64,000 bases of DNA from an uncultured Chloroflexia bacterium (lineage in GTDB: Bacteria > Chloroflexota > Limnocylindria > QHBO01), in assembly GCA_963750025.1 (NCBI GenBank), contig CAVVPF010000022.1:7884-71883 (forward strand), in the 5' to 3' direction. Of this stretch, positions 1-64,000 are shown piece by piece. Within the stretch, counting starts at the first letter, position 1. Each line of letters begins with the position of its first letter. The position numbers were made by a program, and so were the translations under genes. The notes below the pieces were generated by a model, which made no database searches, was not told the DNA's origin, and saw only the letters and a list, made by a program, of their open reading frames with translations.

Positions 1-241
1 CTGGCCTCCGGGGTATCGGCTGAGCCTCGAAGGTGGCGAGCCCGTCGTCCATGGAGGCGCGCGGGACATCGGCATGGGCGAGCTGATCCGGATGGGCGGC
101 GGGTACTACGAAGATGGATCCCCGCCACCCGGGGCCCGCGATGTCGATGATTGCTCGCCGCCCTACTTCCTTTCCACCGGGTTAACCGACTGATCGACGT
201 CGGCCCGGGGGCGAACCAGCAGGTCGGGCGTAACCTCGGTA

Positions 242-757
242 GTGACCGCCGGTCGTGCTGCTGTGCGGGCGTGGCATCTCGCGTGCATGCCGTCGCGCGG
301 GGTGCCGGACCCGGAGCATCATGCCAGCCGCGTTCTCGTCGTTGACGACGATCGGCATGTCGTCGCGCTCCTGCATGATGCGTTGGGCGTGCACGAGATC
401 GAGGTTGGCAGCGCGCGCGATGGTTCGCAGGCGCTGAGCTGGATCCGCACACACGGCGCACCGTCGGCAATTGTGACCGACCTCGACATGCCGCGAGAGG
501 ATGGGAGGCAGCTTCTGGCTGCACTCCACCGGGATCCGGCTCTGGCCGCGATCCCGGTGTTTGTCCTGACCGGCTCACCTGTGTCGTCGACCGAACTCGA
601 TAACGCTGACGGCGTTGCGGTCCTCAACAAGGCGACGCAGCTGTCGGAGTTGGTGGCGCTCGTCGTGTCAGCCGCAACCGACGGACATTCCTCCCCCGCA
701 GCGGTGGAGGTCGCGACCGCCGAAGCTGATGTGCCTAGTGCGCCGGCCGATTCGTAG
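242..757 (+). CDS. Stand-alone response-regulator receiver (CheY-like REC) protein
   Basis: ORF with 'VLVVDDD...TDLDMP...PVFVLTG' receiver-domain motifs and no output domain. The true start may be the internal Met near 287. Confidence 0.8.
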   Translation: MTAGRAAVRAWHLACMPSRGVPDPEHHASRVLVVDDDRHVVALLHDALGVHEIEVGSARDGSQALSWIRTHGAPSAIVTDLDMPREDGRQLLAALHRDPALAAIPVFVLTGSPVSSTELDNADGVAVLNKATQLSELVALVVSAATDGHSSPAAVEVATAEADVPSAPADS

Positions 758-940
758 CCGCTACCGAGTGCACAAAACCCGCCGGGGCCGACGCGCGCCC
801 CGCGACGGGCGAGGAGCCCGACCCAGACGCCGAATCCAAAGCAAGGGGCGTGACGCCCTGTAATTGGTCGCCGAGTGACGCGGCCTGGCGTGCCGAGGAC
901 GCGCCTCGATGCCAGGTTGGCGTCGGACGGCGAGCCCGAT

Positions 941-1259
941 TCACGCGCCTTCATCCTTCGCGCGCTCGATCTCCTTGTCGGACAGGACGCGGACGTCCCG
1001 TTCCGCCGTCACGTCCGCCGGCGGCGTGAAGCGCAACCCTCCCATGTACGGGGTCGGTCGCTTGCGCCGATAGTCGAGGAAGTCCTTCGCGTAGGAGTCG
1101 CGCCTGCTCGACCGTCTTCGCCCCGGTGACGATGTCATGAGTGAGGTTGAGCGCGAGGAAATTCGCCTCCTCGTCGTGGCAGTGTGATGACACCTCGATC
1201 GCGGCGTCAAGAACGCCCAACCCGCGTGCCGCACGGCTCCGGAACCTGGCCACCCACAC
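941..1259 (-). pseudogene. Frameshifted remnant of an unknown gene
   Basis: Two overlapping minus-strand ORFs (951-1259 and 941-1234) join into one reading ('...HDIVTGAKTVEQA|DSYAKDFLDYRRKRPTPYMGG...EIERAKDEGA') if one nt near 1098-1102 is removed. No family was recognised. Confidence 0.35.
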
Positions 1260-1466
1260 CGTCTACGGCATCGGTCTGTTTGGTTCGGCGCTGGCCCTCT
1301 CGATCCCTCTGGACCTGAGGATCGATCCGCTTCCGGCCCCCGGCGAACCGTCGCGTACCACCGGCCCGGAGGGCCGGCGTCGGGGAGGCGTCGGAGTTAT
1401 GTCGCCTCCGCCGTGGCGAGGTGGCGAATGCCGGTAGTGGCTCAATTTGGATTTCCGCCGAGTAGG

Positions 1467-1721
1467 ATGGCTGACGGGATGAACGAGCCAAACTGGGAGG
1501 AGGTCCGTCGCCGAGCACGACGCAGGGCCGGCGCAACGATGGCCCTCATCGTCGGTCCCATCGTTCTGTTCGTGGCAGCCATCAGGAGTCTTGAGCCGCA
1601 CGACTACCCGGCTGGGGACATGCGGAATGAACCGCTGTTCTGGATCGTTTTCGGCGTTGCGATGCTGGTCGTTATCGGCGCACTCATGGTGGGGTCCATC
1701 CGCGAGCTTAGACGGCGGTGA
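1467..1721 (+). CDS. Hypothetical small membrane protein (two hydrophobic helices)
   Basis: ORF 1413-1721. The internal ATG at 1467 follows a GTAGG SD-like element. Hydrophobic segments are 'ALIVGPIVLFVAAI' and 'LFWIVFGVAMLVVIGALMVG'. Confidence 0.45.
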   Translation: MADGMNEPNWEEVRRRARRRAGATMALIVGPIVLFVAAIRSLEPHDYPAGDMRNEPLFWIVFGVAMLVVIGALMVGSIRELRRR

Positions 1722-1769
1722 CGACTGTGATCGGTTGCCTCTCACGCATAGCCCGGCTAAACTGTCGGC

Positions 1770-2003
1770 ATGAAACGATCCCCGATGCCCCGTGATCCGA
1801 ACCAGCGCGCGAAGGCCGTTGTGGACCTCGCGACGGGTCAGCGTGCCCCGGAGTCGGAGCGGGTCAAGGACCCGGCGGCGATTGCGCGCGGGCACCTGGG
1901 CGGCGTGAAGGGCGGCAAGGCGCGGGCGGCGAAGTTGACCGCCGAGCAGCGCAGTGAGAGTGCGCGGCGGGCTGCCAAGGCCCGTTGGGCCAAGGAGCGC
2001 TAG
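1770..2003 (+). CDS. Small basic hypothetical protein (KGGKARAAKLTxEQRSExARRAAKARW motif)
   Basis: 77-aa ORF. A TAAACT (TANNNT) hexamer lies 6 nt upstream of the ATG, which suggests a leaderless transcript. Confidence 0.5.
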   Translation: MKRSPMPRDPNQRAKAVVDLATGQRAPESERVKDPAAIARGHLGGVKGGKARAAKLTAEQRSESARRAAKARWAKER

Positions 2004-2302
2004 TCGGTCCAGCCGTGCATTAGCGCGGCTAGCCGCTCCCGATACACCCTGAGCGCTGATCTTGTGACGAGAAGCGGTGTCTCGCGGGCACTGCGCGGCA
2101 CCCTGATCAGACCGCTCATCTCGTCCCAACGTTCGGGATACGACGGCTCTAGGGCTTCGCGGACCTCGGTCAACCACTGGTGGAGCCTGCCGCGGAACGT
2201 CTCGACCACGTTCTGGTCCTCCGGGTTGGGGAAGGTCGCCATCTCCTCGTCCAGTCGAGCGGCCGTCCGTTGCAGATCGGCGAGCACGTCCGAAGGCTTC
2301 AC
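2000..2302 (-). CDS. Hypothetical protein
   Basis: 100-aa ORF convergent with 1770-2003, with a 4-nt overlap of their 3' ends. No recognisable domain. Confidence 0.4.
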   Translation of the reverse strand: MKPSDVLADLQRTAARLDEEMATFPNPEDQNVVETFRGRLHQWLTEVREALEPSYPERWDEMSGLIRVPRSARETPLLVTRSALRVYRERLAALMHGWTD

Positions 2303-2360
2303 GATCCCATCCTATCCGTCGCGACACACTGTTGTCGCGACTCTTACGCATAGTGTCAAT

Positions 2361-3210
2361 ATGAATCGCCTCTCCGTCGCAGAACGAGCGCAGATCATCG
2401 CGTGCTTGGTCGAAGGGAACTCCATTCGATCTACCGCCCGCTTGACCGGCGCTGCGCGGAACACGATCACCACCCTGCTCGTCAATCTCGGCAAGGCCGT
2501 TTCCGAATACCAGGACCGAACCCTGCGGAACCTGCCCTCCACCCGTATTGAGTGCGACGAGATTTGGTCCTTCTGCTATGCCAAGGCCAAGAACGTTCCC
2601 GAGAAGTACCGGGGCGACTGGGGCTACGGCGACGTTTGGACGTGGACCGCCATTGACCCCGAGTCGAAACTGGTCGCGTCGTGGCTGGTCGGCTGGCGTG
2701 GAGAGCCGGAGGCGGTGGACTTCCTGCGCGACCTCGCCTCTCGGCTGGCAAACCGCATCCAACTGACAACGGACGGGCACGTCGCCTACCCCGCCGGAGT
2801 TGAGCGCGCGTTCGGCTCCAACGTGGACTATGCGCAGCTGATCAAGCATTACGGCGTCGAGCACAGTGAGGACGCGTCCCCCACGGCGCGGCGGTACTCG
2901 CCAAACAAGGTCACCGGGCAAGAAGTTCGCATCCTCAATGGCGACCCAAACCCGGACCTGATCTCCACGTCCTACGTTGAGCGCAACAACCTCACCATGC
3001 GCATGTCCATGCGACGCTTCACGCGACTGACCAACGCCTTCTCCAAGAAGGTCGAGAATCACGCCGCGATGGTCAGCCTGCACTTCATGGCCTACAACTT
3101 CGCGAAGCCGCACGGGGCGCTCGGCAAGAACCGGACCCCGGCGATGGCGGCTGGCGTGGCGGATCATGTTGTGGACCGTCCAAGAGATTGCGGGGCTACT
3201 CGGTTCGTAG
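2361..3210 (+). mobile_element. IS1-family transposase gene with a 1-nt indel near its 3' end
   Basis: N-terminal HTH, then 'CDEIWSF', 'TTDGHVAY' and 'VERNNLTMRMSMRRFTRLTNAFSKKVENH', matching the IS1 InsB-type layout. The expected C-terminus 'WTVQEIAGLLGS*' (stop at 3208-3210) is in the +1 frame from about 3171. Terminal inverted repeats were not identified. Confidence 0.75.
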
Positions 3211-3230
3211 GTGTAAGTACGGGAGGCACC

Positions 3231-3464
3231 ATGGCTGACTATCCAGACGTGTACGCAGACGGCATCACCATCACCGTCAATCCTCTTGGGATCGCCGTCA
3301 CCTTCACTCGCAGCGATCCGGCCACTCCTGGGGTGACTGAAACTGAGCGTCGCGAAATCGTGGCCCGCGTTCGGCTGCCCCGACAGGTGGCGGAGGGCTT
3401 GGAGACCACGCTGCAAAAGGCCCTGGCCCTTCAGGGCAAGGACACGAAGAGCATTACTCACTGA
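3231..3464 (+). CDS. DUF3467-like small protein
   Basis: The ATG at 3231 lies inside the artificially fused ORF 2064-3464. 'VYADGITITVNPLGIAVTF...IVARVRLPRQVAEGLETTLQKAL' resembles the DUF3467 pattern as I recall it. Confidence 0.45.
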   Translation: MADYPDVYADGITITVNPLGIAVTFTRSDPATPGVTETERREIVARVRLPRQVAEGLETTLQKALALQGKDTKSITH

Positions 3465-3499
3465 GGGTCCTCTCACGCATCCGGCGTAGACTCTCACGC

Positions 3500-4264
3500 A
3501 TGACGAGTGGGAAACTTTGGACGTGTCCGATCTGCGGCGTGGCAGGGAAACGGACCCAAGAACACGTCTTTGGTAACTGGCTATCTGAACTGTTCGGGAT
3601 CAGCAAGCACCCGATCGCGCTGTTCAGCACGAAGGGCGGCAGATTGTGGGCTTCGCGTGGATTCGGGACCGTGGTGGACGTTTGCGCCAGGTGCAACAAC
3701 GGATGGATGAGCGCCATTGAGGGTCGCTTCCAAACTGCCTTCTCCCGCGCCATCCTGGGGCACCCGGCAACCTTCACTGAGGCCGGCCTAGCGACGCTCG
3801 CGCACTGGTCGGCGTTAAAGGCAATCACGCTGCAGCCGCACCTTGCAGGCATGCGTGAAGAAAGCCATGTACCGATCGGTCACGTGGCTTCATTGCCCTT
3901 TGGCACTCCGGCTGGGACTCGCGTGTGGCTCGGTGCCTACACCCCGGTCACACGCTATGTCTTCTGGCAGAACGTCCCGATGGGATTGAGCCACCGGCCA
4001 CCATCCGGCGACTCCAGCTGGACCGGATACATAATGCTCATGACCGTCGGCCACCTGATGGTGGTCGTGCTCGGATTGGATGCCGAGTACGGTGACGACT
4101 TCACTGTGATCGGTCTGCCAGATGGAGTCTTCCGACCAGTCTGGCCGCTCACGGGCGGCACCTTCGAGTGGCCCCAATCCGGAGGGTTGATCCTGAATGA
4201 TCGAGGGATCGCAACCTTCTGGCCGCCGAAGGACAGGGAGTTGATCGCGTTCGGTGCGAAGTAG
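3500..4264 (+). CDS. HNH-motif protein (CxxC...EH...CxxCN), putative nuclease
   Basis: 254-aa ORF with 'CPICGVAGKRTQEHVFGNWL' and 'VCARCNNGWMSAIE', then a C-terminal domain of unknown function. A TAGACT hexamer lies 7 nt upstream of the ATG. Confidence 0.55.
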   Translation: MTSGKLWTCPICGVAGKRTQEHVFGNWLSELFGISKHPIALFSTKGGRLWASRGFGTVVDVCARCNNGWMSAIEGRFQTAFSRAILGHPATFTEAGLATLAHWSALKAITLQPHLAGMREESHVPIGHVASLPFGTPAGTRVWLGAYTPVTRYVFWQNVPMGLSHRPPSGDSSWTGYIMLMTVGHLMVVVLGLDAEYGDDFTVIGLPDGVFRPVWPLTGGTFEWPQSGGLILNDRGIATFWPPKDRELIAFGAK

Positions 4265-4554
4265 GCGGCTCTTCACGCCTCACCCCCAGGCGGGGCATAG
4301 CGCCCCCCTCCCCAAATTGAGCCACTACCCGAATGCCACCTGTGTTGACAAGCATGTGCTCACAATCGGGTAACGGCCGTACCCTTATCCGTACCCTGTA
4401 GCCGGTCGGAACGACGCGGACCCGGCCGGGTGCCACCGGGGCATTCGTGCTCAGCCGGACTCCGTCGGACCCTTTCGGCGATTCCGGTATGCGGTACCAA
4501 CCCACCACCATATCTGGTGGCTCGAAGACTCTGCCTCTACTAGATATTGTGGTC
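4265..4554 (+). repeat. Modular intergenic repeat, copy D (degenerate)
   Basis: Degenerate tandem 12-mers 'GTACCCTTATCCGTACCCTGTA' at 4379-4400, core TCCGGTATGCGGTACCA at 4483-4499, and ACTAGATATTGTGGTC at 4539-4554. It lies directly upstream of the LAL regulator. Confidence 0.6.
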
Positions 4555-4603
4555 TGCACTCTGACCGCATGAGGCTAGCGTTCCTTAGACCACGGTCGAT
4601 TAC

Positions 4604-7408
4604 GTGAGGGGCTGGACACGGCCGCGGACCAACCCGATCATGCCCCCCATGACGGGCGAGATCATCGGGCGGGAGGGCGAGCTCTCTGTAGTCCATGCTT
4701 TCCTCGATCGTCCGGCCGAGGGGCTCAGGGCGCTGGTGCTGGAGGGTGAAGCCGGGATCGGGAAGTCCACCCTCTGGCTGGCCGGGGTAGCATTCGCGCG
4801 CGAGCGGTCATTCACTGTTCTGACATCTCGTCCGGCGGAGGCCGAGCGGACGCTCCCCTACGTAGTGCTGGGCGACCTGTTCGCCGCCGCCGAGCCCGAA
4901 GCACTGGAGAATCTGCCCGCCCCGAGGCGCCGCGCATTCGAATCGGCGCTGTTGCGAGAAGAGCCTGACCTCCCGGTCGACCCTCGCGCGCTCGGCGTCG
5001 CGATCCTCACGCTTCTGCCCATGCTAGCGCCCAGTCAGCCGCTGGTGCTCGCGATCGACGACGATCAGTCGATGGACGCATCGTCGGCGGCCACGCTTCG
5101 GTTCGCGTTACGGCGGTCGATCCGCCAGCCCGTCCTTCTTTTCATCTCGAGGCGCCTCGATGGTGCGCCGGCGACAGCGCTCGAGGAGGCGATCGACCCT
5201 GCCGCGGTCACGCGGCTCCGCGTCGGTCCGATGAGTGTTGGCGCCGTCCAGCTTCTGCTACGAAGCCGGCTGGGACTCTCGTTCCCGAGGCCGACGCTAC
5301 TGCGACTCCATGAGGCGTCCGGTGGCAACCCGTTCTATGCGCTCGAGCTTGCCCGCGCCAGATCAATGGATCCGGCGCGCGACCTGACCGTGCCATTGGC
5401 GGTTCCTCCCAGACTCGAGCGGCTCGTCGCTGCACGGGTCCAGGCGCTTGACGCGCCGACTCGGCGGACGCTCCTCCTCATCGCCGCACATGGTCGCATG
5501 CCGGTCGGGCTGCTTCGCGCCCTTGAAGTAGCGCCCGAGGAACTCGAAGCGGCGCGTGCAGCGAACGTGATCGAGACCGCAGACGGCGTCGTTTCCTTCA
5601 CGCACCCGTTGCTGGCTTCCGCGCTCTACCAGGGGACGGCCAGCGAGGAGCGTCGCAGCGCCCATCGCCGGCTGGCGACGGCGCTCGACGATCCGGTCGA
5701 TCGCGGCCGGCACCTCGCGCTCGGCACGGACGAGCCAGACGACGAACTCGCCGCGACCCTCGAAACGGCAGCGAGCACAGCCCGTGATCGCGGGATGGGG
5801 ATCGCTGCCGCCGAGCTTGCGGAGCATGCCCTGCGCCTTACGCCACCCGACGCCCTCGACCACTGGCACCATCGCGCCATTGCCGCTGCTCGCGCCCACC
5901 TGGAGGCGGGCGAAGGGAGTCGCGCGCGCGCGATCGCCGCCGATGTACTGGCGCGGGCTCCAGGAGGCGCACAGCGGGCCGAAGCGCTCGTCCTCGGTTC
6001 GGAGCTGGAGGACCCGGGTCCCGCCGTGGCTCTCCTCAAGCAGGCTCTGGCCGAGGCCGCCGGGGTTCCTGCACTCGAGGCCGCTATCCACGCTGGTCTG
6101 GCCGAAGTGGGACGTGCGACAAAGGGACGCGCGTGGGCGGAGCGACACGCTCGCGACTCGCTGCGGCTCGCGGAGCGGCTCCACGACGATGCGCTACGCG
6201 CGAGGGCGCTTTCGATGCTGGGGCAAGATCGCTTCGAACGCGGTGATCCGCACGCGCTCGATCTGGTAGAGCGGGCGCACCAGCTCGCCACCTCGCTCGC
6301 CGATCCCCATCGGGTGAGCTGGGCTGATAGGTCGCTGGGTTTCGTCCTGACGTTCTCGGGAGACTACGGACGAGCGCGCGAGTGGTTGGAAGGCCAACTC
6401 GCCTACTGGCAAGTCCGCGACGAGCGGGTGCGGTCGGAGCTCCTCTGGTTTCTCGCATTGGTGGAGGTCTGGTCCGGCCGGTGGAACATCGCCAGCGAGT
6501 ACGCCGACCAGGTGCGAGAGATCAGCGTCCAGTACGGGGAGGATCCCACGGATCATCTGTCGCCGGCCCTCATCGCGCTGCACCGCGGCCAGATCGCGGT
6601 CGCGAGGGATCACTCGCAGCGCGCGTTGTCGCTGGCCAAGGGGCACCTGCTGCCCCAGCACGTCGCCATTCTGGGCGTCTGTGATCTGTGGAGCGGAAGC
6701 CCGGAGGCCGCGCTCGTGAATCTCATTAAAGCCGAGCGTACGGCCGACGTCCGCGGCTGGGATGAGCCGAACATGCGCTGGTGGCGCGCCGAGTATGCAG
6801 AGGCGCTGCTCCAGCTCGGTCGCAGAGATGACGCGGCCCAACTGGTCGCCGACTGGGAAGTGGCAGCTGTGCGACTCGGCCGTGAGCGTGTTCTGGCCCA
6901 GGTGCTGCGCTGCCGAGGGCTGATCGCGGCAGCGCGCGGCGACCTCTCGACGGGCCTGCACCTTCTCGAGGAGGCCGCGGGCCGACACGAGGCGGCTGGT
7001 GACCCGTTCAACCGCGGACGGGCACTCCTCGCGCTCGGCGTAGTCAGGCTCCGCTCGCGCCAGAAACGCACGGCCCGGGCGGCGCTGGAGGCTGCCCTAG
7101 CGGGGTTCGAAGCGCTCGGCGCCGCGGGCTGGGCCGCCACGGCCCGCGCCGAGCTCACTCGCATCGGCGGGCGCAAGCGGATCGAGGGCTTGAGCCCTTC
7201 GGAGCTGCGCGTCGCAGAACTCGCCGTCGAGGGCCGCACCAACCGCGAAATCGCATCGGCCCTGTTCCTCGGCGAACGCACCGTCGGGGGTCATCTGACC
7301 CGCATCTACGCCAAGCTCGGGGTTCGGTCCAGGACTGAGCTCGTGCGGAAGCTGCCTCCACCAGAGCCGATGTCACGCGGAGGCGCGAGCAAAGTCGAGA
7401 CGTCCTGA
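4604..7408 (+). CDS. Large ATP-binding LuxR-family (LAL) transcriptional regulator
   Basis: Walker A 'GEAGIGKS', a long helical/TPR-like middle region, and a C-terminal LuxR HTH 'LSPSELRVAELAVEGRTNREIASALFLGERTVGGHLTRIYAKLGV'. The likely start is ATG 4640 or 4649. Confidence 0.9.
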   Translation: MRGWTRPRTNPIMPPMTGEIIGREGELSVVHAFLDRPAEGLRALVLEGEAGIGKSTLWLAGVAFARERSFTVLTSRPAEAERTLPYVVLGDLFAAAEPEALENLPAPRRRAFESALLREEPDLPVDPRALGVAILTLLPMLAPSQPLVLAIDDDQSMDASSAATLRFALRRSIRQPVLLFISRRLDGAPATALEEAIDPAAVTRLRVGPMSVGAVQLLLRSRLGLSFPRPTLLRLHEASGGNPFYALELARARSMDPARDLTVPLAVPPRLERLVAARVQALDAPTRRTLLLIAAHGRMPVGLLRALEVAPEELEAARAANVIETADGVVSFTHPLLASALYQGTASEERRSAHRRLATALDDPVDRGRHLALGTDEPDDELAATLETAASTARDRGMGIAAAELAEHALRLTPPDALDHWHHRAIAAARAHLEAGEGSRARAIAADVLARAPGGAQRAEALVLGSELEDPGPAVALLKQALAEAAGVPALEAAIHAGLAEVGRATKGRAWAERHARDSLRLAERLHDDALRARALSMLGQDRFERGDPHALDLVERAHQLATSLADPHRVSWADRSLGFVLTFSGDYGRAREWLEGQLAYWQVRDERVRSELLWFLALVEVWSGRWNIASEYADQVREISVQYGEDPTDHLSPALIALHRGQIAVARDHSQRALSLAKGHLLPQHVAILGVCDLWSGSPEAALVNLIKAERTADVRGWDEPNMRWWRAEYAEALLQLGRRDDAAQLVADWEVAAVRLGRERVLAQVLRCRGLIAAARGDLSTGLHLLEEAAGRHEAAGDPFNRGRALLALGVVRLRSRQKRTARAALEAALAGFEALGAAGWAATARAELTRIGGRKRIEGLSPSELRVAELAVEGRTNREIASALFLGERTVGGHLTRIYAKLGVRSRTELVRKLPPPEPMSRGGASKVETS

Positions 7409-7447
7409 CCTTTCGTACGCAGTCGGCACGCGCCTAGCGTCTTGGCC

Positions 7448-7720
7448 ATGCCGAGCTACCTCGTCGAAACGTTCCTCGCACGCGGCGCCGCCGGCGAACG
7501 CCACGCGCGAGAGCGGCGGGCGAGCTCGGCCGCCGAGGCGCTGACGCGAGAGGGAACGCGCGTCCGCTTCGGTGGGTCCATCCACGTTCCCGAGGACGAA
7601 CTCTGCTTCTTCACCTTTGAGGCGCCGTCCGGCCGCGAGGCCGCGCTCGTCGCCCAGCGGGCCGGCCTCGAGCCGCTGCGCGTGGTGGAAGCCGTCTCGT
7701 CAATCGAAGGAGACAGGTGA
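7448..7720 (+). CDS. DUF4242-like small protein
   Basis: Starts 'MPSYLVETF...' and ends '...LEPLRVVEAV', resembling DUF4242-type proteins. The family call is from memory. Confidence 0.5.
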   Translation: MPSYLVETFLARGAAGERHARERRASSAAEALTREGTRVRFGGSIHVPEDELCFFTFEAPSGREAALVAQRAGLEPLRVVEAVSSIEGDR

Positions 7721-7721
7721 A

Positions 7722-8208
7722 ATGCGCAACCGATTCATGTTCGCACTGACCGCCGCACTGCTCGGCGTGGTGGCTATCGGCGGAATGGTGCTGGCCACGG
7801 ACCCCTCGGGGGTGACCGGCACCCCGATCGCCAAGGGACAGTTCGGCGAGATCGACGCGAAGACGCTCTTCGAGCAGCTGGCAGGCCCGAATCGACACCA
7901 AGGGCGAATCCGATCTCTACGTCTTGGAGAACAGGATCGTGCCGGGCGGGACGTTCGGCTGGCACTCGCATCCTGGGCCGAGCCTCGTGATCATCAAGAG
8001 CGGCGCCCTGACCCTCTACCGAGGAGATGATCCTACCTGCACGGCGGAGGTCTTCGAGGCAGGGTCGGGATTCGTCGATAACGGCGGCGATGTCCACCTC
8101 GTCCGTAATGAAGGCACAGTGGACGCGGTCGTGATCGTGACGTCGCTCGTTCCCAGGGGCGCCGAGCGGCGCATCGACGAGCCGAGCCCCGGTAACTGCC
8201 CCTTCTGA
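7722..8208 (+). pseudogene. Secreted cupin-domain protein, frameshifted
   Basis: GAAGGAGA RBS, then signal peptide 'MRNRFMFALTAALLGVVAIGGMVLA'. The cupin core 'GGTFGWHSHPGPSLVIIKSG...VHLVRNEG' lies in another frame. The frames join near 7885-7890 ('...FEQLAG|RIDTKGESDLYVLENRIVPGG'). Confidence 0.7.
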
Positions 8209-8232
8209 TCTTGGGGCACAGCACGCGAGATT

Positions 8233-8498
8233 CGGAGGGTGAACAGTCTGCCCACCCTCCGATTCGTCCCTCGGGCTTGCAAATCCTACCCGCGTGGATA
8301 TGTTGGCCGTTCCATGAGCCCTTATCCGAGCCCTTATTTCGGCCGTCTCAGGCGTCCCACCGCGGTCAGATTCGCCCACCAGAACCGACGTGGAACGTGT
8401 GGGTTGCTGCACCCGGAATCCGGTATGCGGTACCAAACTCCGTTTACGTTCAGCCGGGTCGAGATGCGATCCGGCTGAACCCTTATCTGAACCCTTAT
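8233..8498 (+). repeat. Modular intergenic repeat, copy A
   Basis: Hairpin CGGAGGGTG/CACCCTCCG at 8233-8261, tandem GAGCCCTTAT 12-mers at 8316-8337, core at 8419-8435, and a second tandem GAACCCTTAT pair at 8477-8498. Confidence 0.7.
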
Positions 8499-8844
8499 CT
8501 CTTCCGGGACGACAGCGGCCGGGGGAACTTCACCGATCACGAGCAAAGCCGGCCGCGTTGGATCGTCCCAATAGGGTCGCCAGACGGGCAGTCGCGTGAG
8601 GCGTTGTCAACGGCTGGGCTTCACAAGATCGACGCGTAGTATGCAACTGACGATGCGAACCCCTCCTCGGACGAAGCGATGCTGACTCTAGATGTCTGCT
8701 CGCCTGCGCCGGATCGGGCGAGGGGATTCCGCAGTACGGGAGGCTCACGATGCAGGCAGACACCGTCGACACCCCACCCGCGGCTCCCCAGGTGCCGCCG
8801 CATGCGCAGGTCATCCGGAGATGCACTAGTTCGGCGCCAGGTCG

Positions 8845-9300
8845 GGCGGCTCACCATCATCCAGGCCAACATGAACCCCGACCTTGCGATGGGAGGCGAG
8901 CTCCTGCAGAAGACTGGCGCCGCAACGTGTTCACGGTCTTCGGCGAGCCTGACATCTAGATCCGCTCAGCGGGCGGGACCGATGGCGACCGCCTCGTGGC
9001 CGAGATCCGCGGCGTCGATGTGTACGATCGGACCACCGCGGCCATCCGCTCGGACTCTCCACCGACGACATCGCCTGCTGGTTCCTCGACACCGCCTACA
9101 GCGAGGAGGCGTTCTTCGTTCGCCATGCGTACTTCGCTGGCGGCGACCGGCCGTACGAGAAGTTGGCGAAGACGCTTCGTGCGGAGATCGATGAGGCTGC
9201 CTGGGAGTCGCTGGACTCGACGGTGTCGCGCCCGTTTGAGCGGCCGTCAGCCGGCAAGATCGCAATGAGGGTGATCGGGACCCGATTCACAGGAGCCGGA
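8845..9300 (+). pseudogene. C-terminal remnant of a DNA methyltransferase (decayed)
   Basis: Reading across three frames gives '...NPDLAMGGELLQKTGAA|NVFTVFGEPDI*...EIRGVDVYDRTTAAIRSDS|TDDIACWFLDTAYSEEAFFVRHAYFAGGDRPYEKLAKTLRAEIDEAAWESLDSTVSRPFERPSAGKIAMRVI'. This is the conserved tail of a class of N6/N4 DNA methylases. There are two 1-nt deletions and an in-frame TAG at 8957-8959. The catalytic N-terminal part is absent. Confidence 0.65.
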
Positions 9301-9362
9301 CCGATGACCAGCCCGTCCGCCCGTCAACGGGTGATTGCGCCCGGACATGGGGAGAGCAGCCA

Positions 9363-9848
9363 ATGAGTGAGGCTGATCACCAGCGCTTCATGCGGATGGC
9401 CATCGCCATGGCCCGCAAGAGCGCCATCGAGGATCGGACCGGCAGTCCGTTCGGCTGCGTGATCGTCCGCGACGGAAAGGTGGTGGGGTCCGGCGTGAAC
9501 CAGGTGCTCGCCCGCCACGATCCGACCTGCCACGGCGAGATCGTGGCCATTCGCGACGCGTGCCAGCGGTTGGCCACCCACGACCTGAGCGGCTGCACCG
9601 TCTACACCAGCTGTGAGCCGTGCCCCATGTGCTACGCCGCCGCCTGGTGGGCCCGCGTCGAGGCGGTCTACTACGCCGCCGCCATCCAGGATGCCCTGGA
9701 CTACGGCGACTTCGACGACAAGCCGATCTACGACGCGATCGCCCTGGACGGCCCGGATCGCGCGGTGCCTGCCATCGAGATCCTCCGCGACGAGATGGTC
9801 GCGGTTTGGAAGGAGTTCCACGCCATCCCGGACCGGGTTCATTACTGA
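9363..9848 (+). CDS. Guanine/nucleoside deaminase (CDA fold, GuaD-like)
   Basis: Zn motifs 'CHGE' and 'CEPCPMC', plus the tail 'FDDKPIYDAI', similar to the B. subtilis GuaD-type guanine deaminase. Confidence 0.85.
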   Translation: MSEADHQRFMRMAIAMARKSAIEDRTGSPFGCVIVRDGKVVGSGVNQVLARHDPTCHGEIVAIRDACQRLATHDLSGCTVYTSCEPCPMCYAAAWWARVEAVYYAAAIQDALDYGDFDDKPIYDAIALDGPDRAVPAIEILRDEMVAVWKEFHAIPDRVHY

Positions 9849-9903
9849 CCGATCTGCCCGCGTACCATCCTCGGTCACCCGGATGACTGCGAAAGGACGA
9901 CCC

Positions 9904-10005
9904 ATGACGATCACGACCAGCCGATTCGCGGGCTTTCAGCCGGAGGCCATCCAGTTCCTGCTCGAGCTGGCGGTGAATAACGATCGGTCCTGGTTTCAAC
10001 CGCAA
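9904..10005 (+). pseudogene. 5' fragment of a DUF2461 (TIGR02453-like) gene
   Basis: 'FAGFQPEAIQFLLELAVNNDRSWFQPQ' matches the family N-terminus. Similarity stops after about 34 codons, just before repeat copy B. Confidence 0.5.
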
Positions 10006-10084
10006 CCGGCGGCCCGCGTCCGCTCCAGCAGCAGGTTCCGTTCAGGGACGTTGCGCGTCATCGCGGCGGCCCGGTAGGTGGTTA

Positions 10085-10521
10085 GCGCGTCCCCGACACC
10101 TGCCGGGGACGCCATCGGTGCGAGGCGTATCGCCCGCGCGGTGGTCGAAGGCTCGAAACCTGGAAGGGTGCACGTACACCCTCCGGTTGGAGGAGCCACG
10201 ACCTGCACGGGTGGGGTGGCTGAGCCCTTATGTGAGCCCTTATCGGCCGTGTTCCATAGGTCCCATGTCGCCCATGTTGCCATTCGCGTCGCAGGGTGGG
10301 ACGTATGGCACGGAATACCGCGCATCCGGTATGCGGTACCAGCACTCCTCGATCAGGCCGATTCGTGCTCAAAACGAGGCGAAATGGCCTCGTGCGGCGG
10401 TCATCTGAGCCCTTATCTGAACCCTTACTCGTCGGGCGCCGGTTGGTAAGGCCTCTCCAGTGCGTGATTCGGGGCTCAAGATGTGGTGCAGGGTGAGCCG
10501 GGGGCACTAGATATCGTGGTC
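10085..10521 (+). repeat. Modular intergenic repeat, copy B (most complete)
   Basis: tRNA-Arg-like minihelix at 10085-10115, hairpin at 10162-10184, tandem 12-mers at 10222-10243, core at 10325-10341, second pair at 10407-10428, and ACTAGATATCGTGGTC at 10506-10521. Confidence 0.75.
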
Positions 10522-10720
10522 GGTGCCGTCGGCACGCGTCGAGCGCTTCACCCGATCGCACATAGCTTGCGGACAGATAAGTTCCGTCATACCACGCAGC
10601 GGCAACACACGTACGCGCGCGTCCTTTCGCCATTTTAGATGGTGATCGGGTCGCCCCTGGTCGCGATAGACCGCCCTCGTTGGGCGGCCCACCGCGACGA
10701 GCCGTGCCTTCCGTTGGCGG

Positions 10721-11113
10721 TTACGGAAGAGCGGTCAGCTTGACGTAGGTGCTGAGCCCGCCCGCAGTGGAGCCAAGCGTCCAGCCCGTCGGGGCCGGCC
10801 GCGAGGCGTCCTGGGTCCGCAGCTGGATCACGACGCTGCTCGTCATGCACACCCCGGCGCGCACGACTTGGTTTGCGTTAAGGCCGTCCGGTCCAAGCAA
10901 CGCCTTGTCGGTGGCGTTCGGGCACGCGGCAGGATCCAACAGGTACTGCTCGGTGGTGACGCCGAGGATGGCCGGGAAGAACCCGATCGGCGCGTGACCC
11001 GGCTCGGCCTTTCCGTCGTGGATGTGCCAGTTGTTCGCGTTGTCGCTTGCCGCCACCGGAGTGGAGACAAAGACGGCGGTCAACACCGTCGCAAGAATGA
11101 CAAACCGACGCAT
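10721..11113 (-). CDS. Secreted hypothetical protein (Cys-pair domain 'DPAAC...GVCMT')
   Basis: Signal peptide 'MRRFVILATVLTAVFVSTPVAA'. It shares a C-x(24-25)-CMT segment with the 31669-31911 product. Confidence 0.65.
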   Translation of the reverse strand: MRRFVILATVLTAVFVSTPVAASDNANNWHIHDGKAEPGHAPIGFFPAILGVTTEQYLLDPAACPNATDKALLGPDGLNANQVVRAGVCMTSSVVIQLRTQDASRPAPTGWTLGSTAGGLSTYVKLTALP

Positions 11114-11207
11114 TTCTTACCTCTTTCACTTTCATTGACGGGACGCGCGCCGCCGCACCCTTCTGAACGGTCCCGGCGAGGCTGGCGTCCCTGTTTCCCG
11201 TCGGCGA

Positions 11208-11624
11208 CTACGAGCTGGCCGGCATGATCTGGATCGTCCCGATGAAGCGCCCGGTGTCGGGGTCGACAAGCTGGCTCTCTTCCTGGACCCGCGCGCCGGC
11301 CAGCCAGCCGCTCGTCACGCTGCCGTTCAGCACGACGCGTCCGGTGCTGAAGTTGATCTGGCCGCTGACGAGCGCAGTGAACGATCGACTCGCCGAGTTA
11401 ACCTCGACGGTGGCGCTGAAGTGCTGCGTGTTGCCGATGACGCTCTTGTCGAAGAGCGTCATCTCGATCGTGCCGCCGCCCTCCACCGTCCCGAGGTAGT
11501 AATCAGGTGCGGCCCACTGCTTCTCGAACTCGAGGACGACCGGCCGCTGTGCCGCCGCCACCGGTGTCCCAACCAGGAGGATCGTCATCAGTGACACGAC
11601 GATGCTCATTACCCTGTTCATCAC
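11208..11624 (-). CDS. Secreted hypothetical protein
   Basis: Signal peptide 'MMNRVMSIVVSLMTILLVGTPVAAA'. The start overlaps the upstream gene's stop by 4 nt. Confidence 0.65.
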   Translation of the reverse strand: MMNRVMSIVVSLMTILLVGTPVAAAQRPVVLEFEKQWAAPDYYLGTVEGGGTIEMTLFDKSVIGNTQHFSATVEVNSASRSFTALVSGQINFSTGRVVLNGSVTSGWLAGARVQEESQLVDPDTGRFIGTIQIMPASS

Positions 11625-11887
11625 CTATCTCCTTGCGATAGCGTCATCTCCATCACGGGTTGGAGCGTCCGAGCACGCCGGCTTCTGCCGGAGACGGCAG
11701 CGATGACCGCTTCGGCGGATCCGATCGGGTCGAACGCCCAGCCCTCCACGACCACCCCCAGCGATCGCTGGTCGCGGACGAGGGCTACGCTGGTCACACC
11801 CAGACGGGCGAGCGCCGAAAGCGCGTCCGAGCGAAGGCAGGCCTTCGTTCCGACCGGCATCAGCACCAGCAAGATCGCCATCGTCAC
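11621..11887 (-). CDS. Hypothetical small protein
   Basis: 88-aa ORF between the LAL regulator and the secreted-protein genes, on the same strand. Confidence 0.45.
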   Translation of the reverse strand: MTMAILLVLMPVGTKACLRSDALSALARLGVTSVALVRDQRSLGVVVEGWAFDPIGSAEAVIAAVSGRSRRARTLQPVMEMTLSQGDR

Positions 11888-11951
11888 ACCTCAACCGCAG
11901 GGGGTTCGCGGTGACGCTATGTGTGACGAGCTCTCCGGATCATCGGGGAAT

Positions 11952-14816
11952 TCATGTACGTTTCGTCCCGACCTCTGCCAGGCGCGCCGCGAGCTCGGTG
12001 CGATTCCGAACCTCGAGCTTGCGGAAGAGGTTGACGAGATGGCGCTCGACGGTTTTCGGGGAGACGAACAGAGTCGAGGCGACCTCGCGGTTCGTTGCGC
12101 CTGCGGCGACGAGGCGCGCCACTTCTTCCTCCCTCGCGGTGAGCGGCGCGCCGGCTGCGCCGCGACGCCAGGTGCGCACGCCCAGCAGGCGCAGGGACTG
12201 CTCGGCAAGGTCGCGGACCGTCTCCGCCCCGCGCTCGCGTGCCGCGACCGCGGCATGCTGGAGCACGACGACGGCTCGTTCGTCGCCGATGGCGACCAGG
12301 GCGCGCCCGAGGTCGAGCCGGATCCAGAGCGCCGCGAGCCGGTAGGGAGACGACTTGCCCGCGGCGACCGCCGCCTCGAGCGCGACGACACGCTCCTCGG
12401 GCTTGGCCGCCGCGAGCGCACCGGCGTGACCGTGCGCGAGCCGATCGAGGTCATCGAGCGGGAATTCGAGCCGATCCCTCCGTTCCACGGCCATGCGCGC
12501 GGCATTGTGCTCGCCGATGCGGCTCAACGCCTCAGCCGCCAGCAGCAGGAGCTCGCCGGTGCAACGGGGGCAACCGACGGAGGCCGCACATTCGTCGGCT
12601 GCCTCGAGCTGCGAGTGGACCGTCTCTGCCGCCTCCGTGCCGTGGAGTCGGGCCGCCCACACGGCGCGATCACCGTGCAACACGATCCGCTGGTGCTCAT
12701 TGGCCTCGTGCGCGATCTCTTGCTCCAGGAGCGTCAGCGCTTGTGCAACGTGGCCACGTTCAAGCCACACACTGGCAGCGACGCGCGCCACCCGGTGCCG
12801 AGCGCGCGGGACGTCGCCGACGCGCCGGGCGAGCTCGCTCGTCTCGCGGACGATCGCCTCAGCCTCTTCGAGCTCGCCGATCAGCGCGAGCGTCCGTCCC
12901 AGCCAGAAGCCCGCATCGACCGCAAGCCGTGGCAGCACCGCCCGTTGCGTATCGGCCCAGACACGCCGGAAGCGCGCCAAGGCCTGCCGCACTCGACCGT
13001 TCTGGCGCAGCGCCACGCCGAGGGCGAGCGCGGCTTCGAGGACCTCCTCGAGGCCGACGCCGCGGGCCGCTGTCTCGCGCTGCTCCGCCGTGCGCAGCAG
13101 CGCCTGAGGATCGCCCTGCTGCATCGCGGCTTCGTACTCGAGGCGCAGCGCATCCAGCAGGGCGCGCTGAAGCTTCGAATCGTGACGTCTTGGGCGAGCT
13201 CGCTTGCTCGCGAGCCGCCTTGCGACCGATGCCGCCTCGCGGGCAAGTGCGCGGCCCTCCGGCCCGCGCTGCTCGAGCCACAGGCAGATCGCGGCCTCAT
13301 GCGTCGTTTGCTCCAGGCTCAGCACCGCGTCATCGCGCAGAAGGTCCCGGCTTCGTGAGAGGAGCTCGCGTGCTTCGTCGGCCCTCCCGAGCGCATACGC
13401 CGCGCGGGATGCCTCCAGTGCGGCCGACGCCCGCGTTGCACGAGCTTCGGCTCGCTCTGCCACCAGCGACCACCGCGCCAATGCCTGCTTATGCTCCCCG
13501 AGCTCGTAGGAGAGCGCTGCCACGTTGGCCTGGAGAGCAACAGTTTCGGGCGCCAGCGGGTCAGCCTCGTCCGCCAGCACACCCAGCTCCTCGGCGCCGT
13601 CGGTCCCCAGGAGCCGGCGCTGGGGCGAGGTTGCGAGCCTCCCGGCGAGAGCCAGGACGGAGAGGCCGGCCGCCCGACGATGCTCCAGCGCAAGTCGCAG
13701 GAGTTGGAGATCGCCGCCTGCGTCACGCTCGAATCCTGCCGCGAGTCGACGATGGATGCGAAGGCGAACTTCCTCGGGAAGCTGTGCGGCGGCGGTGGCC
13801 CGGATCAGGTCGTGGGCTGGCTGCGCGGCGCCCCCGTGTATCTTGGCCAGTCCTCGCTCGACGAGCACGTCCAGGGCGGCCTCGACGCGTTCGGGTTGAC
13901 GGTCGAGCAGCTCGGCGGCCGCGGCGACCGAGATCGGACGTCCTGCCAGGGCGAGCGTTCCAAGCAGCGTGGCGGCGACTGGACCTGCCCCGCGCAGACG
14001 CCGCGTGAGAATCTGTTCCAGGCCGCGCCCGGCTTTGCCGTAGAGCACGAGCGCTTCGAGCCAGAAGGGGATGCCATCGGCCCGTCGCCACAGCGTGCCT
14101 GCGGCTTCTGCATCGAGCCCGGGATCGAGGGCCTGGGCCAGGGCCGTCCCGTCCTCCTGGTCCAGGGCCCCGAGATCGATGCGGTGCAGGCAAGCCTCCG
14201 GCATGCCATCGAATAGTTCCTCCCCGGGTCCGCCGGGCCGTGTCGCGGCCAGAATGGCGAGTCGCTGGTGCGACTCGGAGGCAGCACGCACCAGGTAGTG
14301 GCACAACGACAGCGAGAGATCGTCGACCCACTGCAGGTCATCGATGACGAGCAGTGCCGGCTCCACGGTGCGAAGCGCACGACGAGCAGCCTCGAAGATC
14401 CGAAGCGGCTCGAACGTGCCGGCGTCGGGTCGTGCCTCCGCGGCCGGCCCTTCAGCGACCGAGCCGAAGACCAGCGCATCCAGAGTCTCTCCGTGGCGCG
14501 GGATGGCAACCAACGCGCGGAGGAGCCCTGCCGCGGCGGCCAGCGGTACGCGGTGCTCGGACTCGAAGCCGACGACTGCGAACGATTGGATGCGCGGCGC
14601 CAGCCTGCGCGCCTCGGCGAGGAGCCGGCTCTTGCCGCAGCCGGGGACACCGGTAACCAGCGCGGTGGCCGGCCCAGCCGAAGTCGCGACGACCTCCGCC
14701 AGGGCTCGGAGCTCCATGGTTCTGCCGACGAAGGTGCTCACATCGAAGAGCCTACGCTCGCCAGCCGCACCCGGAAAGAGGCGGTCCGGACCGATCTGTG
14801 GTGGGGGAGCAGGCAA
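11952..14816 (-). CDS. Large ATP-binding LuxR-family (LAL) transcriptional regulator
   Basis: Walker A 'GVPGCGKS', a long helical repeat region, and a C-terminal LuxR HTH 'LTAREEEVARLVAAGATNREVASTLFVSPKTVERHLVNLFRKLEV'. Confidence 0.9.
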   Translation of the reverse strand: MPAPPPQIGPDRLFPGAAGERRLFDVSTFVGRTMELRALAEVVATSAGPATALVTGVPGCGKSRLLAEARRLAPRIQSFAVVGFESEHRVPLAAAAGLLRALVAIPRHGETLDALVFGSVAEGPAAEARPDAGTFEPLRIFEAARRALRTVEPALLVIDDLQWVDDLSLSLCHYLVRAASESHQRLAILAATRPGGPGEELFDGMPEACLHRIDLGALDQEDGTALAQALDPGLDAEAAGTLWRRADGIPFWLEALVLYGKAGRGLEQILTRRLRGAGPVAATLLGTLALAGRPISVAAAAELLDRQPERVEAALDVLVERGLAKIHGGAAQPAHDLIRATAAAQLPEEVRLRIHRRLAAGFERDAGGDLQLLRLALEHRRAAGLSVLALAGRLATSPQRRLLGTDGAEELGVLADEADPLAPETVALQANVAALSYELGEHKQALARWSLVAERAEARATRASAALEASRAAYALGRADEARELLSRSRDLLRDDAVLSLEQTTHEAAICLWLEQRGPEGRALAREAASVARRLASKRARPRRHDSKLQRALLDALRLEYEAAMQQGDPQALLRTAEQRETAARGVGLEEVLEAALALGVALRQNGRVRQALARFRRVWADTQRAVLPRLAVDAGFWLGRTLALIGELEEAEAIVRETSELARRVGDVPRARHRVARVAASVWLERGHVAQALTLLEQEIAHEANEHQRIVLHGDRAVWAARLHGTEAAETVHSQLEAADECAASVGCPRCTGELLLLAAEALSRIGEHNAARMAVERRDRLEFPLDDLDRLAHGHAGALAAAKPEERVVALEAAVAAGKSSPYRLAALWIRLDLGRALVAIGDERAVVVLQHAAVAARERGAETVRDLAEQSLRLLGVRTWRRGAAGAPLTAREEEVARLVAAGATNREVASTLFVSPKTVERHLVNLFRKLEVRNRTELAARLAEVGTKRT

Positions 14817-15068
14817 GAGGACAGCGCACGGACGGCGAGGCTCGCGATCAGGTGGTCGTCATGACCTTGCAGTGCCGGGCAACCCGTGACCGTATAACTG
14901 CGCACTTTCGCTCGGCCTCCCGCGCTCGTAGCACAGCGCTCAGGCGGAAATGCTTGGCATGCAAGAGGCCGCTGGTTCGAGTCCGCCGGTGACAGAACTC
15001 CGGGCGCGTTCGTGGCAACCGGACACTGACAGCGACCCGAGTCGCCCGACGATCGATGCGTTGTTAGT

Positions 15069-15279
15069 GCGGATCCTTCACCTGCCTTGGACGCCATCCG
15101 GGTCTGCGCGCGTTGCCTGCGGGTTGGTCGAGAGAAGCCACGACCTGCGCGGGGTCTCTGAGCCCTTATCCGAGCCCTTATGGATCGTGTTCCATGCGTC
15201 CCAGGTGACTCATGCCGCCCACCATGACGCTCGGTGGGACGCATGGCACGGAATACAGCGCATCGGGTATGCGGTACCA
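15069..15279 (+). repeat. Modular intergenic repeat, copy C
   Basis: Degenerate minihelix (CCTGCCTTGGACGCCAT at 15081-15097), tandem GAGCCCTTAT 12-mers at 15160-15181, and core TCGGGTATGCGGTACCA at 15263-15279. By eye it closely resembles copy B across about 170 nt. Confidence 0.7.
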
Positions 15280-15362
15280 AATCTGCCGTCTTGTGCTCGG
15301 GCAACGGCCCTAGCGCGCCAGCAGCTCGCCCAGAATCGCCCCGATCAAGTCCACCGCCAGCG

Positions 15363-16451
15363 TCAGGCCCTTGTCGGCCAGGTCAGGGCGTCGCGGCGGC
15401 AGCGGGTCACGCACAAGCCGCAGCGCGTACAGCGCTCACCGTCCAGCGCCGTGCGGCCGTCCACGACGTGGATGGCACCGTACACGCAGGAGGTCTCGCA
15501 CACGCCGCAATCGTTGCAGGCCTCCAGGTCCAGCAGCGGGACCTCCGGCCTTCCAGCCGGCCAGCCCTGGGTCAGGGCTGCTCCCACCACCTCGCGGACC
15601 GATGCGTGGCCGTGCGCATCGAGCCAGGCATCTAGCTCTCTGGCGATCTTGCCGAAGACCGATGGCCCGCGCAGGATCGCCGCGGTGCAGACCTGCACGG
15701 CAGAGGCGCCCGCCATCAGGAACTCGACCACATCGGTCCCGCGCGTGATGCCACCTACGCCGATCACCGGGAGGTCGACCGCACGGGCGATGTCGCGCAC
15801 GCAGCGCACCGCCAGGGGCTTGAGCGCCGGGCCCGACAGCCAGCCATACCCGTTCTGGCCGCCCAGTCGCGGCATCCTGGTCTCGATGTCGAGCGCCAGT
15901 ACCGGGCCAAAGGAGTTGATGGCGGCGATGCCGTCCGCCCCGGCGTCCTGGGCGAGCCGCGCCGCGCCGGCCATGTCGTGGCCATGCGGGCTGACCTTGA
16001 CGAAGACCGGCACGTCGAGCGCCCGCTTGGCGGCGCGGACCGCGCCGACCATCGGTCCCGGATCCGCGCCGATGTAGTGCGTCGACAATTCGACCGCGTC
16101 GGCGAATGGCCTGACTTTGGGCGCCAGCTCCCCGATCTCCTCCGCGGTGTAGCCCAGGCTCACGATCAGCGGCAGCCCGGCCGTGCGGGCCAGGGCGTAC
16201 TCGTGCTCGAGCCACTGCTCGGGCGGCAGCTCGGACCACAGCTCGGTGTTGACCATGCCGTGCGGGATCTCGGCCATGTTCGGCTCCGGCGGCTGAGCGG
16301 CGCGCACGGAGATGGTCTTGGCCACCAGCGCTCCCGCCCCGCCCTTGGCACAGGCCAGCATGGCCGCCCCGTCGCGCACCGGCGGGCCAGCCGCGGTCAG
16401 GATCGGGTTGCGGAACCGAAGGCCGCACACCTCCACGCTCAGGTCGGCCAT
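15363..16451 (-). CDS. PreA-like dihydropyrimidine/dihydroorotate dehydrogenase-family flavoenzyme with a C-terminal 2x[4Fe-4S] ferredoxin domain
   Basis: The class-1 DHODH/DPD fold begins 'MADLSVEVCGLRFRNPILTAAGP'. The C-terminus carries 'CNDCGVCETSC' and 'CTRCGLCVTRC'. Its start overlaps the ssnA stop (TGATG). Confidence 0.85.
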   Translation of the reverse strand: MADLSVEVCGLRFRNPILTAAGPPVRDGAAMLACAKGGAGALVAKTISVRAAQPPEPNMAEIPHGMVNTELWSELPPEQWLEHEYALARTAGLPLIVSLGYTAEEIGELAPKVRPFADAVELSTHYIGADPGPMVGAVRAAKRALDVPVFVKVSPHGHDMAGAARLAQDAGADGIAAINSFGPVLALDIETRMPRLGGQNGYGWLSGPALKPLAVRCVRDIARAVDLPVIGVGGITRGTDVVEFLMAGASAVQVCTAAILRGPSVFGKIARELDAWLDAHGHASVREVVGAALTQGWPAGRPEVPLLDLEACNDCGVCETSCVYGAIHVVDGRTALDGERCTRCGLCVTRCRRDALTWPTRA

Positions 16452-17815
16452 CACTCTCCTCCTGTGGTCGCCAGCAGCCGGGTGGGGCTGAACGGGTGCG
16501 GACCGATCCGTTCCAGCCTCCCCCACAGGCGGCGGGCCTCCTCGCGCGCCTCGAGCAACAGCTCCGCATCGTCGAGGCGCGTCAGCCTCCGGTCGCGTAC
16601 CACGACCTCGCCGCCGACGAGCACGTCACGCACCGATGCCGCCGACAGGCCGAAGATCCAGTGCGAGGCCAGCGAGGAGTCCGTCATCTGTGTCGGAGCC
16701 GCGTAGTCGAGGACCACCAGGTCCGCCGGCGCGCCCACCTCGATCCGCCCCAGGCCCGGCTCGCCGAACAGGCGCCCGGCGAGGGCGCTGCCCTCGGCCA
16801 GCGGGGCCAGCGGCCAGCCGTCGGGCGTGTCGAGCCCATCCTCTCGCAGGCGGAGGTACGCCACGCGGGACTCCTCGAACATGTCGGCGCCGATCCCATC
16901 GGTCCCGAGCGCCAGACGTGGCCCCAGCCACGCTAGCGGCGCGCGCCCCACCGCGTTGTTCATGTTCGAGCGCGGGTTGTGGGCGACCGTGACGCCCGAT
17001 GCCCGGAGAACCTCAGCCTCGGCCGGGGTCAGGTGAACCGCGTGCGCCACCAGTGAGGCATCGGTCAGTGCGCCGGCGTTGGCCAGCCGATGCGTGGCCC
17101 GATGGCCGAAGCGTGCCTCGGCATCGGCTTGATCGGCCTGGTCCTCCGCCAGGTGGACGTGGATGCCGGCCCGTGACTCGTGTGCGAGCGCGACGCAGGC
17201 GGCCAGCGTCTCGTCCGACAGGGTGAACGACGCGTGCGCACCAACCATGCCGCGGGCCAGCGGCCAGCGGCCCTCGGCGACGCGCCGCAGGAAGCCGCGG
17301 TTCTCCTCGACGCCCGCGCCGGCGCGCTCCAGGCCATCGCGGTCTGTCACCTCGTAGCACAGGACGGACCGGATGCCGACCTCCTCGAAGGCCTCGGCCA
17401 GCACGTCCAGCGAGCCGGCGATCGCGTTCGGCGAGGCGTGGTGGTCGACCAGCGTCGTGGTGCCGGCCAACAGCGCCTCGCGCGCAGCGACCAGGCCCGA
17501 GGCGCGGATTGAGGCGAGGTCGAGGGCGCGATCGAGGCGCCACCACACTCGCTGCAGGATCTCGAGGAACGAGGTCGGCGGCGGCAGGTTGTAGGGCATA
17601 CCGCGTGCCAGGGCAGAGTAGGCGTGTGTGTGAGCGCACACGTTGCCGGGCACGACCAGGCACCCGTTGCACTCAATGCGCTGTGCGCTGCCCGCCTGGT
17701 CGAGCCCCGAGCCGACGGCCACCACGTGGCCGCCTGACACGTGGACGTCGCCACGGACCACCGTGGGTGGGTGCAGCGAGCGGACGACGGTCGCCCCCGC
17801 GAGCAGCAGGTTCAT
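16451..17815 (-). CDS. ssnA: SsnA-family amidohydrolase
   Basis: Colinear similarity to E. coli SsnA, for example 'CAHTHAYSALARG', 'LWWRLDRALD', 'VDHHASP', 'HNPRSNMNNAVG' and 'LGTDGIGADMFEE'. Confidence 0.9.
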   Translation of the reverse strand: MNLLLAGATVVRSLHPPTVVRGDVHVSGGHVVAVGSGLDQAGSAQRIECNGCLVVPGNVCAHTHAYSALARGMPYNLPPPTSFLEILQRVWWRLDRALDLASIRASGLVAAREALLAGTTTLVDHHASPNAIAGSLDVLAEAFEEVGIRSVLCYEVTDRDGLERAGAGVEENRGFLRRVAEGRWPLARGMVGAHASFTLSDETLAACVALAHESRAGIHVHLAEDQADQADAEARFGHRATHRLANAGALTDASLVAHAVHLTPAEAEVLRASGVTVAHNPRSNMNNAVGRAPLAWLGPRLALGTDGIGADMFEESRVAYLRLREDGLDTPDGWPLAPLAEGSALAGRLFGEPGLGRIEVGAPADLVVLDYAAPTQMTDSSLASHWIFGLSAASVRDVLVGGEVVVRDRRLTRLDDAELLLEAREEARRLWGRLERIGPHPFSPTRLLATTGGE

Positions 17816-20457
17816 CGTGGCCCCCCCACCCGGCGCGGCTCCCCGCGCCCGCGCCGCACGACGCGTGGGACCGCCGCCCGCGCGGCCGCGGAGTCGATCA
17901 TCGGCAGGCGCCTGCGGCGAATGCCATCGAAGGCGTGGAGTGCGCCCGCCACGGCGGCTGCCGTCGGCACCAGCACGGCCTCACCGGCGCCCTTGGCGCC
18001 ATACGGCCCTTCGGCCTGCGGCTCCTCGATCAGGATGCACTCGACCGGGGGCATGCCGGCGGCCGGGATGATGTTCAGGGACTTGAGCGTATCGGTCACC
18101 GGTACGCCGCGGTCGACCACGAACTCCTCGGACAGCGCGTAGCCGAGGCCCATGTGGACGCCGCCCTCGACCTGGCCCTCCAGTGCCAGCGGGTTGATCG
18201 CGCGGCCCACGTCGTGGGCGGCCACGACCCTGGCCAGGCGCCCCTCGTCGTCAAGAATGACGACCTGGGTAGCCCAGCCGTAGGCCAGGTGGGTCATCGG
18301 TTCGGGGTCGCCTTCGCGCAGCTCGGTCGTCCAGTCGACCACGAACTCGCCGGGGAACTCCCGCCCAGCGAGCTCCTCCAGCCCCTGGTCGCCCCGCGCG
18401 AGATTCAGGCGCCGGGCAGCGTCGAGCACGGCCTGGCCACCCAGCACGGTGGCGCGGGATGCGGTCGTCTCGCCTGTGTCGAGCTCGTGCTCGGTGTCGA
18501 CCACGACCCGGATGCGGTCCACGGGGATCTGCAGCTCCTCGGCGGCGATCTGGGCCAGGGCGGTATGGATCCCCTGCCCCATCTCGGTCCAGGAGTGGAA
18601 CAGCGTCAGCGTGCCGTCTGCCTCCGGGCGCAGGATGGCGCGACCTCGTTCGGCCATGCCGTTCCCGATGCCGGTGTTCTTCGCACCGCAGGCGATTCCC
18701 GCGTAACGGGCGGACCGATAGGCGTCGCGTACCGCCAGCAGCGTCCGCCGCAGGCCTACACCGGAGGTCAGCCGCTGACCGGTTCCGAACCGATCGCCGA
18801 CCGCCATCGCGTTCCGCCAGCGGATCTCCCAGCCGTCGATACCGACGCGCTCGGCGAGGACGTCGAGCAGCCCCTCCAGCGCGAAGGTGACCTGCGGCAC
18901 GCCGAATCCGCGCATCGCCCCGGCAGGTGGGTTGTTGGTGTAGACCGCGCGCGCTTCCACGTCGACGTTCGGGACCCGGTATGCACCGCAGGCGTGGCCC
19001 GCCGCGCGCTCGAGGACCTTGGCCCCCACGCTGGCGTAAGCGCCGGTGTCACCGATGATCCGGGCGCGAACGGCCACCACGTGGCCCTCGGCATCGCAGC
19101 CCACCGTGTAGGTGAGGTTCATCGGGTGGCGCTTGGGGTGGAGGCGAAGGCTTTCCCGTCGCGACAGGGCCAGCAGCACCGGCCGCGCGCTGAGGAAGGC
19201 GAGGAGCGATGCCTGCGCCTGGACCGAGAGGTCCTCCTTACCGCCGAATGCGCCACCGGTGGCGACCTGCGAGACCCGGATCGATGCCTCGGGGAGTGCC
19301 AGGAACGCGGCGAGCTGGCGCCGGTCCTCCCAGGCGCCCTGCCCCTGTGAGAAGACGCGGAGTCGCGGGGCGTCGCCGTCGCCCGACGCCGCCTCCGGCA
19401 CGGCCAGCACCGCCTCCGGCTCCAGGAAGGCGTGCTCGATGCGCTGAGTGTAGAAGGTGTCCGATGCGACGTGTGCCGCGTTTGCCAGCGCGGCCTCCAC
19501 GTCGCCGCGCCGAACGACTGAGGTGGACAGCAGGTTGCCACCCGGGTGGATGCGCGGCGCATCGGGCTCGAGCGCCTCCTCGGGGTCGACCAGGGGGGTG
19601 AGGACCTCGTACTCGACTCGGACCAGCTCGGCGGCCTCGCGTGCCGCGGAGCGCGTCTCGGCGGCGACGGCCGCCAGCACGTCGCCTACGTAGCGGGTCT
19701 CCTCCCCCTCGGCCACGAACGGCGGCCAGTCGCGCTCGATGAGGCCACAGAATCGCTCGCCGGGCACGTCGCGCCAGGTCACCACGCGCACCACGCCCGG
19801 ATACGCCTCGGCGGTCGCGGTGTCGATGCGCAGCACGGTGGCCCGAGGATGATCCGAGAAGCGCAGGGCGCCGTGCACCATCCCGGGGACGTGCATGTCG
19901 GCCACGAACGGGTGCTCGCCGAGAACCTGCTCCCGCCCGGCGTACTTCGGGACGCGACGGCCCACCGCCCCCGGTCTCCCATCGGTTTCGGCCGGCCGTA
20001 CCCCGCGCCGGCGTGCGGCCACGTCCTCGATGGCGTCGATCACCTTGACGTAGCCAGTGCAGCGGCAGACGTTGCCGGCCAGCGCCCGGGCGATCTCGTC
20101 GCGGGACGGTTCCAGCGTGCGGGCGAGAAGTGCCTCGGCCTTCATGACGATCCCCGGCGAGCAGAAGCCGCACTGCGACGCGCCGCCTCGCACGAACGCA
20201 TCGGCCCAGTCGGCCCGGCGTTCAGCGGACAGCCCTTCCAGGGTGCGCACCTCGCGATCCTGGAAGCGCGAAGCCGGCTGGGCACAGGAGACCACCGCGC
20301 GCCCGTCGACGATGACGGTGCAGGCGCCGCAGGAGCCTTCCGGCGCGCAGCCGTCCTTCATGGAGCTGAGGCCGCACTGCTCACGGAGCAGCTGGAGCAG
20401 GCTCTCGCCCGGTCGCTCCTCGACCGTGACCCGCTCCTCGTTAATCGTCAGCTGCAT
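17812..20457 (-). CDS. Fused [2Fe-2S] + molybdopterin-binding hydroxylase (XdhD-like, xanthine dehydrogenase family)
   Basis: N-terminal '[13 protein letters not shown]' and 'QCGFCSPG...CRCTGY', then a large Mo-cofactor domain ('GGAFGGKED'). There is no FAD-binding domain or subunit nearby. ATGA overlap with ssnA. Confidence 0.9.
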
Positions 20458-20603
20458 TCGGTCGCCTCAGCCCGCCGCGGGCGGGCCATGTGGCCCTATG
20501 CCCTGCGGCCGTTCCCTCACGACTCTATGGGGGCGGCACGGAACGGGGGTGTGCCGTTCGTCCTGAGGTACAGGGCCGTCGGTCCCCATTCTGGAGAGGA
20601 TGC

Positions 20604-23505
<2,902 letters not shown>

Positions 23506-23509
<4 letters not shown>

Positions 23510-24459
23510 GGAGCTTCCTTGGTCGCGACATCCTGACGTTGAAGGACTTCAGCCGCGAGGACTTCTTCCGCGTCTTCGAGGTCGCGAACGACCTGCGACC
23601 GCACGCTCGCGATCGGCGCAACGGCGACCTGCTCAAGAACAAGACGCTGCTGACGGCGTTCTACCAGCCAAGCACCCGCACGCGCCTCTCGACCGAGGCC
23701 GCCATGCACCGCCTCGGCGGAGGCGTGCTCGGCTTCAGCGACGCGAAGATGACCCGGGCCGGCGACTTCTACCAGGAGTCTCTCAAGGACACCTTCCGCA
23801 TGCTCGAGTCATACGCGGACGTCATCGCCATCCGGCACTTCCAGGAGGGCGCGCCCGCGGAGGCGGCGAAGTGGTCATCGGTCCCGATCATCAACTGTGG
23901 TGACGGCTGGGGGCAGCACCCGACCCAGGTGCTGACCGACCTCTACACCATCCTGCTCGAGCGAGGGACACTGGACGGGCTGACGTACCTGCTCGTCGGC
24001 GACATGCGGATGCGGACGATGCACTCCATCCTGCACGCCCTGTCGCAGTTCGACGCCGAGGCGATCGTCGTCTCGCCGCCGGACATGTCGCTCCGTCCCG
24101 AGTTCAAGGCGGAGCTCGACGAGATGAGCGTGGCCTATCGCGAGGCGAAGGCGGTCGCCGACGTCATCGGTGAGGCGGACATCATCTACATGGAGCCGGT
24201 CGTGCAGGCCGACTACACGCAGTCACGCGTGGAGCGCAGCGCCGAGGTGGGGCTCACGCCGGTCGCCTACCAGGTCACCGCGGAGCTGATGCGCACGAAG
24301 GCGAAGCGGAGCTCGATCATCCTGCACTCCCTGCCACGCATGGACGAGCTGACCGCGGACGTCGACGAGACGCGCCACCAGCGCTACTGGGTCGAGGCCT
24401 CGAACGGCGTCGTGCTGCGCATGGCGCTGCTGGCCCTCGTCCTGGGCGCAGCAGAGTAG
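23506..24459 (+). CDS. Aspartate-carbamoyltransferase-like carbamoyltransferase with a non-canonical second-substrate site
   Basis: 'STRTR', 'HPTQ' and 'HSLPR' are present. The PyrB 'RxQxER' segment is replaced by 'YMEPVVQADY'. Confidence 0.85.
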
Positions 24460-24471
24460 GAGGACGGATCG

Positions 24472-25449
24472 ATGCAGACCGGGCTTCGTGGCCGCGACCT
24501 GATCAGCCTCTCCGAGTGGACGACCGAGGAGATCGACACCATCCTGGAGGTGGCGTCTCAGCTGAAGCGCGAGCGCGCGCTGGGGATCCCGCATCCCCTG
24601 CTGCGTGACCGCGTGCTGGCGATGCTCTTTTTCTTCAGCTCCACGCGCACCCGCGCCAGCTTCGAGGCCGGCATGGCGCAGCTGGGCGGGCACGCCCAGT
24701 TCATCGAGAGCCGCACGACCCAGATCGCCCACGGCGACACGGCCAGGGAGATCGGCGAGATTCTGGGCCGCTACAACGACGGGATCGCCATCCGGCACGT
24801 CGACTGGGGCGAGGGCAACCGCTACATCCGCGAGGTGGCCGAGGCGTCGCGGGTGCCGGTCCTGAACATGCAGTGCGACCTCTACCACCCCCACCAGGTC
24901 CTGGCCGACCTGATGACGATCCGCGAGAAGATCGGCAACCCACGCGGCCGGACGATCACCGTCTCGTGGGCGTACGCCGCCTCCTACCAGAAGCCGATCA
25001 GCGTGCCGCAGGACCTCATCCTGCTCGCCACCCGCTACGGCATGAACGTGCGGCTGGTCCACCCACCGGAGTTCAAGCTGATGCCCGAGATCGTCGATGC
25101 CGCGGTCGAGAACGCGCGCCGCTCGGGGGGCTCGCTCGAGCTGATGGACGACTTCGACGCGGGATTCCGCGGCTCGCACATCGTGTACGCCAAGTCCTGG
25201 GGCGCCCTGCTGACGGCCAAGGATGAGGCCGATGGCGCCGCCATCGCGAAGCGCTACACCGACTGGATCACCGATGAGCGGCGCATCTCCCTGGCCGCCG
25301 AAGACGCGATGTACATGCACCCGCTGCCGGCCGACCGGAACATCGAGGTGACCGATGCGGTGATCGATGGCCCGCACTCGGTCGTCTACGACCAGGCGGA
25401 GAACCGGCTGCACGTCCAGAAGGCCGTGATGGCCCTGACGATGGGCTGA
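24472..25449 (+). CDS. ygeW: YgeW-like carbamoyltransferase
   Basis: 'SSTRTR', 'TQIAHGDT', 'MQCDLYHPHQVLADL', 'WAYAASYQKPISVPQ' and 'YMHPLPAD' parallel E. coli YgeW rather than ArgF or PyrB. Confidence 0.85.
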   Translation: MQTGLRGRDLISLSEWTTEEIDTILEVASQLKRERALGIPHPLLRDRVLAMLFFFSSTRTRASFEAGMAQLGGHAQFIESRTTQIAHGDTAREIGEILGRYNDGIAIRHVDWGEGNRYIREVAEASRVPVLNMQCDLYHPHQVLADLMTIREKIGNPRGRTITVSWAYAASYQKPISVPQDLILLATRYGMNVRLVHPPEFKLMPEIVDAAVENARRSGGSLELMDDFDAGFRGSHIVYAKSWGALLTAKDEADGAAIAKRYTDWITDERRISLAAEDAMYMHPLPADRNIEVTDAVIDGPHSVVYDQAENRLHVQKAVMALTMG

Positions 25450-25460
25450 GGAGACGACCG

Positions 25461-26408
25461 ATGGCCAAGTCCGTGCTGGTGGTTGCCATTGGCGGCAACT
25501 CGCTGATCAAGGATCCACAGCACATGAGCGTGCCGGATCAGTATCGCGCGCTCGGCGAGACGAGCGGGCACATCGCCCGCATCATCAAGGACGGCTGGCA
25601 GGTGGCCATCGGCCACGGCAACGGCCCGCAGGTGGGCTTCATCCTGCGCCGTTCCGAGCTCGCGGCCCACGAGCTGCACGAGGTGCCGCTCGACGTGTGC
25701 GACGCCGACACCCAGGGCGCTATAGGCTATGAGCTGCAGCAGAACCTGGGGCACGACTTCCGACGGATGCGGGTCGACCGCCAGGCGGTCACCGTCGTGA
25801 CGCAGGTCGAGGTCGATCCCGACGACCCCGCGTTCCAGCACCCGAGCAAGCCGATCGGCTCGTTCATGGACGAGGCCCAGGCGCGGCAGCGGGCCGAGCG
25901 TGATGGGTGGGTCGTGCGCGAGGACGCGGGGCGCGGCTGGCGGAGGGTGGTCGCCTCTCCGCGGCCGTTGCGGATCGTCGAGGAGCGGGCTGTCAAAGCG
26001 CTGCTGCGGGACGACTTCGTGGTGATCACCGTGGGCGGCGGCGGCATCCCGGTCGTCACCGATGAGCACGGGGACCTGCGCGGAGTCGCCGCCGTGATCG
26101 ACAAGGACTTTGCCTCGGCGCTGCTGGCGGTCACCATCCGCGCCGACGTGTTCATGATCACGACCGCGATCGACCGCGTGGCGCTCGACTGGGGACGCCC
26201 GGAGCAGCGCTGGGTCGGCCGCCTAACGCTCGCCGAGGCGAAGGTCTACCTGGCCGAGGGCACCCACTTCGCGTCGGGGAGCATGGCGCCGAAGATCGAG
26301 GCCTGTATCGAGTTCCTCGAGCACGGCGGCGGCGAGGCGGTCATCACCAGCCCGGAGAACATGGAGCGAGCGTTGGCCGGCGAGGCGGGAACGCGGATCG
26401 TCGCCTGA
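25461..26408 (+). CDS. arcC: Carbamate kinase
   Basis: Contains 'VVAIGGNSL...HGNGPQVG...', 'GGGGIPV' and 'DKDFASALLA', the typical carbamate kinase (ArcC/YqeA) layout. Confidence 0.9.
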   Translation: MAKSVLVVAIGGNSLIKDPQHMSVPDQYRALGETSGHIARIIKDGWQVAIGHGNGPQVGFILRRSELAAHELHEVPLDVCDADTQGAIGYELQQNLGHDFRRMRVDRQAVTVVTQVEVDPDDPAFQHPSKPIGSFMDEAQARQRAERDGWVVREDAGRGWRRVVASPRPLRIVEERAVKALLRDDFVVITVGGGGIPVVTDEHGDLRGVAAVIDKDFASALLAVTIRADVFMITTAIDRVALDWGRPEQRWVGRLTLAEAKVYLAEGTHFASGSMAPKIEACIEFLEHGGGEAVITSPENMERALAGEAGTRIVA

Positions 26409-26409
26409 G

Positions 26410-26584
26410 TCCGGGGGCAGGGCGTCGGCGACGATGCGGGGTTGGTTGGGGTGGAGACAACGGAGGGCGAGGGTGTCGTGGTCGATGTGCCACCAGAGCA
26501 CGCCGTGACGACGAGCGCGAGGACGACGGTGAGGATGACGAGCAGCTGACGCAGGAGGTCTTGCGGCACGCGCAAGAGGTTCAT
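26410..26584 (-). pseudogene. Orphan 5' fragment of a lipoprotein gene
   Basis: 'MNLLRVPQDLLRQLLVILTVVLALVVTAC|SGGTSTTTPSPS...' has a signal peptide, lipobox and S/T/P linker. After about 58 codons the frame runs antisense into arcC. Confidence 0.4.
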
Positions 26585-26585
26585 C

Positions 26586-27113
26586 CCGAGGCTGGTTTCA
26601 CCGAGGATGCACCGCGACGCGACCTCTGCCAACGCCTTCCTAACCGATCTCGCTTCGCGTCTCCGCACACGGGTCCAGCTCACCACAGACGGTCACCGCC
26701 CCTATCTCGATGCCGTCGAGCGGGCGTTCGGTGGGGATGTGGACTTCGCGCAGCTCGTCAAGTTCTACGGAACGGAGCCGGGCGAAGAGCGCAAGTTCAG
26801 CCCGCCAGTCGTCCTCTCCGAAGAGGTCCGCGTCATTCAGGGCCAGCCCGACCCGGAGAAGATCAGCACTTCCGGCGTCGAGCGCCAGAACCTCACCATG
26901 CGGATGGGCATGCGCCGCTTCACCCGCCTGACCAACGGCTCCTCAAAGAAAGCTGAGAATCACGCGGCAGCGATCAGCCTCCACTACATGTACGTCAACT
27001 TCGCTCGGCCCCACAAGAGCCTCGCTAACCCGTACCCCCGGACCCCGGCGATGGCGGCTGGTATCGCGGATCACATCTGGACCTGCGAAGAGATCGCCGA
27101 CCTGCTCGACTGA
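26586..27113 (+). mobile_element. 5'-truncated IS1-family transposase (C-terminal half only)
   Basis: 'QLTTDGHRPY...VERQNLTMRMGMRRFTRLTNGSSKKAENH...RTPAMAAGIADHIWTCEEIADLLD*' is paralogous to 2361-3210. The HTH and the first catalytic region are missing. Confidence 0.7.
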
Positions 27114-27140
27114 CAGCCCCCTGCGGCACGATACTGGAGT

Positions 27141-27674
27141 GTGAGCCAGATGTTGCGGCCCATTGGGATTGCCTTCGCGCTCGGGTTGATCGCGGCGGGC
27201 GCCGTGGCCCAGGTGGCGACAGCTTCCCTCGTGCTTGCGCTCACACCTTCGAGCGGGCCGAGCGGAACGATGGTCCGCGGCGCGACGATCGGGAGCGGCG
27301 CGGTTCTACTCGCGAGGAACGAACGGCTGCCGCTGTTCCTCATCCCCGACGCCGCCGCGAATGACGTACACGATTCGTCCGACAGGCGCCTCATCAGTGT
27401 CGGCGAGCTGGTAGTGAACGATGCCGGCGACGGGACAGCATCATTCGCCATTCCTGACGTTTCGCCCGACGCCTACACCGTGATGGTCTATTGCGAGCCA
27501 TGCGCGCCGTCGAGCGCGGGAAGGACCATGCTCTCGGTCGGAGAGCTACGGGTAACGCCAACGCTGCCCGGTACCGATTCCGAGGCAAACTGGCGAGGCA
27601 TCCTCGTCGGACTCCTACTCGCCATCGCGGCGGCCGCGACTCTTGTGGTGGTCAAGCGGCGCTCACCAAACTGA
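27141..27674 (+). CDS. Secreted protein with a C-terminal membrane anchor
   Basis: N-terminal signal-like helix and C-terminal 'ILVGLLLAIAAAATLVVVKRR'. No known domain. Confidence 0.6.
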   Translation: MSQMLRPIGIAFALGLIAAGAVAQVATASLVLALTPSSGPSGTMVRGATIGSGAVLLARNERLPLFLIPDAAANDVHDSSDRRLISVGELVVNDAGDGTASFAIPDVSPDAYTVMVYCEPCAPSSAGRTMLSVGELRVTPTLPGTDSEANWRGILVGLLLAIAAAATLVVVKRRSPN

Positions 27675-27752
27675 AACACTACCCGACAGTCCGTCACAGC
27701 GCCCGCTCCCATTTCTGAAGAACCGATCCGCTCCGATCCTGAAAGGAACCCG

Positions 27753-30053
27753 ATGAGCCACTTCTTCACGGGCCTCGGGCAATTCTCGGTTCGCTTTCGC
27801 TTCCTGATCGTCGTCGCCTGGATCGTCGTCACGGTCCTTGCGGTCCGCTTCCTGCCGTCCCTCGCTGATGTCGCCCAGGACACCACCAGCGGCTTCCTCC
27901 CCGCGGACTCCCCCAGCATGCGGGCGGCCGCCATGGCAGCACCCTTCCAGGGCGACTCGTTCGCCGTCGCGACGCTGGTGGTGGCCCGCGACGGGGCGCT
28001 GACCGCGGAGGACAACGCCGCGGTCGACCGGCTCGAATCACGGATCGGCGGCCTCGACAAGGTCAAGCAGGTCATCGACTTCGGTATCTCGCAGGACGGC
28101 GGGGCGCGCCAGGCGCTGCTCCAGCTGACCGTGGTCGCCTTCAGCGGCGGCGCCGAGGCGCAGGGAGTGATCGACGCCATCCGATCGACCTTCGACGACC
28201 CCTCGCTGCCGACTGGCCTCGACGCGCACCTGACCGGCCAGCTGGCGGCGCAGCTCGATGCGATCAAGGCGTCGGGTTCGTCGCAGGACCAGACCCAGCA
28301 GTTCTCGCTCCTATTCATCGTCGTGCTGCTCCTGCTCGCCTTCCGAGCCCTGCTCGCGCCACTCGTGACGCTGATCCCCGCGGCCTTCGTCCTCGTCCTC
28401 TCCGGGCCGGTCATCGCCGAGTCGACGAAGATCGGCATCCCGGTCTCGTCGATCACCGAGCTCCTGCTCATCGTGCTCATCCTGGGAGCGGGCACGGACT
28501 ACGGTGTCTTCCTGGTCTTCCGGGTGCGCGAGGAGCTTCGACGCGGCCTGACGCCGCACCAAGCGGTGATTCGGTCGGTGAGCCGGGTCGGAGAGTCGAT
28601 CACTTTCTCGGCCTTCACCGTCATCGCCGCGCTGGTGAGCCTGGTCCTGGCCGAGTTTGCCTTCTACCAGAGCCTCGGACCGGCGCTGGCGATCGGTATC
28701 GCCCTGATGCTGGTGGCCGGGCTGACGCTGCTGCCGGCGTTGCTCGCCATCTTCGGTCGGGCGGTATTTTGGCCGAGCGGCACGTCACCGCGGAGCCGGG
28801 AACGGCCCGGCATCTGGGACCGGATAGGCGTGATTGCAACGAGGCGACCCGGGGTGACGCTGGTGGCCGGTCTTGTGCTCTTCGGCGGCCTGGGTGCCAC
28901 CCTGCTGACGACCAGCATCGCCGGCTTCGGCAGCGCCCCGACCAGCCCGAGCGGGACCGATTCGGCGGCCGGCACGGCGCTGATCGAGGCCCACTTCCCG
29001 TCATCCGAGACGAGCCGAAGCGCAGTTTTGCTGCAGTTCCCGTCATCGGTCTGGGACGACCCATCGGTCCTCGCTCCGGCCCAGGAGGGCCTCGCCGGCC
29101 TGACGGAATTCACCGGCCTGGGCGGACCGCTGAACCCGAATGGGGTTCCCCTGACCACCGATCAGCTGACGCAGCTCCACGCCACCCTCGGCCCGGCCCA
29201 GCAGCTCCCACCGGTGCCGACCACCACCGAGGTCCCGACCGATCTCTACAACGCCTACCGGGCGACAGGCCGGCTGATCAGCCTCGACGGCCACACGATC
29301 CAGTTCTCGGTGCAGTTCGGCACCGGCGATGCCCTGAGCCCGGCGGCGCTCGAGACCGTGCCCGCCGCGCGCGCCGACGTCGATCGCGTGGCCCAGGCGG
29401 CAGGAGCGTCGGCGAGCGGAGTCTTCGGACAGATCGCCTTCGCCTATGACGTGAGTCACATCTCCAGCACCGACCTGGCCCGGATCATCCCGATCGTGGC
29501 GGTGCTGATCGCCCTGCTGCTCGCTATCGTGCTCCGCAGCCTGGTCGCGCCGGTCTACCTGGTGGCGAGCATCGTCCTGTCGTACGTCGCGGCGCTGGGG
29601 CTGGTCGGCATCGCCTTCGTCCATCTCGGCGGGCAGGACGGGATCAATTTCATCCTGCCGTTCCTGATGTTCGTCTTCCTGATGGCCCTAGGATCCGACT
29701 ACAACATCCTGATCATGAGCCGCATCCGAGAGGAGGCCCATGAGTTGCCACTGCGCGATGCGGTGGCGCGAGCGATCGGGCGGACGGGCAGCACCATCAC
29801 CACGGCCGGCATGATCCTGGGAGGCACCTTCGCGGTGCTTGCCGTCGCGGGTGGCTCGGCGGGAGGCGGCCAGATCCAGCAGATCGGCTACGGCGTCGCG
29901 GCGGGCGTCTTGATGGATACCTTCCTCCTGCGATCGCTGCTCGTGCCGTCGCTGGTGGTCCTGCTAGGTCGCTGGAACTGGTGGCCGTCGCATCTGGCAC
30001 GGACACCCGACCACGACCCATCGGCCGCCCTAGATCCGGACGTAAGGATCTAG
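27753..30053 (+). CDS. MMPL-family (RND superfamily) membrane transporter
   Basis: 766 aa with two 6-TM bundles and two periplasmic domains. It has the typical MMPL N-terminus 'FTGLGQFSVRFRFLIVVAWIVV' and 'GTDYGVFLVFRVREE / GSDYNILIMSRIREE'. Confidence 0.9.
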   Translation: MSHFFTGLGQFSVRFRFLIVVAWIVVTVLAVRFLPSLADVAQDTTSGFLPADSPSMRAAAMAAPFQGDSFAVATLVVARDGALTAEDNAAVDRLESRIGGLDKVKQVIDFGISQDGGARQALLQLTVVAFSGGAEAQGVIDAIRSTFDDPSLPTGLDAHLTGQLAAQLDAIKASGSSQDQTQQFSLLFIVVLLLLAFRALLAPLVTLIPAAFVLVLSGPVIAESTKIGIPVSSITELLLIVLILGAGTDYGVFLVFRVREELRRGLTPHQAVIRSVSRVGESITFSAFTVIAALVSLVLAEFAFYQSLGPALAIGIALMLVAGLTLLPALLAIFGRAVFWPSGTSPRSRERPGIWDRIGVIATRRPGVTLVAGLVLFGGLGATLLTTSIAGFGSAPTSPSGTDSAAGTALIEAHFPSSETSRSAVLLQFPSSVWDDPSVLAPAQEGLAGLTEFTGLGGPLNPNGVPLTTDQLTQLHATLGPAQQLPPVPTTTEVPTDLYNAYRATGRLISLDGHTIQFSVQFGTGDALSPAALETVPAARADVDRVAQAAGASASGVFGQIAFAYDVSHISSTDLARIIPIVAVLIALLLAIVLRSLVAPVYLVASIVLSYVAALGLVGIAFVHLGGQDGINFILPFLMFVFLMALGSDYNILIMSRIREEAHELPLRDAVARAIGRTGSTITTAGMILGGTFAVLAVAGGSAGGGQIQQIGYGVAAGVLMDTFLLRSLLVPSLVVLLGRWNWWPSHLARTPDHDPSAALDPDVRI

Positions 30054-30688
30054 ACGAGGACGCGGACACGGATCAGCGTGAGGCAGGACCGGGATCGCCT
30101 GGCATAGTCACCGGACGTCGACATCGGAACCCCCACGATGACCTGCTCGTGCCCGTCGAGTGGTTGGCTCGCAACGCTTGGTGTCGCTGTGTGCAGCGGG
30201 ATACTGTTGGAGCCAGTAGTGCTCAAAAGCACCTCCTTCTGATCGGCCCGAGAGCGGGACCACGCGAAGCACGAATCGGACGGTACTCGGGGGCTGCCTT
30301 TTTGGGACGGGTCGGCGCGGGCCGGCGCCGACCGCTCGGACCTCCCGGCCAGCTCGTCGGCCCTGGAGTCTTGGGAGTCGCTGACGGACCGTCGGACAGG
30401 GTGTCCGCCCCGTCGGCCCGCCCACCTGGTAAGCCGACGGTAAGGGCCGGCCGCGCTTTGGCATGGGACAAGGGCGACGGTGAACGCTGCGAAGCGGTGG
30501 GATCTCCGGAGGAATCCGCCTTATGTCGGAGTTGCGCGACCGCGTCAAGCGCGACGCGGTAAGGCTCGGATAAGCGGCGCGGGGCTAGTCTCCCTGCTGG
30601 CCGGGTATCCGTGGCAGCGTGGCCAGCCGCGAGGGGATGGCGAGGGGGTGGCGTGGGCTGGTTGGGATGCACGGTGCGAGTCTCGGGG

Positions 30689-31141
30689 TTACTCGCCGCG
30701 TGCCCGCGAGGCAATGAAGGCGATGGCGACATCCGCCCCAAGAATCCGACCAACCTCGACCCGAACGTCCGCGTAGGGTCTGAACAGGTCGCTTATGAAG
30801 GCGCGCAGGGTGCCCTGAAGGCTGGCATCGACTGACCAGCTCTCACCAGCTGGAACCGCCAGGACCTTGTGGTCGATCTCGTCGTTTTCGATCTGCTCCA
30901 GGAGGCCCACTGGCTCGGCTCTCACGATCGTGCCGCTCCGGATCCGCTCAGCAGTCAGCACAAAGCAATCGACCGCACTTCCGTCGTCCGTAATCGTGCC
31001 CAGGATGAAGCCGTAGGGAAACGGGTAGGCAGCTGAGACCCGGCGCTCGGACCGCAGCTCCAATGTCGTCTCGTCGAAGACCCGTCGGACGTTCGAACCC
31101 GCCTCCGATTCCACGAAGACCCGCACTGTCGTATCGGTCAT
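30689..31141 (-). CDS. Family-I inorganic pyrophosphatase-like protein with a variant active site
   Basis: 'YPFPYGFILGTITDDGSAVDCFVL' compares with the canonical 'YPxNYGFIPxTxxxDGDPxDxLVL', so the second Asp is Ser. 'DHKVLAV' is retained. Confidence 0.6.
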   Translation of the reverse strand: MTDTTVRVFVESEAGSNVRRVFDETTLELRSERRVSAAYPFPYGFILGTITDDGSAVDCFVLTAERIRSGTIVRAEPVGLLEQIENDEIDHKVLAVPAGESWSVDASLQGTLRAFISDLFRPYADVRVEVGRILGADVAIAFIASRARGE

Positions 31142-31668
31142 GTCACCGTTCCCAGTGTCTCATCAACCTTCGGGCACGAGCAGGAAGTTGATGCCGTGGG
31201 AGACCGGGTCGCCCGCGTCGTGGTGCGGCCAGTACGCTTCCCAGTCCCAGGTCCGGCGCCCGACAACGTTGGTGGGACTTAGGGGCCCGTGGCGCTGGCC
31301 TCCGGTAGCGTCGCGTGGTAGCAACAAGGACGGACACCCACGGTCATCGACCATGCCGGATCGGCTACTCTGAGCGTGGCGGAGGCTTCGACGGACGTCC
31401 GCGGACGCTATGGCCGGGACTGCAAAACCGCGCCCTCGGGTGTGGATCTCAGGCGCCTAACAGCCCGGCAGCACGAAGCCAATTGTCGCGTCGGATGATC
31501 CGCACGGGCCATGAGGTCACTGGTGTTGGGGCGAGTCCAGTGTCGCCCACCATTGCTTCTTCGGAGGATTTCGACCACTAGGGCCTTCCGATCCTCAAGG
31601 CGAGGTATTGGGATGCACCCACGCTTACCAACGGCCACCAACTGACCTTCGACCAGGAGGTGGAGTGG

Positions 31669-31911
31669 TCAGTTCCCCAGGAATGCCCCCGGCATCGTCA
31701 TGCACCCGTGGGGATTAGCCTCCATGAACATCGGGACGACCCCATTCCCGGAGATCACTCGCGCCGCAAAGGTCCCTTGGTTGCACGCCGCATCGGGCAG
31801 CATCACGTGATGGGGAGCCTGCGCAAAGGCGACCCCGGCGCTGAGCAGGGCAAGACTCGCACCCAGGGCGAGTGCCGCGAGTGGCCTTCGCATAGTCTGT
31901 CCGTTACGCAT
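31669..31911 (-). CDS. Small secreted protein (Cys-pair domain 'PDAAC...GCMT')
   Basis: Signal peptide 'MRRPLAALALGASLALLSAGVAFA'. It is divergent from the LuxR gene at 32034. Confidence 0.5.
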   Translation of the reverse strand: MRNGQTMRRPLAALALGASLALLSAGVAFAQAPHHVMLPDAACNQGTFAARVISGNGVVPMFMEANPHGCMTMPGAFLGN

Positions 31912-32033
31912 TGGTTCTTCCTCTTATCCCTACACGGCAGGACGCTGCACACGGCCTCCATTGCCTTCACCCGGAGGATCCGCGCTCGTGCGCCTTGTGT
32001 CCATTCGCCGTTCGGCGTATCTTCGCGGGCGTG

Positions 32034-32819
32034 ATGCGGCTGCCACGGACCGATCTCGAGGGGATTCTGAGCTTCCTCGTCGATGTCGGCGACCTCGAGT
32101 TCGACGAGCCGTACCCCGTCGAGGTCGTCGCCCGCCTCCAGGACCTTGTCCCCTGCGATGCGCTTACGTACCAGGAGGCCGATCTTCACGCGAAGCGCTT
32201 TCTCGCGTTGGTTGGGATCGGCCCGGACGACGAGGCCGACGAGGCCGACGAGGCCGACGACGAGGAGCTGTACTGGAGAGTCGGGCCGTGCCCGATCTCC
32301 GACTACCGCGCCCGGACGGGCGACCTGTCCGCGGTCAGGATGTCTGACGTGATTGGCCAGCGGCGATACCACGAGCTGCCCATCTTTCGGGAGTACTTCC
32401 ACCCGGCAGGGCTTGACCACATGATCGACGTCGGCCTGCCCGCCGCTCCGCGGCGGCATCGCTCGTTCATCCTGTTCCGCCGAACGGGGGCGGGCGACTT
32501 CTCCGAGCGCGACCGCGCCGTCCTCGAGATGCTCCGACCGCACCTCGGCGGCCTCGAGGCGCGCGCCGCACTGCGATGGCGGCTGTCGGAGGCGCTAGGC
32601 ACGCAACACGGCGACGGCAAGTCCAGCGCCTACACCCAGCTGACTCCGCGGGAGCGCGAGATCGTCGTGCTGGTAGCCGAGGGCAAGACGAATGCGCAGA
32701 TCGCTGCGCAGCTCTGGGTCGCACCGAGCACCGTGAAGAAGCACCTGGAGCACGTGTACGAGAAGCTTGGCGTCGGCAGGCGGACGGCAGCCGCCACGCT
32801 TGTGCATGCCATCCACTAG
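32034..32819 (+). CDS. LuxR-family transcriptional regulator
   Basis: C-terminal 'LTPREREIVVLVAEGKTNAQIAAQLWVAPSTVKKHLEHVYEKLGV', with an N-terminal sensor-like domain containing a (DEA)3 repeat. Confidence 0.8.
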   Translation: MRLPRTDLEGILSFLVDVGDLEFDEPYPVEVVARLQDLVPCDALTYQEADLHAKRFLALVGIGPDDEADEADEADDEELYWRVGPCPISDYRARTGDLSAVRMSDVIGQRRYHELPIFREYFHPAGLDHMIDVGLPAAPRRHRSFILFRRTGAGDFSERDRAVLEMLRPHLGGLEARAALRWRLSEALGTQHGDGKSSAYTQLTPREREIVVLVAEGKTNAQIAAQLWVAPSTVKKHLEHVYEKLGVGRRTAAATLVHAIH

Positions 32820-33353
32820 CTGGACTGATTCCATACCTGCCAGACGCCTGATCGCGTCCGGGCCTGTCTGACATCAGCCTTGCCCGCAGAAAGTGGGAGG
32901 GGGGTCAGACCTCCTGGTTCCCGCTTCGTGTGCCCCCCCGGTCATGTCCCGCCCAGGTCGATGGCGACCTTGGGCCAGGTGTCACCTGTGGGTTGTGAAT
33001 CGGTCCGGCGGAGGCGGCCAGCGAGCGTGCCCGCCAAGAGTAGGGGGGAGTCGTGGAGCGGCGAATGGGTGGCACCGTACAAGCGAAACGTCATCGCGTA
33101 AGGGGCGTGTCGGTCTGTCAAGGTTTCCGTCCGGGGATGTTGACTTTCTAACCGAGTCGCCGGCGCATGAAGGCAAGCCACTTAGAGCCTGTGTATGAAA
33201 TTCGCCCGCAGGCTTGCCGTGTCCAGACGCATGCGCGACGATCGGCCCTGTGTCTGACCCATGGGCCTCCGCGTCCCGATCAGAACGGTCCCATCATTGA
33301 CCTGCGGCGTATTCGGCGAATGGTGGCAGGCGAGGTAACCCAAAGGCACGAGA

Positions 33354-33957
33354 ATGGAGGCACCCATGGGTCAGATCCGGCCGGCGGTTCGCGCCGCGAT
33401 GTCGTCGCTCGAGGCGCGCGACACGGTAGACCGCAGCGACGGCACGCCCCGTGCCCAGCGACTGCGCGCCATCCGGCCTGAGGTCGGCGCCTTCCTGCTG
33501 ACTCTGGCCCTCGCGAGCCGCTCAAGAACCATGGTCGAGATCGGCACCAGCGCCGGTTACTCAACCCTGTGGCTGGCTGCAGCGGCCGAGCACACCGACG
33601 GTCGGGTCATCACCTTCGAGATCGACCCCGCTAAGGTCGAGCTGGCGCGCGCCACGTTCGCCGCCGCGGAGGTCGACGATCGGGTCGAGTTGCGCGCGAC
33701 CGATGGCGGGGTCGGGCTGGTCTCCCTCGCCGGCATAGCCGACCTCGTCTTCCTTGACGCCGAGAAGGAGGACTACCTGCGCCTTCTTCGAGCCGGCCAT
33801 CGAGGCGCTGCGCCCGAGCGGCCTGCTCGTCGCCGACAACCTCATCTCGCACGAGGCCGACCTCGCCGCATTCCGCGAGCGCGCCCTGGCCGATCCACGC
33901 CTGCACGGCCTGGTGGTGCCGATCGGGCGTGGCGAGCTGGTCGCCGTCCGCGTCTGA
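33354..33957 (+). pseudogene. Class I SAM-dependent O-methyltransferase, frameshifted
   Basis: 'VEIGTSAGYSTLWLA...VFLDAEKEDYL' continues in another frame as 'FFEPAIEALRPSGLLVADNLI...'. A 1-nt insertion lies near 33776-33782. Confidence 0.7.
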
Positions 33958-34530
33958 CCTGCACCCAGGGTCGAGCTTGTGCCCCGCCACTCACCGATCA
34001 GACAGACTGGGAGGCTGTCTTCACGCGCCACCGCGACACGTTCTATGGCACGAAACGGTCTATCTCGAACGGGAGTTTTCATTCACAGGGCCTCAGTACG
34101 CCGGTGGACATGAACTTGCCATCAGGTCATTGCGGCGGCCGTGAGTCCAGTGTCGCCCACCAACCACCCCTTTCACGCTCAAATTGACGGCTTGACTGCT
34201 CCGCGGTGCCCACGACGACCCGCACGTGTGCAGTGCGCAACCAGTCGGCGACGCGTGTCGTCGCCGACGACCACGCCGAGCCGGCGGTCTGTGGTCAGGA
34301 AGACCTCGTCGCATGGCCGGACGGTGGCAGAGCCGGCGACGCCGGCTCCTGCGGGATCTCCCCGAGACGGCGGTAGTGGAAATCCCTGATTGACGGCCGG
34401 CGCGGCGGCAGCCAGCATCGGTCCAGGAGGTGAAACCGATGCAGATCCTGCGTGCCAGCCTGGTGCGGCTCCCGTTCGTGGCCCTGGCGGCGCCGGCGGC
34501 GGCGCCGTCGCTGCTCACCGGTCCCGTGCA

Positions 34531-35406
34531 GTGAGCGGCGAGCAGCAGGTCCTCGAGACGCACGCCCTGGCCAAGCGCTATGGGCGCCGGACCTGGGCAC
34601 TGACCGGGATCGACCTGACCATCCCGCGCGGCGGGATCACGGCGCTGGTGGGTCCCAACGCTGCCGGCAAATCGACCCTGATCAAGACCTGGGTCGGCTT
34701 CGAGCGGCCGACCCGCGGCGGGGTAACGGTGGCCGGCATCGACCCCTGGCGCGATCGCTCAGGCGCGCTGGCGCACCTGGGTTACGTGCCGCAGTCGCCG
34801 TCCCTCTACGACGCCCTCAGCGTGGACGATCACCTCGATCTGGCGGTGCAGTTGCGTCCCGCCTTCGACCGAACCTACGCCGCACGGCGGCTGGACGAGC
34901 TCGGCATTCCGCGGGAGCAGGGTGCGAGGTCGCTGTCCGGCGGGCAGCAGGCCCAGGTGGCGCTGGCCCTGGCCCTGGGCACGCGCGCGGAGATCCTGCT
35001 CCTTGACGAGCCGCTGGCCAGCCTGGACCCCTTGGCCCGCCGCGAGTTCCTGCACGTCCTGACCGATGCGGTCCGGGCCGACGGCGGCACGGCGCTGCTC
35101 TCCAGCCACATCGTCACCGACGTGGAGCAGGCCTGCGATCGTCTGATCGTGCTCGGCGTCGGACGGGTGCTGCTGCACGACACGGTAGCGAAGGCCCTGG
35201 CCTCGCATTGGATCGCGACCGACGGCGCGGCGACGCCCGGCGGCAAGCCGATCGCCACCTTCGCCGGCCCGGTCGGGGAGCGCCTGACGCTGGTTCGCCA
35301 GGCACAACCCGCCATGGCGGCGGAGCTGCGTCAGGCCTCACTGGAGGAGGTGGTGCTCGGCTACCTGGCCTCCAGCCGCGCGATGCCCGGCGAAGCGGCG
35401 GCGTGA
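34531..35406 (+). CDS. ABC transporter ATP-binding protein
   Basis: Walker A 'GPNAAGKST', signature 'LSGGQQ' and Walker B 'LLLDEP'. GTG start at 34531. Confidence 0.9.
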   Translation: MSGEQQVLETHALAKRYGRRTWALTGIDLTIPRGGITALVGPNAAGKSTLIKTWVGFERPTRGGVTVAGIDPWRDRSGALAHLGYVPQSPSLYDALSVDDHLDLAVQLRPAFDRTYAARRLDELGIPREQGARSLSGGQQAQVALALALGTRAEILLLDEPLASLDPLARREFLHVLTDAVRADGGTALLSSHIVTDVEQACDRLIVLGVGRVLLHDTVAKALASHWIATDGAATPGGKPIATFAGPVGERLTLVRQAQPAMAAELRQASLEEVVLGYLASSRAMPGEAAA

Positions 35407-36386
35407 ACCGGCTCGGCTCCTGGCCGGCGCTCTCGTTCCGGCTCCATCGCTGGGAGGTGCTCGCCTCGGCGGCCGGTGTGGCCGTGCTCGCCGCGGCGAT
35501 GCTGTGGTTCAGCTGGCAGCTTCGCACGCTGGCTGCTGGCGAGCCTGGCCGCCCCGACCCAGCGGCCTATGTGGCGGGCTGCGAGCAGCTCGCCCAGCGC
35601 TTCGGCGACATGAGCGGGTGGGGAACCCAGCTGCTCTACCTGAGTTGGGGCGCCCCGTTTGGGATGGGGCTGGTGCTGGGCGTCCCGCTGGTGGCCCGCG
35701 AGCTGGAGCATCGAACCGCGAGTCTCGCCTGGACGCTGAGCCGATCGCGCGCCTGGTGGCTGGCGGGTCGCGTCGCCTTCCTGGCTTTGGTCCTCATCGG
35801 CTGGCTGGTGGTGCTGGCCATTGCCAGCGAGGTCCTCGCGTCGGCCGTGCTGCCGACCCTGCACCTCGACCGCGACTTCACCTGGTATGGGCGGCGCGGC
35901 GGGTTGATCGTGCTACGCGGCCTGGCGGCGCTGGGGATCGGGGTGACCATTGGCGCCATGCTCGGCCGGTTGCTGCCGGCCATGCTGGCGGCGGCCTTCG
36001 CATCGGTCCTGCTCTTCACCGCGGTCAGCCTTGGCATGGACCGATAGATGGAGACCGATGCCATCGCCCAGCCCTACGGCCTGGATCGCGCTGGCGGCCG
36101 CTTTATCGGCCAGCGGACCGAGCTGCCGAGCGGCGAGCTGGTCACCTCGGCTGAGCTGCAGCGGCGTGGCCTCTTCTACGAGGCGATCGACCCCGACGGC
36201 GGGCTATACGCCAGCGTAGAGGATGTCGGCCAGCCGGAGAAGATCATCGGCTGGGACCGCGAGCTGATCGTCCCCGGGCGGCTCTACCCGCAGATCGTCG
36301 TGCGCGAGTCAGCGGTGGTCGGTGGCGTGGCGCTGCTGCTGGTGCTGGGGGCGGCCGGCGTCGTCGTCCGCCGGAGGCCGGGATGA
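35403..36386 (+). pseudogene. ABC-2-type permease paralog 1, split by an in-frame TAG at 36045-36047
   Basis: It has the same architecture as paralogs 2 and 3 ('VARELEHRTASLAWTLSRSR'; C-terminal 'VVRESAVV...RRRPG'). The TAG is immediately followed by ATG at 36048, so two polypeptides of 214 and 112 aa are also possible. Confidence 0.7.
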
Positions 36387-37339
36387 TGCTGCGCGCCTTC
36401 AGGCTGGCTTTCGCGATGCAGCGTTTCGAGCTGCGCCTGCTGCTGGGCGCCGCCGCCCTGCTGGTGGTGGCCGCCCTGCTGATCGCCGGGCAGACCCGCG
36501 CGGTGCGGACCGAGCAGCTGGCCTGCTACCGCGATGCCGCGCCGCCGGTCGAGGGCTCGGTCGGTTCGCCGTGTCCCCAGTTCGATCCGACGCTGAACCT
36601 GCTCGCCACTGCGGCCACCTTCGCCACGGTAGGCGCCATGGCCACGCCGTTCGTGCTCGGACTGTTTCTTGGGGTTCCGATCGTCGCCCGCGAGATCGAG
36701 GGGCGGACGGCGCCGATCGCCTGGACGCTGAGCCGCTCCCGAAGGCGCTGGCTTCTCCACCGGGCGGCGCCGGTGGTCGCGGTCGTGGTGCTGGCCGCGC
36801 TGCTCGTGGGCATCGCCGGCGAGGTGCTGACGCGCGCCGCGCCGTGGAACGAGGGGGTGGACCCGGGCTTCAACGACTACGGCGCGCGCGGGGGGCTGGT
36901 AGCGGTGCGCGCCCTGGCGGTCCTGTCGCTGGGGCTCGCCATCGGCGCCCTCGTCCCGCGCCAGCTGCCGGCGCTGCTGCTCGCGGCGGCGGTGACGCTG
37001 GCGCTGTTCGTGGGCGTGGAGTTGGTCAGGGACGATCTGATGCGACGGGAGGCGGTGCCGCTGACGTCGCAAGAGCAGCAGCAGGGAGCCTCGCAGAAGA
37101 TCTACGACTCGGCGCTCCGCGACGACGCCACCGGCGAGCTGATCTCGTACGACGACTACTATCGCGACCACCCCGGAGCGATGCAGGGCGAGTTGCCGCC
37201 CGGCGTGACCCCGGTGGTGTACACGGTTCCCGGCGCCCGTTACGGCGACTTCGTGCTGCGTGAGTCGGCGATCCTCGGTGCCGTCGCGGCGCTGGCGCTT
37301 GCCGTCACGACCGGAGTCGTCAGCCGTCGGCGTCCGTAG
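36383..37339 (+). CDS. ABC-2-type permease paralog 2
   Basis: Contains 'VAREIEGRTAPIAWTLSRSRRRW' and a C-terminal extracytoplasmic segment with a final TM 'VLRESAILGAVAALALAV...RRRP'. ATGA overlap with paralog 1. Confidence 0.75.
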   Translation: MMLRAFRLAFAMQRFELRLLLGAAALLVVAALLIAGQTRAVRTEQLACYRDAAPPVEGSVGSPCPQFDPTLNLLATAATFATVGAMATPFVLGLFLGVPIVAREIEGRTAPIAWTLSRSRRRWLLHRAAPVVAVVVLAALLVGIAGEVLTRAAPWNEGVDPGFNDYGARGGLVAVRALAVLSLGLAIGALVPRQLPALLLAAAVTLALFVGVELVRDDLMRREAVPLTSQEQQQGASQKIYDSALRDDATGELISYDDYYRDHPGAMQGELPPGVTPVVYTVPGARYGDFVLRESAILGAVAALALAVTTGVVSRRRP

Positions 37340-37345
37340 GCCGTC

Positions 37346-38290
37346 ATGCGCAGCGCATTCGTCCTTGCCTGGCGCATGCACCGATGGGAGCTCGGGGCGG
37401 TCGCTGTCGCGGCGGTCGTGCTCAGCGCGATCGCGCTGTCCATAGCCGCAGACCTTGACCGGCTGGCGGCGGCGTGTCGGGCCGCGACGGAGCTCTTTCC
37501 GCCCTGCGGCAGCCTACGGGACGCAGGCCTCGTGTATCACACCGAGAGCCAGATGATGATGTACCTGGTGCGGGACGGGATGGGCGTGCTGCCGTTCGCC
37601 GCCGGCGTGGTCCTGGGCGCACCGCTCATCGCCCGCGAGCTGGAGCACGGCACCGCCCTGCTGAGCTGGCCGCTGGCACGCTCCCGCGCCCGCTGGCTGT
37701 GGATCCGCTTCCTGCCGCTCGTCCTCCTGGGCCTGGGGCTGATGGCCATTCCGGCCATGGCCGGCGAGGTCCTCGAGCGAGCGCTCCATCCCGTGATCGA
37801 CGCAGGCGCCAGCTTCGAGGCGTACGGCATGCGCGGGCCGCTGCTGGCGCTCCGATTCCTGCCCGCGGTCGCAGCGGCAGCACTGGTCGGCGCGCTGCTC
37901 GGCCGGCAGCTGCCGGCGGTGCTCGTGGCAAGCGTGGTCGCCGCTGCCATGGCTTTCGGCCTCGGGCTGACCCCGCCGCTGTGGCTACAGCCCGAAGAAC
38001 AGCCGGAGGTCTTCCAGCCGATCGAGAGCCTGGGCAGCCTGTACGTCACGGTTCGGTACCGCGACCGCGACGGGTTCTGGATCAGCGACGAAGAGGCGTA
38101 CGCGCGGATGAGCTGGAATGGCGAAGGCGAGGAGCCGGACCCGACGCAGATGCCGCAGGAGGTGATCTTCGTGATCCCCCGCGAGCGTTACCCCGAGGTC
38201 GTGCTCCGCGAGTCGGCCGCTCTGGTTGGAGCCGGGCTGGCCCTGAGCGGCCTGCTGCTCCTCACGGTCCGGCGGCGGCGGCCGGGCTGA
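37346..38290 (+). CDS. ABC-2-type permease paralog 3
   Basis: Contains 'IARELEHGTALLSWPLARSRARW' and the C-terminal 'VLRESAALVGAGLALSGLLLL...RRRRPG'. Confidence 0.75.
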   Translation: MRSAFVLAWRMHRWELGAVAVAAVVLSAIALSIAADLDRLAAACRAATELFPPCGSLRDAGLVYHTESQMMMYLVRDGMGVLPFAAGVVLGAPLIARELEHGTALLSWPLARSRARWLWIRFLPLVLLGLGLMAIPAMAGEVLERALHPVIDAGASFEAYGMRGPLLALRFLPAVAAAALVGALLGRQLPAVLVASVVAAAMAFGLGLTPPLWLQPEEQPEVFQPIESLGSLYVTVRYRDRDGFWISDEEAYARMSWNGEGEEPDPTQMPQEVIFVIPRERYPEVVLRESAALVGAGLALSGLLLLTVRRRRPG

Positions 38291-38737
38291 GCGTGCATCC
38301 GCCTGCCATCACTGTCCGGGAGTAGACTCAGTTCACCGTGAAGCGCAGGCGCAGCCGTGAGCATGACGAAGCCGAAGCCAGAGAGCAGGCTGGGGCTCGG
38401 CGTGATGCCCTCATAGCGGAGCTGAAGGCTCGACAGGGTTTGGGGCTGCAACTGGAGCCGCCAGGCCCGGCTGACACGGCAGCGCCGCTATCGAACCCCC
38501 CCGAGACGAGTGTCGCGGAGCCTGAGCCGAGCTGACCCCAAGGCTCGGTCACGACCCAGTTCGTCGCCGCGATCGGCTCTTGGAAGGACATGTCCACCGT
38601 CCGCAGGCCGCCTCTCCACCCGGGAGGTGACCTGTGGAAACGAATGTGGATAAGTTGGTGGACAGATCCCCTTCGCATGGTGGCTCGAGGCTCGTACCAT
38701 TCGGCGCCGACGCCTATCCTTTGGTGCGCCGAGCCGA

Positions 38738-39109
38738 TTGAATCGGTCGACCAACAGCCAGCCCATCCAGTCATCGGAGGCAGCATCACCCATGCAGAGG
38801 CGGCCGACGGCGTCCTCCGCGCGACCGGGCCAACCGGATGCACTGGGCGAAGCGCCGCCCGCCGATGTCGCCGATTTCATCCGCTTCTGCCACCACCGTC
38901 GCCCGGTCGGCTGGCCAGAGCTGTACGACGAGATGTGCGCCGTGGCCGCTCGCCGCGAGTTCAACGGCTGGGATCACGACCAGTTTGCGGCCCGCGGCCT
39001 GACCTTCAGCCTCTTCGAGATGCCGCGCCTGGCTGGCTGGGTGCGATCGGTGCTGGCGACCTCGCGCGAGGTGCCTGACGCGGGGAGCATCGGGCAGACC
39101 ATCGCCTGA
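38738..39109 (+). CDS. Hypothetical protein
   Basis: ORF with 'DFIRFCHHRRPVGWPELYDEMCAVAARREFNGW'. The start is uncertain and may be the internal Met at 38792. Confidence 0.45.
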   Translation: MNRSTNSQPIQSSEAASPMQRRPTASSARPGQPDALGEAPPADVADFIRFCHHRRPVGWPELYDEMCAVAARREFNGWDHDQFAARGLTFSLFEMPRLAGWVRSVLATSREVPDAGSIGQTIA

Positions 39110-39217
39110 GCGTCTGGTGGTGGCGGTGTAGCTCCGCCCCGCGATGGGGTGACGCGACAGGCCTCCCCCGCACATCAGAACGGGCGAGTTCGTCGTGTTG
39201 CGCGGAGCCCACTCGAG

Positions 39218-39258
39218 TTATCCACACGCGGCCCTTGCGTGGGGTCGGGCTATCCACA
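39218..39258 (+). promoter_or_regulatory. Two DnaA-box-like 9-mers, 32 nt apart, in the same orientation
   Basis: TTATCCACA at 39218-39226 is a perfect E. coli-type consensus. cTATCCACA at 39250-39258 matches 8 of 9. They lie in a convergent intergenic region. Confidence 0.4.
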
Positions 39259-39291
39259 ATTCGGCCCGATTTCGTTGCTCCGCGGCAACGC

Positions 39292-39591
39292 TCAGTAAGT
39301 GTGGCGGCGCGCCATCTCCCGTTCGATCATGCGCTCCATGACCATGTACTGCTCGATCCGGCGGCGCAGCTCGTTCGCCTCGGGGATGTAGAGGTGGACG
39401 TACTGCTGTAGCTCCAGGCTGAGCTTCCGGCTGAACATCCGCGCATGGTCGAGGTTGCGCCGCAGGAGGACCTGGTCCATCCGGCGGAGGTGCTCCTCGT
39501 TGAGGAGGTCCTCGTCCCGCAGCAGCTGGAGATCGGTGTCGATCTGCCTCGGCTGCAGGGTGACGGGGGCGATGATGCGGTCATCGGTCAT
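39292..39591 (-). CDS. Hypothetical protein
   Basis: 99-aa helical, charged ORF, divergent from tRNA-Arg. Confidence 0.5.
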   Translation of the reverse strand: MTDDRIIAPVTLQPRQIDTDLQLLRDEDLLNEEHLRRMDQVLLRRNLDHARMFSRKLSLELQQYVHLYIPEANELRRRIEQYMVMERMIEREMARRHTY

Positions 39592-39641
39592 CTTGCGGCG
39601 CAGTCTAGCCGACCGTCAGCGGCTTATCCTTGGGGTGGCGC

Positions 39642-39718
39642 GTCCCCGTAGCTCAGTGGACCAGAGCGGCTGCCTTCTAAGCAGCGGGTCGCAGGTTCGA
39701 ATCCTGCCGGGGACGCCA
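39642..39718 (+). tRNA. tRNA-Arg (anticodon TCT), CCA encoded
   Basis: Manual cloverleaf: acceptor GTCCCCG/CGGGGAC, D arm GCTC-AGTGGACCA-GAGC, anticodon arm GCTGC-CTTCTAA-GCAGC, variable GGGTC, T arm GCAGG-TTCGAAT-CCTGC, discriminator G, then CCA. Confidence 0.95.
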
Positions 39719-39728
39719 TAGCAACCGA

Positions 39729-39962
39729 GACGGTCTCGGGCAGCGCGACAAGGAGATGATCGCCACGCGCGTCTCGTACGCCAACGCCTGCCGCTACTGC
39801 TCTGCGGCCCACGCCGGCCGGGCGATGCTGCTGGGCGTGCCGGAGGCGATCATGGAGGCCCTCCAGGTGGTGGCCATGTTCAGCGCCTTCAACCGGATGG
39901 CCGATGCATTCGGCGTCGAGTTCGCCGTGCCTGCGCCGGTGGCTGAGGCCGCCCGCGCCTAG
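39729..39962 (+). pseudogene. 5'-truncated carboxymuconolactone decarboxylase/AhpD-family gene
   Basis: 'LGQRDKEMIATRVSYANACRYCSAAHAGRAMLLGVPEAIMEAL' corresponds to the central-to-C-terminal CMD core (CxxC..H). The reading frame runs straight into the tRNA 3' end, so the N-terminal part is missing. Confidence 0.5.
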
Positions 39963-40970
39963 GTGAACAGGCGTCGCCCGGCCTCCTGGAGCGCCGGCAC
40001 GCCGCGGATGTCGGAATCGAGGAGCGGTACCACCGCGCGCACGTCGCCGTCGAAGGTTTCGCCGATCTCGCGCAGGTAGCCCTTCTGCATCGCAATTCGG
40101 TTGCGGACGAACTCGCCGCCCTCGCCGGTGCCCTTCGTCTGCGTGGCATCGATCACCATGTTGACGATCACGCCGCCGACCGGGATCCCGAAGTCGGTGA
40201 ACCAGCCGATGAAGCGGCGGATCACCGCGATGGGCAGCGCCTCGGGCAGCGTCACGAAGAAGAATGCCGTCTTGGCCGGGTCGGTCAGCAGCTCCCGGGC
40301 ATGCTCGATCCGCCCGCGGAAATCGACGAGGTAGGTCATCAGCGGGTCTTCCTCCTTCTTCTTCGTGAAGGAGAGGGCCTCGCGCAGGGTCTGCGCCTCC
40401 TCGCGCGACTTCAGCATCTTGCTGACCCACAGGCCGTAGACCTTGCTACATGCCCAGCAGGCGGCGGGCGTTGGCGGTGGGCGCCGTGTCGAAGACGTAG
40501 ACGTCGTACTCGCCGCGGAACATGAGGTCGACCATGTTCTCGAACATCGCCGATTCCTCGAACGCCGGGTTGGTCGTGGCCGCCTCGACAAACTCATCGG
40601 CCTTGGTTTTGATCTCGGCGAACTTGAGGAACCACTGGCAATCTTCTCGCGGATTTCCCGCTTGGAGCGTTCGATCGCCTCGCTGGTGTCGATCTCCAGC
40701 GCCCAGAGGTTCTCGACGCCGTTCACCGGGGTCTGCTTGCCGAAGACGTCCTGATCCAGCAGGCCGGAGAGCGAGTGGACTGGATTGGTGGAGGCCAGCA
40801 GCACGCGCTTGCCCCTGGCGCGCCAGCTCGACCGCCGTCATGCCGGCCATGGCCGTCTTGCCGACCCCGCCCTTGCCACCGAAGAAGACATAGCGCAGGC
40901 CTGGGTGGGCGGTCATGAAGTCGGCCATCGAAGTGCTGACCAGGCGGGTCGGATCGGTCGCGACGCTCAT
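39959..40970 (-). pseudogene. ArsA/Get3-like ATPase, copy 2, three frameshifts
   Basis: P-loop 'FFGGKGGVGKTA'. The segments 'RVLLASTNPVHSLSGLL', 'QWFLKF...FDTAPTANARRLLGM' and 'SKVYGLWV...AFFFVTLPEALPI...' lie in different frames. The joins are near 40815, 40640 and 40448. Confidence 0.8.
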
Positions 40971-41988
40971 CGTGGCACCTCTCCGTACATCAGCGTGGCG
41001 ACGCGCTCGATCATCTCCAGCCCGGTGACGTCGCGCTCCAGCTCGGGGACGTGAGCGCGCACGTCGCGCCCCAGCTCGCGCTCGATCTCGGCCAACTGGC
41101 CGCGTTGCATCTTCATCCGGTTGCGCAGGTAGGCCGGCACCCCCTCGCTGTCGAGTGACTCGGGCAGGACGCGATTGACGATGTAGCCGGCGACCGGCAC
41201 ATCGAAGCTTGGCGAACATCTCGGCTGCCTTGCGGGTGTCGATGAGGATCATCTGCTCGGGCACGACCACGAAGAAGAAGGCGGTCCGATCTCGATCGGT
41301 CAGGATGCGGGAGGCGGCGTTGATGCGCTGCCGGATGTACTGGAGCTCGGCCAGGATCTCGTCCTCGGCCACCTCCTTCTGGCGCCGCATCCGTGCAGCC
41401 ACCTCCTCGTACTCGCGCATCTCCTCACGAAGGTGGGTGATCTTGCCGATCCACTCGTCGTAGATCTTGGCCATCGACAGGTAGTAGAGGGCGTGGCCCA
41501 GCGGCACGAGGTCGTAGATGTAGTAGTCGTAGTCGCCCTCGGACAGGATGTCGACCACGGCGTCGAAGATCGCCGACTCCTCCATCGCCGGCTCGGCGCT
41601 GGCGGCGGAGATGTAGTCCTCGATCTCCTCGGGCACCTTCTCGAGCCCGTACATGTCCAGGATCTTTGGCGCGCACCTCATCCTGGTAGTCGTTGATGTG
41701 GCGGTCGGCGTCGATCTCCTGGGCCCACAGGTTGTCCATGACCTTGACCGGGCCCTTGCCGAAGATATCGGTCTGGAAGATGTCGGACAGGCTGGCCTGG
41801 GGGTCGACGCTGAAAACCAGGACGCGCTTGCCCTGCTTGGCCAGCCAGTAGCCGGTCGCCGCCGAGAAGGTCGTCTTGCCGAGCCCGCCCTTCCCCCCGA
41901 ACATGATGTAGCGGCGATCAGGGTGGGCGTTGAAGAAGTCGGCCAGCGCCGTCGTGCGGCCCTTGCCCGCCTCAGTCTGCACGGTCAT
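40967..41988 (-). pseudogene. ArsA/Get3-like ATPase, copy 1, two frameshifts
   Basis: P-loop 'MFGGKGGLGKTT'. The frames join near 41665 ('...DEVRAK|ILDMYGLEK...') and near 41208 ('...AEMFAKL|DVPVAGYIVNRVLPE...'). ATGA overlap with copy 2. Confidence 0.8.
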
Positions 41989-41990
41989 GG

Positions 41991-42281
41991 CTAGAACATC
42001 GCATCGGTCACATCCTTCTCGCGCAGCATGCTTCGCTTCCAGGTCGAGATCTGGGGCACGACGTAGGGGAGCAGGCGCAGGGAGTAGTAGGGCGGCAGGA
42101 TCGGCACCCCGACCAGGTCGCCCATGGTGATCAGGATGAAGAGGTGCTCCATGCTCGCCCGGCTGCGGAGGGCGGAGCGGGTCATGTCGTGGGCGGCCAT
42201 CCCGTAGGTGACCTCCCGGAGCTTCCAGACCAGCCCACGCAGCCCGCCCGAGCGCTCCTCGGGTTGCTCTTGGTCAGCCAT
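41991..42281 (-). CDS. Small hypothetical protein with an 'ILPPYYSLRLLPYVVPQ' motif (paralog 1)
   Basis: 96-aa ORF immediately upstream of the ArsA-like pair and paralogous to 42296-42589. Confidence 0.6.
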   Translation of the reverse strand: MADQEQPEERSGGLRGLVWKLREVTYGMAAHDMTRSALRSRASMEHLFILITMGDLVGVPILPPYYSLRLLPYVVPQISTWKRSMLREKDVTDAMF

Positions 42282-42295
42282 CGTTGCCTCCCGGC

Positions 42296-42589
42296 TCAGA
42301 CGCCATGCAGCTCATAGTCGTGCTCCTCGCTGAAGTGGCGTTCGCGCAGGACGCGGCGCTTCCAGGTGGCGACCTGCGGGACGACGAATGGCAGCAGGCG
42401 CAGTGAATAGTATGGCGGAATGATCGGCAGACCGATCATGTCGCCGACGCAGGTCACCATGAAGATCGTCTCCAGGTTGGCGCGCATGGCGACCGACTGG
42501 CGCGCGAACTCGTGCCCGGTCATGCCGTAGAGGAATTCGCGCAGCGCAGCTCGCAGCCCTCCATCTGCCGCGGCGCGCTCGTTGGTCAC
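42296..42589 (-). CDS. Small hypothetical protein with an 'IIPPYYSLRLLPFVVPQ' motif (paralog 2)
   Basis: GTG start at 42589, preceded by a GGGAGGG RBS. It aligns with paralog 1 over its whole length. The longer track ORF (to 42886) overlaps the divergent gene and is unlikely. Confidence 0.6.
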   Translation of the reverse strand: MTNERAAADGGLRAALREFLYGMTGHEFARQSVAMRANLETIFMVTCVGDMIGLPIIPPYYSLRLLPFVVPQVATWKRRVLRERHFSEEHDYELHGV

Positions 42590-42689
42590 GGGCCCTCCCG
42601 ACCAATGTGGATCGGTCCAATCTAGCACCCGCCCGCCAGAGCCGCTTGACCGATGCCCGCCATGCTCCGTACAGTCGCCTGCACTACTC

Positions 42690-43358
42690 ATGTCCGATCT
42701 CTCGGCCTTTGGCGCCTCGCTCGCGATCGCGCTGCTCGCGGTGGTCATGCTGTGGTTCGCCTTCGGCACCCAGCGCAACATCCGGCGCGGCAACGAGCTG
42801 CTCCGCTGGCTCCAGGATGGGCTCCCGCTGCTCGGCGAGCGGACGACCCTGCGCTGGCTGGGAAGCTCGGTCGTCGAGCTGCGCATCTCGCAGCCCGAGG
42901 CGCCGTTTCGCGAGGCCGAGCTCCTGGTGGTGCTCGAGCCGCGCGACCTCGGCGCGCTGTGGGCGCTCGCTCACCGCCGCGGCCGCCGCGACTTCCTCGT
43001 CTTGCGCGTGCGCCTCGTGCGGGCGCCGCGCTTCAACGCCGATCTCGCTGATCCACGGAGCTGGACAATGGGCGATGTGCGGCATCGTTGGGCGGGCGAG
43101 CGCGCGGAGTCGAGCTGGAGCGGGACGTGGGGCGGGACGCGGCTCGAGGCGCGTCACGACGCGACCGTGAAGCTCGACGAGTTGCGCGGCTGGTGGGAGC
43201 AGCTGGCCAGCGTCAGCGGAGGCGTCTGGCGGATGTCGGTCAGCCCGACCGTGCCGCACCTGGAGCTCCACCTCCTGCCGCCGGCCGACGGCGTCAGCTC
43301 GCTGCGGCTGATGGGAGCCATTCGCGAGGTGGCGCGCCAGGTCGCGCCGGGCGGATAG
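42690..43358 (+). CDS. Hypothetical membrane-anchored protein
   Basis: The ATG at 42690 gives an N-terminal TM 'FGASLAIALLAVVMLWFAF'. It is divergent from the small-protein/ArsA operon. Confidence 0.55.
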   Translation: MSDLSAFGASLAIALLAVVMLWFAFGTQRNIRRGNELLRWLQDGLPLLGERTTLRWLGSSVVELRISQPEAPFREAELLVVLEPRDLGALWALAHRRGRRDFLVLRVRLVRAPRFNADLADPRSWTMGDVRHRWAGERAESSWSGTWGGTRLEARHDATVKLDELRGWWEQLASVSGGVWRMSVSPTVPHLELHLLPPADGVSSLRLMGAIREVARQVAPGG

Positions 43359-43414
43359 CAAACGAGTGGGGCGGGCCCGGAGGCCCGCCCCACCCAAGGC
43401 GAAGCGATACAGCT

Positions 43415-45313
43415 TCAGGCGCCCGGCGCCGCCGGCGCGGGAGCCGGCTCGGCAGGCAAGGCCCGGTAGCGGCCCCAGGCCTTCCACGCGTCGAAGGCGA
43501 TGAACAGCGCCGCGACGACCAACAGGAGCGAGATCGCAATCATCGCCCAGGCGCCGATAATGGAGATCGGCGCCGAGCCCTCGCGGATCACGATCGTGAC
43601 GTAGAGGTTGTACGCCGTCACCAGGCTCGCCGCCACGGTGGTCACGTACATGAACAGCATGGGGATCCCGGCATAGGCCGGGTTGCGCCGCGTCGAGGCC
43701 AGCCACAGCGTCACCAGCAGCAAGCTGAGCGCTGCCAGCAGCTGGTTCGAGGCGCCGAAGAGCTGCCACAGGTAGACCCACGTGCCGGACAGCACCAGGG
43801 CCAGCACCAGGACCGACGAGATGATCGTCGCGATGTGCTGATTCTTGAAGCCGACCCACGTGTCGCCCAGCCACTCGCCCAGCGTCACGCGCATGACGCG
43901 AAAGACGAGCTGCACCACGGTCAGCACGATCACAACGAACGCGCCGAAGCCGAGTGCCGTCCCGAAGGCCAGCGGCACGAGGCCGAAGGTCGCCACGTTC
44001 AGCAGGTTGCCGACCCCCGCGGCGAACGCCCCTGCTCCAGCCCCGCCGGCGATCGCCACCGCCGTCAGCGACAGGAGGCCCAGCGTGTTCTCGCTGAACA
44101 TGCCGCCCGCGCCGACCGGCAGCGCATCGGTCTCGTACTGAAGCTGGCGAGCGGTGCCGACCGAGCCGATGAGCGCGTGCCAGCCGGAGATGGCGCCGCA
44201 GGCGATGGTGACGAAGAGCATGGGCCACAGCGTCTGGATGGCGCCCGTGGCGACCTTGGGGGCGAAGTCGGTGAACGCCTCGAGCTTGAAGGTGGCCACC
44301 TCCGGTTGGAAGAACGGTGCCAGGATGGCGCCCACCGCCGAGAGGCCAATGGCCAGGGCGGTGATCCAGAAGCCGATGTAGTTGACCGGCTGCGCGAAGC
44401 GCCAGATCGCCAGGTTGGTGCCCAGGTAGCTGAAGGCCAGCAGGAAGAGGCACCAGAACACGAAGCTGGGCAGGACGTTGATCTCGCCCGTGGCGGCGTT
44501 GAAGACCGCCGTTGACGGTCGCTGCTTGGTCTCGGGGTTGACCGCCGGAACGCGCGGATCGGCGTTCGTCGGGTCGACCACGGTGTAGATGGGAGTTCCA
44601 TCGCCGTTCAGCGTGGCATTGATGCCGCGCACGACACCGCTCACCGGCCCGGTCTCCCAGGTCGGTGGCTGGCCCTGCTGGAAGGTCACGCCCAGCGGAC
44701 CGAGCACCATGGCCAGCAGCGTACTGACCACGATGAGGAGGGTGACCTGGATCAGGTCAACCTTTCGGCGGTAGATGAGGTAGCCACCGAGCATCCCCAT
44801 CGCGGCCAGCACCAGGATCCCGAAGGGGACGTCGGGTCGGGCGTCCAGCACGGCCGCCATGATCCCGACGAAGGCGCCGCCGATTAGCAACAGGTAGAAG
44901 AAGATAAACACGAACAGGATCGTCCGCGTGCGCGGGCTGATGAGCCGGTAGGAGATGGCCGAGAGCGAGTTCCCATCGTTGCGCACGCTCATCATGATCG
45001 CGCTGTAGTCGCTCGCCCAGCCGATGAAGGTGACGCCGATCATCAGCCAGAGGATCGATGGCAGCCAGCCCCACAGGTTGGCGGCGGTGATGACGCCGAC
45101 GATGGGGCCGGCGGCGGCGATCGACTTGAAGTGGTAGCCGTACAGGATGAAGCGGCTGGTCGGCATGAAGTCGGCCCCGTCCATGTACATGGTGGCCGGC
45201 GTCGCGCGCTTCGGGTCCGACTGAATGACGACCCTATCGATGCGGCGGGCGTAAAAGTTGTAGGCGAGGTAGATGACCACCGCGCCGATGACCACGACCC
45301 ATAGTGAACTCAT
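43415..45313 (-). CDS. cstA: Carbon starvation protein A (CstA-family peptide/pyruvate transporter)
   Basis: 'MSSLWVVVIGAVVIYLAYNFYARRI...', 'YGYHFKSIAAAGPIVG' and a polytopic topology are typical of CstA. Confidence 0.9.
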   Translation of the reverse strand: MSSLWVVVIGAVVIYLAYNFYARRIDRVVIQSDPKRATPATMYMDGADFMPTSRFILYGYHFKSIAAAGPIVGVITAANLWGWLPSILWLMIGVTFIGWASDYSAIMMSVRNDGNSLSAISYRLISPRTRTILFVFIFFYLLLIGGAFVGIMAAVLDARPDVPFGILVLAAMGMLGGYLIYRRKVDLIQVTLLIVVSTLLAMVLGPLGVTFQQGQPPTWETGPVSGVVRGINATLNGDGTPIYTVVDPTNADPRVPAVNPETKQRPSTAVFNAATGEINVLPSFVFWCLFLLAFSYLGTNLAIWRFAQPVNYIGFWITALAIGLSAVGAILAPFFQPEVATFKLEAFTDFAPKVATGAIQTLWPMLFVTIACGAISGWHALIGSVGTARQLQYETDALPVGAGGMFSENTLGLLSLTAVAIAGGAGAGAFAAGVGNLLNVATFGLVPLAFGTALGFGAFVVIVLTVVQLVFRVMRVTLGEWLGDTWVGFKNQHIATIISSVLVLALVLSGTWVYLWQLFGASNQLLAALSLLLVTLWLASTRRNPAYAGIPMLFMYVTTVAASLVTAYNLYVTIVIREGSAPISIIGAWAMIAISLLLVVAALFIAFDAWKAWGRYRALPAEPAPAPAAPGA

Positions 45314-45420
45314 GCAACCCTCCCGTTCAAAGGAGCGCGCACAAATGGCGGGGGCAGTCACCCGGATGGTGAGCCTGCCGCGCCGTCTAGCGCGCTGGCG
45401 TCCCCATATGGATCTTCCCT

Positions 45421-45813
45421 TTAGGCCACTCCTCTCCCTCCCGAGGACGACACGTAGCGGTCGATGACGCGATCGACGGCCTCAAAATCGGTACCGATCG
45501 CCGTCTCGCGCCCAGCCACGATCGTTGCCGGGTAGCGGCGCACGCGGTGGCGCAGCGACTTCCAGACCCCCTCGATCGAGGCGGCGTCGATGACGGAGAC
45601 GGCGAGCCGGTCGGGGTGGCGTTCGAGCAGGCGATGGACCCAGTCGGACACCTCCTGGTATTCATGGGCCAGGTTGTCCGGCAGCGAGCTGGAGGCGGCC
45701 TCGCGTTGCACGGGCTGGCCGATGCCGATGCCCTCGAACACCACCTCGCAGTGCTGGCAGTGGCGGAAGACCGTCGGCGCGTAGGTGATGATCTGTACGC
45801 TCACGTGCTGCAT
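45421..45813 (-). CDS. Hypothetical CxxC protein, possibly thioredoxin-fold
   Basis: 'VQIITYAPTVFRHCQHCEVVF' and the C-terminal 'RYPATIVAG' suggest a thioredoxin-like fold. This is a weak call. Confidence 0.45.
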   Translation of the reverse strand: MQHVSVQIITYAPTVFRHCQHCEVVFEGIGIGQPVQREAASSSLPDNLAHEYQEVSDWVHRLLERHPDRLAVSVIDAASIEGVWKSLRHRVRRYPATIVAGRETAIGTDFEAVDRVIDRYVSSSGGRGVA

Positions 45814-45904
45814 CGAACTTCCCATAAGGACATCAGATCCATCGGTTCCGCGCAGGCCGCGAAGACAGGGTACACCCACCTGACAAGGGAGCTGGGGCTG
45901 CGGC

Positions 45905-46690
45905 TCAGATCCCGCGCAGCAGCCCGCCGTCGACCGGGATGAGGGCGCTCGTCACGTACGAGGCGGCATCCGAGCACAGGTAGGTAACGAGGCTCGCCAG
46001 CTCGTCCGGCCGTCCATAGCGTCCCGCGGGGATTGCCGCCTGTGCCTCGGCCTGCACCTCCTCCAGGCTGCGGCCCTCGCGCTCCGCTCGTTCCCGATCG
46101 AGCGAATCGATGCGGGCGGTATGGACCCGGCCGGTGAGCACCCCGTTGATCGTCACGCCGTCGGCGGCCACGGCCACCGCAGCGGTCTTGAGCCAGCCCG
46201 CCAAGGCGGAGCGGCCGGCGGTGGAGTAGACGAGGCTGGGGATCGGCTCGCGGACCACCGACGACATGAGCGCCACCACACGCCCATGGCGCTGCGCACG
46301 CATAGCCGGCAGCAGGGCGGTGGCGATGGCGATGGGCGTGATCGCCAGCAGCTGGAAGGCTTGGCGCCAGCCATCCGGATCGGTGGCGAGTGGGTCGACC
46401 GTGGGCGGGCCTCCCGCGTTCAGGACGCAGATGTCGATCGTGCCCAGGCGCTGGGCGGCCTCGACCACGCGGTCGGCGGCAGCCGGGTCGGCCGCGTCTG
46501 CGGCCAGCGTCTCGACCTCCGCGCCATGAGCCTGCCGCAGCCGCTGCGCGGTGGCGTTCAGTTGGTCTTCGCTGCGCGCCCAGAGCAAGAGGCGGCAGCC
46601 CTCAGCGGCGAGCGCTTCGGCGACGGCCGCGCCCAGGCCAGCTGAGGCGCCTCCGATCGCGGCGGTCCGTCCGGTGAGCCCGAGCTCCAT
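45905..46690 (-). CDS. Short-chain dehydrogenase/reductase (SDR)
   Basis: 'GRTAAIGGASAGLGAA' (TGxxxGxG-like), 'NAGG' and 'YSTAGRSALAG' (YxxxK-like, with Arg in place of Lys). Confidence 0.85.
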   Translation of the reverse strand: MELGLTGRTAAIGGASAGLGAAVAEALAAEGCRLLLWARSEDQLNATAQRLRQAHGAEVETLAADAADPAAADRVVEAAQRLGTIDICVLNAGGPPTVDPLATDPDGWRQAFQLLAITPIAIATALLPAMRAQRHGRVVALMSSVVREPIPSLVYSTAGRSALAGWLKTAAVAVAADGVTINGVLTGRVHTARIDSLDRERAEREGRSLEEVQAEAQAAIPAGRYGRPDELASLVTYLCSDAASYVTSALIPVDGGLLRGI

Positions 46691-47159
46691 GCGCCGATTA
46701 TATGACGGCTGGCGCGAGACCCCGATGCTAGCCGGTCCCGGGAACGACATGCGGTGCGCGTCTTCGCCAGCCGCGAACAGCACCGCCTCGAGCAGCAGAC
46801 CGGCCGTCCAGGCCGAGTGTGCCCATCGCCGACTGGTGGCCGACTGGCAGCCGGAACGGGCGCGGGCGCCGCAACTGGGGGCGCGCAAGCAGCGCGGCAG
46901 GATCTCCCCAACCTCCTGCGCTTCGGCTCAGCGATTCGCCCTCACCCACCTTCAGGATGCAACGCGCTGAGATAGAGACACACTCTCTGCGGATCGGCGG
47001 GCTCGAGCCGAAGATCAGCAAGCATTCGACGCTAGCACTGGCATCGGTCTTCAACTGATGTCCGCGCAGTTCACCCTCAATGAATCGGTCCATGCGCGGG
47101 ACGCCACTTTCAACTCGAGATAATTTCGCCACTCGCCGCCTGGCACCGACACAGGACGA

Positions 47160-48284
47160 TCAGACGAGCCGGCCGGGATCCTCGAGCGCTGCGATGACCT
47201 GGTCGAGGAAGGCCGCCGCGGGGACGCCATCCACGACGCGGTGGTCGAACGTCAGACTGAGCACGACCAGCGTCCTGGCAATGATCGCCCCATCGATGAC
47301 GGCCGGCCGCCGCCGAGCTCGACCGAGCCCCAGGATCGCTGCCTGGGGCGGGTTGAGGAGCGGGGTGAATGCGTCGATTCGGTAGCCTCCCAGGTTGGTC
47401 ACGGAGAAGACCGCGCCCCGCGTCTCCACCTCGGCGAGACGAGCTGAGCGCGCCCGCTCGGCGAGGTCGGCGATCTCGCGGTCAAGCTGCTCGAGGCTCT
47501 TGGCGTCGGCCTGCCGCACGACCGGAACGATGAGCCCGTCATCGAGCGCGACGGCGACGCCGATGTCAATCCGCTCCGGAAGTCGGAGGCCCTCGTCCGT
47601 CCAGGCGGCGCCGAGACGCGGGTGGTCGCGCAGCGCGAGCGCGGAGGCGCGCACGGCCGCCGCGGTGTAGGTTGCCCGCTCCTCGGAGCGGGCGCTCAAC
47701 GCGGCGAGCAAATCGGCGAGAGCGGTGACGTCGGCTTCTGCGGTAAGCGTCAGTTGGGCAGTCTCGAACAGACCGCTCCGCATCCGCTCGGCGATCGCTC
47801 GGCGCATTGGCGTGAACCCCACCAGTCCGGCTCGGGGTCGCCCCTCGCCTTCGGGCGCCCGCACGTCCGCCTCGACTATTCGCCCGCCCGGCCCCGTTCC
47901 GGTGATCGACGCGAGGTCGATGCCCAGCTCGAGCGCGAGTCGCCGCGCGGCCGGCGACGCGGCCACGGGCTGACCGACGGGTGCGACCGGGGCGACGGCC
48001 GGTGGAGCCGAGACCGGAGCATGAGCCGATGCAGCTTCGACGGGTTGCTCAATCGCCTCAAGGACCGCGATCGGATGTCCCTGGACGATCACGCCGCCCG
48101 GTTCAACGAGCAGCTCGAGCGTTCCGCTCGCGGGCGCCCGGACTTCCGCGCTGATCTTCTCCACCTGCACCTCGGCCACGAGGTCGCCTTCGCGGACCGT
48201 GGCTCCTGGCTCAACGAACCACGTGACGAGGATCCCTTCCTCGACGGACTCGGAAATCCGCGGCACGAGGATGTCCTGCCGCAT
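47160..48284 (-). CDS. acoC: Dihydrolipoamide acyltransferase (E2) of an acetoin/2-oxoacid dehydrogenase complex
   Basis: N-terminal lipoyl domain ('AEVQVEKISAEV'), an Ala/Pro linker, and a catalytic domain ending in 'DHRVVDG'. RBS AAAGGAGAG. Confidence 0.8.
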   Translation of the reverse strand: MRQDILVPRISESVEEGILVTWFVEPGATVREGDLVAEVQVEKISAEVRAPASGTLELLVEPGGVIVQGHPIAVLEAIEQPVEAASAHAPVSAPPAVAPVAPVGQPVAASPAARRLALELGIDLASITGTGPGGRIVEADVRAPEGEGRPRAGLVGFTPMRRAIAERMRSGLFETAQLTLTAEADVTALADLLAALSARSEERATYTAAAVRASALALRDHPRLGAAWTDEGLRLPERIDIGVAVALDDGLIVPVVRQADAKSLEQLDREIADLAERARSARLAEVETRGAVFSVTNLGGYRIDAFTPLLNPPQAAILGLGRARRRPAVIDGAIIARTLVVLSLTFDHRVVDGVPAAAFLDQVIAALEDPGRLV

Positions 48285-48334
48285 CGGTCTCTCCTTTCGG
48301 TCACCGCTGGTGCTAGCGCGAGCGGCGCTGCCGG

Positions 48335-48861
48335 ATGCTGAACCGGCGGCGCCGCTCGGATGGTCGACCGAGCCCCAGGCCCGCGCGGTGGGCTGGGCCT
48401 AGCACGCGATGGCCACCGCCGGGCCCGATGCGACCCGAGCTGCTTGGTGTCGAGGTGCAGCAGCTCGCCGGGCGCGGCGCGCTCGTAGCGGATGACTGGC
48501 GGCCGGGGCTCGAGCCGGTCGAGGCGTCCCAGACCGTGCCGGCGCAGGAGGGCATACACCGTCGAGCGCGGCAGGCCGGTCTGCCAGGCCAGGCGGTGCG
48601 GGCCGACCCGCAGCTCGCGGCGCAACGCGGCACAGCCGCTCACCGAGCTCGGCCGGATGGCCCGCGCCTGGCGGCGCACCACGCTGCGACGATCGACGAG
48701 GCCGATCGTTCCCTCGCGCCGGTAGCGGCTCCACCACTTCGAGCCGGTCTGGCGGCTGATGCCGGCGGCACGCGCCGCCCGGCTCACCGGCCAGCCGCCG
48801 CGATGCGCTCGACCAGGACCGCCCTGCCCCGCGGGGTGAGGCAGGCATTAGCATGTGACAC
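48335..48861 (-). mobile_element. IS481-family transposase remnant (N-terminal third, frameshifted)
   Basis: 'VSHANACLTPRGRAVLVERIAAAG|...SRAARAAGISRQTGSKWWSRYRREGTIGLVDRRS...RYERAAPGELLHLDTKQLG|RIGPGGGHRVLG' shows the IS481 HTH region plus the start of the DDE core. There are at least two indels, and the rest of the core is deleted. Confidence 0.7.
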
Positions 48862-48949
48862 GAGGGCCCCTCCTTCGACTGTGGTTTCGACGCCAACAGC
48901 CGAAGGATACGGGCCCTCAACCCGTCAACAACCTGATTGGGAACTAGAG

Positions 48950-49969
48950 CTAGCGGCCCATGAGCTGCCTTGCGGCCGCGGCGATCTTGTCGCGATTCGG
49001 CAGGCAGAATTGCTCGAGTGGTCGGCTGTAGGGGATGGGAACGTCCGGGTAGGCCAAGCGGGCGGGCGGCGCATCGAGATGGTCGAAGGCTCCCTCGATC
49101 GCCGTCGTGATGACCTCGCCGCTCATCCCGAAGCTCTGATAGTCCTCGTCGACGACGAGGAGCCGATGCGTCTTCTGGACGGAGGCGATGATCGCCTCGC
49201 GGTCGAGCGGGACGAGCGAACGCAGGTCGAGGACTTCGGCCTCGATGCCGTCCTTCGCCAGGTCCTCGGCCGCGTCGAGAGCGCGGTGGACCATGAGTGA
49301 GATCGTCACGATCGTGAGATCTCGACCCTCGCGCTTCACGTCTGCCTTGCCGATAGGGATCTCGTACGGCTCCTCGGGGACGTGTGCCGTCGCACGCGGG
49401 TTCGGGGTCATCCAGCCGAGTCCCATGATCCCCTTGTGGAACATGTAGATGACGGGGTTGTCGTCCCGGATCGCGGAGATCATCAGGCCCTTGGCGTCGT
49501 ACGGCGTTGAGGGCACGACGACCTTCATGCCGGGGAGATGGGCGAACACCCCATAGAGCGTTTGCGAGTGCTGGGCGCCGTCGCCATAGCCGCCGCCGAT
49601 CGCGGTCGTGACGACGACGGGCACCTTCACGTTTCCGCCGGACTCGTAATGGATCTTCGCCATGTGGTTGTAGATCTGGTCCATGCAGACGCCGAAGAAG
49701 TCGACGAACATCAGCTCGGCGATCGGCCGCATGCCCGAGATCGCGGCCCCGACCGCCGCCCCGATGAACGCCGTCTCCGAGATCGGCGTGTCCATCACCC
49801 GCTCGGGTCCGAACTTGGCGAGCAGGCCCTCGGTTGCCCCGAAGATCCCCCCGTACGCGCCGATGTCCTCGCCCATGACGAAGACGCTCGGATCGCGATC
49901 CATCTCCTGGGCGATCCCCTCCGAGATCGCCTTCGACGTCGTCAGCAGGCGCTTCGTTTCGATTGCCAT
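48950..49969 (-). CDS. acoB: Acetoin/pyruvate dehydrogenase E1 beta subunit
   Basis: 'VFVMGEDIGAYGGIFGATEGL...VMDTPISE' and the C-terminal transketolase-like domain. Confidence 0.9.
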   Translation of the reverse strand: MAIETKRLLTTSKAISEGIAQEMDRDPSVFVMGEDIGAYGGIFGATEGLLAKFGPERVMDTPISETAFIGAAVGAAISGMRPIAELMFVDFFGVCMDQIYNHMAKIHYESGGNVKVPVVVTTAIGGGYGDGAQHSQTLYGVFAHLPGMKVVVPSTPYDAKGLMISAIRDDNPVIYMFHKGIMGLGWMTPNPRATAHVPEEPYEIPIGKADVKREGRDLTIVTISLMVHRALDAAEDLAKDGIEAEVLDLRSLVPLDREAIIASVQKTHRLLVVDEDYQSFGMSGEVITTAIEGAFDHLDAPPARLAYPDVPIPYSRPLEQFCLPNRDKIAAAARQLMGR

Positions 49970-49988
49970 CGAGTGACCTCCTCTCTGC

Positions 49989-50972
49989 TCATGCGAAGAC
50001 GTGCTGGAGCGCCGCCGAGGGCTCCGGATATGGACTCGAGCGGGCAAACTCGATCGCGTCGTCAACCTCGGTTCGCGCCCGGTCCCAGGCGCTCAGGGCG
50101 TCCTTCGCGGTCAGGACGCCGGAATCGATCAGCCGGCGCTCGAACGCTCGGACTGCGTCCCGCTCCTGGAGGAGCGCGAGCTCCTCCTTGGTCCGGTAGA
50201 CCTGCGGGTCGCCTTCGAAGTGGCCCAGCAGGCGGTCCGTCTTGACCTCGATCAGTGATGGGCCGCCGCCGCGTCGGGCGCGGCTGACGGCCTCGCCGGC
50301 TGCCTCGTAGATCGCGACCGGGTCGTTGTCCGGGACGAGCACGCCGGGGATCCCGTAGGCGGCCGCCCGATCGCTGTTGTTGGCAATGGCCGTCGCCTTC
50401 TCCTTCGGCACGCTGATGGCCCAGGCGTTGTCCTCGCACACGAAGACCACGCCGAGGCGCCACAGTGCCGCGAGGTTCAGCGACTCATGGAAGGCTCCCT
50501 GGTTGGCGGCGCCTTCGCCGAAGAAAGAGACCGCGATGTCGTCCTTGCCCTGCTTCTTGAAGGCGAGGGCATGGCCGACGGCCGTTGGCATCCCTTCGGC
50601 GATGATCCCGCTGCAGCCGAAGTTCGTGGCCGGATCGAACAGGTGCATGTGGCCGCCCTTGCCGTGGCCGAGGCCGGTCTCCTTCCCGAAGATCTCGGCC
50701 GCGAGCTGCTTGATGTCCATGCCGTGGGCAAGGGCGATGTGATGTGGCCGGTGGGTGGCGGTGACCGCGTCGGTCGGTCGCAGGTGGGCGGCGACTCCCA
50801 CCGCGACCGGCTCCTGGCCGGCCGCCAGATGCATCTCACCCGGGACGGGCCCGGCCGCGATGTCAAAGGCCGGTGTCTTCCCCTCGAAGTAGACCTTCTG
50901 GATGGTCTCCTCGAAGAGTCGGATCCGAACCTGCTGGTAGTGCATGTTAAGCAGCGTCTCGTTGCTGGGCAT
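49989..50972 (-). CDS. acoA: Acetoin/pyruvate dehydrogenase E1 alpha subunit (TPP-binding)
   Basis: TPP motif 'GEGAANQGAFHESLNLAALWRLGVVFVCEDNAWAIS'. Confidence 0.9.
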   Translation of the reverse strand: MPSNETLLNMHYQQVRIRLFEETIQKVYFEGKTPAFDIAAGPVPGEMHLAAGQEPVAVGVAAHLRPTDAVTATHRPHHIALAHGMDIKQLAAEIFGKETGLGHGKGGHMHLFDPATNFGCSGIIAEGMPTAVGHALAFKKQGKDDIAVSFFGEGAANQGAFHESLNLAALWRLGVVFVCEDNAWAISVPKEKATAIANNSDRAAAYGIPGVLVPDNDPVAIYEAAGEAVSRARRGGGPSLIEVKTDRLLGHFEGDPQVYRTKEELALLQERDAVRAFERRLIDSGVLTAKDALSAWDRARTEVDDAIEFARSSPYPEPSAALQHVFA

Positions 50973-51029
50973 CGCTTGACCTCCGTGGTCAGGTCTGATC
51001 GATCGCTCGGTTGGGACAGTCCTCAGCGC

Positions 51030-51869
51030 TCACCTCCTCCTAGCGGGCCAGCCGGTCGCGTGCCAGGCTGGCTCCGAGTAGCGGCTCCGGAAGAGATCGG
51101 TGGCCACCGCCAGCTCGGACGCCCGGAGACCGTCGGCCTTGACTCGGCGCTCCCACGGGCCGCCGGCGGCCGCCCTGAACGCCTGGACCACGGCGTGGTC
51201 GACGAGGGCGTGGAGCGCGTGCCGGGCGGGCGGACTCCCACCGGCGGCTGCGCCCTCGTCGAGTTCGCGCGCGAGCGACGTAACCGGAACTCGTTCACTC
51301 TTCGTCAGTTCCCAGCGGCGGTTCCCGGGGTCCCCGGGTCCGGCCAAGGTTCGCTCGAGCGCCTCGAGGTCGGCGTCGACGAGCAGGGTGGCGTGGACGA
51401 GTATGCTCCGGTCGCCGACCCACGCGGCGATTCCGCAGAGCTTCCGCCCTCGCGCGAAGAGGCCGCGCCGGGCCGGCTCGGCCGCGATCCCGAGGGTCCG
51501 CACGGCCGCCGCGAGCGGCTCGATCATGGCGCCGTAGAGTCTCAGGAGGCCGCCGCCGAGACGGCCTTCGACGAGTGGATGGTCGCGCCGTGCCACGAGG
51601 CTGACGTTGAGGTTGCCGGCGTCGTGATAGACGGCCCCGCCCCCGGTGAAGCGGCGGTACACCGGGGCGCCGAGCTGCCCGGCGGCTCCCAGGTCCACTT
51701 CCGCGTCGGCCACTTGGAAGCGGCCCAGGATGACGCACCGGTCGTTGCGCCAGAGCCGGAGGATGGGCTCGGGCCCGGCCGTGCGGGCGAGAGCCTCATC
51801 GACGGCGAGGTTGCGCCTCGGCTCACGCTGGCCGTCGTCCGCGATGAACCGAAACGGCGGGGCGATCAT
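51030..51869 (-). CDS. lplA: Lipoate-protein ligase A-family protein
   Basis: 'NLAVDEAL...LRLWRNDRCVILGRFQ...RRFTGGGAVYHDAGNLN...RKLCG' is the BPL/LplA/LipB catalytic-domain pattern. Confidence 0.8.
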   Translation of the reverse strand: MIAPPFRFIADDGQREPRRNLAVDEALARTAGPEPILRLWRNDRCVILGRFQVADAEVDLGAAGQLGAPVYRRFTGGGAVYHDAGNLNVSLVARRDHPLVEGRLGGGLLRLYGAMIEPLAAAVRTLGIAAEPARRGLFARGRKLCGIAAWVGDRSILVHATLLVDADLEALERTLAGPGDPGNRRWELTKSERVPVTSLARELDEGAAAGGSPPARHALHALVDHAVVQAFRAAAGGPWERRVKADGLRASELAVATDLFRSRYSEPAWHATGWPARRR

Positions 51870-52993
51870 CGGTCTGGCCCCCGCCCGGCGAACGCGCCGC
51901 TGCGGGCCGCTGCCCGAAGCACGCCGTGCGCGTCGAGGACGCGCGGACCGCCGGCCGTCAGGCGGACGCTGGCGCTCATCCCCGGCTCGAGCACGATCTC
52001 GCGCTCGCCATCGAACGCGAGTGTCAGGCCTCGTTCGTCGTCACTCGATGGAGGATGCCCGTTCCCAAGAGCGGGTCGGCCGTCGGCCGGGGTCGGCCAG
52101 CCGCGCCTGACCGGCTCGCCGAGCGTGACCGGCTCGCCGAGCGCCAGCACCCGCCAGTCACGGATGCCGACCGGGACAAGCTGGCCCGGCCCCAGGGGCA
52201 CCGTCACTAACGAACCGCCCGGGCCGAACCGCACGTGGAGCGCATGTGGCGGCTCGGCGTCGAGCGGGCTGATCATCCCGCCGAGCCCGGCGAGGCCCGT
52301 GAGCGCAGGGTCGCTCCGAGCGACTATGGCCTCGACGAGGAGCGCCGGGTCCCAAAGCGCATGCGCGCCAACCCAGCCGCAGCGCACGAGGGCCACGTCC
52401 ACCAAGGCGATCATGGTCGCTTCGAGCTGGCCGTCGAGGCGGACCTCCAGCCTCGGTGCCTGCCATACGTGTCTCGCGAACCGCTCGGGATCGGAGGCGT
52501 AGATGCCGGCCGCCAGCCCCGCCGCCGTGGGATCGATCGGCGTGCCGAATGCGTTGTTCGTGCCGCCCGGCAGCGGCACGAGGAGGGCGGACGGCCAGCC
52601 GTGCGCGACCGCGCGATTCGTGCCGTCCCCGCCGATCGTCACGAGGCAGGCGACGCCGGCCTCGGCCATCGCTCTTGCGGCAGCCGCGGTGCCGGCCGCG
52701 TCGAGCGCCTCGGGACCGTTAGGCAGCTCCACCGCGCGGAGGCGAAGCCCGACGCGGCCGTCGAGGGAGAGACCGGCCGCGTCGAGCATGTCGACCGCCC
52801 GCTCGACGACGTGGGTGGGTTCCGACATGAACAGCACGGTCTGGACGCGCCCGCCGATCAGGCCGCGCAGGACGCGCGCGACGGCGTTCACGCGTTCGTG
52901 GACGTCGATCGTACGGGCCAGCGACGTGAGACGACGCACGTCACGCGATGCACTCGCGTTGACGATGAGTCCGACCCTCGTCCCGCGCTTCAT
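51866..52993 (-). CDS. acoX: AcoX-like protein (ATP-NAD kinase/diacylglycerol-kinase fold)
   Basis: 'VTIGGDGTNR' motif, and the first position in an aco-type operon. Contains an 18-nt tandem duplication (LGEPVT-LGEPVR). Confidence 0.65.
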   Translation of the reverse strand: MKRGTRVGLIVNASASRDVRRLTSLARTIDVHERVNAVARVLRGLIGGRVQTVLFMSEPTHVVERAVDMLDAAGLSLDGRVGLRLRAVELPNGPEALDAAGTAAAARAMAEAGVACLVTIGGDGTNRAVAHGWPSALLVPLPGGTNNAFGTPIDPTAAGLAAGIYASDPERFARHVWQAPRLEVRLDGQLEATMIALVDVALVRCGWVGAHALWDPALLVEAIVARSDPALTGLAGLGGMISPLDAEPPHALHVRFGPGGSLVTVPLGPGQLVPVGIRDWRVLALGEPVTLGEPVRRGWPTPADGRPALGNGHPPSSDDERGLTLAFDGEREIVLEPGMSASVRLTAGGPRVLDAHGVLRAAARSGAFAGRGPDR

Positions 52994-53122
52994 CCCGTCC
53001 GCACCCTGCCCCTTGCCGGTAACCCGGAATGCCCCTCTCCGCCGGCGGGATGTCCCAAGCTGCCCACCGGGGAAGAACCGCCAGTGTAATCGCGTGCACC
53101 GGGCCGGGTAAGGGCACAACGG

Positions 53123-53151
53123 CCCGTTCGCGCCCGGGCCACGCGAACGGG
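53123..53151. promoter_or_regulatory. Perfect 10-bp inverted repeat CCCGTTCGCG-N9-CGCGAACGGG upstream of acoX
   Basis: Seen directly, about 130-160 nt upstream of the acoX start on the minus strand. Confidence 0.35.
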
Positions 53152-53744
53152 AATCGGCGGGCCCGGCGGCGACGCCGGGCTTGGTCTCGACCGCGAGAAC
53201 TCCAGGATTTCGCCGACAGCGGCGACCGGCAGGGCGAGCAGCGTGAGCCGGCTGACCTCTCTCGAACAGCCCATGAGCGAAGCCGATGCGCTCGACCCGC
53301 CAAGCAGGTGGCCACAACGCTTGGCGGGGGAGACTTACGAAACAGCCGCGCTAGGCCCAACGGCAGCCGGGTGACAGAAAACCTGACATCGTAATCTGTC
53401 ACCGTAGCCGGACCGTCCGGAAGGTATCTACACCAGGTTCGACGATGGCGACCCGATCAGCCCGAGCCCACGAGTGCCGAGGCAAGGGGAGCGCCTAGCG
53501 GGAACGCGGTCCCCATGCCGGGGGCACGCCGAGCACCGCTCATCAGTCTGGCCTTCAGCGACCTGCCTTACTCCGTGATCGGAACGCTTCCGAGGTCAAT
53601 CTCGATCTGAGGCCACCCTGTGACGTAAGGTCGGCGCAAGTCCTCTTGAGCCTCCGTCCTCAGTGTCCCAGGACACGGCCCGCTCAGGCCGACCGAGGTT
53701 CTAAGTCCAACTCTCGCCGGCCGACGATCGGAATGTTTGCTAAC

Positions 53745-53772
53745 GCGGCCCCGTCACCTGCCGGGGACGCCA
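53745..53772 (+). repeat. tRNA-Arg acceptor/T-minihelix-like hairpin (solo copy)
   Basis: GCGGCCCCG-TCA-CCTGCCGGGGACGCCA. The last 16 nt are identical to tRNA-Arg positions 39703-39718 and to 10099-10114. Confidence 0.6.
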
Positions 53773-53777
53773 CTTGT

Positions 53778-54734
53778 TCAGCCCACCGGCGGGCCGACTC
53801 CGCGTGGCGTCCGCCGCGTTTCCTCGGACTTCACCCCCTCATGCGGCTCACGCACCACCAGGACCGATACCGGCGCGTGGAGCAGCACGCTGCGGGCTAC
53901 GCTGCCGAGCACCAGGCGGGGCAGCGCCGACAGGCCGCGCGATCCAACCACAATGAGGTCGGCCTGCGCCTCCTGAACGGCCTGGATCAGCTGCGCGGCG
54001 GGGTCGCCATCGCGCAGCTCGACCGAGGCGGCGAAGCCGGCCCGGGTCAGCTGCTGGCATGCCCCGGTGGCCACCTTGGCCAGCTCGTCACGAAGCGCGT
54101 CGACCGCGCTGTCGCGCAACTGCACCCAGGACGGGTAGAAGGTCGCCTCGAGCGAGATTGCCCATGCCGGCGGCGGGACCGTCACCGCGACGACGCGGGC
54201 CGGCACGGAGCGGAGGACGGGCCAGCTTGAAAGCGTCGCGACCGCCCGTTGCGCGCTCTCCGAGCCGTCCACCGCCACGACCATGCCGTGCACCGCCGGG
54301 CCGCGTGCCACCAGCACCGGGCAGGTCGCGTGATCGACCACTTCGGCCGACACCGAACCGAGCAGGATGCTGGCCAGCGGCCCATGGCCGCGGGTGCCGA
54401 TCACCAGCAGGTCCGGCCGCAGCGCGGCGGCCTCCTCCAGCAGGGCGGTCGCCGGTCGCCCGCGAACCACCTTGGTGTCCACGATCCGCGACGGCGCGCG
54501 GAGCGGTGCGGCGGCCTGGCGCAGCGAGTCCTGCAGATCGGCGACCAGCATCTCCTCGGCCTCACGAGCATCGTGCGGGGTCACCCCGAATTCGCGCACG
54601 CCGAACAGGTCGGGGCCGCGCTCCAGGGCTTCCACCAGGCTGATGGCGGTCCCCGCCGGCCACGCCAGATGCGCGACCAGGTCGCGCGCCGCCTCGGCGC
54701 CGGCGGAGCCGTCGTAGGCGAGCATCACACGCAT
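53778..54734 (-). CDS. Tandem universal stress protein (two UspA domains)
   Basis: Two repeats, each ending in 'GSVSAEVVDHATCPVLV' / 'GSVARSVLLHAPVSVLVV'. Confidence 0.85.
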   Translation of the reverse strand: MRVMLAYDGSAGAEAARDLVAHLAWPAGTAISLVEALERGPDLFGVREFGVTPHDAREAEEMLVADLQDSLRQAAAPLRAPSRIVDTKVVRGRPATALLEEAAALRPDLLVIGTRGHGPLASILLGSVSAEVVDHATCPVLVARGPAVHGMVVAVDGSESAQRAVATLSSWPVLRSVPARVVAVTVPPPAWAISLEATFYPSWVQLRDSAVDALRDELAKVATGACQQLTRAGFAASVELRDGDPAAQLIQAVQEAQADLIVVGSRGLSALPRLVLGSVARSVLLHAPVSVLVVREPHEGVKSEETRRTPRGVGPPVG

Positions 54735-54940
54735 GGTCGGTACCTCTTTCCTTTGTCAGTGGGGCCGGCGCGGGCAGGGCGTCCCGCAACCGGTGCCCGA
54801 GAGCAGGGTCTGCCATCGCGACAAGCGTCGATAGGGCCATCCGGTCGTATCGGGCGTGACCGCTGTCCCGTCGATCGGTCCGACCGGCACGTGGCACGCC
54901 CGTGCTGGCGCGCCAGCATCGGAGACGAAGGAGTCTCACC

Positions 54941-55345
54941 ATGGAAGCGGTGACGCGGCTACACCTGGAGAAAGCGTTGGCCGGAGAGGCAATGGCGTCG
55001 CTGCGCTATGCGCTCTTCGCCGATCGCGCCGAGGACGAGGGCCTCGACGATGTCGCCGAGCTCTTCGAGGAGATCGGCAAGCAGGAACGCAAAGAGCACT
55101 TCCGCGAGATTGCAGAGCTGCTCGGGCTGGTGGGCAGCACCCGGCAGAATCTCGAGGCGGCGCTGGCGGGCGAGGTCACCGAGCATCGGAGCCTCTACCC
55201 GCTGTATGCCGGTGAGGCGCATCGAGCCGGTGATGAGGCGGTCGCACAGCGGTTCATGGAGCTTGGCGGCGACGAGCATCGCCACGCCGACCGGCTGCGT
55301 GGCGCCATGGCGGCCCTCGACGCGCTGGCGGTCCCCAGTCGATAA
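54941..55345 (+). CDS. Rubrerythrin/ferritin-like di-iron protein without a rubredoxin domain
   Basis: Two ExxH motifs ('QERKEH' and 'DEHRH') in a four-helix pattern. Confidence 0.75.
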   Translation: MEAVTRLHLEKALAGEAMASLRYALFADRAEDEGLDDVAELFEEIGKQERKEHFREIAELLGLVGSTRQNLEAALAGEVTEHRSLYPLYAGEAHRAGDEAVAQRFMELGGDEHRHADRLRGAMAALDALAVPSR

Positions 55346-55611
55346 GCAGCAAACAGCCGGCGGCCATGGCGGTCATTCACCCGGCCGCCCTCGTCATCGG
55401 CAGCGTTCGGAGGGCACCCGTGACCAGCACCCCGCTCGGCCTCAGCTGGGTCGTCTGCAACGCGGAGACGCGCAGCGTCGTCCGGCGCTCGGTAGCGTGT
55501 CCGTTCCGCGGGCCGACGCCGGGGACCGTGTGCCTGGGTTGCCGCTTCCTGGTGACCAGCTCGCTTGAGCGGGCCCGAGAGAGTTGGTGCGCGGCCGTCC
55601 CGGATCTCGAG

Positions 55612-56103
55612 CTAGGCGACTCCGTGCAGCGACGCCGCCAGCTCGATGCGGATCGTCTCGCCGCCCGGCTCCAGCGGATGGCCGCTCCACGGCAGCCCGG
55701 TATGCTCGAGCAGGGCATGGATTGGGGCGTTGCCGGTCAGCATGGTCGCCTCGAGCGCGAGCACGCCGCGGCGGCGAGCCGACCGGATCGCGGCGTTGAG
55801 CAGGTCTCTCCCCAGGCCACGGCCCCGCCAGCGCTCGGCGACGGCGACCCCCACCTCCTCGACACGCCCGCCGGCGCGGTCGCTGATCGGCTCGAGGCAC
55901 AGGTGCCCGATCACCTCGCCGTCGTCGCCGATCGCCAGCAGCCCGTCGCCGGCGCGCTGCCGGGCGCGGGCGAAGCGTTCCGCCTGCAGCTCGCCGATCC
56001 CTTGGCAGGCGCCGAAGAACCGGGAGCGCCGGCTCTCTGGGCTGAGGCGCGCGTAAAAGGCGGCGATCGCCGGGCCGTCGCCCGGCCGAACGTGGCGGAT
56101 CAT
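55612..56103 (-). CDS. GNAT-family N-acetyltransferase
   Basis: 'VAVAERWRGRGLGRDLLNAAI' is the acetyl-CoA binding motif (Q/RxxGxG/A). Confidence 0.75.
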   Translation of the reverse strand: MIRHVRPGDGPAIAAFYARLSPESRRSRFFGACQGIGELQAERFARARQRAGDGLLAIGDDGEVIGHLCLEPISDRAGGRVEEVGVAVAERWRGRGLGRDLLNAAIRSARRRGVLALEATMLTGNAPIHALLEHTGLPWSGHPLEPGGETIRIELAASLHGVA

Positions 56104-56234
56104 GCACGCAGTCTGCCCCGGCGCCACCGGAACCGGCGAGTGCCGTTGGCCCCGTCGGGGCCAGCCGTTCGGTCCCTCCTGATCGTGCCGTTCGTCTCTC
56201 ACCGCTGACCCGATCACGGTCGTAGACTCCGGCC

Positions 56235-57507
56235 ATGCGCATCGTCACCGCCGCCGAGGCGGTCGCCGGGATCCGGTCAGGCCAACAGGTCTTTCTGCAC
56301 GGCGGCGCCGCCACGCCATCGGTCCTGCTCGATGCCCTGGTGGCCAGGGCGTCGGAGCTCGAATCGGTGAGCATGGTCCATTTCCACACCGAGGGACCCG
56401 GTCCGCACCTCGCCCCGGAGATGGCTCCGCACTTCCGCCACAAGGCGCTCTTCATCGGCCCGAACGCGCGGCGCGCCGTGAACGAGGGGCGCGCCGACTA
56501 TGTCCCGGTCTTCCTGTCCGACGTGCCGGACCTCTTCACCTCCGGGACGCTTCCACTCGACGCGGTGCTGCTCAACGTGACTCGGCCCGATGCGCACGGC
56601 TTCTGCTCGCTGGGTCCCAGTGTCGACGCCGCGCTGGCCGCCTCGCGTGCCGCCAAGACGGTCATCGCCCAGTTGAACGCCGCCCTGCCGCGCACCCTGG
56701 GCGACACCTTCGTCCACGTCTCGAAGATCGATTTCGGGGTCGAGGTCGACATCCCGCCCTACGAGCACATCGAGGCGCCGCCCGGACCGATCGAACGACG
56801 GATCGGCGAGCACGTCGCCGAACTGGTCAGCGACGGGGCGACCCTGCAGCTGGGGATCGGCGCCATCCCGGCCGCGACCGCGTTGGCGCTGCGGGACAAG
56901 CGCGACCTGGGAATCCATACCGAGATGTTCACCGATGCGGTCATCCCCCTGGTCGAATGCGGGGCCATCACCGGAGCCCGCAAGGAGATCAACCGGGGCA
57001 AGATCGTGTCGGCCTTCCTGATGGGCAGCCGCGACCTGTATCGGTTCGTGGATGACAACCCGATGGTCGAGCTGCGGCCGGTCGACTACACCAACGACAC
57101 CGCGGTCATCCGCCGCTTCAGCCGGATGGTGGCCATCAACTCGGCGATCGAGGTCGATGTCACTGGGCAGGTGGTGGCCGACTCGATCGGCCCACGTTTC
57201 TACTCCGGCGTCGGCGGCCAGATGGACTTCATCCGTGGCGCCGCCCTCTCGGCCGAGGGGCGCGCCATCATCGCCCTGCCGTCGACCGCCGCGGGCGGCA
57301 CCGTCTCGCGCATCGCGGCGATGCTGCAGCGAGGGAGCCGGCGTGGTGACGACGCGCGCCCATGTGCGCACCGTGGTCACCGAGTGGGGCGTGGCGGAGC
57401 TGCACGGCCGCACCGTGGCCGAGCGCGCCCGAGCGCTGATTGCCATCGCGCACCCGGACTTCCGCGACGACCTGCTGGCCCGCGCGCGGGCGGCCCACTA
57501 CTTGTAG
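56235..57507 (+). pseudogene. Acetyl-CoA hydrolase/CoA-transferase family protein, frameshifted
   Basis: 'AINSAIEVDVTGQVVADSIGPRFYSGVGGQMDF' is typical of the family. The C-terminus 'GAGVVTTRAHVRTVVTEWGVAELHG...AHPDFR' is in another frame, with a 1-nt insertion near 57331. Confidence 0.8.
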
Positions 57508-57516
57508 GGCCGGATC

Positions 57517-58536
57517 TCAGCGACGCATCGAGAGGACGACCGGCGCCTCGGAGCGCTGCGCCTCTTCGAACTCCTCGCGCGAGTGGATGCCGCGGTAGCC
57601 CTCCGACACGACCGCCTGGCCGCAGATGCCGCCCAGCGAGTTGCCCGGCCCCGGCAACACCAGCACGTCGGGCGCCTCCTCGCGGAGGGCCACTCGGAGC
57701 GAGGTGGCGAAGCGATACGGCGTCGTCACCTGCTCGCCCAGCGTGTAGTCGCGCAGCGCGGCGGGGTCGGTCGACCAGGGGGTCCAGCGCGCACCGCGCC
57801 CGTCGATCAGGGTGGCCGCCGGGGTCCGCCAGGCGAGGTCGCTCAACTGCACGCGCGCCTTGGCCGCCACGTGCGCCACCAACGGGGTGTGGTAAGGGCC
57901 GTGCAGGGCCAGGCGCAGCGGGAACTGGCGCTCGCCGAGCTTCACCGGCTTCAGCCGGGCGAGGAGGCTGGCGATCCCCTTCTCGTCGCCTGCCAGCACG
58001 GCGTAGCCGCCCAGGTCGATGCTCTCGTGGATCTGGCCTTCGCCGTTCGAGCGGCTGTCGGCCAGGACCGCGGCCACCGCGGCCTGGAGCTGGGGTTCCG
58101 GCCGCCAGGCCGCATCGGTCAGCGGATAGATCACCTGGCCGCCCGGACCTCCGGCGGGCAGCGGCTCCTGCTGCAGGATCGCCATCTCCTGCACCAGCTT
58201 GAAGGCGTCGTCAAAGTGCAGGGCACCGCTGACGCCGAGCGCGGTATACCAGCCCATCGAGTTGCCGAGCACCGCGGTGAGGCGGTGATCGCCGGCCGCC
58301 GTCTCGGCATCGAGCATCGAGACCAGGAAGATGAGCGGCGAGGCGTTGACCGGCGCCAGGTGACGCGCCGGGTCGAAGCGGCTGCTGCGGTCGAGTTCCA
58401 GCAACGGCTCGAGGCCGTAGGACGCGCGCAGCTGTTCGGCGCGCTTGACCCAGGGGTGGTCGGCCTGCAGCGAGCCGAGCGAGGCGGCAGCGTAGGAGCC
58501 GCGACCGGGGCAGACCAGCACGGCTCGGGCCGTCAT
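57517..58536 (-). CDS. Acyltransferase-domain protein (FabD/malonyl-transacylase-like, GNSMG variant)
   Basis: 'VCPGRGSY...' and 'LGNSMGWYTAL' replace the GHSxG nucleophile elbow. ATGA overlap with the upstream fused-E1 gene. Confidence 0.65.
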   Translation of the reverse strand: MTARAVLVCPGRGSYAAASLGSLQADHPWVKRAEQLRASYGLEPLLELDRSSRFDPARHLAPVNASPLIFLVSMLDAETAAGDHRLTAVLGNSMGWYTALGVSGALHFDDAFKLVQEMAILQQEPLPAGGPGGQVIYPLTDAAWRPEPQLQAAVAAVLADSRSNGEGQIHESIDLGGYAVLAGDEKGIASLLARLKPVKLGERQFPLRLALHGPYHTPLVAHVAAKARVQLSDLAWRTPAATLIDGRGARWTPWSTDPAALRDYTLGEQVTTPYRFATSLRVALREEAPDVLVLPGPGNSLGGICGQAVVSEGYRGIHSREEFEEAQRSEAPVVLSMRR

Positions 58537-60793
58537 GCCCGGGTCCGCCCGCCCACTGTGGTGAGCGCCGCGGCCACGATCTGGTCCACCCCAACCAGCA
58601 CCAAGCTGGTGGCCGTGCCCAACGGCACGAAGCTGTCAACCGCGCGGACCGAGCTCAGCCGCCGCCCGATCCCGGCCTCCGCCAGGTCCGCGATCAGCGC
58701 ATCAGCCACACCCCCGCCGGTGCGCCGGCACTCGTCGACCACCAGCACGTTGCCGATCGCCGTGGCGTGCTCGCGTACCGCCTCGAGCGGCAGTGGGTTG
58801 AGCCAGCGCAGGTCGAGCACCTCGGCGGCGATCCCGTGGTCCTCCTGCAGGCGGCGCGCCGCCTGCAGGGAGAGGCGCAGCCCGTTGGCGTAGCTGATGA
58901 TCAGCAGGTCCGGATCGGACCCGTCCCGCGGCGGGTAGATCCCCACCTCGCCGGGGAGCAGGAAGGCGGGCGGTGCCGGGTAGTCGGTCAGCCAGCCACC
59001 GTCGCCATCGGCCTCCAGGTCCTTCTCGTGGTAGAGGGCAATCGGCTCCAGGAAGACGACCACCCGCCCGTCCTCGGCGCGCCATCGCCAGCGATCCGCG
59101 CAGCATGCGGGCCGCATCATCGCCACGGGCCGGGACCGCCAGCACCAGGCCGGGAATGTCGCGCAGCGCCCCGATGCTGTTGTCGTTGTGGAAATGGCCG
59201 CCGAAGCCCTTCTGGTAGGCGAGGCCGGGGACGCGCACCAGCAGCGGGTTGCGGAACTGGCCGGAACTGAAGAACTGGAGCGAGGCCGCTTCGCCGCGGA
59301 GCTGGTCGAGGGCGTTGTGCAGGTAGGCCAGGTACTGGATCTCCGGCGATCGGGAGCAGGCCGATATGGGCAGCTCCCTGCGCGATGCCCAGGATCGAGG
59401 TCTCGTCGAGCAGCGTGTCGAAGACCCGTCCGATGCCGAAGCGCTTCTGCAGCCCGTTGGTCACGTTGTAGACGCCGCCCTTGCGGCCAACGTCCTCCCC
59501 GAACAGGAGCAGCTCCGGGCGACGTGCCAGCTCGTCGGCGAGGGCGGCGTTGAGACAGCCGGCCAGCGTGCGGGCGTTTGGCAGGGTCGCCTCTTCGGGC
59601 AGGGTCCCCCCGTGCACTTCGCGACGAGCTGCGGCCTCGAGGAGCGGAGTCGCGGCCCTGGCGGCCACCCGCTCGGGATGGTACGGGGCGAGAGGCGCGA
59701 TCACCTCCTCGGTGGTCTCCAGCCGCGGTCGACGGGCGGCCTCCTCGGCGGCGGCCATCACCCGCTCGCGGGCATCGGCCACCAGCGCGCTCAGCTGCTC
59801 GGGGGTGGCGGCGCCGGTTTCGATCAGGCGACGCGCGTTGCGCAGCAGCGGATCGCGCGCCTCGTTGGCGTTGATCTCGGCGGGGGAGTGGTAGACCTGC
59901 TCGGCGTCGCTGCCGGCATGACCCCACAGGCGCACCGTGCGCAGGTGCAGGAACGCGGGGCGGCGCGCGCCGCGCACGTAGTGCACCGCGGCCGCCACCG
60001 CGTCCCAGACCTCGTCCAGCTCACCGTCGGCCGGGTCGTAGCGCAAGTGCTCCATGCGCGAGAAGGTCTGCTCGATCCAGTCCTCCGGGGTCGGCACGCT
60101 GATGCCGGTCCCGTTGTCCTCGCAGATGAACAGGATCGGCATCGGGAGGCCGATCTGGACGGCATAGCGCGCCGTGTTGATCGCCGACAGGGCGCTGGCG
60201 TGGTTCGCGCTCGCGTCGCCGAAGGAGCAGGCCACGATCGCGTCGTCCGGCAGGTCCGAGGCCACCCTCAGCCGTCGGGCGCGGGCCAGCGAGAAGGCGA
60301 GCCCCATCGCCTTGGGCAGATGGCTGGCGATGGTCGAGGTCTGCGGCGGCACCCACAGCGGGCGGCTGCCCCACACCTTATGACGTCCCTGGGCGATCGG
60401 GTCCTCGCGGCTGGCCACGATGCCGAGCAGGGTGTCGAAGGCCGGCGTGCTGCCGGGCAGCTGCCGCGCGCGCGCCATCATCAGGGCACCGGAGCGGTAG
60501 TGCAGGAAGACGGGATCGTTGATGCGCAGCTGCGCGCCGATCACCACGTTGTTCTCATGGCCGGCTGAGCCGATGGTGTAGAAGGACCGATTCGTCTTCT
60601 TCAACTCGCGCGCGGCCACGTCCAGCTCGCGGGAGAGCACCTGGTCCTCGAACAGCTCGACTGCCTTCCGCGCGGTCAGGCCGCTCCCGGGACGCAGCGG
60701 TTCGCCACCGGCCAGGAGGACGGCCGCCGGCCAGGACTGGAGGAGGACGGCATCGAGGGCCGCCTCAACCATGGCGACGCGATCGAAGGTCAT
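58533..60793 (-). pseudogene. Fused E1 alpha-beta TPP-dependent 2-oxoacid dehydrogenase component, two frameshifts
   Basis: The alpha part contains 'SFGDASANHASA...LFICEDNGTGIS'. The beta part contains 'LFGEDVGRKGGVYNVT...'. The frames join near 59354 ('LLPI|PEIQYLAYLHNALDQLRGEA') and near 59090 ('MLRGSLAMA|AEDGRVVVFLEPIALYH'). Confidence 0.8.
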
Positions 60794-61019
60794 GCGGCTC
60801 ACGACTCGTATTGGCGGGATCGGCGGCGGAGGGCTCCGAAATGATAGCGCCGATAAGCCGGCGGTAATCGTGCGGTAAGGACTCGTGGTGTCCCCTGTCA
60901 CCCCACGGCGCCCGATCTGGTCGGCGTCGATGAGGCAGCAGGGAGATCCGGACCAATGCACAGCTTCATCGCGGCCCATCACGCCCACACCGGAGGCGGT
61001 TGGCCTTCGTAGCTCCCGG

Positions 61020-61874
61020 TCAGCCGCCCATCGAGATCAGGACGATCCCCGCCGTCGCCAGGCCAACCGCCGCCAACCCGAGCCGTGGCAACCGCTCGCC
61101 CAGCACGCCGCGGGCCAGCAGCATGGTGACCAGTGGATACATGCCGGAGAGCGCCGCCGCAACGCCGGTGGGGATCGAGGCGAATGCGATGACCACCAGA
61201 CCATTGGCGGTCACGTCGGCGGCACCCGCGGCCACGATCAGGCGGGCGTTCCGCCGCAGGCCGGTGCCCTGGCCGCGGATGAGCGCCGTGCCTCCGATCA
61301 GGACCGTGGCTGCCGCACGGCTGGCGATCAGCGCCCATAGCCGATCGTCACGCGCCGCCAGGTCGACGAAGACGAACCATCCACCGAATCCGACAGCGGC
61401 GACCGCCGCGAGCATGAGCGACCGTGCGTTGACCCCGTGCGCCATCGCCGCGCTGGCCGCCACCGCCGCGGCCACCGCGCAGGCCACCCCCGCCAGCTGG
61501 ATCGGAGCGACCACGACGCCCTGCAGGAACGCTCCCACCGACAGGGGGATGACCACGGCGCCGACGCCTGAGATGGCCGAAACGAGACCCATGTTGCCCA
61601 TCGCCAGGCCCGCGTAGAGGGCGGCCAGGCCGATCCCCCCGAACAGGCCTCCGATGGCGGCCAGCAGCAGGGTCGTTGGGAGTGGCGCTGCCGGATGGAG
61701 CACGGCGGCGAGGCCGAGCAGCACCAAGAGCCCGGCGGCCTGGGCGCCGCCGGTCACCGCCAGTGCGGTCGTGCGCCGTGCCGCGATCCCAGCCACGAAG
61801 TCGCCGGCGCCCCACGCCACGGCCGATCCCAAGCCCAGGATGACCCCGAGTCCCAGCACCGCGTCCTCCGCCAT
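61020..61874 (-). CDS. EamA/DMT-family transporter
   Basis: 285-aa protein with about ten hydrophobic helices, beginning '[26 protein letters not shown]'. The longer track ORF (to 63158) is a GC-shadow extension. Confidence 0.8.
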
Positions 61875-61958
61875 TCTCTTGACATGCAAGCAGCCCAACG
61901 GCACAGTGGGCCAACCTCCGAAGCAGCCTACCCGAGGCCGTTCTTGCCCGTCGAAACG

Positions 61959-63137
61959 ATGGCCGCATTCCAGGGCACCGCGCATACCGATGAAGCGACC
62001 GCCGGCTCGGCGCGTGCGGTGCCCGCTGTTCGCCTGGAGCGCCTCGTCAAGCGCTTCGGCGACGACCAGGTGGGTCGCCGGGTGGCCACCTTCGTGGAGC
62101 ACGACGGGACCTTCCCGGTCACCGCCGTCGACGGGATCGACCTCGACGTGCGCGACGGGGAGTTCTTCTCGATGCTCGGCCCGTCGGGCTCCGGCAAGAC
62201 CACCACCCTGCGCATGATCGCGGGCTTCGAGCTGCCGACCGAGGGTCGCATCCTGCTGCACGGTCGGGACGTCACCACGGTTCCGCCGTTTGACCGCGAC
62301 GTGAACACCGTCTTCCAGGACTACGCCCTCTTCCCGCACATGTCGGTGGGCGAGAACGTGGCCTACGGGCTGATGGTCCGCAAGGTCCCCAAGGCAGAGC
62401 GGGTGACGCGCGTGACCGAAGCGCTGCGGATGGTCCGCCTGGAGCAGTACGAACGCCGGCGCCCGGGCCAGCTCTCCGGCGGACAGCGTCAGCGCGTCGC
62501 GCTGGCCCGGGCCCTGATCAATCGGCCCAAGGTGCTGCTGCTCGACGAGCCGCTCGGCGCCCTGGACCTGAAGCTGCGCGAGGAGATGCAGATCGAGCTG
62601 AAGGCGATCCAACAGCAGGTCGGAATCACCTTCATCTACGTCACCCACGACCAGGAGGAGGCGCTCACCATGAGCGACCGCCTGGCCGTCTTCAACCACG
62701 GCCGAATCGAGCAGGTCGGCAGTCCGGCCGATGTCTACGAGCGGCCGAAGACCACCTTCGTGGCGGGGTTCGTGGGCACCTCGAACCTGCTCGCCGGCGA
62801 GACCGCACGAGCGGTGATCGGCAGCGACGGCACCTACACCGTCCGACCCGAGAAGATTCGGCTGGCGGCACCGACCGCCGAAGCCGGGCCCGATGAGCAA
62901 TCCGCGCTGGGACACGTCCGAGAAGTGGTGTACCTTGGCGCCGATACGCGCTACTTCGTGGCGCTGGACGTCGGCGGTGAGCTGGTGGTGACCCAGCAGA
63001 ACCTCGAGACGTCGTCGATGGAGGCGCTCGCCGCGCAGGGTCGGCCAGTTCGGTTGATCTGGAGACGGCAGCATGTGTTGTCCCTGGCCGGGAGCCGGGG
63101 ATCGGCGGGGGAAGGAGAGGGAGCGGAGAGCCCATGA
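61959..63137 (+). CDS. ABC importer ATPase (PotA/polyamine-type)
   Basis: 'GPSGSGKTT', '[15 protein letters not shown]', '[11 protein letters not shown]' and a C-terminal TOBE-like region. Confidence 0.85.
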
Positions 63138-64000
63138 TGAGACTGCGAATCCCGGCAATGATCGTGGCGGTTGGCATGGTCGTCAGCGCCTGCAGCCAGG
63201 GCAGTACGCTGCCCAGCGGCGCGCTCGCATCAGTTGGTCCCGGCGAGGGGGAGCTCGACCTGGTGATCTGGACCGGATATGCCGAGAGCGGCAAGAACGA
63301 TTCGGCCTATGACTGGGTGACGCCGTTCCAGGACGCAACCCAATGCATCGTCAAGACCCAGGACGGCACTGACTCGGCCAACATGGTGCAGCTGATGCAG
63401 ACCGGCCAGTACGACGGTGTCTCGGCCTCGGGCGATGCCACGCTGCGCCTGATCCGCGGCGGCGAGGTCGCGCCGGTCAACCTTGACCTGATCCCCAACT
63501 ACGCCAATGTGTTCGCCGGCCTGAAGGATCAGCCGCACAACACGGTCGACGGGGTCTCGTACGGGGTGCCGCACGGGCGCGGCGCCAACGTCCTGATCTA
63601 CAACACCGACACCTTCCCCACCGCCCCCACCAGCTGGTCGGTGGTTTGGGAGAACGACTCGCCGGCGACCGGCAAGATCAGTGCCTACAACTCGGCCATC
63701 TACATCGCCGACGCGGCGCTCTACCTGATGAAGCACAAGCCGGACCTGAAGATCACCAACCCGTACGAGCTGGACGACGCCCAGTTTGCCGCCGCGGTCG
63801 ACCTGCTCAAGCAGCAGAACAAGATCATCGGCCAGTACTGGGGCACGGCGGCCCAGCAGATCGAGAGCTTCGCGGCGGGTGACATGCTGGCTGGGACGAC
63901 CTGGCAGTACCAGGTCAACCAGCTGACCGATTCACCAGTCGCCGCCACGCTCCCCGACGAGGGGTCCACCGGCTGGTCGGATACCTGGATGATCAGCTCA
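63134..64000 (+). CDS. Lipoprotein solute-binding protein (PotD/PotF-like), 3'-truncated by the window edge
   Basis: '[20 protein letters not shown]|SQG' gives a lipobox, and the frame stays open to 64000. The start overlaps the PotA-like stop. It is absent from the ORF track because there is no stop codon in the window. Confidence 0.8.

What the first reader, a model, noticed from the sequence alone, without database searches (positions are those of the whole stretch)
4265..15279. Four-copy modular intergenic repeat with tandem GAGCCCTTAT 12-mers exactly 103 nt upstream of a TCCGGTATGCGGTACCA core
Four same-orientation copies exist: D at 4265-4554, A at 8233-8498, B at 10085-10521 and C at 15069-15279.

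**Conserved unit.** Each copy has two tandem 12-nt units (GAGCCCTTAT+NN) starting at 4379, 8316, 10222 and 15160. Each also has a 17-nt core starting at 4483, 8419, 10325 and 15263. The offsets are therefore 104, 103, 103 and 103 nt. This holds even though the intervening sequence of A and D is largely different from that of B and C.

**Optional modules.**
- a second tandem pair in A (8477-8498) and B (10407-10428)
- a GGAGGGTG/CACCCTCC hairpin in A (8233-8261) and B (10162-10184)
- ACTAGATATYGTGGTC in D (4539-4554) and B (10506-10521)
- a tRNA-like minihelix at the 5' edge of B and C

In B and C, CGTCCC (offset 37-42) can pair with GGGACG (offset 76-81). I see no consistent ORF in any copy. 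Fixed spacing with a divergent filler suggests a structured RNA or a protein-binding architecture. Modular presence and absence suggests a mosaic, possibly mobile, element. I do not recognise it as any described motif.
Basis: seen in the sequence. Interest (0 to 1): 0.8.

Follow-up and report, generated by a model that had tools for sequence, protein, structure and literature searches.

The report
Integration-site scars of stacked genomic islands
The four "mystery repeats" are attachment sites left where several small mobile gene islands inserted one after another into the end of a glutamate tRNA gene, which is a known kind of structure, here in a poorly studied group of Chloroflexota bacteria.

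Summary
The interpretation as an unknown motif or a structured RNA is not.

**What the parts are**
- The 17-nt core TCCGGTATGCGGTACCA is the exact 3' end, CCA included, of tRNA-Glu(CTC) in Candidatus Limnocylindria (Chloroflexota).
- The tandem 12-mers have the layout of arm-type binding sites for a tyrosine integrase, as in lambda or L5 attP sites.
- In related viral contigs the same core is flanked on both sides by 12-mer pairs. The pair sequence differs between elements, and an integrase gene ends just beyond the right-hand pair.

**How widely the layout holds**
- In 83 public loci the core sits inside an intact tRNA-Glu. In 51 others it is a stray copy.
- Stray copies often carry a period-12 pair about 105 nt upstream (27 of 49). 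Copies inside the tRNA never do (0 of 82).
- Anchoring on the 12-mer pair instead, 69 of 83 metagenome copies have the core at +103 or +104.

**The window itself**
- The copies are junctions of a head-to-tail stack of islands with no integrase gene in the window. The cargo is two LAL regulators, a deaminase and a cupin.
- C is followed by housekeeping genes. A fifth copy lies 1.1 kb left of the window.
- Two related strains lose homology with the window within 3–5 nt of a core.

**Verdict:** a new member of a known kind, of modest interest.

The parts
4379..4400 (+). Copy D, left (P) arm: tandem 12-nt pair GTACCCTTATCC / GTACCCTGTA. Putative arm-type integrase sites of a second specificity type.
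   Evidence: Sequence read. The same GTACCCT-type pair stands at the same distance from the core in L040, L117 and L128.
4483..4499 (+). Copy D, core: 17 nt identical to the 3' end of tRNA-Glu(CTC). Presumed crossover region.
4505..4554 (+). Copy D, right-side inverted-repeat module: CCACCATATCTGGTGG ... ACTAGATATTGTGGTC. This is an alternative right (P') arm module.
   Evidence: Homologous modules lie right of the core in E (L134), L017, L022, L031, L045, L047, L050, L103, L117, L119, L121 and L122.
4500..8418 (.). Island segment D to A, with no integrase gene. Cargo: LAL regulator (4604-7408, +), small ORF (7442-7720, +), cupin (7924-8208, +).
   Evidence: Pfam results. No integrase by tblastn. 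Homologues of the LAL (56%) and the small ORF (68%) lie directly beside tRNA-Glu in L027.
8316..8337 (+). Copy A, P arm: GAGCCCTTAT CC GAGCCCTTAT.
8419..8435 (+). Copy A, core.
   Evidence: Homology with the related strain L135 begins at 8416, so the left arm has been swapped at the core.
8448..8498 (+). Copy A, P' arm: a hairpin (8448-8461 / 8467-8480) followed by the pair GAACCCTTAT CT GAACCCTTAT (8477-8498).
   Evidence: The same core-plus-P' stretch is 92% identical to a site beside an intact tRNA-Glu in L049.
8436..10324 (.). Island segment A to B, 1.9 kb, with no integrase gene. Cargo: ORF 8679-9194 and a TadA-like nucleoside deaminase (9363-9848, +). It is bounded by matching arm types.
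10222..10243 (+). Copy B, P arm: GAGCCCTTAT GT GAGCCCTTAT.
10254..10308 (+). Copy B, inverted repeat in the P-arm spacer: CCATAGGTCCCA ... TGGGACGTATGG. Candidate site for an accessory protein.
   Evidence: The same inverted repeat is in C at 15189-15203 / 15235-15249 and, as GTCTCATGCGTCTC ... GAGACGCATGAGAC, in many other copies.
10325..10341 (+). Copy B, core.
10374..10428 (+). Copy B, P' arm: a hairpin (10374-10393) and the pair GAGCCCTTAT CT GAACCCTTAC (10407-10428).
   Evidence: Comparable hairpin-plus-pair arrangements follow intact tRNA-Glu genes.
10342..15262 (.). Island segment B to C, with no integrase gene. Cargo: three small ORFs on the minus strand (10721-11113, 11208-11624, 11621-11887) and a second LAL regulator (11952-14816, -).
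   Evidence: A 97% identical copy of this segment is in L222, with a different sequence beyond the core.
15160..15181 (+). Copy C, P arm: GAGCCCTTAT CC GAGCCCTTAT.
15263..15279 (+). Copy C, core with one mismatch (TCGGGTATGCGGTACCA). It is the last core copy in the window, an attR-type junction (P arm, core, then flank).
   Evidence: Genes to the right are housekeeping, with higher third-position GC. There is no 12-mer pair in the plausible P' range (about +56 to +106) to its right.

Best explanation
**What it is**

**Parts of the unit**
- *Core.* The 17-nt core is the segment shared by the element and the tRNA gene. It comprises the last base of the T-loop, the 3' strand of the T-stem, the 3' strand of the acceptor stem, the discriminator base and CCA. 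Strand exchange by a tyrosine integrase occurs there (inferred).
- *12-mer pairs.* The tandem pairs about 104 nt left of the core (P arm) and about 56-95 nt right of it (P' arm) are arm-type sites, bound by the N-terminal domain of the integrase (inferred by analogy). The fixed distance on the P side would reflect the geometry of an integrase that bridges arm and core across bent DNA.
- *Right-side hairpin.* The hairpin next to the core on the right could supply a new terminator for the rebuilt tRNA gene (inferred).
- *Spacer inverted repeat.* The long inverted repeat in the P-arm spacer is a candidate site for an accessory or excision protein (speculative).

**How the array arose**
Successive insertions into an already occupied site give the order tRNA-core-P'1 ... 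P1-core-P'2 ... P2-core-flank. Internal junctions therefore look like hybrid attP sites, as A and B do. The last junction carries only a P arm, as C does.

The segments between junctions have no integrase gene in the window. Either they lost it by deletion, or they are moved in trans by a cognate integrase encoded elsewhere. Such segments are known as cis-mobilizable elements.
For: **The core is a tRNA end**
- The core equals the last 17 nt of tRNA-Glu(CTC) in dozens of Limnocylindria genomes.

**Intact examples**
- High-GC viral contigs L001, L002 and L004-L007 carry the same core with tandem 12-nt pairs on one or both sides, and the pair sequence differs between elements. In L001, L002 and L004-L006 a tyrosine integrase gene ends just beyond the right-hand pair. 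L007 is too short to show a gene.
- The integrases of L001, L005 and L006 have the Phage_integrase and SAM-like domains.

**Statistics**
- Of stray high-GC core copies, 27 of 49 have a strict period-12 pair starting at -115 to -95. Of cores inside the tRNA, 0 of 82 do. In the control zone -94 to -25 only 1 of 49 does.
- Some intact tRNA genes carry a pair only on the right, which is the expected attL form.
- Anchoring on the pair alone, 83 of 123 occurrences have the core downstream, 69 of them at +103 or +104. Another 20 have the core upstream, 11 of those beside an intact tRNA.

**Recombination at the core**
- Strain L135 shares the right side of A at 92-99% identity but has a different P arm. 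Homology starts at 8416.
- Strain L222 shares the B-C segment at 97% identity. Homology ends at 15284.

**Constraint on the arms**
- Among the paralogous P arms of B, C and E, the 10-mers have 0 of 20 variable columns, against 26 of 83 in the rest of the arm (Fisher p=0.0014).

**Arrays elsewhere**
- Multi-core arrays are common: L017, L040, L045, L055, L099 and L127, the contig that spans L092/L103/L119, and 28 of the 120 metagenome loci.

**Foreign composition**
- Genes between the copies have third-position GC of 0.70-0.89. The genes right of C have 0.85-0.90.

**Published parallels**
- Cluster J mycobacteriophage attP sites have the same layout (PMC3706429).
- Dehalococcoides carries stacked islands at ssrA, 15 of them without an integration module (PMC3146451).
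Against: - No integrase gene and no tRNA-Glu lie in the 64-kb window. The head of the array was not seen. The only leftward extension I obtained ends at copy E.
- Binding of an integrase to the 12-mers is inferred from layout alone.
- No Pfam arm-binding domain was called in the N-terminal ~65 residues of the related integrases.
- Right of C I could not match the flank to the sequence next to tRNA-Glu in any other genome. In strain L222 a different sequence follows the same core. C may therefore be the end of the array only in this strain.
- About 45% of stray copies fail the strict pair criterion, although most of them show degenerate pairs by eye.
Confidence: 0.88

Rival explanations
1. The unit is a family of structured non-coding RNA genes or cis-regulatory RNAs. 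The spacer hairpin (CGTCCC/GGGACG and its extensions) would be the functional fold, and the core a conserved 3' motif.
For: - There is a long inverted repeat between the 12-mers and the core: 15 nt at 93% complementarity in C and up to 15 pairs in other copies.
- Some positions change on both sides together, for example U-A in 14 sequences and C-G in 7.
Against: - There is no Rfam match at the gathering threshold or at E<=1.
- The RNAalifold consensus is weak: -4.66 kcal/mol, covariation term -0.29.
- The two-sided changes separate only two or three sequence types, so they represent few events.
- Whole classes of copies lack the inverted repeat (D type, L001, L002, L004-L007) yet keep the pairs, spacing and core.
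- The core is explained entirely as a tRNA 3' end.
- The left half-site is a direct 9-10-nt repeat (GTCTCATGCGTCTCATGCGTCTC), which looks like a protein site.
Confidence: 0.03
2. The 12-mer pairs are operators for the neighbouring LAL/LuxR regulators and the core is a shared promoter element. The repeats would then be a regulon signature.
For: - Two LAL genes lie next to copies D and C.
- LAL, LuxR or AAA-TPR genes recur near such sites in other loci: L017, L027, L031, L092, L109, L122 and L129.
Against: - All copies point the same way whatever the orientation of the flanking genes. B lies between convergent genes, and C is antisense to its downstream gene.
- The same layout lies next to integrase genes in viral contigs L001, L002 and L004-L006.
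- The core is a tRNA end, and pairs occur downstream of intact tRNA genes.
Confidence: 0.03
3. The copies are miniature transposable elements (MITEs) or fragments of an insertion sequence.
For: - There are several dispersed copies with modular content.
- A DDE transposase gene lies nearby at 2064-3464.
Against: - No terminal inverted repeats bound the units. Only internal hairpins are present.
- Copies occur only downstream of tRNA-Glu or in arrays in one orientation.
- Homology breakpoints between strains fall at the core, not at the unit ends.
- Target-site duplications were not examined.
Confidence: 0.02
4. The copies are true att-site remnants but are dead. On this reading they are inert scars of old integrations, kept by chance, and cannot recombine any more.
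For: - There is no integrase in the window.
- C has a mutated core.
- Truncated C-terminal integrase remnants lie next to cores in many metagenome loci.
- Other loci hold cores with point mutations, such as L017, L098, L103 and L135.
Against: - The arm 10-mers of B, C and E are invariant while the rest of the arm has diverged by 18-28%.
- Close strains differ by whole segments with breakpoints at the cores.
- An AAA-TPR cargo gene next to att sites is 91-97% identical across four species representatives.
Confidence: 0.3

Closest known systems
attP/attL/attR sites of tRNA-targeting tyrosine integrases with arm-type sites (phage lambda; mycobacteriophage L5 and Cluster J phages; actinomycete element pSAM2)
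   Same: - A common core identical to the 3' part of a tRNA gene.
- Pairs of roughly 10-bp direct repeats on both sides of the core.
- An integrase gene that ends about 60-500 bp from the core in intact elements.
- Repeat sequence that differs between integrases.

The Cluster J description (PMC3706429) matches point for point. What I say of lambda, L5 and pSAM2 rests on my own knowledge.
   Different: - The host phylum is Chloroflexota and the target is tRNA-Glu(CTC).
- The common core is short: 17-20 nt, against 44 bp in the Cluster J phages.
- All the 12-mer pairs, on both arms, point the same way.
- In the window the sites are not next to any integrase gene and occur as an array.
- Binding has not been tested.
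Tandem accretion of genomic islands and cis-mobilizable elements (ICESt1/ICESt3 family, Streptococcus thermophilus; Pavlovic et al. 2004, as cited in PMC3146451)
   Same: - Several direct att copies downstream of one target gene.
- Segments between them that lack any integration gene but keep att sites.
   Different: - A different integrase lineage and a different host.
- No conjugation genes were identified here among the ORFs scanned.
- Mobilisation in trans has not been shown here.
Dehalococcoides ssrA genomic islands (McMurdie et al. 2011, PMC3146451)
   Same: - The same phylum.
- Stacks of islands downstream of a tRNA-like gene, each bounded by a direct repeat of its 3' end.
- 15 of those islands lack an integration module and were proposed to be cis-mobilizable.
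   Different: - Those islands use a serine recombinase (DsiB), a 20-bp repeat of the tmRNA gene and no arm-type repeats.
- Here the related intact elements encode tyrosine integrases, and the sites have complex P and P' arms.
Integron cassette arrays
   Same: An ordered, one-directional array of short segments without a recombinase gene, each bounded by a recombination site.
   Different: - No IntI-type integrase and no attI or attC sites.
- The sites here are tRNA-derived cores with arm repeats.
- Cargo genes lie in both orientations and each segment holds several genes.

Membership tests
att sites of tRNA-targeting tyrosine-integrase elements | The core sequence is identical to part of a tRNA gene (the attB) | tested here: met
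   The 17-mer equals the 3' end of tRNA-Glu(CTC). ARAGORN confirmed this in 23 of the 30 loci submitted to it, and 83 cores sit in the tRNA sequence context.
att sites of tRNA-targeting tyrosine-integrase elements | A tyrosine integrase gene lies adjacent to the site in intact elements | tested here: met
   Met in related loci: L001, L002, L004, L005, L006, L021, L034 and L088. Pfam found the Phage_integrase and SAM-like domains. Not met inside the window, where tblastn found no integrase.
att sites of tRNA-targeting tyrosine-integrase elements | Repeated arm-type sites on both sides of the core, specific to each element | tested here: met
   Met at the sequence level. Pairs stand at about -104 and at +56 to +95. 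At least seven pair types were seen, each consistent within an element.
att sites of tRNA-targeting tyrosine-integrase elements | The integrase binds the arm sites and recombines at the core | not testable with these tools
   This needs EMSA or footprinting and recombination assays. Indirect support: homology breakpoints between strains fall at the core.
att sites of tRNA-targeting tyrosine-integrase elements | The island is bounded by an intact tRNA (attL) on one side and a core repeat (attR) on the other | tested here: inconclusive
   The right end (C) fits. The left end lies outside the window, and the extension obtained ends at a fifth copy. Complete tRNA-plus-copy examples exist in L055, L099 and L127.
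Tandem accretion arrays / cis-mobilizable elements | Several att sites in direct orientation, with segments between them that lack an integrase | tested here: met
   Five cores point the same way. There is no integrase in the 64 kb.
Tandem accretion arrays / cis-mobilizable elements | The segments are excised or moved in trans by an integrase encoded elsewhere | not testable with these tools
   Only indirect signs: conserved arm 10-mers and differences in segment content between close strains.
MITE / insertion sequence | Terminal inverted repeats and target-site duplications at the unit ends | tested here: not met
   Only internal hairpins were found, with no terminal inverted repeats. Target-site duplications were not looked for. 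Copies are restricted to the tRNA-Glu locus context.
Described structured RNA family (Rfam) | A match to a covariance model, or a conserved fold supported by covariation | tested here: not met
   No Rfam hit over the units. The RNAalifold consensus is -4.66 kcal/mol with little covariation.
Integron | An IntI integrase with attI, and attC sites that bound single-gene cassettes | tested here: not met
   No homologue of the related tyrosine integrases lies in the window; an IntI-specific search was not run. The sites are tRNA-derived, and the segments hold 2-4 genes in both orientations.

The most novel reading that the evidence does not exclude
The tRNA-Glu(CTC) locus of Limnocylindria may work as a gene-capture platform. 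On this reading, small segments without their own integrase (2-6 kb, often carrying LAL or STAND-type regulators) keep fully functional P and P' arms. They would be excised, exchanged between species and re-inserted in trans by integrases of co-resident phages or elements. The result would resemble an integron in effect, but be built from lambda-type attachment sites.

Three observations hint at this without proving it:
- the arm 10-mers are conserved;
- close strains differ by whole segments, with breakpoints at the cores;
- a cargo gene next to att sites is 91-97% identical across four species.
Probability: 0.3. Interest if true: 0.55.

Novelty: new member of a known kind. Interest (0 to 1): 0.27.

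Why it matters
**Annotation value**
- It removes a false lead. A repeat that looked like a new RNA or regulatory motif is ordinary site-specific recombination DNA.
- It marks window positions from about -1100 to 15280 as a stack of horizontally acquired islands.

**What it offers beyond that**
- It defines an integration hot spot, tRNA-Glu(CTC), for a class of soil and freshwater Chloroflexota known here mostly from metagenome-assembled genomes.
- It defines the anatomy of the sites: a 17-nt core, several arm-site types and their spacing.
- The library search found no paper that mentions both Limnocylindria and integrase.

**Possible uses**
- Drawing island boundaries in these genomes.
- Linking viral contigs to their hosts through the shared core.
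- Providing integrase and attP pairs as future genetic tools.

The frequency of segments without an integrase gene but with intact-looking arms raises a testable question: are they moved in trans?

Tried and rejected
**RNA reading**
- Rfam at the gathering threshold over the whole window, and at E<=1 over 3400-15500, gave nothing on the units.
- RNAalifold on 29 P arms gave only a weak consensus. I dropped the RNA reading.

**Cargo genes**
- PADLOC and NCBIfam scans of the cargo proteins found no defence system. They gave only generic LuxR-type HTH hits and a TadA-like deaminase.

**Integrase in the window**
- tblastn with five related integrases found none.
- Six-frame reading just right of the arms of D, A and B showed no integrase remnant.

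**Finding the head of the array**
- The exact-protein look-up reached only a 5.9-kb contig, which ends at copy E.
- A metagenome scan with an E-specific 35-mer found nothing.
- Look-ups for the PreA-like gene and the cupin were not on record.
- The window's own genome was not among the 120 genome loci returned.

**Upstream hairpins**
- The GGAGGGTG/CACCCTCC hairpin and the 'minihelix' are not general parts of the unit. Most copies elsewhere have no hairpin there.

**Transposon reading**
- Checked and not supported.

**Right flank of C**
- I tried to match it to the tRNA-Glu flank of other genomes and found no homologue.

Full report
**1. Checking the observation**

- The 17-mer TCCGGTATGCGGTACCA occurs exactly at 4483, 8419 and 10325, and with one mismatch at 15263. 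All four are on the + strand. None of 100 shuffles reached four matches.
- GAGCCCTTAT units with a 12-nt period start at 8316/8328, 10222/10234 and 15160/15172. Second pairs start at 8477/8489 and 10407/10419.
- The pair-to-core offsets are 104, 103, 103 and 103 nt.
- Codon-position GC shows the four units lie in non-coding stretches.

Two details need correcting. D's pair reads GTACCCTTAT/GTACCCTGTA, and C's core has a mismatch.

**2. The first clue: viral contigs**

I scanned a viral-contig collection for the core. It turned up in several high-GC contigs: L001, L002 and L004-L007. In these the core is flanked by tandem 12-nt direct repeats, about 100 nt to the left, about 55-85 nt to the right, or both.

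The repeat sequence differs from contig to contig:
- TGAGCCCTTAT
- TGGCAACCAYC
- GGACCCCTATC
- GTAGCAACTATC
- CAGCCCTTAT

Within an element the repeats on the two sides match each other. Just beyond the right-hand pair, a gene on the opposite strand ends with the C-terminal motif of tyrosine recombinases. Pfam confirms the Phage_integrase and SAM-like domains in three of these proteins.

This is the textbook picture of an attP site with arm-type integrase sites. Cluster J mycobacteriophages, for example, have a tRNA-derived common core about 100 bp from the end of int, flanked by pairs of 10-bp imperfect direct repeats (PMC3706429).

**3. Identity of the core**

Nearly all are Chloroflexota of the class Candidatus Limnocylindria.
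- ARAGORN places the 17-mer at the very 3' end of tRNA-Glu(CTC) in 23 of the 30 loci I submitted.
- Read from L015, the tRNA ends ...ACCGGTTCGAATCCGGTATGCGGTACCA.
- The core is therefore the last T-loop base, the 3' strand of the T-stem, the 3' strand of the acceptor stem, the discriminator A and CCA.
- The window itself has no tRNA-Glu. Its only tRNA is Arg(TCT) at 39642.

**4. Does the architecture generalise?**

Counting all distinct sites gives three groups:
- 83 cores sit in the intact tRNA context.
- 51 are stray copies in high-GC DNA.
- 12 are in low-GC surroundings. Most of these look like chance matches, though the GC cut-off also caught real copies in L058, L098 and L134.

A strict period-12 repeat (a 10-mer with at most one mismatch) that starts at -115 to -95 occurs as follows:

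| Site class | With the repeat | Total |
|---|---|---|
| Stray high-GC copies | 27 | 49 |
| tRNA-embedded cores | 0 | 82 |
| Stray copies, control zone -94 to -25 | 1 | 49 |

Most stray copies that fail the strict test show degenerate pairs by eye. Some intact tRNA genes have a pair only on their right side, at about +59 to +83. That is the expected attL form.

As an independent test, I anchored a metagenome scan on GAGCCCTTATNNGAGCCCTTAT alone. It gave 123 occurrences:
- 83 have the core downstream, 69 of them at +103 or +104.
- 20 have the core upstream, 11 of those beside an intact tRNA.
- 16 have no core within 140 nt.
- 4 lie at contig edges.

**5. Reading the window with this model**

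Repeated insertion into an occupied site gives the order tRNA-core-P'1 ... P1-core-P'2 ... P2-core-flank.

| Copy | Left of core | Right of core |
|---|---|---|
| E (outside the window) | GAGCCCTTAT pair | inverted-repeat module |
| D | GTACCCT-type pair | inverted-repeat module |
| A | GAGCCCTTAT pair | hairpin + GAACCCTTAT pair |
| B | GAGCCCTTAT pair | hairpin + GAGCCCTTAT/GAACCCTTAC pair |
| C | GAGCCCTTAT pair | no pair; housekeeping genes follow |

- A and B have pairs on both sides, as internal hybrid junctions should.
- C has only the left pair. It is followed by housekeeping genes: a DHO_dh-family gene, an amidohydrolase and a molybdopterin oxidoreductase. Their third-position GC is 0.85-0.90, against 0.70-0.89 inside the array.
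- D and the fifth copy E carry a left pair plus a different right-hand module, the inverted repeat CCACCATATCTGGTGG ... ACTAGATATTGTGGTC. This module recurs to the right of many cores elsewhere, including directly after intact tRNA genes in L031 and L047.
- E was found on a short contig that overlaps window 1-4638 and extends 1231 nt further left.

The segments between junctions carry LAL regulators, a cupin, a TadA-like deaminase and small ORFs. No integrase homologue exists anywhere in the 64 kb.

**6. Evidence that the cores are recombination points**

Two related strains give natural experiments.
- L135 carries the same deaminase segment (99%) and the same right side of junction A (92%). 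Its left arm is of a different type (TGACCCCT). Homology with the window begins at 8416, three bases before the core.
- L222 carries the B-C segment at 97% identity up to 15284, five bases past the core. Unrelated sequence follows, with a ribbon-helix-helix-like ORF by eye.

In both cases the break in homology falls at the core.

**7. Are the sites still under selection?**
- Among the paralogous P arms of B, C and E, the four 10-mers show 0 of 20 variable columns. The rest of the arm shows 26 of 83 (Fisher one-sided p=0.0014).
- Cargo moves between species. An AAA-TPR gene next to att sites is 91-97% identical at the protein level in four species representatives.
- An LAL gene 56% identical to the window's first LAL lies directly beside tRNA-Glu in L027.
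- There are also signs of decay. Many metagenome loci keep only a 30-140-residue C-terminal remnant of an integrase next to the core, and some cores carry point mutations.

Both decay and continued use are therefore plausible, and I cannot separate them here.

**8. The spacer hairpin and the RNA hypothesis**

It runs 15 nt at 93% complementarity in C. In the commonest type it reads GTCTCATGCGTCTC ... GAGACGCATGAGAC.

Several points argue against an RNA gene:
- The left half is itself a 9-10-nt direct repeat, which looks like a protein site.
- Whole classes of copies lack the inverted repeat yet keep the pairs, spacing and core.
- RNAalifold gives a weak consensus, and the two-sided changes separate only a few sequence types.
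- Rfam finds nothing.

I treat the inverted repeat as a candidate site for an accessory or excision protein. This part is speculative.

**9. Comparison with what is known**

The anatomy matches the attP, attL and attR sites of tRNA-targeting tyrosine integrases. The array matches 'tandem accretion' with cis-mobilizable elements.

Within the same phylum, Dehalococcoides carries stacked islands at the tmRNA gene. Fifteen of them lack an integration module, although those islands use a serine recombinase and a plain 20-bp repeat (PMC3146451).

The library search found no paper that mentions both Limnocylindria and integrase. I therefore call this a new member of a known kind.

**10. Verdict**
It is wrong on novelty and on RNA.
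- The mechanism is a stack of integrated islands whose junctions are attachment sites at the tRNA-Glu(CTC) 3' end (confidence 0.88).
- That the 12-mers are integrase arm sites is an inference from layout (about 0.7).
- Whether the segments still move is open.
- Interest is modest.

Noticed in passing
L134:1-330 (about window -1230 to -900): A fifth copy of the unit (E) lies just left of the window. It has a GAGCCCTTAT pair, B/C-type filler, an exact core at L134:103-119 and a D-like inverted-repeat module on its right. The array therefore extends beyond the window.
   Followed up: partly
CGGGGACGC). A third copy, 91% identical, lies far from any core, right after the stop of a minus-strand gene. 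In strain L222 a 58-nt stretch that overlaps the C copy (window 15074-15131) is absent. It behaves like a small independent insertion.
   Followed up: partly
window 14881-14990 (+): A conserved tRNA-like element of about 105 nt, with a GGTTCGAGTCC T-loop. In L176 it has a perfect T-arm and ends in CACCA. It lies upstream of the second LAL gene. Copies about 87% identical are in other island loci (L176 twice, L252) and one about 97% identical in L222. ARAGORN does not call it, and the Rfam tRNA model scores only 13.9 bits. Dehalococcoides ssrA islands also carry a 'pseudo-tRNA' (PMC3146451).
   Followed up: partly
window 4505-4554; L050, L119, L122 and other loci: The inverted-repeat module (CCACAAYATCT... 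/ ...AGATRTTGTGG) is AT-rich in a 69% GC genome and lies right of about 15 cores. In L050, L119 and L122 a second, partial core (TGCGGTACCAA) follows it about 95 nt later. It looks like a miniature, cargo-less insertion or the arm of a different integrase family.
   Followed up: partly
L031, L092, L109, L122 (next to cores); L027:4984-7996: Large AAA-TPR or LAL-type regulator genes recur immediately beside these att sites. One gene is 91-97% identical in protein sequence across four species representatives. Homologues of the window's first LAL and of its neighbouring small ORF lie right after tRNA-Glu in L027. PADLOC gave no defence-system match for the window's LAL proteins.
   Followed up: partly
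L157, L180, L189, L224, L227, L232, L233, L238: Short C-terminal remnants of tyrosine integrases (about 30-140 residues) lie next to cores in many metagenome contigs. This suggests that integrase genes are often lost by deletion while the att site survives.
   Followed up: no
L025, L026, L042, L044, L104, L124, L126, L130, L131 and others: Many tRNA-Glu genes that lack a 12-mer pair on their right (apparently unoccupied sites) share a conserved flank. It is a strong hairpin (ACGCCCCCGG ... CCGGGGGCGT), then a gene that begins ...RRLVILAEGEFG... The window's flank right of C is different.
   Followed up: no
window 2064-4264 (+): A DDE transposase gene (weak IS1/IS240 Pfam hits) and a following 254-residue ORF with no Pfam match lie inside the E-D segment. 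This looks like an insertion sequence nested in an island.
   Followed up: no
window 40241-42545: There are diverged direct repeats of 48-204 nt at about 1-kb spacing (40241/41256, 40851/41869) and at 323-nt spacing (42019/42342). They probably come from adjacent paralogous genes just downstream of the tRNA-Arg at 39642.
   Followed up: no

What the first reader, a model, noticed from the sequence alone, without database searches (positions are those of the whole stretch)
10085..10115. Hairpins that mimic the acceptor/T-stem minihelix of the local tRNA-Arg(TCT)
CCTGCCGGGGACGCCA is the 3' half of the T-stem, the acceptor 3' strand, the discriminator and the CCA of the tRNA at 39642-39718. It recurs exactly at 10099-10114 (17 nt including the next T) and at 53757-53772. 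A degenerate copy, CCTGCCTTGGACGCCAT, lies at 15081-15097. All are on the tRNA strand.

At 10085-10095 the 5' flank GCGCGTCCCCG also equals the tRNA 5' end plus 4 upstream nt. At 53745-53753 it is GCGGCCCCG. Both loci therefore fold as 'acceptor stem + 3-nt linker + half T-stem + CCA'. That is the tRNA gene with positions ~8-60 deleted.

The non-tRNA copies share CACCTGCC where the tRNA has ATCCTGCC, so they are closer to each other than to the tRNA. Two of them form the 5' edge of the long repeat (copies B and C). Possible roles are RNase P or CCA-enzyme processing signals, a tRNA-derived mobile module, or terminator-like hairpins.
Basis: seen in the sequence. Interest (0 to 1): 0.7.

Follow-up and report, generated by a model that had tools for sequence, protein, structure and literature searches.

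The report
Serine-integrase attachment sites at tRNA-Arg
The "tRNA-mimicking hairpins" are DNA attachment-site scars left by mobile genetic islands that insert into the end of the tRNA-Arg gene, apparently using a large serine integrase, an enzyme class that a 2015 survey said was not known to target tRNA genes.

Summary
The 16-mer CCTGCCGGGGACGCCA occurs exactly three times, in the tRNA and at 10099 and 53757, with a decayed copy at 15081. The RNA-minihelix reading is not supported.

Related Chloroflexota (Limnocylindria) genomes and metagenomes hold 68 distinct copies of the motif. Each ends a conserved 66-150 nt module. Where a tRNA-Arg(TCT) lies on the same contig, the motif is 1-14 kb downstream of it on the same strand.

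The "hairpin" is the centre of a roughly 46-bp imperfect palindrome, TAGCAACC..CG.CCCCGGCA|CC|TGCCGGGG.CG..TAGCAACC. [quoted passage not shown]

In relatives, a large serine recombinase gene abuts the repeat and reads into it. The window keeps only its last ~34 codons (39672-39773). In six distinct genomes sampled through a neighbouring marker gene, two sites were occupied and four were empty.

So the tRNA is attL, 53745-53772 is attR, and 39719-53756 is a decayed 14-kb island. The copies at 10083 and 15065 are orphan scars.

These are ordinary att-site relics. The unusual point is that the integrase appears to be a serine integrase, not a tyrosine one.

The parts
39642..39718 (+). tRNA-Arg(TCT). 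In the integrated state this is attL: the B half-site (T-arm), the central CC (39703-39704), and a P'-type right half that restores the tRNA 3' end.
   Evidence: ARAGORN and Rfam at 71 bits. The flank on its 5' side (the marker gene at 39292-39591) is syntenic with L035, L103, L126 and L170.
39717..39773 (-). Remnant of a large serine recombinase gene, about the last 34 codons (...ALPETVSVAM). It reads into the tRNA 3' end and also supplies the outer P' motif TAGCAACC (39719-39726).
   Evidence: tblastn with the L248 recombinase C-terminus hits window 39773-39672 at 68% identity, E = 4e-4. The same flank follows hairpins in L048, L092, L096 and L160 and follows tRNAs in L245, L248 and L253.
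39719..53756 (.). A decayed 14-kb island between attL and attR. It holds a CMD fragment, ArsA pseudogene pieces, CstA, an SDR, 2-oxoacid dehydrogenase E1ab/E2 genes, LplA and a NAD-kinase-like gene. It has no intact recombinase.
   Evidence: Pfam scans. It is bounded by the direct repeat.
53604..53744 (+). Module L, the conserved element-side (P) arm. The core part is 53684-53744 and includes the outer half-site motif TTGCTAA. The extended part is 53604-53683.
   Evidence: It is conserved in 46-65 aligned family members. It shows no RNA covariation.
53745..53772 (+). The attR core: P half GCGGCCCCGTCA, central CC (53757-53758), then TGCCGGGGACGCCA, the displaced original tRNA 3' end. The chromosomal Usp gene follows (stop codon at 53778).
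   Evidence: The same hairpin-Usp junction occurs in L126 and L176.
10083..10115 (+). An orphan att scar, which is the reported finding. It comprises about 22 nt of the P half-site (GGTTAGCGCGTCCCCGACA), CC, and TGCCGGGGACGCCAT. It lies about 110 nt upstream of module R.
15065..15097 (+). A decayed orphan att scar (TAGTGCGGATCCTTCA CC TGCCTTGGACGCCAT). It no longer forms a palindrome.
   Evidence: It does not fold.
10222..10427 (+). Module R, the "long repeat". It has two pairs of 10-nt direct repeats, a covarying inverted repeat, and the last 18 nt of tRNA-Glu(CTC) at 10324-10341. Other copies lie at 4379-4499, 8316-8497 and 15160-15279. It is probably an att site of a second element family.

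Best explanation
The hairpins are DNA recombination sites, not RNA elements. [quoted passage not shown]

The element's attP is a roughly 46-bp imperfect palindrome: GGTTGCTAG-n-CG-K-CCCCG-R-CA | CC | TGCCGGGG-A-CG-CCA-TAGCAACC. Its right half copies the tRNA from the 3' half of the T-stem to CCA, so the tRNA is rebuilt after insertion. Its left half is the inverted repeat of that sequence, so it necessarily looks like the acceptor 5' strand.

The inferred mechanism is strand exchange at the central CC by a large serine recombinase, whose gene sits next to the core and reads into it. This produces two junctions:
- attL is the tRNA followed by the 3' end of the integrase gene.
- attR is module L, then the half-palindrome, then CC, then the displaced original tRNA 3' end. 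This junction is the "hairpin".

In the window, the tRNA at 39642 is attL and 53745-53772 is attR. The 14 kb between them is a decayed island that has lost all but about 34 codons of its integrase. The copies at 10083 and 15065 are orphan attR-type scars lying inside a second array of att-like repeats.

What is shown: the anatomy, the synteny, the presence/absence polymorphism, and the adjacency of the recombinase gene.

What is inferred: that this recombinase catalyses the reaction, that the crossover is at CC, and that recombinase-less islands are relics or are mobilised in trans.
For: (1) Direct repeat. The tRNA and the distal copy share 12-21 nt. The identity always begins exactly at CCTGCC (left extension 0 in 9 of 10 pairs). 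The tRNA lies upstream on the same strand in every locus that holds one, at 1-14 kb.

(2) Conserved element arm. The distal copy is always preceded by a conserved element-side arm, and the gene content between tRNA and copy varies.

(3) Palindrome. The reverse complement of the left half has consensus TG.CGGGGcCGt.CTAgCAAcC. The right half has consensus TGCCGGGGACGCCATAaCAACC. The centre is the non-palindromic CC. The inner 11+2+11 bp is a perfect palindrome in L105-type copies.

(4) Recombinase adjacency.
- L248: a Resolvase (1.2e-13) plus Recombinase protein lies 5' of the core at the tRNA. Its C-terminal ORF ends inside the tRNA 3' end.
- L253: the same gene, in one continuous frame, reads into the tRNA-Arg.
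- L138: an intact 550-aa protein (Resolvase 6.5e-18, Recombinase 23.3 bits, PHROG 95 "integrase" 1.9e-42) has a 3' end that crosses a hairpin.
- L255, and a second copy in L248: recombinase remnants lie beside hairpins.
- C-terminal remnants also occur in the window and in L035, L092, L096, L103, L126, L135, L140, L148, L160 and L245-247.

(5) Unbiased sample through the marker gene next to the tRNA. L245 and L248 carry both the integrase-derived flank and a distal module-L hairpin, 5.4 and 5.7 kb away. L249-L252 carry neither, within 6.6-9.7 kb.

(6) No recurrent tyrosine integrase. Among 124 ORFs from hairpin loci, none of the families listed (those hitting two or more ORFs) is an integrase. 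None was found in the window ORFs scanned.

(7) Precedent. An att site lying inside a serine integrase gene is known from rumA-targeting ICEs (PMC4701971).
Against: - No recombination has been observed. No excised circle or exact empty-site counterpart of the window's tRNA-Usp junction was found.
- Most integrase copies are truncated or frameshifted. All 28 database homologues of the C-terminal part are proteins of 306 aa or fewer. The family may therefore be largely extinct.
- Common cores of serine integrases are usually 2-8 bp and lie in ORFs (PMC8092301). Here the shared block is 12-21 bp in a tRNA gene.
- Tandem arrays, where a hairpin is directly followed by another integrase remnant, are not what canonical attP x attB-only serine integrases produce.
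- Module L is conserved over 66-150 nt, far more than a serine-integrase half-site needs. This is unexplained.
- The zinc-ribbon domain was not detected by Pfam. Only a CxxC...C pattern was seen by eye.
- The copies at 10083 and 15065 have no nearby tRNA-Arg or integrase remnant.
Confidence: 0.72

Rival explanations
1. These are classical tRNA-gene island scars made by a tyrosine integrase, of the Islander type. On this view the serine recombinase genes next to the core are cargo or coincidence, and the inverted repeat represents core-type binding sites around a 6-8 bp overlap.
For: The signature of a tRNA plus a displaced 3' fragment flanking an island is typical of tyrosine integrases (PMC4383910). 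The long conserved module L could be an arm carrying accessory sites. The neighbouring module R does have arm-type-like direct-repeat pairs.
Against: No tyrosine integrase appeared among the listed (recurrent) families for 124 ORFs from hairpin loci, nor in the window ORFs scanned. The serine recombinase's 3' end overlaps the core in at least five independent loci. The symmetry runs to within 2 bp of the centre, which leaves no 6-8 bp overlap region.
Confidence: 0.12
2. The hairpin acts as a functional RNA: a tRNA-like minihelix processed by RNase P or the CCA-adding enzyme, or a tRNA-derived small RNA.
For: The acceptor-like stem is followed by G-CCA in the window copies. The two intact copies form stable hairpins.
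Against: Position 2:71 is mismatched in 38 of 46 aligned copies, and no compensatory changes occur. CCA is absent in 24 of 68 copies. No T-stem or T-loop partner exists. RNAalifold finds only the invariant stem. Rfam finds nothing at E <= 10. The motif's position is fully explained at the DNA level.
Confidence: 0.03
3. The hairpin is an intrinsic terminator or another transcription-level hairpin. For example, it could terminate the convergent Usp gene, whose stop codon lies 6 nt from the 53745-53772 copy.
For: The stem is GC-rich and palindromic, so it would fold on either strand. It lies directly after the Usp stop in the window and in L126 and L176.
Against: No U-tract follows on either strand, and the scanner does not call it. 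Neighbouring genes and their orientations differ from locus to locus. A terminator role does not explain module L, the link to the tRNA, or the integrase remnants.
Confidence: 0.04
4. The hairpin is a tRNA-Arg pseudogene with an internal deletion of positions ~8-60, propagated by duplication.
For: At 10085-10115 both ends match the tRNA, including 4 nt upstream of it.
Against: That exact 5' match (GCGT) occurs in 2 of 68 copies. The consensus is ACGG-CCCCG. The sequence to the left is the conserved module L, not the tRNA's upstream flank. The symmetry extends beyond the tRNA-derived part (TAGCAACC/GGTTGCTA), which a deletion cannot produce.
Confidence: 0.03

Closest known systems
attP/attL/attR sites of phage-type large serine integrases (phiC31, Bxb1, A118 class)
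   Same: The site is an imperfect palindrome of about 40-50 bp around a non-palindromic central dinucleotide. The integrase gene lies next to the site. The integrase has Resolvase plus Recombinase domains and hits PHROG 95.
   Different: The target is a tRNA gene, not an ORF. attP carries a 12-21 bp copy of the target that rebuilds the tRNA. A long conserved arm (module L) is present. Tandem arrays occur. No activity has been shown.
tRNA-gene genomic islands made by tyrosine integrases (Islander signature; Williams 2002; Hudson et al. 2015, PMC4383910)
   Same: A tRNA gene and a displaced 3' fragment form direct repeats that bound a variable island. Integration restores the tRNA.
   Different: The associated recombinase is a serine recombinase. 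The site is a near-complete palindrome that leaves only a 2-bp centre. [quoted passage not shown]
SCCmec and pseudo-SCC composite islands at rlmH (orfX), made by the CcrAB large serine recombinases (from my own knowledge, not tested here)
   Same: Serine-recombinase elements insert at the 3' end of a conserved gene and preserve it. Tandem accretion occurs. Many recombinase-less elements are still bounded by the repeats.
   Different: The target is a tRNA rather than a protein-coding gene, the host phylum is different, and the sequences are unrelated.
rumA-targeting streptococcal ICEs with a single serine integrase (PMC4701971)
   Same: The att site lies inside the 3' end of the serine integrase gene, so the integrase C-terminus changes on integration.
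   Different: The target is the rumA ORF, and the direct repeats are 2-21 bp within coding sequence.
tRNA acceptor/T-arm minihelix substrates of RNase P and the CCA-adding enzyme
   Same: The hairpin shares the acceptor 3' strand, the discriminator and (in 65% of copies) the CCA sequence.
   Different: It has no T-stem or T-loop, most copies carry a 2:71 mismatch, there is no evidence of transcription or covariation, and the resemblance is a by-product of DNA dyad symmetry.

Membership tests
Large-serine-recombinase att site | A cognate gene with an N-terminal Resolvase catalytic domain plus a Recombinase domain (and a zinc ribbon) lies adjacent to the site. | tested here: met
   L138: Resolvase 6.5e-18, Recombinase 23.3 bits (cut-off 21.1), PHROG 95 integrase 1.9e-42. 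L248 and L253 have the gene at the tRNA. Pfam did not detect a zinc ribbon. In the window itself only a 34-aa remnant survives.
Large-serine-recombinase att site | Dyad-symmetric half-sites of about 20-25 bp flank a central, non-palindromic crossover dinucleotide. | tested here: met
   The half-site consensuses match at about 17 of 22 positions around CC. The inner 11+2+11 bp is a perfect palindrome in L105-type copies.
Large-serine-recombinase att site | The recombinase catalyses attP x attB recombination with exchange at the central dinucleotide. | not testable with these tools
   This needs an in-vitro or in-vivo recombination assay.
Integrated element bounded by attL and attR | A direct repeat of the target lies at both ends, and related genomes include both empty and occupied sites. 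| tested here: met
   Repeats of 12-21 nt are found. Among six distinct marker-sampled genomes, 2 are occupied and 4 are empty. No exact empty counterpart of the window's own junction was found.
Tyrosine-integrase tDNA island (Islander type) | A tyrosine recombinase gene lies inside the island. | tested here: not met
   None was found in the window ORFs scanned. None appears among the listed (recurrent) families for 124 ORFs from hairpin loci. Families with a single hit were not listed, so a rare one could have been missed.
tRNA-like minihelix RNA | A coaxial acceptor plus T-arm helix with a T-loop, an intact acceptor stem and a 3' NCCA, maintained by covariation. | tested here: not met
   There is no T-arm. 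Position 2:71 is unpaired in 38 of 46 copies, and no pair changes on both sides. CCA follows in 44 of 68 copies. There is no Rfam hit.
Intrinsic terminator | A GC-rich stem is followed by a U-tract downstream of a gene in a consistent orientation. | tested here: not met
   The terminator scan does not call it. The flanking genes and their orientations vary.

The most novel reading that the evidence does not exclude
This is a family of large serine integrases that specifically target a tRNA gene, contrary to the stated generalisation that only tyrosine integrases do so. Its attP is a palindrome built by mirroring the acceptor-stem 3' strand. It also supports tandem accretion of islands, and most of the surviving islands have lost their recombinase. 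If some members are active (L138-, L253- or L254-type), they would give new serine integrase/att pairs whose natural attB is a conserved tRNA-Arg 3' end.
Probability: 0.4. Interest if true: 0.6.

Novelty: new variant of a known kind. Interest (0 to 1): 0.45.

Why it matters
The result turns an apparent RNA oddity into a readable genome-history mark. It delimits a 14-kb decayed island in the window. It also shows that this part of the chromosome is a graveyard of att scars derived from at least three tRNAs: Arg, Glu and Val-like.

More broadly, it points to serine integrases that use a tRNA gene as attB and restore it. A 2015 survey reported this behaviour as unknown for the serine family (PMC4383910). 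That would matter for island-finding software that pairs tRNA targets only with tyrosine integrases, and for mining new serine integrases and att pairs. I did not establish that this is the first such case. Later large surveys may already include examples.

Tried and rejected
- Rfam gave only the tRNA at gathering threshold over the whole window. At E <= 10 it gave nothing around 53741 and nothing meaningful (one chance miRNA hit, E 2.2) around 15065.
- RNAalifold and explicit pair counting on 46 family members found no structure beyond the invariant stem. A candidate helix in module L was no better than shuffled controls (138 of 500).
- The viral-contig scan for the hairpin gave 0 hits. A 14-mer from module R gave 61 viral hits, which I took to be chance and did not examine.
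- The loose genome scan mostly returned unrelated GC-rich hairpins from many phyla. Only Chloroflexota hits shared the flanks.
- ORF clustering around hairpins suggested a shared large gene. This turned out to be paralogous adenylate-cyclase/STAND proteins, not a recombinase.
- I inspected ten integrase-sized ORFs next to tRNAs or hairpins by eye only (they were printed but not scanned against Pfam) and judged them to be ordinary enzymes or secreted proteins.
- A batch scan of 124 ORFs listed no integrase among its recurrent families.
- Exact-protein look-ups of two window proteins found nothing on record, so the source genome could not be fetched.
- I first read the flank after the tRNA as native chromosome, and then as a small ORF. 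It proved to be the 3' end of the serine recombinase gene.
- One Pfam call failed because of wrong coordinates.
- I could not explain why module L is conserved over 66-150 nt, nor why the Arg-type scar sits about 110 nt upstream of module R in at least 11 loci.

Full report
**Observation.**
The window has one tRNA gene, tRNA-Arg(TCT), at 39642-39718 on the + strand. Its last 16 nt, CCTGCCGGGGACGCCA, recur exactly at 10099-10114 and 53757-53772. A 2-mismatch copy lies at 15081-15096. All are on the same strand.

The repeat finder groups the three non-tRNA copies as one family. The two intact copies fold as hairpins (-11.7 and -9.7 kcal/mol as DNA). The copy at 15065 does not fold.

**The motif belongs to a larger conserved unit found in one bacterial class.**
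A loose pattern scan of species-representative genomes returned many unrelated GC-rich hairpins. About 15 loci shared the flanking sequence as well. All came from Chloroflexota MAGs labelled Limnocylindria/Limnocylindrales or "uncultured Chloroflexia". A stricter scan of metagenome contigs gave 64 more loci, nearly all from the same family. In total there are 68 distinct sites.

Every site is preceded by a conserved left arm, which I call module L. Its consensus is ..TCAGGCCGACyGAGGyTCyAArTCCArCTC..CGGCC.ACGATGGGTATGGTTGyTAG.ACGG-CCCCG. It is 66 nt long in all members and about 150 nt in a subfamily that includes the window copy at 53604-53744. The right flank varies but falls into a few recurrent classes. 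The window therefore most likely comes from a Limnocylindria genome. The names of marker-protein homologues agree with this.

**It is not an RNA minihelix.**
- RNAalifold on 46 members predicts only the invariant stem. No pair shows compensatory change.
- A candidate helix in module L does no better than shuffled controls.
- The arm that should mimic the tRNA 5' strand is ACGG-CCCCG in most copies. The exact tRNA-like GCGT occurs in 2 of 68 copies, and the 2:71 position pairs in only 8 of 46 aligned copies.
- CCA follows the stem in 44 of 68 copies.
- Nothing can pair with the half T-stem.
- Rfam finds nothing.
- No U-tract follows the hairpin, and the terminator scan does not call it.

**Link to the tRNA.**
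In every locus that also holds a tRNA-Arg(TCT), the tRNA lies upstream of the hairpin on the same strand, at 1.0 to 14 kb. This covers L035, L091, L103, L126, L148, L170, L175 and the window.

The identity between the tRNA and the distal copy starts exactly at CCTGCC and runs 12-21 nt. The genes in between differ from locus to locus: an adenosine-deaminase-like ORF (read by eye) in one, a sigma-factor-like pair in another, large cyclase fusions in others, and 14 kb of metabolic genes and pseudogenes in the window.

Tandem copies occur in L012/L138, L122/L177 and L149. This is the signature of site-specific insertion into the tRNA 3' end.

**The recombinase.**
No tyrosine integrase turned up in the window ORFs scanned or among the recurrent families for 124 ORFs from hairpin loci.

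I then sampled tRNA-Arg loci independently of the hairpin, using homologues of the conserved 99-aa protein next to the tRNA. In L248, a gene with Resolvase and Recombinase domains lies beside the tRNA and is transcribed towards it. Its C-terminal part, in a shifted frame in this long-read assembly, ends inside the tRNA 3' end (...LGLTVALPEEFVMASPAG). Module L plus the hairpin lies 5.7 kb away, and a second recombinase remnant follows it.

Other loci agree:
- L253 has the same gene in one continuous frame, reading into its tRNA-Arg.
- L138 has an intact 550-aa relative whose 3' end crosses a hairpin. It has Resolvase and Recombinase domains and hits PHROG 95 "integrase" at 1.9e-42.
- L254 and L255 add further copies.

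The sequence that directly follows the window's tRNA (39717-39750, CATAGCAACCGAGACGGTCTCGGGCAGCGCGACA) is the last ~34 codons of this gene. The same remnant follows many hairpins and tRNAs elsewhere.

**Why the hairpin looks like the tRNA 5' end.**
Taking the first two nucleotides of the shared block (CC) as the centre, the two sides are mirror images. The reverse complement of the left half has consensus TG.CGGGGcCGt.CTAgCAAcC. The right half has consensus TGCCGGGGACGCCATAaCAACC. In L105-type copies the inner 11+2+11 bp, CGTCCCCGGCA|CC|TGCCGGGGACG, is a perfect palindrome.

A roughly 46-bp dyad around a non-palindromic dinucleotide is the usual form of a serine-integrase attP. This is established knowledge of that family and was not tested here. 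The right half has to be the tRNA's acceptor 3' strand so that the gene is rebuilt. The left half must therefore be its complement, which is the acceptor 5' strand. The resemblance is a geometric by-product. The two extra matching bases at 10085-10086 are best explained by chance.

**Presence and absence.**
The marker gene retrieved six distinct genomes. (L246 and L247 repeat the L245 arrangement and were not counted.) L245 and L248 carry both the integrase-derived flank at the tRNA and a distal module L-hairpin. L249, L250, L251 and L252 carry neither. In those four the tRNA is followed by unrelated sequence, and no copy occurs within 6.6-9.7 kb. The flank and the hairpin therefore come and go together, as the two ends of an insert should.

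**Reading of the window.**
- The tRNA at 39642-39718 plus the recombinase remnant is attL.
- Module L plus 53745-53772 is attR, followed at once by a chromosomal Usp gene. L126 and L176 have the same junction.
- The segment 39719-53756 is a decayed island without a working integrase.
- The copies at 10083 and 15065 keep only about 22-45 nt of the element arm plus the core. They have no tRNA-Arg or integrase remnant nearby, so I read them as orphan attR-type scars.

**The "long repeat" to the right of the orphan copies (module R).**
Copies lie at 4379-4499, 8316-8497, 10222-10427 and 15160-15279. Related loci hold 15 more distinct copies, 19 in all with the window's four.

Each copy has two pairs of 10-nt direct repeats, whose unit differs between copies but is the same within a copy. 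Each also has a covarying inverted repeat and the string ..ATCCGGTATGCGGTACCA. That string is the last 17-19 nt of tRNA-Glu(CTC), a gene seen intact 4-5 kb from tRNA-Arg in L251 and L253.

Module R therefore looks like an att site of a second element family that targets tRNA-Glu. The repeat pairs may be arm-type sites for a tyrosine integrase. I could not explain why the Arg-type scar sits about 110 nt upstream of module R in at least 11 loci.

Fragments of a tRNA-Val(GAC)-like 3' end also occur (14930-14995, 31489-31552, 34099-34162).

**Comparison with what is known.**
The system works like the attP/attB system of a phage-type large serine integrase. It leaves the same footprint as classical tRNA-gene islands. 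It differs from the first in its target and in carrying a long tRNA-restoring core. It differs from the second in the enzyme family.
- Mycobacterial serine-integrase prophages use 5-8 bp cores inside ORFs (PMC8092301).
- att sites inside a serine integrase gene are known from rumA-targeting ICEs (PMC4701971).
- Tandem, often recombinase-less, serine-recombinase islands are known to me from SCCmec composites. This is recalled, not tested.

My literature searches found no report of a serine integrase targeting a tRNA gene. The library is incomplete, so I do not claim priority.

**Caveats.**
- No recombination was observed.
- Most recombinase copies are truncated. All 28 database homologues of the C-terminal part are 306 aa or fewer.
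- Tandem arrays are atypical for strict attP x attB enzymes.
- The length of module L is unexplained.
- No exact empty counterpart of the window's own tRNA-Usp junction was found.

**Verdict.**
The level of interest is moderate and rests on the probable serine-integrase/tRNA pairing.

Noticed in passing
window 4379-4499, 8316-8497, 10222-10427, 15160-15279: Module R is a repeated unit of about 200 nt. It has two pairs of 10-nt direct repeats (for example GAGCCCTTATnnGAGCCCTTA), whose unit varies between copies but is identical within a copy. It also has a covarying inverted repeat and the last 17-19 nt of tRNA-Glu(CTC). It is probably an att site of a second, tRNA-Glu-targeting element family. 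Its fixed position about 110 nt downstream of the Arg-type scar in at least 11 loci is unexplained.
   Followed up: partly
window 14930-14995, 31489-31552, 34099-34162; L105 5620-5700: Fragments resemble the 3' two-thirds of a tRNA-Val(GAC), with T-arm and acceptor ending GAGTCCAGTGTCGCCCACCA. ARAGORN and Rfam do not call them. They may be scars of a third element family that targets a tRNA.
   Followed up: partly
window 2064-3464 and ~26607-27113: An insertion sequence carries a DDE transposase with an HTH_38 domain. A diverged partial second copy exists (repeats D1 and D10). In L166 an ORF that I judged by eye to be an IS30-like transposase interrupts module L.
   Followed up: no
window 39756-41681: Directly inside the island lie a truncated carboxymuconolactone-decarboxylase fragment and an ArsA ATPase split into three overlapping ORFs. 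This indicates pseudogenisation and a deletion junction 34 nt after the tRNA.
   Followed up: partly
window 4604-7408 (+) and 11952-14816 (-): Two large AAA_16-TPR-LuxR (LAL-type) regulators lie between module R copies. Cyclase/STAND paralogues are also common cargo next to hairpins in related loci.
   Followed up: no
window 53604-53683 (module L, extended part): This is a conserved non-coding stretch with a small palindrome, GTGTCC-nn-GGACAC (about 53662-53676), and a GGAGG on the opposite strand. In several relatives, minus-strand ORFs of different kinds start about 295 nt from the hairpin. The stretch may be a promoter or operator at the element end.
   Followed up: partly
window 35648-37686: Three 102-nt repeats lie about 1 kb apart at 65-72% identity, in a GC-rich, T-poor region downstream of an ABC ATPase gene. 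They are probably internal repeats of a large FtsX-type permease.
   Followed up: no
L248 8383-9904; L254 9469-10945: The serine recombinase genes in these long-read MAG contigs carry single frameshifts. The L253 copy is in one continuous frame. The shifts could be assembly errors rather than real pseudogenes.
   Followed up: partly

Follow-up and report, generated by a model that had tools for sequence, protein, structure and literature searches.

The reductive 2,8-dioxopurine route was worked out in gut bacteria, and its canonical version was reconstituted in 2025 (PMC12507026; bioRxiv 10.1101/2025.04.24.650524). In E. coli and Clostridium it leads from urate to 2,8-dioxopurine and, through ring openings, to 2,3-diureidopropionate, diaminopropionate and pyruvate. 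A preliminary description of the locus presented here, which considered several steps as unassigned and the intermediates as unknown, is out of date in this respect. The triad of SsnA, UacX or YgfK, and XDH is a signature of the route, with YgfK, the PreA-like UacX and F420 enzymes as alternative reductases (PMC12507026). ATP formation is coupled via YgeW and YqeA (bioRxiv 10.1101/2025.04.24.650524). Published studies are at odds over which ureido group YgeW removes (PMC12990295).

Layout and conservation of the two-operon module

We analyzed a 64-kb stretch of DNA (the window) from a high-GC Chloroflexota genome, Candidatus Limnocylindria-like and of soil or freshwater type. Positions 15363–26408 carried eight genes in two divergent, translationally coupled operons, as read from the sequence and from Pfam/NCBIfam matches. 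This region is very probably a self-contained module for a variant form of reductive purine/urate degradation. Its features and one neighbor were:

11952–14816, minus strand: LuxR-family regulator of the LAL type (AAA_16, TPR and GerE; Pfam)
15363–16451, minus strand: PreA/PydA-like FMN/Fe-S reductase, UacX type (PF01180 (DHO_dh) and Fer4 families)
16451–17815, minus strand: SsnA amidohydrolase (NF005540, TIGR03314 and similarity to E. coli SsnA)
17812–20457, minus strand: XDH, fused [2Fe-2S] and molybdopterin hydroxylase (Pfam Fer2, Fer2_2, Ald_Xan_dh_C, MoCoBD_1/2)
20458–20603, no strand: divergent intergenic region of 146 bp between XDH and PALP1, putative promoter/operator
20604–22103, plus strand: PALP1, CysK/CBS-like PLP enzyme, 499 aa (PF00291)
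22100–23509, plus strand: PALP2, ThrC-like PLP enzyme, 469 aa (PF00291, 121 bits)
23506–24459, plus strand: CT1, ATCase-like carbamoyltransferase, 317 aa (OTCace_N/OTCace)
24472–25449, plus strand: CT2, compact YgeW-like carbamoyltransferase, 325 aa (OTCace_N/OTCace)
25461–26408, plus strand: carbamate kinase, YqeA/ArcC type (TIGR00746, NF009007)

The eight genes stood at the coordinates of the preliminary description, with three starts corrected. The translational coupling proposed there was visible in the sequence. ATGA overlaps of 4 nt joined XDH to SsnA, PALP1 to PALP2 and PALP2 to CT1, and SsnA and the reductase met in a TGATG overlap with GGAGGAG ahead. CT2 and the carbamate kinase were preceded by spacers of 12 and 11 nt, with GGAGG/GGAG. 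Identity to the E. coli cluster proteins was 47% for YqeA, 39% for SsnA (residues 2–439, full length), 34% for YgeW (full length) and 26% for XdhD.

An alignment of the XDH/PALP1 intergenic region from 20 loci contained a conserved palindrome, GGCCATGTGGCC (20484–20495), and a second conserved box, TGTGCCGTTCGTCC (20550–20563). Both were kept in Chloroflexota loci and not in actinobacterial ones. Neither a sigma-70 consensus match nor an Rfam hit was found in 20458–20603. The LAL-type LuxR gene, downstream of the minus-strand operon, is a possible regulator of the cluster; in the closest relatives it was not beside the block, and a HisKA_3 kinase and a LuxR response regulator were found there. 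Further out, at 9363–9848, a GuaD-like deaminase had been proposed. Only the CMP/dCMP-deaminase fold was recovered for this protein, whose best NCBIfam match, TadA, gave 78 bits (cutoff 150).

The module is real and widely conserved. Scanning a genome collection with one genome per species, we found PALP1-encoding stretches in the genomes of at least 572 species, most of them members of the Chloroflexota, Actinomycetota or Acidobacteriota. Eighty loci were fetched, and 42 of them, from several phyla, were flanked by 8 kb or more on either side (full loci). The same gene set, with the reductase type allowed to vary, was present in 16 of the 42. PALP2 was found in 40, always adjoining PALP1, XDH in 38, SsnA in 35 (adjoining XDH in 34), CT1 in 33, CT2 in 24 and the carbamate kinase in 23. 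The canonical genes were rare: four full loci had HyuA, three YgeY and one YgeX. The reductase slot was filled interchangeably by UacX, YgfK-like or F420-LLM enzymes. Close relatives carried an identical block between other flanking genes, indicating that it is portable. Genes for adenine, adenosine, guanine and 8-oxoguanine deaminases, PucR and NCS1 permeases were neighbors in related loci, many of which also encoded a second XDH, of three subunits, as a possible source of urate.

Searching the window by tblastn with the E. coli proteins returned no HyuA, YgeX, YgeY, YgfK, YgfM, YqeB, YqeC, MocA or SelD, in line with the absences listed in the preliminary description. The genes selD, yqeB and yqeC, needed for the gut enzymes, were also missing from nearly all related loci.

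Enzymes of the upper and lower halves

The upper half of the route is assigned by homology to characterized enzymes of 2,8-dioxopurine chemistry. XDH passed the TIGR03311 (Se_dep_XDH) model, scoring 954.5 bits (cutoff 830.45). It had neither an FAD domain nor an FAD subunit, as described before. We predict that it interconverts urate and 2,8-dioxopurine (DOPDH, XdhD/XdhAC role). The proposed urate-orienting residue of XdhD, Glu606, sits in an insertion specific to XdhD; the regiochemistry is not readable from the sequence, and was assigned from the context. The reductase, of 362 aa after correction of its start to ATG 16451 (a length also called in relatives), had a PF01180 domain (135 bits) and two C-terminal [4Fe-4S] motifs, and is predicted by homology to dearomatize 2,8-dioxopurine. 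SsnA was at the threshold, just under the cutoffs of NF005540 (440.9 versus 444) and TIGR03314 (424.8 versus 455.5). By homology, it would hydrolytically open the first ring of the reduced purine, giving ureidomethyl-hydantoin or 5-ureidodihydrouracil.

The novelty of the locus lies in the lower half. CT1, an ATCase paralogue, was 40% identical to E. coli PyrB and retained STRTR, R105, HPTQ, R167 and LP, with the carbamoyl-phosphate site intact. The substitutions S80R, K83D, K84Y and G85Q were invariant in 44 orthologues, EPVVQ(A/P)DY stood in the place of TR229(V/I)Q, and K84 and R229 were gone in all 44. Judged from the alignment, the binders of the aspartate beta-carboxylate are therefore lost, with D and Y standing for K83 and K84 and an insertion containing E-P for R229, which suggests a pocket for a cationic or neutral side chain. 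CT1 and YgeY were mutually exclusive in the full loci (33 versus 3, no overlap), and one locus (L028) had YgeY in place of CT1, beside CT2. In seven loci CT1 was present with CT2 and the carbamate kinase absent within 10 kb. We give even odds to CT1 being a replacement of the hydrolase YgeY. The predicted reaction splits off the 2-ureido group by phosphorolysis, 3-amino-2-ureidopropanoate + Pi giving diaminopropionate + carbamoyl phosphate.

CT2 had been called YgeW-like. This fits its motifs NxQCDxxHPxQ, SWAxAxSYxKPxSVP and KSWG, shared with YgeW, and the lack of the OTC motif DxxxSMG; it does not extend to the YgeW model, where CT2 reached 191 bits (cutoff 453). All other NCBIfam cutoffs were missed too (AOTC 256/288, OTC 255/306). 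CT2 is predicted to take the YgeW role, removing by phosphorolysis the ureido group of 2,3-diureidopropionate that CT1 does not attack. The carbamate kinase passed both TIGR00746 (371.5 versus 358.25) and NF009007 (382 versus 266). Its predicted reaction is carbamoyl phosphate + ADP to ATP + CO2 + NH3.

PALP1, whose start was moved from GTG 20490 to ATG 20604 (homologues likewise have 499 aa), carried extra helical regions at both termini. It scored 72 bits with the cysK model (cutoff 351) and kept the CysK motifs PSTGN, LNQF, SGSAGT and HNIQGIG, and Lys112. Its AF2 model (pLDDT 81) had CBS/OASS as best PDB folds. The protein forms a discrete family, with 61–99% identity across phyla. Homologues of 55% identity were found on Rhizobium and Bosea plasmids. 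A TauE sulfite exporter gene was adjacent in Rhizobium and ~7 kb away in Bosea, where a RidA gene was also nearby, suggesting that these paralogues are aminoacrylate-releasing beta-lyases.

PALP2 had a Cys-rich N-terminal domain and reached 75.7 bits with the best ThrC model (cutoff 303). At the position of Arg160, which binds phosphate in ThrC (T. thermophilus numbering), PALP2 had Ala263, and N154/S155 were replaced by G/N. Lys153, the ASCGN loop, C24/C27/C41/H52 and Cys183 were invariant. The best PDB folds for its AF2 model (pLDDT 84) were CapA2 (9k3c) and ThrC.

PALP1 and PALP2 accompany the XDH–SsnA pair where YgeX would be expected. In two Thermoanaerobaculia loci (L023, L042), without YgeX, they stood beside canonical HyuA, YgeY, YgeW-like, YgfK, SsnA and XDH genes. 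Another locus (L055) had a genuine diaminopropionate ammonia-lyase (NF006058, 501 bits) alongside them, showing that the pair is not simply a YgeX substitute. In L078, PALP1 was translationally coupled to a carbon-nitrogen hydrolase of a family including carbamoylases. Three Acidimicrobiales loci (L064, L075, L076) had CT1 and PALP1 without PALP2, and the latter two also CT2. The chances that PALP1 is the terminal lyase are about equal either way; its substrate for beta-elimination would be 2,3-diaminopropionate or some other beta-substituted alanine, and the products pyruvate and NH3. Any specific role of PALP2 is doubtful; candidates are an auxiliary racemase and a further lyase acting on the C3 amino acid.

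Proposed pathway and alternative readings

The locus had been read as a purine cluster of atypical ygeW/ssnA/xdhD type, containing a pair of carbamoyltransferases and a pair of fold-type-II PLP enzymes, and HMMs, similarity to E. coli and clustering across phyla all agree. Its presumed logic, in which reduction is followed by ring opening and carbamoyl transfer and ATP is formed via carbamate kinase, is likewise borne out by the HMMs, by the similarity to the E. coli ygeV-ygfT region and by the conserved clustering. The best explanation overall, with a probability of roughly 0.7, is a reductive 2,8-dioxopurine module with double phosphorolysis and PLP-dependent deamination to pyruvate. The substrates of XDH, CT1, CT2, PALP1 and PALP2 and the ATP stoichiometry we infer as follows. 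After the predicted action of XDH, the reductase and SsnA, a second ring opening would yield 2,3-diureidopropionate. With no hydantoinase/dihydropyrimidinase in the window, the pathway as proposed has a gap at this step, which may be filled by an unlinked hydantoinase or by SsnA itself. Both ureido groups would then be removed by phosphorolysis, with CT2 in the YgeW and CT1 in the YgeY role, and the two carbamoyl phosphates would give two ATP per urate, versus one canonically. PALP1 would convert 2,3-diaminopropionate to pyruvate and two NH3, with PALP2 most likely serving stereochemistry (as a racemase or in a D-specific step) or a second beta-substituted substrate.

The missing hydantoinase could also mean that none is needed: one carbamoyltransferase would strip the exocyclic ureido group (e.g., 5-ureidodihydrouracil to 5-aminodihydrouracil), the extra PLP enzyme would replace HyuA by opening the ring through alpha,beta-elimination, and the second carbamoyltransferase would cleave the acyl-urea. 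HyuA is indeed absent from 38 of the 42 full loci as well as from the window, an extra PALP and an extra carbamoyltransferase are present, and in one locus (L031) PALP1/PALP2 were accompanied by a PreA-like reductase and an NCS1 permease, without XDH or SsnA. However, CT1 kept R167, which binds the alpha-carboxylate, and PALP1/PALP2 their carboxylate-binding S/T-G-N loops, implying open-chain amino-acid substrates. HyuA co-occurred with PALP1/PALP2 in seven loci (L020, L023, L036, L044, L055, L063, L068), and the scheme ends in an amide that would call for an amidase, of which there is none. We know of no precedent among fold-type-II enzymes for such a ring opening, and consider this route unlikely. 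It is also rather improbable that the substrate is another N-heterocycle (xanthine, hypoxanthine, 8-oxoguanine-derived or pyrimidine-like), with a conventional Mo hydroxylase above and a different ureido-amino acid below. This would suit the name of TIGR03311 ("xanthine dehydrogenase"), the slightly higher identity of XDH to E. coli XdhA (30%) than to XdhD, the room left for other substrates by the altered CT1 pocket and two PLP enzymes, and the lack of XDH and SsnA in some PALP1/2 loci. Yet the C. difficile XdhD is just as distant from that of E. coli (25.6%), the second XDH of many related loci is a possible urate source, and the signature triad marks the 2,8-dioxopurine route (PMC12507026).

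A biosynthetic plus-strand operon, with a CysK-like diaminopropionate synthase and carbamoylation to albizziin-type or ureido amino acids, is very improbable. SbnA and similar CysK-like enzymes do produce precursors of diaminopropionate (SbnA model, 35 bits) and carbamoyltransferases usually run in this direction, but the operon includes a tightly coupled carbamate kinase and, in the 16 full loci, is linked to XDH, SsnA and a reductase all together; other related loci have purine deaminase genes. Moreover, the homologous E. coli pair YgeW/YqeA is catabolic, and no NRPS or other tailoring genes were found. Chance neighborhood of housekeeping genes (PyrB, ArgF, ArcC, PyrD, ThrC, CysK) is already contradicted and can hardly be held. 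Public annotations do name CT1 orthologues "aspartate carbamoyltransferase", PALP1 "cysteine synthase" and PALP2 "threonine synthase", and CT1 exceeded the older ATCase model TIGR00670 (257.6 versus 237). This was the sole exception: CT1 failed NF002032 (222.9 versus 263), and CT1, CT2, PALP1, PALP2 and the reductase stayed under the ArgF, ThrC, CysK, PyrD and PreA cutoffs (cysK 72/351, ThrC 76/303, OTC 250/281, PyrD 203/270). Substrate-defining residues are lost in CT1 (K84, R229), CT2 (DxxxSMG) and PALP2 (phosphate-binding Arg), and the clustering is conserved in relatives, as a block kept across phyla and portable between flanks.

The 2,8-dioxopurine module favored here departs from its E. 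coli counterpart below the first ring opening. There, HyuA, YgeY and YgeX serve the lower half; here none of them is present, and CT1 and PALP1/PALP2 are found instead. Canonically, one phosphorolysis is paired with one hydrolysis, whereas the lower half of this locus would use two phosphorolyses. If so, the variant may double the ATP yield of urate degradation.

Gene content of the cluster

The cluster (window 15363-26408) consisted of eight genes in two divergent operons, separated by an intergenic region of 146 bp (20458-20603). Because mechanical ORF lists were noisy at the ~70% G + C of the window, genes were chosen by third-position GC and HMM matches.

Table. Genes of the cluster, with window coordinates and strand.
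15363-16451 (-): reductase, 362-aa flavoenzyme of the DHO_dh fold with two C-terminal 4Fe-4S motifs
16451-17815 (-): SsnA-type amidohydrolase (NF005540, 440.9 bits, cutoff 444)
17812-20457 (-): XDH, 881 aa, [2Fe-2S] domain fused to a molybdopterin hydroxylase (TIGR03311, 954.5 bits)
20604-22103 (+): PALP1, 499-aa PALP-fold protein
22100-23509 (+): PALP2, 469-aa PALP-fold protein
23506-24459 (+): CT1, ATCase-like carbamoyltransferase
24472-25449 (+): CT2, OTC/AOTC/YgeW-like carbamoyltransferase
25461-26408 (+): CK, carbamate kinase, above the TIGR00746 cutoff

Three start codons were set apart from the longest ORFs: ATG 20604 for PALP1, preceded by GGAGAGG and yielding 499 aa as in the homologues, ATG 23506 for CT1 and ATG 16451 for the reductase. 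Read directly from the sequence, the junctions were ATGA overlaps for XDH/SsnA (4 nt shared), PALP1/PALP2 and PALP2/CT1, and a TGATG overlap for SsnA/reductase. Shine-Dalgarno sequences were present in the 12-nt spacer before CT2 and in the 11-nt spacer before CK. This confirmed the two translationally coupled operons of the preliminary description.

The intergenic region between XDH and PALP1 contained a palindrome, GGCCATGTGGCC, at 20484-20495, and a second box, TGTGCCGTTCGTCC, at 20550-20563. Both were kept in Chloroflexota loci and not in actinobacterial loci. Their conservation in Chloroflexota makes them candidate operator sites. Scans of the cluster for Rfam families, tRNAs, promoters and terminators gave nothing relevant, and no promoter or terminator consensus was found.

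Directly downstream of the minus-strand operon was a 954-aa LAL-type LuxR regulator (AAA_16 + TPR + GerE; 11952-14816, minus strand). The GC3 strand signal was ambiguous in this region, and the plus-strand ORFs 11703-13358 and 13491-14216 had no Pfam match. In the closest relatives, a HisKA_3 kinase and a LuxR response regulator neighboured the block instead of the LAL regulator. A CMP/dCMP-deaminase-fold protein of 161 aa was encoded at 9363-9848 (plus strand). Its best NCBIfam match was TadA (78 bits, cutoff 150), leaving the "GuaD-like" guanine deaminase identity suggested earlier unsupported. At 43415-51869 (minus strand) we recognized a CstA transporter, an SDR, 2-oxoacid dehydrogenase E2, E1-beta and E1-alpha, and a lipoate-protein ligase. 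They look like a pyruvate/acetoin-type dehydrogenase cluster, for which a link to the purine module is not demonstrated. The rest of the window was unrelated, and included also an MMPL transporter, ABC transporters, a universal stress protein (USP) and a tRNA-Arg.

In E. coli, the corresponding cluster is xdhD-ygfM, ygfK, ssnA, hyuA, ygeW, ygeY, ygeX and yqeA, and its pathway is also called the "2,8-dioxopurine" or "yanthine" pathway. The preliminary description considered several of its steps unassigned, a view dated by two 2025 studies, which solved the pathway in E. coli and Clostridium (PMC12507026; bioRxiv 10.1101/2025.04.24.650524; commentary PMC12990295). In this pathway, XdhD (XdhAC or DOPDH in Clostridium) reduces urate to 2,8-dioxopurine. 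YgfK dearomatises this product, the C. difficile counterpart being the PF01180-type UacX (PMC12507026). SsnA then opens the ring, giving ureidomethyl-hydantoin (major) or 5-ureidodihydrouracil (minor), and HyuA converts the SsnA products to 2,3-diureidopropionate (2025 studies). YgeW phosphorolyses one ureido group, and YqeA forms ATP from the carbamoyl phosphate (bioRxiv 10.1101/2025.04.24.650524). Finally, YgeY hydrolyses the remaining ureido group and YgeX turns 2,3-diaminopropionate into pyruvate and ammonia (2025 studies). Which of the ureido groups YgeW removes is disputed between the two groups (PMC12990295). Selenium dependence (SelD, YqeB, YqeC) is required in the gut enzymes.

The minus-strand operon would encode the upper half of this pathway. 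XDH was well above the TIGR03311 cutoff (954.5 against 830.45) and had pathway genes adjoining, as in XdhD/XdhAC-type Mo hydroxylases. The XdhD residue Glu606, considered as a marker of urate orientation, was uninformative, because it lies within an XdhD-only insertion. SsnA had 39% identity end to end with E. coli SsnA. It scored just under the cutoff on NF005540 and reached 424.8 on TIGR03314 (cutoff 455.5), with the next best family at 174 bits. The reductase combined PF01180 (135 bits) with two 4Fe-4S motifs within 362 aa, in agreement with a dearomatising reductase (YgfK, IPR017701; UacX, PF01180 with Fe-S; or an F420 enzyme). It stayed below the cutoffs for DHO dehydrogenase (TIGR01037, 203 against 270) and PreA (NF006183, 170.5 against 335). 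By analogy, an Fe-S/Mo enzyme lacking FAD, together with a UacX-type reductase, would imply a ferredoxin-type electron donor.

A tblastn search of the 64-kb window, for which the queries were SelD and the proteins of the E. coli K-12 ygeV-ygfT region, matched only XDH, SsnA, CT2 (as YgeW) and CK. There was no match for HyuA, YgeX, YgeY, YgfK, YgfM, YqeB, YqeC, MocA or SelD, apart from a 64-residue HyuA match inside ssnA. This agrees with the absences listed in the preliminary description (HyuA, YgeY, YgeX, YgfK, YgfM, selD, yqeB, yqeC). The window had no urate permease, and no purine, molybdenum-cofactor or selenium genes were found elsewhere in it. Genes for selD, yqeB and yqeC were missing also from nearly all related loci, with yqeB-like matches in only 3 of 82.

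Conservation of the module

The XDH of the window had no exact match in public assemblies, and relatives were reached by homology. To find related loci, an alignment of PALP1 homologues was scanned against a collection with one genome per species. PALP1 relatives were found on at least 572 stretches, and 80 loci were fetched (L0xx handles). Their neighbourhoods were annotated by tblastn, using the window and E. coli proteins as queries. By record titles, the fetched loci belonged to Actinomycetota (~36), Chloroflexota (~20) and Acidobacteriota (~10), and the remaining ones to Eisenbacteria, Planctomycetota, Dormibacterota, Proteobacteria and unclassified bacteria. A separate look-up added one locus from Armatimonadota. 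We counted genes in the 42 "full" loci, those flanked by 8 kb or more on each side.

Table. Occurrence of genes in the 42 full loci.
PALP2: 40
XDH: 38
SsnA: 35
CT1: 33
CT2: 24
CK: 23
Complete window-type gene set: 16
HyuA: 4
YgeY: 3
YgeX: 1

The clustering is thus conserved and not a chance arrangement. In the closest relatives, the eight-gene block was identical and the flanking genes were wholly different, indicating that the block behaves as a portable module. The closest homologues of PALP1, PALP2 and CT1 (90-99% identity) belonged to metagenomes and to MAGs that carry the label Candidatus Limnocylindria (Chloroflexota). Recurrent neighbours were adenine, adenosine, guanine and 8-oxoguanine deaminases, PucR, NCS1 permeases, and CoxM/YgfM-like FAD subunits with a second XDH, all pointing toward purine catabolism. 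Homology, HMM scores and conserved clustering support the ygeW/ssnA/xdhD-type purine cluster of the preliminary description, and the cluster probably belongs functionally to the 2,8-dioxopurine pathway. Three defining features of this pathway (HyuA, YgeY and YgeX) are missing from the window, with uncharacterised enzymes as putative substitutes.

The reductase slot beside SsnA was occupied by UacX in 7 of the full loci, by a YgfK-like protein in 7, and by an F420-dependent LLM oxidoreductase in 17. A 682-aa DHO_dh/Fe-S form filled it in a few further loci. Across lineages (L003, L009, L013, L015-L077), three or four non-homologous reductases share this one slot, and many of these loci had a second, three-subunit XDH with an FAD subunit.

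Some loci carried other enzymes next to the PLP genes. In two Acidimicrobiales loci without PALP2, an 8-oxoguanine deaminase (NF006055, 539 bits, cutoff 532) divergently adjoined PALP1 (L075 8556-9893 and L076 2284-3579, both minus strand), linking salvage of oxidised guanine to the pathway. Another locus (L083, 4414-15582) had PALP1-PALP2 together with a three-subunit XDH-type enzyme, a Zn-dependent alcohol dehydrogenase, DUF6282, PucR and an Asp/Glu/hydantoin-racemase-like (Amdase) protein, and SsnA was missing. Here the same PLP pair may serve a different heterocycle pathway.

Carbamoyltransferases and PLP enzymes

CT1 had 40% identity to E. coli PyrB and 242 bits against the P. abyssi ATCase, and was alike in fold and length. 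The carbamoyl-phosphate site residues common to both (S52-T-R-T-R56, R105, H134, Q137 and L267-P268) were kept, and likewise the alpha-carboxylate binder R167. In an alignment of 46 CT1 sequences, all but one or two kept these residues, the exceptions being gaps in truncated sequences. CT1 differed from PyrB in two segments. In the 80s loop, K83-K84-G85 was replaced by D-(F)Y-Q and S80 by R, invariant in 44 orthologues. The segment T228-R229-V-Q was replaced by E-P-V-V-Q-(A/P)-D-Y, T228-R229 becoming E-P, with an 8-residue insertion. The ATCases of P. abyssi, Arabidopsis and E. coli kept both K-G-E and T-R-[IV]-Q. In ATCase, the beta-carboxylate of aspartate is bound by K84 and R229, and the 44 aligned CT1 orthologues had neither residue. 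The acidic or neutral residues of CT1 at these positions would fit an ammonium or ureido side chain, i.e., a diaminopropionate derivative.

The genomic context was also unlike that of an ATCase, with no pyrI, pyrC or carAB around CT1, and with CT2, CK and the PLP enzymes as neighbours. CT1 and YgeY were mutually exclusive in the full loci (33 and 3, none shared). In one locus (L028), a true YgeY (473 bits, cutoff 321) was found beside CT2, at the place expected for CT1. Based on the altered pocket and this exclusion, we propose CT1 as a putative phosphorolytic substitute for YgeY.

HMM scores for CT1 diverged, being above the cutoff on TIGR00670 (257.6 against 236.95) and below it on NF002032 (222.9 against 263). 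Its naming as ATCase is an annotation trap, set by the older TIGR00670 cutoff and by database names: among the orthologues listed (P0241-P0360), all those with names were called "aspartate carbamoyltransferase (catalytic subunit)" at JGI or NCBI. The CT1 search gave 7988 clusters at 90% identity (E <= 1e-40), true ATCases probably among them. PALP1 goes under the name of cysteine synthase and PALP2 under that of threonine synthase. The database names of all three look like a systematic mis-annotation.

CT2 had 34% identity to E. coli YgeW and shared its motifs NxQCDxxHPxQ, SWAxAxSYxKPxSVP and KSWG. It lacked the YgeW insertions and scored 191.5 on the YgeW model NF005538 (cutoff 453). Neither did it match ornithine carbamoyltransferase, having KSWG in place of the ornithine-binding DxxxSMG, as in YgeW, and 249.7 on TIGR00658 (cutoff 280.85). 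The carbamate kinase, 11 nt past CT2, was recognized as YqeA-like, with 371.5 on TIGR00746 (cutoff 358.25) and 47% identity to YqeA.

PALP1 kept the CysK catalytic motifs. Its core resembled CBS/OASS and was extended at both ends by helical regions (~90 residues N-terminal and ~100 C-terminal; AF2 pLDDT 81). It differed from CysK/CysM by its score (72.3 on cysK, cutoff 350.95) and by its 499 aa, compared with ~300 aa for the single-domain enzymes. The family was discrete and highly conserved, with 61-99% identity across phyla and only 381 clusters at 50% identity (E <= 1e-30) among 1.84 billion representatives. A homologue of 665 aa that looked like a "fusion" (P0036) proved to be PALP1 partly duplicated in tandem, most probably through an assembly error.

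Two PALP1 homologues at 55% identity stood alone on plasmids of cultured Alphaproteobacteria, without PALP2, XDH and SsnA: Rhizobium sp. NXC24 (L086, 11962-13461) and Bosea vaviloviae (L087, 12070-13404). No PALP2 homologue was found in the plasmid collection. A TauE/SafE sulfite exporter gene adjoined the homologue in Rhizobium and was ~7 kb away in Bosea, which also had genes for RidA and a TPP enzyme nearby. Amino-acid or TRAP transporters and M20 peptidases were found in the surroundings too. The TauE and RidA neighbours suggest that the PALP1 family are aminoacrylate-releasing beta-lyases, i.e., beta-eliminating lyases of beta-substituted alanines. The Rhizobium and Bosea proteins may be lyases for cysteate or another beta-substituted alanine.

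PALP2 had a ThrC-like fold (AF2 model pLDDT 84) and scored far below threonine synthase (best ThrC model 75.7, cutoff 303). The ThrC residues R160, N154 and S155 (T. thermophilus numbering), which bind phosphate in that enzyme, were replaced by Ala263, Gly and Asn, respectively. Invariant were a Cys in the S-x-G-N loop and an N-terminal Cys3-His motif. The former, Cys183 of the A-S-C-G-N loop, presumably takes the position of Ser84, the second catalytic base of fold-type-II serine racemase, and hints at a racemase or epimerase chemistry. Acidimicrobiales loci carried CT1 and PALP1 without PALP2 (L064, L075, L076; the last two also with CT2). This suggests PALP1 as the essential lyase and PALP2 as an accessory enzyme.

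One role considered for the PLP pair was that of YgeX. In two Thermoanaerobaculia loci (L023, L042), PALP1/2 accompanied canonical HyuA, YgeY, YgeW-like, YgfK, SsnA and XDH proteins, without YgeX, and neither PALP1 nor PALP2 matched the DAP ammonia-lyase models at E <= 0.001. A true YgeX coexisted with PALP1/2 in one locus (L055), so the exchange is not one for one, and the reading as a simple YgeX substitute is weakened. A replacement of HyuA by PALP2 was also considered and rejected, since 7 loci carried both. We clustered 413 unassigned ORFs of the related loci in search of a conserved hydrolase replacing HyuA. None was broadly distributed and none was in the window; the clusters were purine deaminases, FAD subunits, transporters, a UacY-like D-aminoacylase (L064), a carbon-nitrogen hydrolase (L078) and DUF6282 (L083). 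The carbon-nitrogen hydrolase family includes carbamoylases.

The preliminary description had named one outcome that would speak against it, namely ordinary ArgF, PyrB, PyrD, ThrC and CysK proteins without conserved clustering. The window proteins stayed below the cutoffs for these families, CT1 on TIGR00670 being the exception, and the clustering was conserved.

Proposed route and known systems

In the route that we propose, XDH would reduce urate to 2,8-dioxopurine without an FAD subunit, the UacX-type reductase would take this to the dihydro form, and SsnA would open the ring to a cyclic ureide. A second ring opening, without an assigned enzyme, would give 2,3-diureidopropionate. With phosphate, CT2 would form mono-ureido-diaminopropionate and carbamoyl phosphate, and CT1 would then form diaminopropionate and another carbamoyl phosphate. 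The kinase could convert the two carbamoyl phosphates to two ATP, and PALP1, aided by PALP2, would release pyruvate and two NH3. The first three steps and the kinase step are predicted from homology to characterised enzymes. The substrates of CT1, CT2, PALP1 and PALP2 and the yield of two ATP are inferred. The missing hydantoinase is the main hole in the pathway. The second ring opening could be due to an unlinked hydantoinase, to SsnA performing both hydrolyses, or to a different chemistry.

We assign a probability of about 40% to the reading that the lower half is a new solution without HyuA, YgeY and YgeX, which yields two ATP per urate and is a major environmental route of purine mineralisation. 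CT1 would then be an ATCase paralogue turned into a diaminopropionate N-alpha-carbamoyltransferase by charge reversal of the aspartate pocket, acting with a compact YgeW relative and an uncharacterised CysK-like/ThrC-like PLP pair. When reductive urate degradation was described in 2025, it was as a trait of anaerobes living with hosts. Uncultured environmental phyla widely carry a related module (at least 572 genomes at species level), with a bearing on purine-nitrogen recycling in soils and waters. If the reading is true, soil and freshwater Chloroflexota, Actinomycetota and Acidobacteriota would use the "anaerobic gut" pathway as a major route of purine mineralisation, and ferredoxin, NAD(P)H or F420 would drive it according to lineage. 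The proposed route predicts a second, ATCase-derived ureido-phosphorolysing carbamoyltransferase, a new family of beta-substituted-alanine lyases with a ThrC-like partner, and a doubled ATP yield. The CT1 pocket could help to establish the order in which the two ureido groups are lost in the canonical pathway. Thousands of database entries for CT1, PALP1 and PALP2 proteins bear the names aspartate carbamoyltransferase, cysteine synthase and threonine synthase, which would distort metabolic reconstructions of these lineages, known only from MAGs.

Our literature search for a variant of the window type found no description. Li et al. reported SsnA in Chloroflexota and Actinomycetota, and a putative F420 reductase in Chloroflexota (PMC12507026). 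Neighbours were scored there by Pfam family only, with PF00185 as "YgeW" and PF00291 as "YgeX", and thus CT1 and CT2, as well as PALP1, PALP2 and YgeX, were not distinguished. The absence of HyuA and YgeY went unmentioned in that study. The variant shares environmental lineage and SsnA clade with our cluster, and differs in having an F420-dependent luciferase-like enzyme where the window has UacX.

Like the E. coli and Clostridium clusters, the window has adjacent genes for a Mo hydroxylase, a predicted dearomatising flavin/Fe-S reductase and an SsnA-type enzyme. A YgeW-like carbamoyltransferase precedes a carbamate kinase that would serve substrate-level phosphorylation, and fold-type-II PLP enzyme(s) would act at the end, all in compact catabolic operons. 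Compared with E. coli, it lacks HyuA, YgeY, YgeX, YgfM, YqeB/YqeC and a urate permease, and has the Clostridium-type UacX instead of YgfK. The extra ATCase-derived carbamoyltransferase and the two PLP enzymes unrelated to YgeX set it apart from both. It occurs in environmental Chloroflexota, Actinomycetota and Acidobacteriota, as opposed to gut Bacillota and Enterobacteria.

The C. difficile variant has XdhD without YgfM, UacX for YgfK, and the D-aminoacylase UacY for YgeW/YqeA. It resembles the window in its FAD-less fused Fe-S/Mo enzyme and its UacX-type reductase (PF01180 + [4Fe-4S]). There, both ureido groups are removed by hydrolysis without ATP, whereas in the window cluster both would apparently be removed by phosphorolysis. 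The same energy logic, from ureido phosphorolysis to carbamoyl phosphate and ATP, is found in the arginine deiminase pathway, with ornithine carbamoyltransferase ArcB and carbamate kinase ArcC. The latter acts on citrulline, whereas the proposed route would use purine-derived ureido diaminopropionates and two carbamoyltransferases in series.
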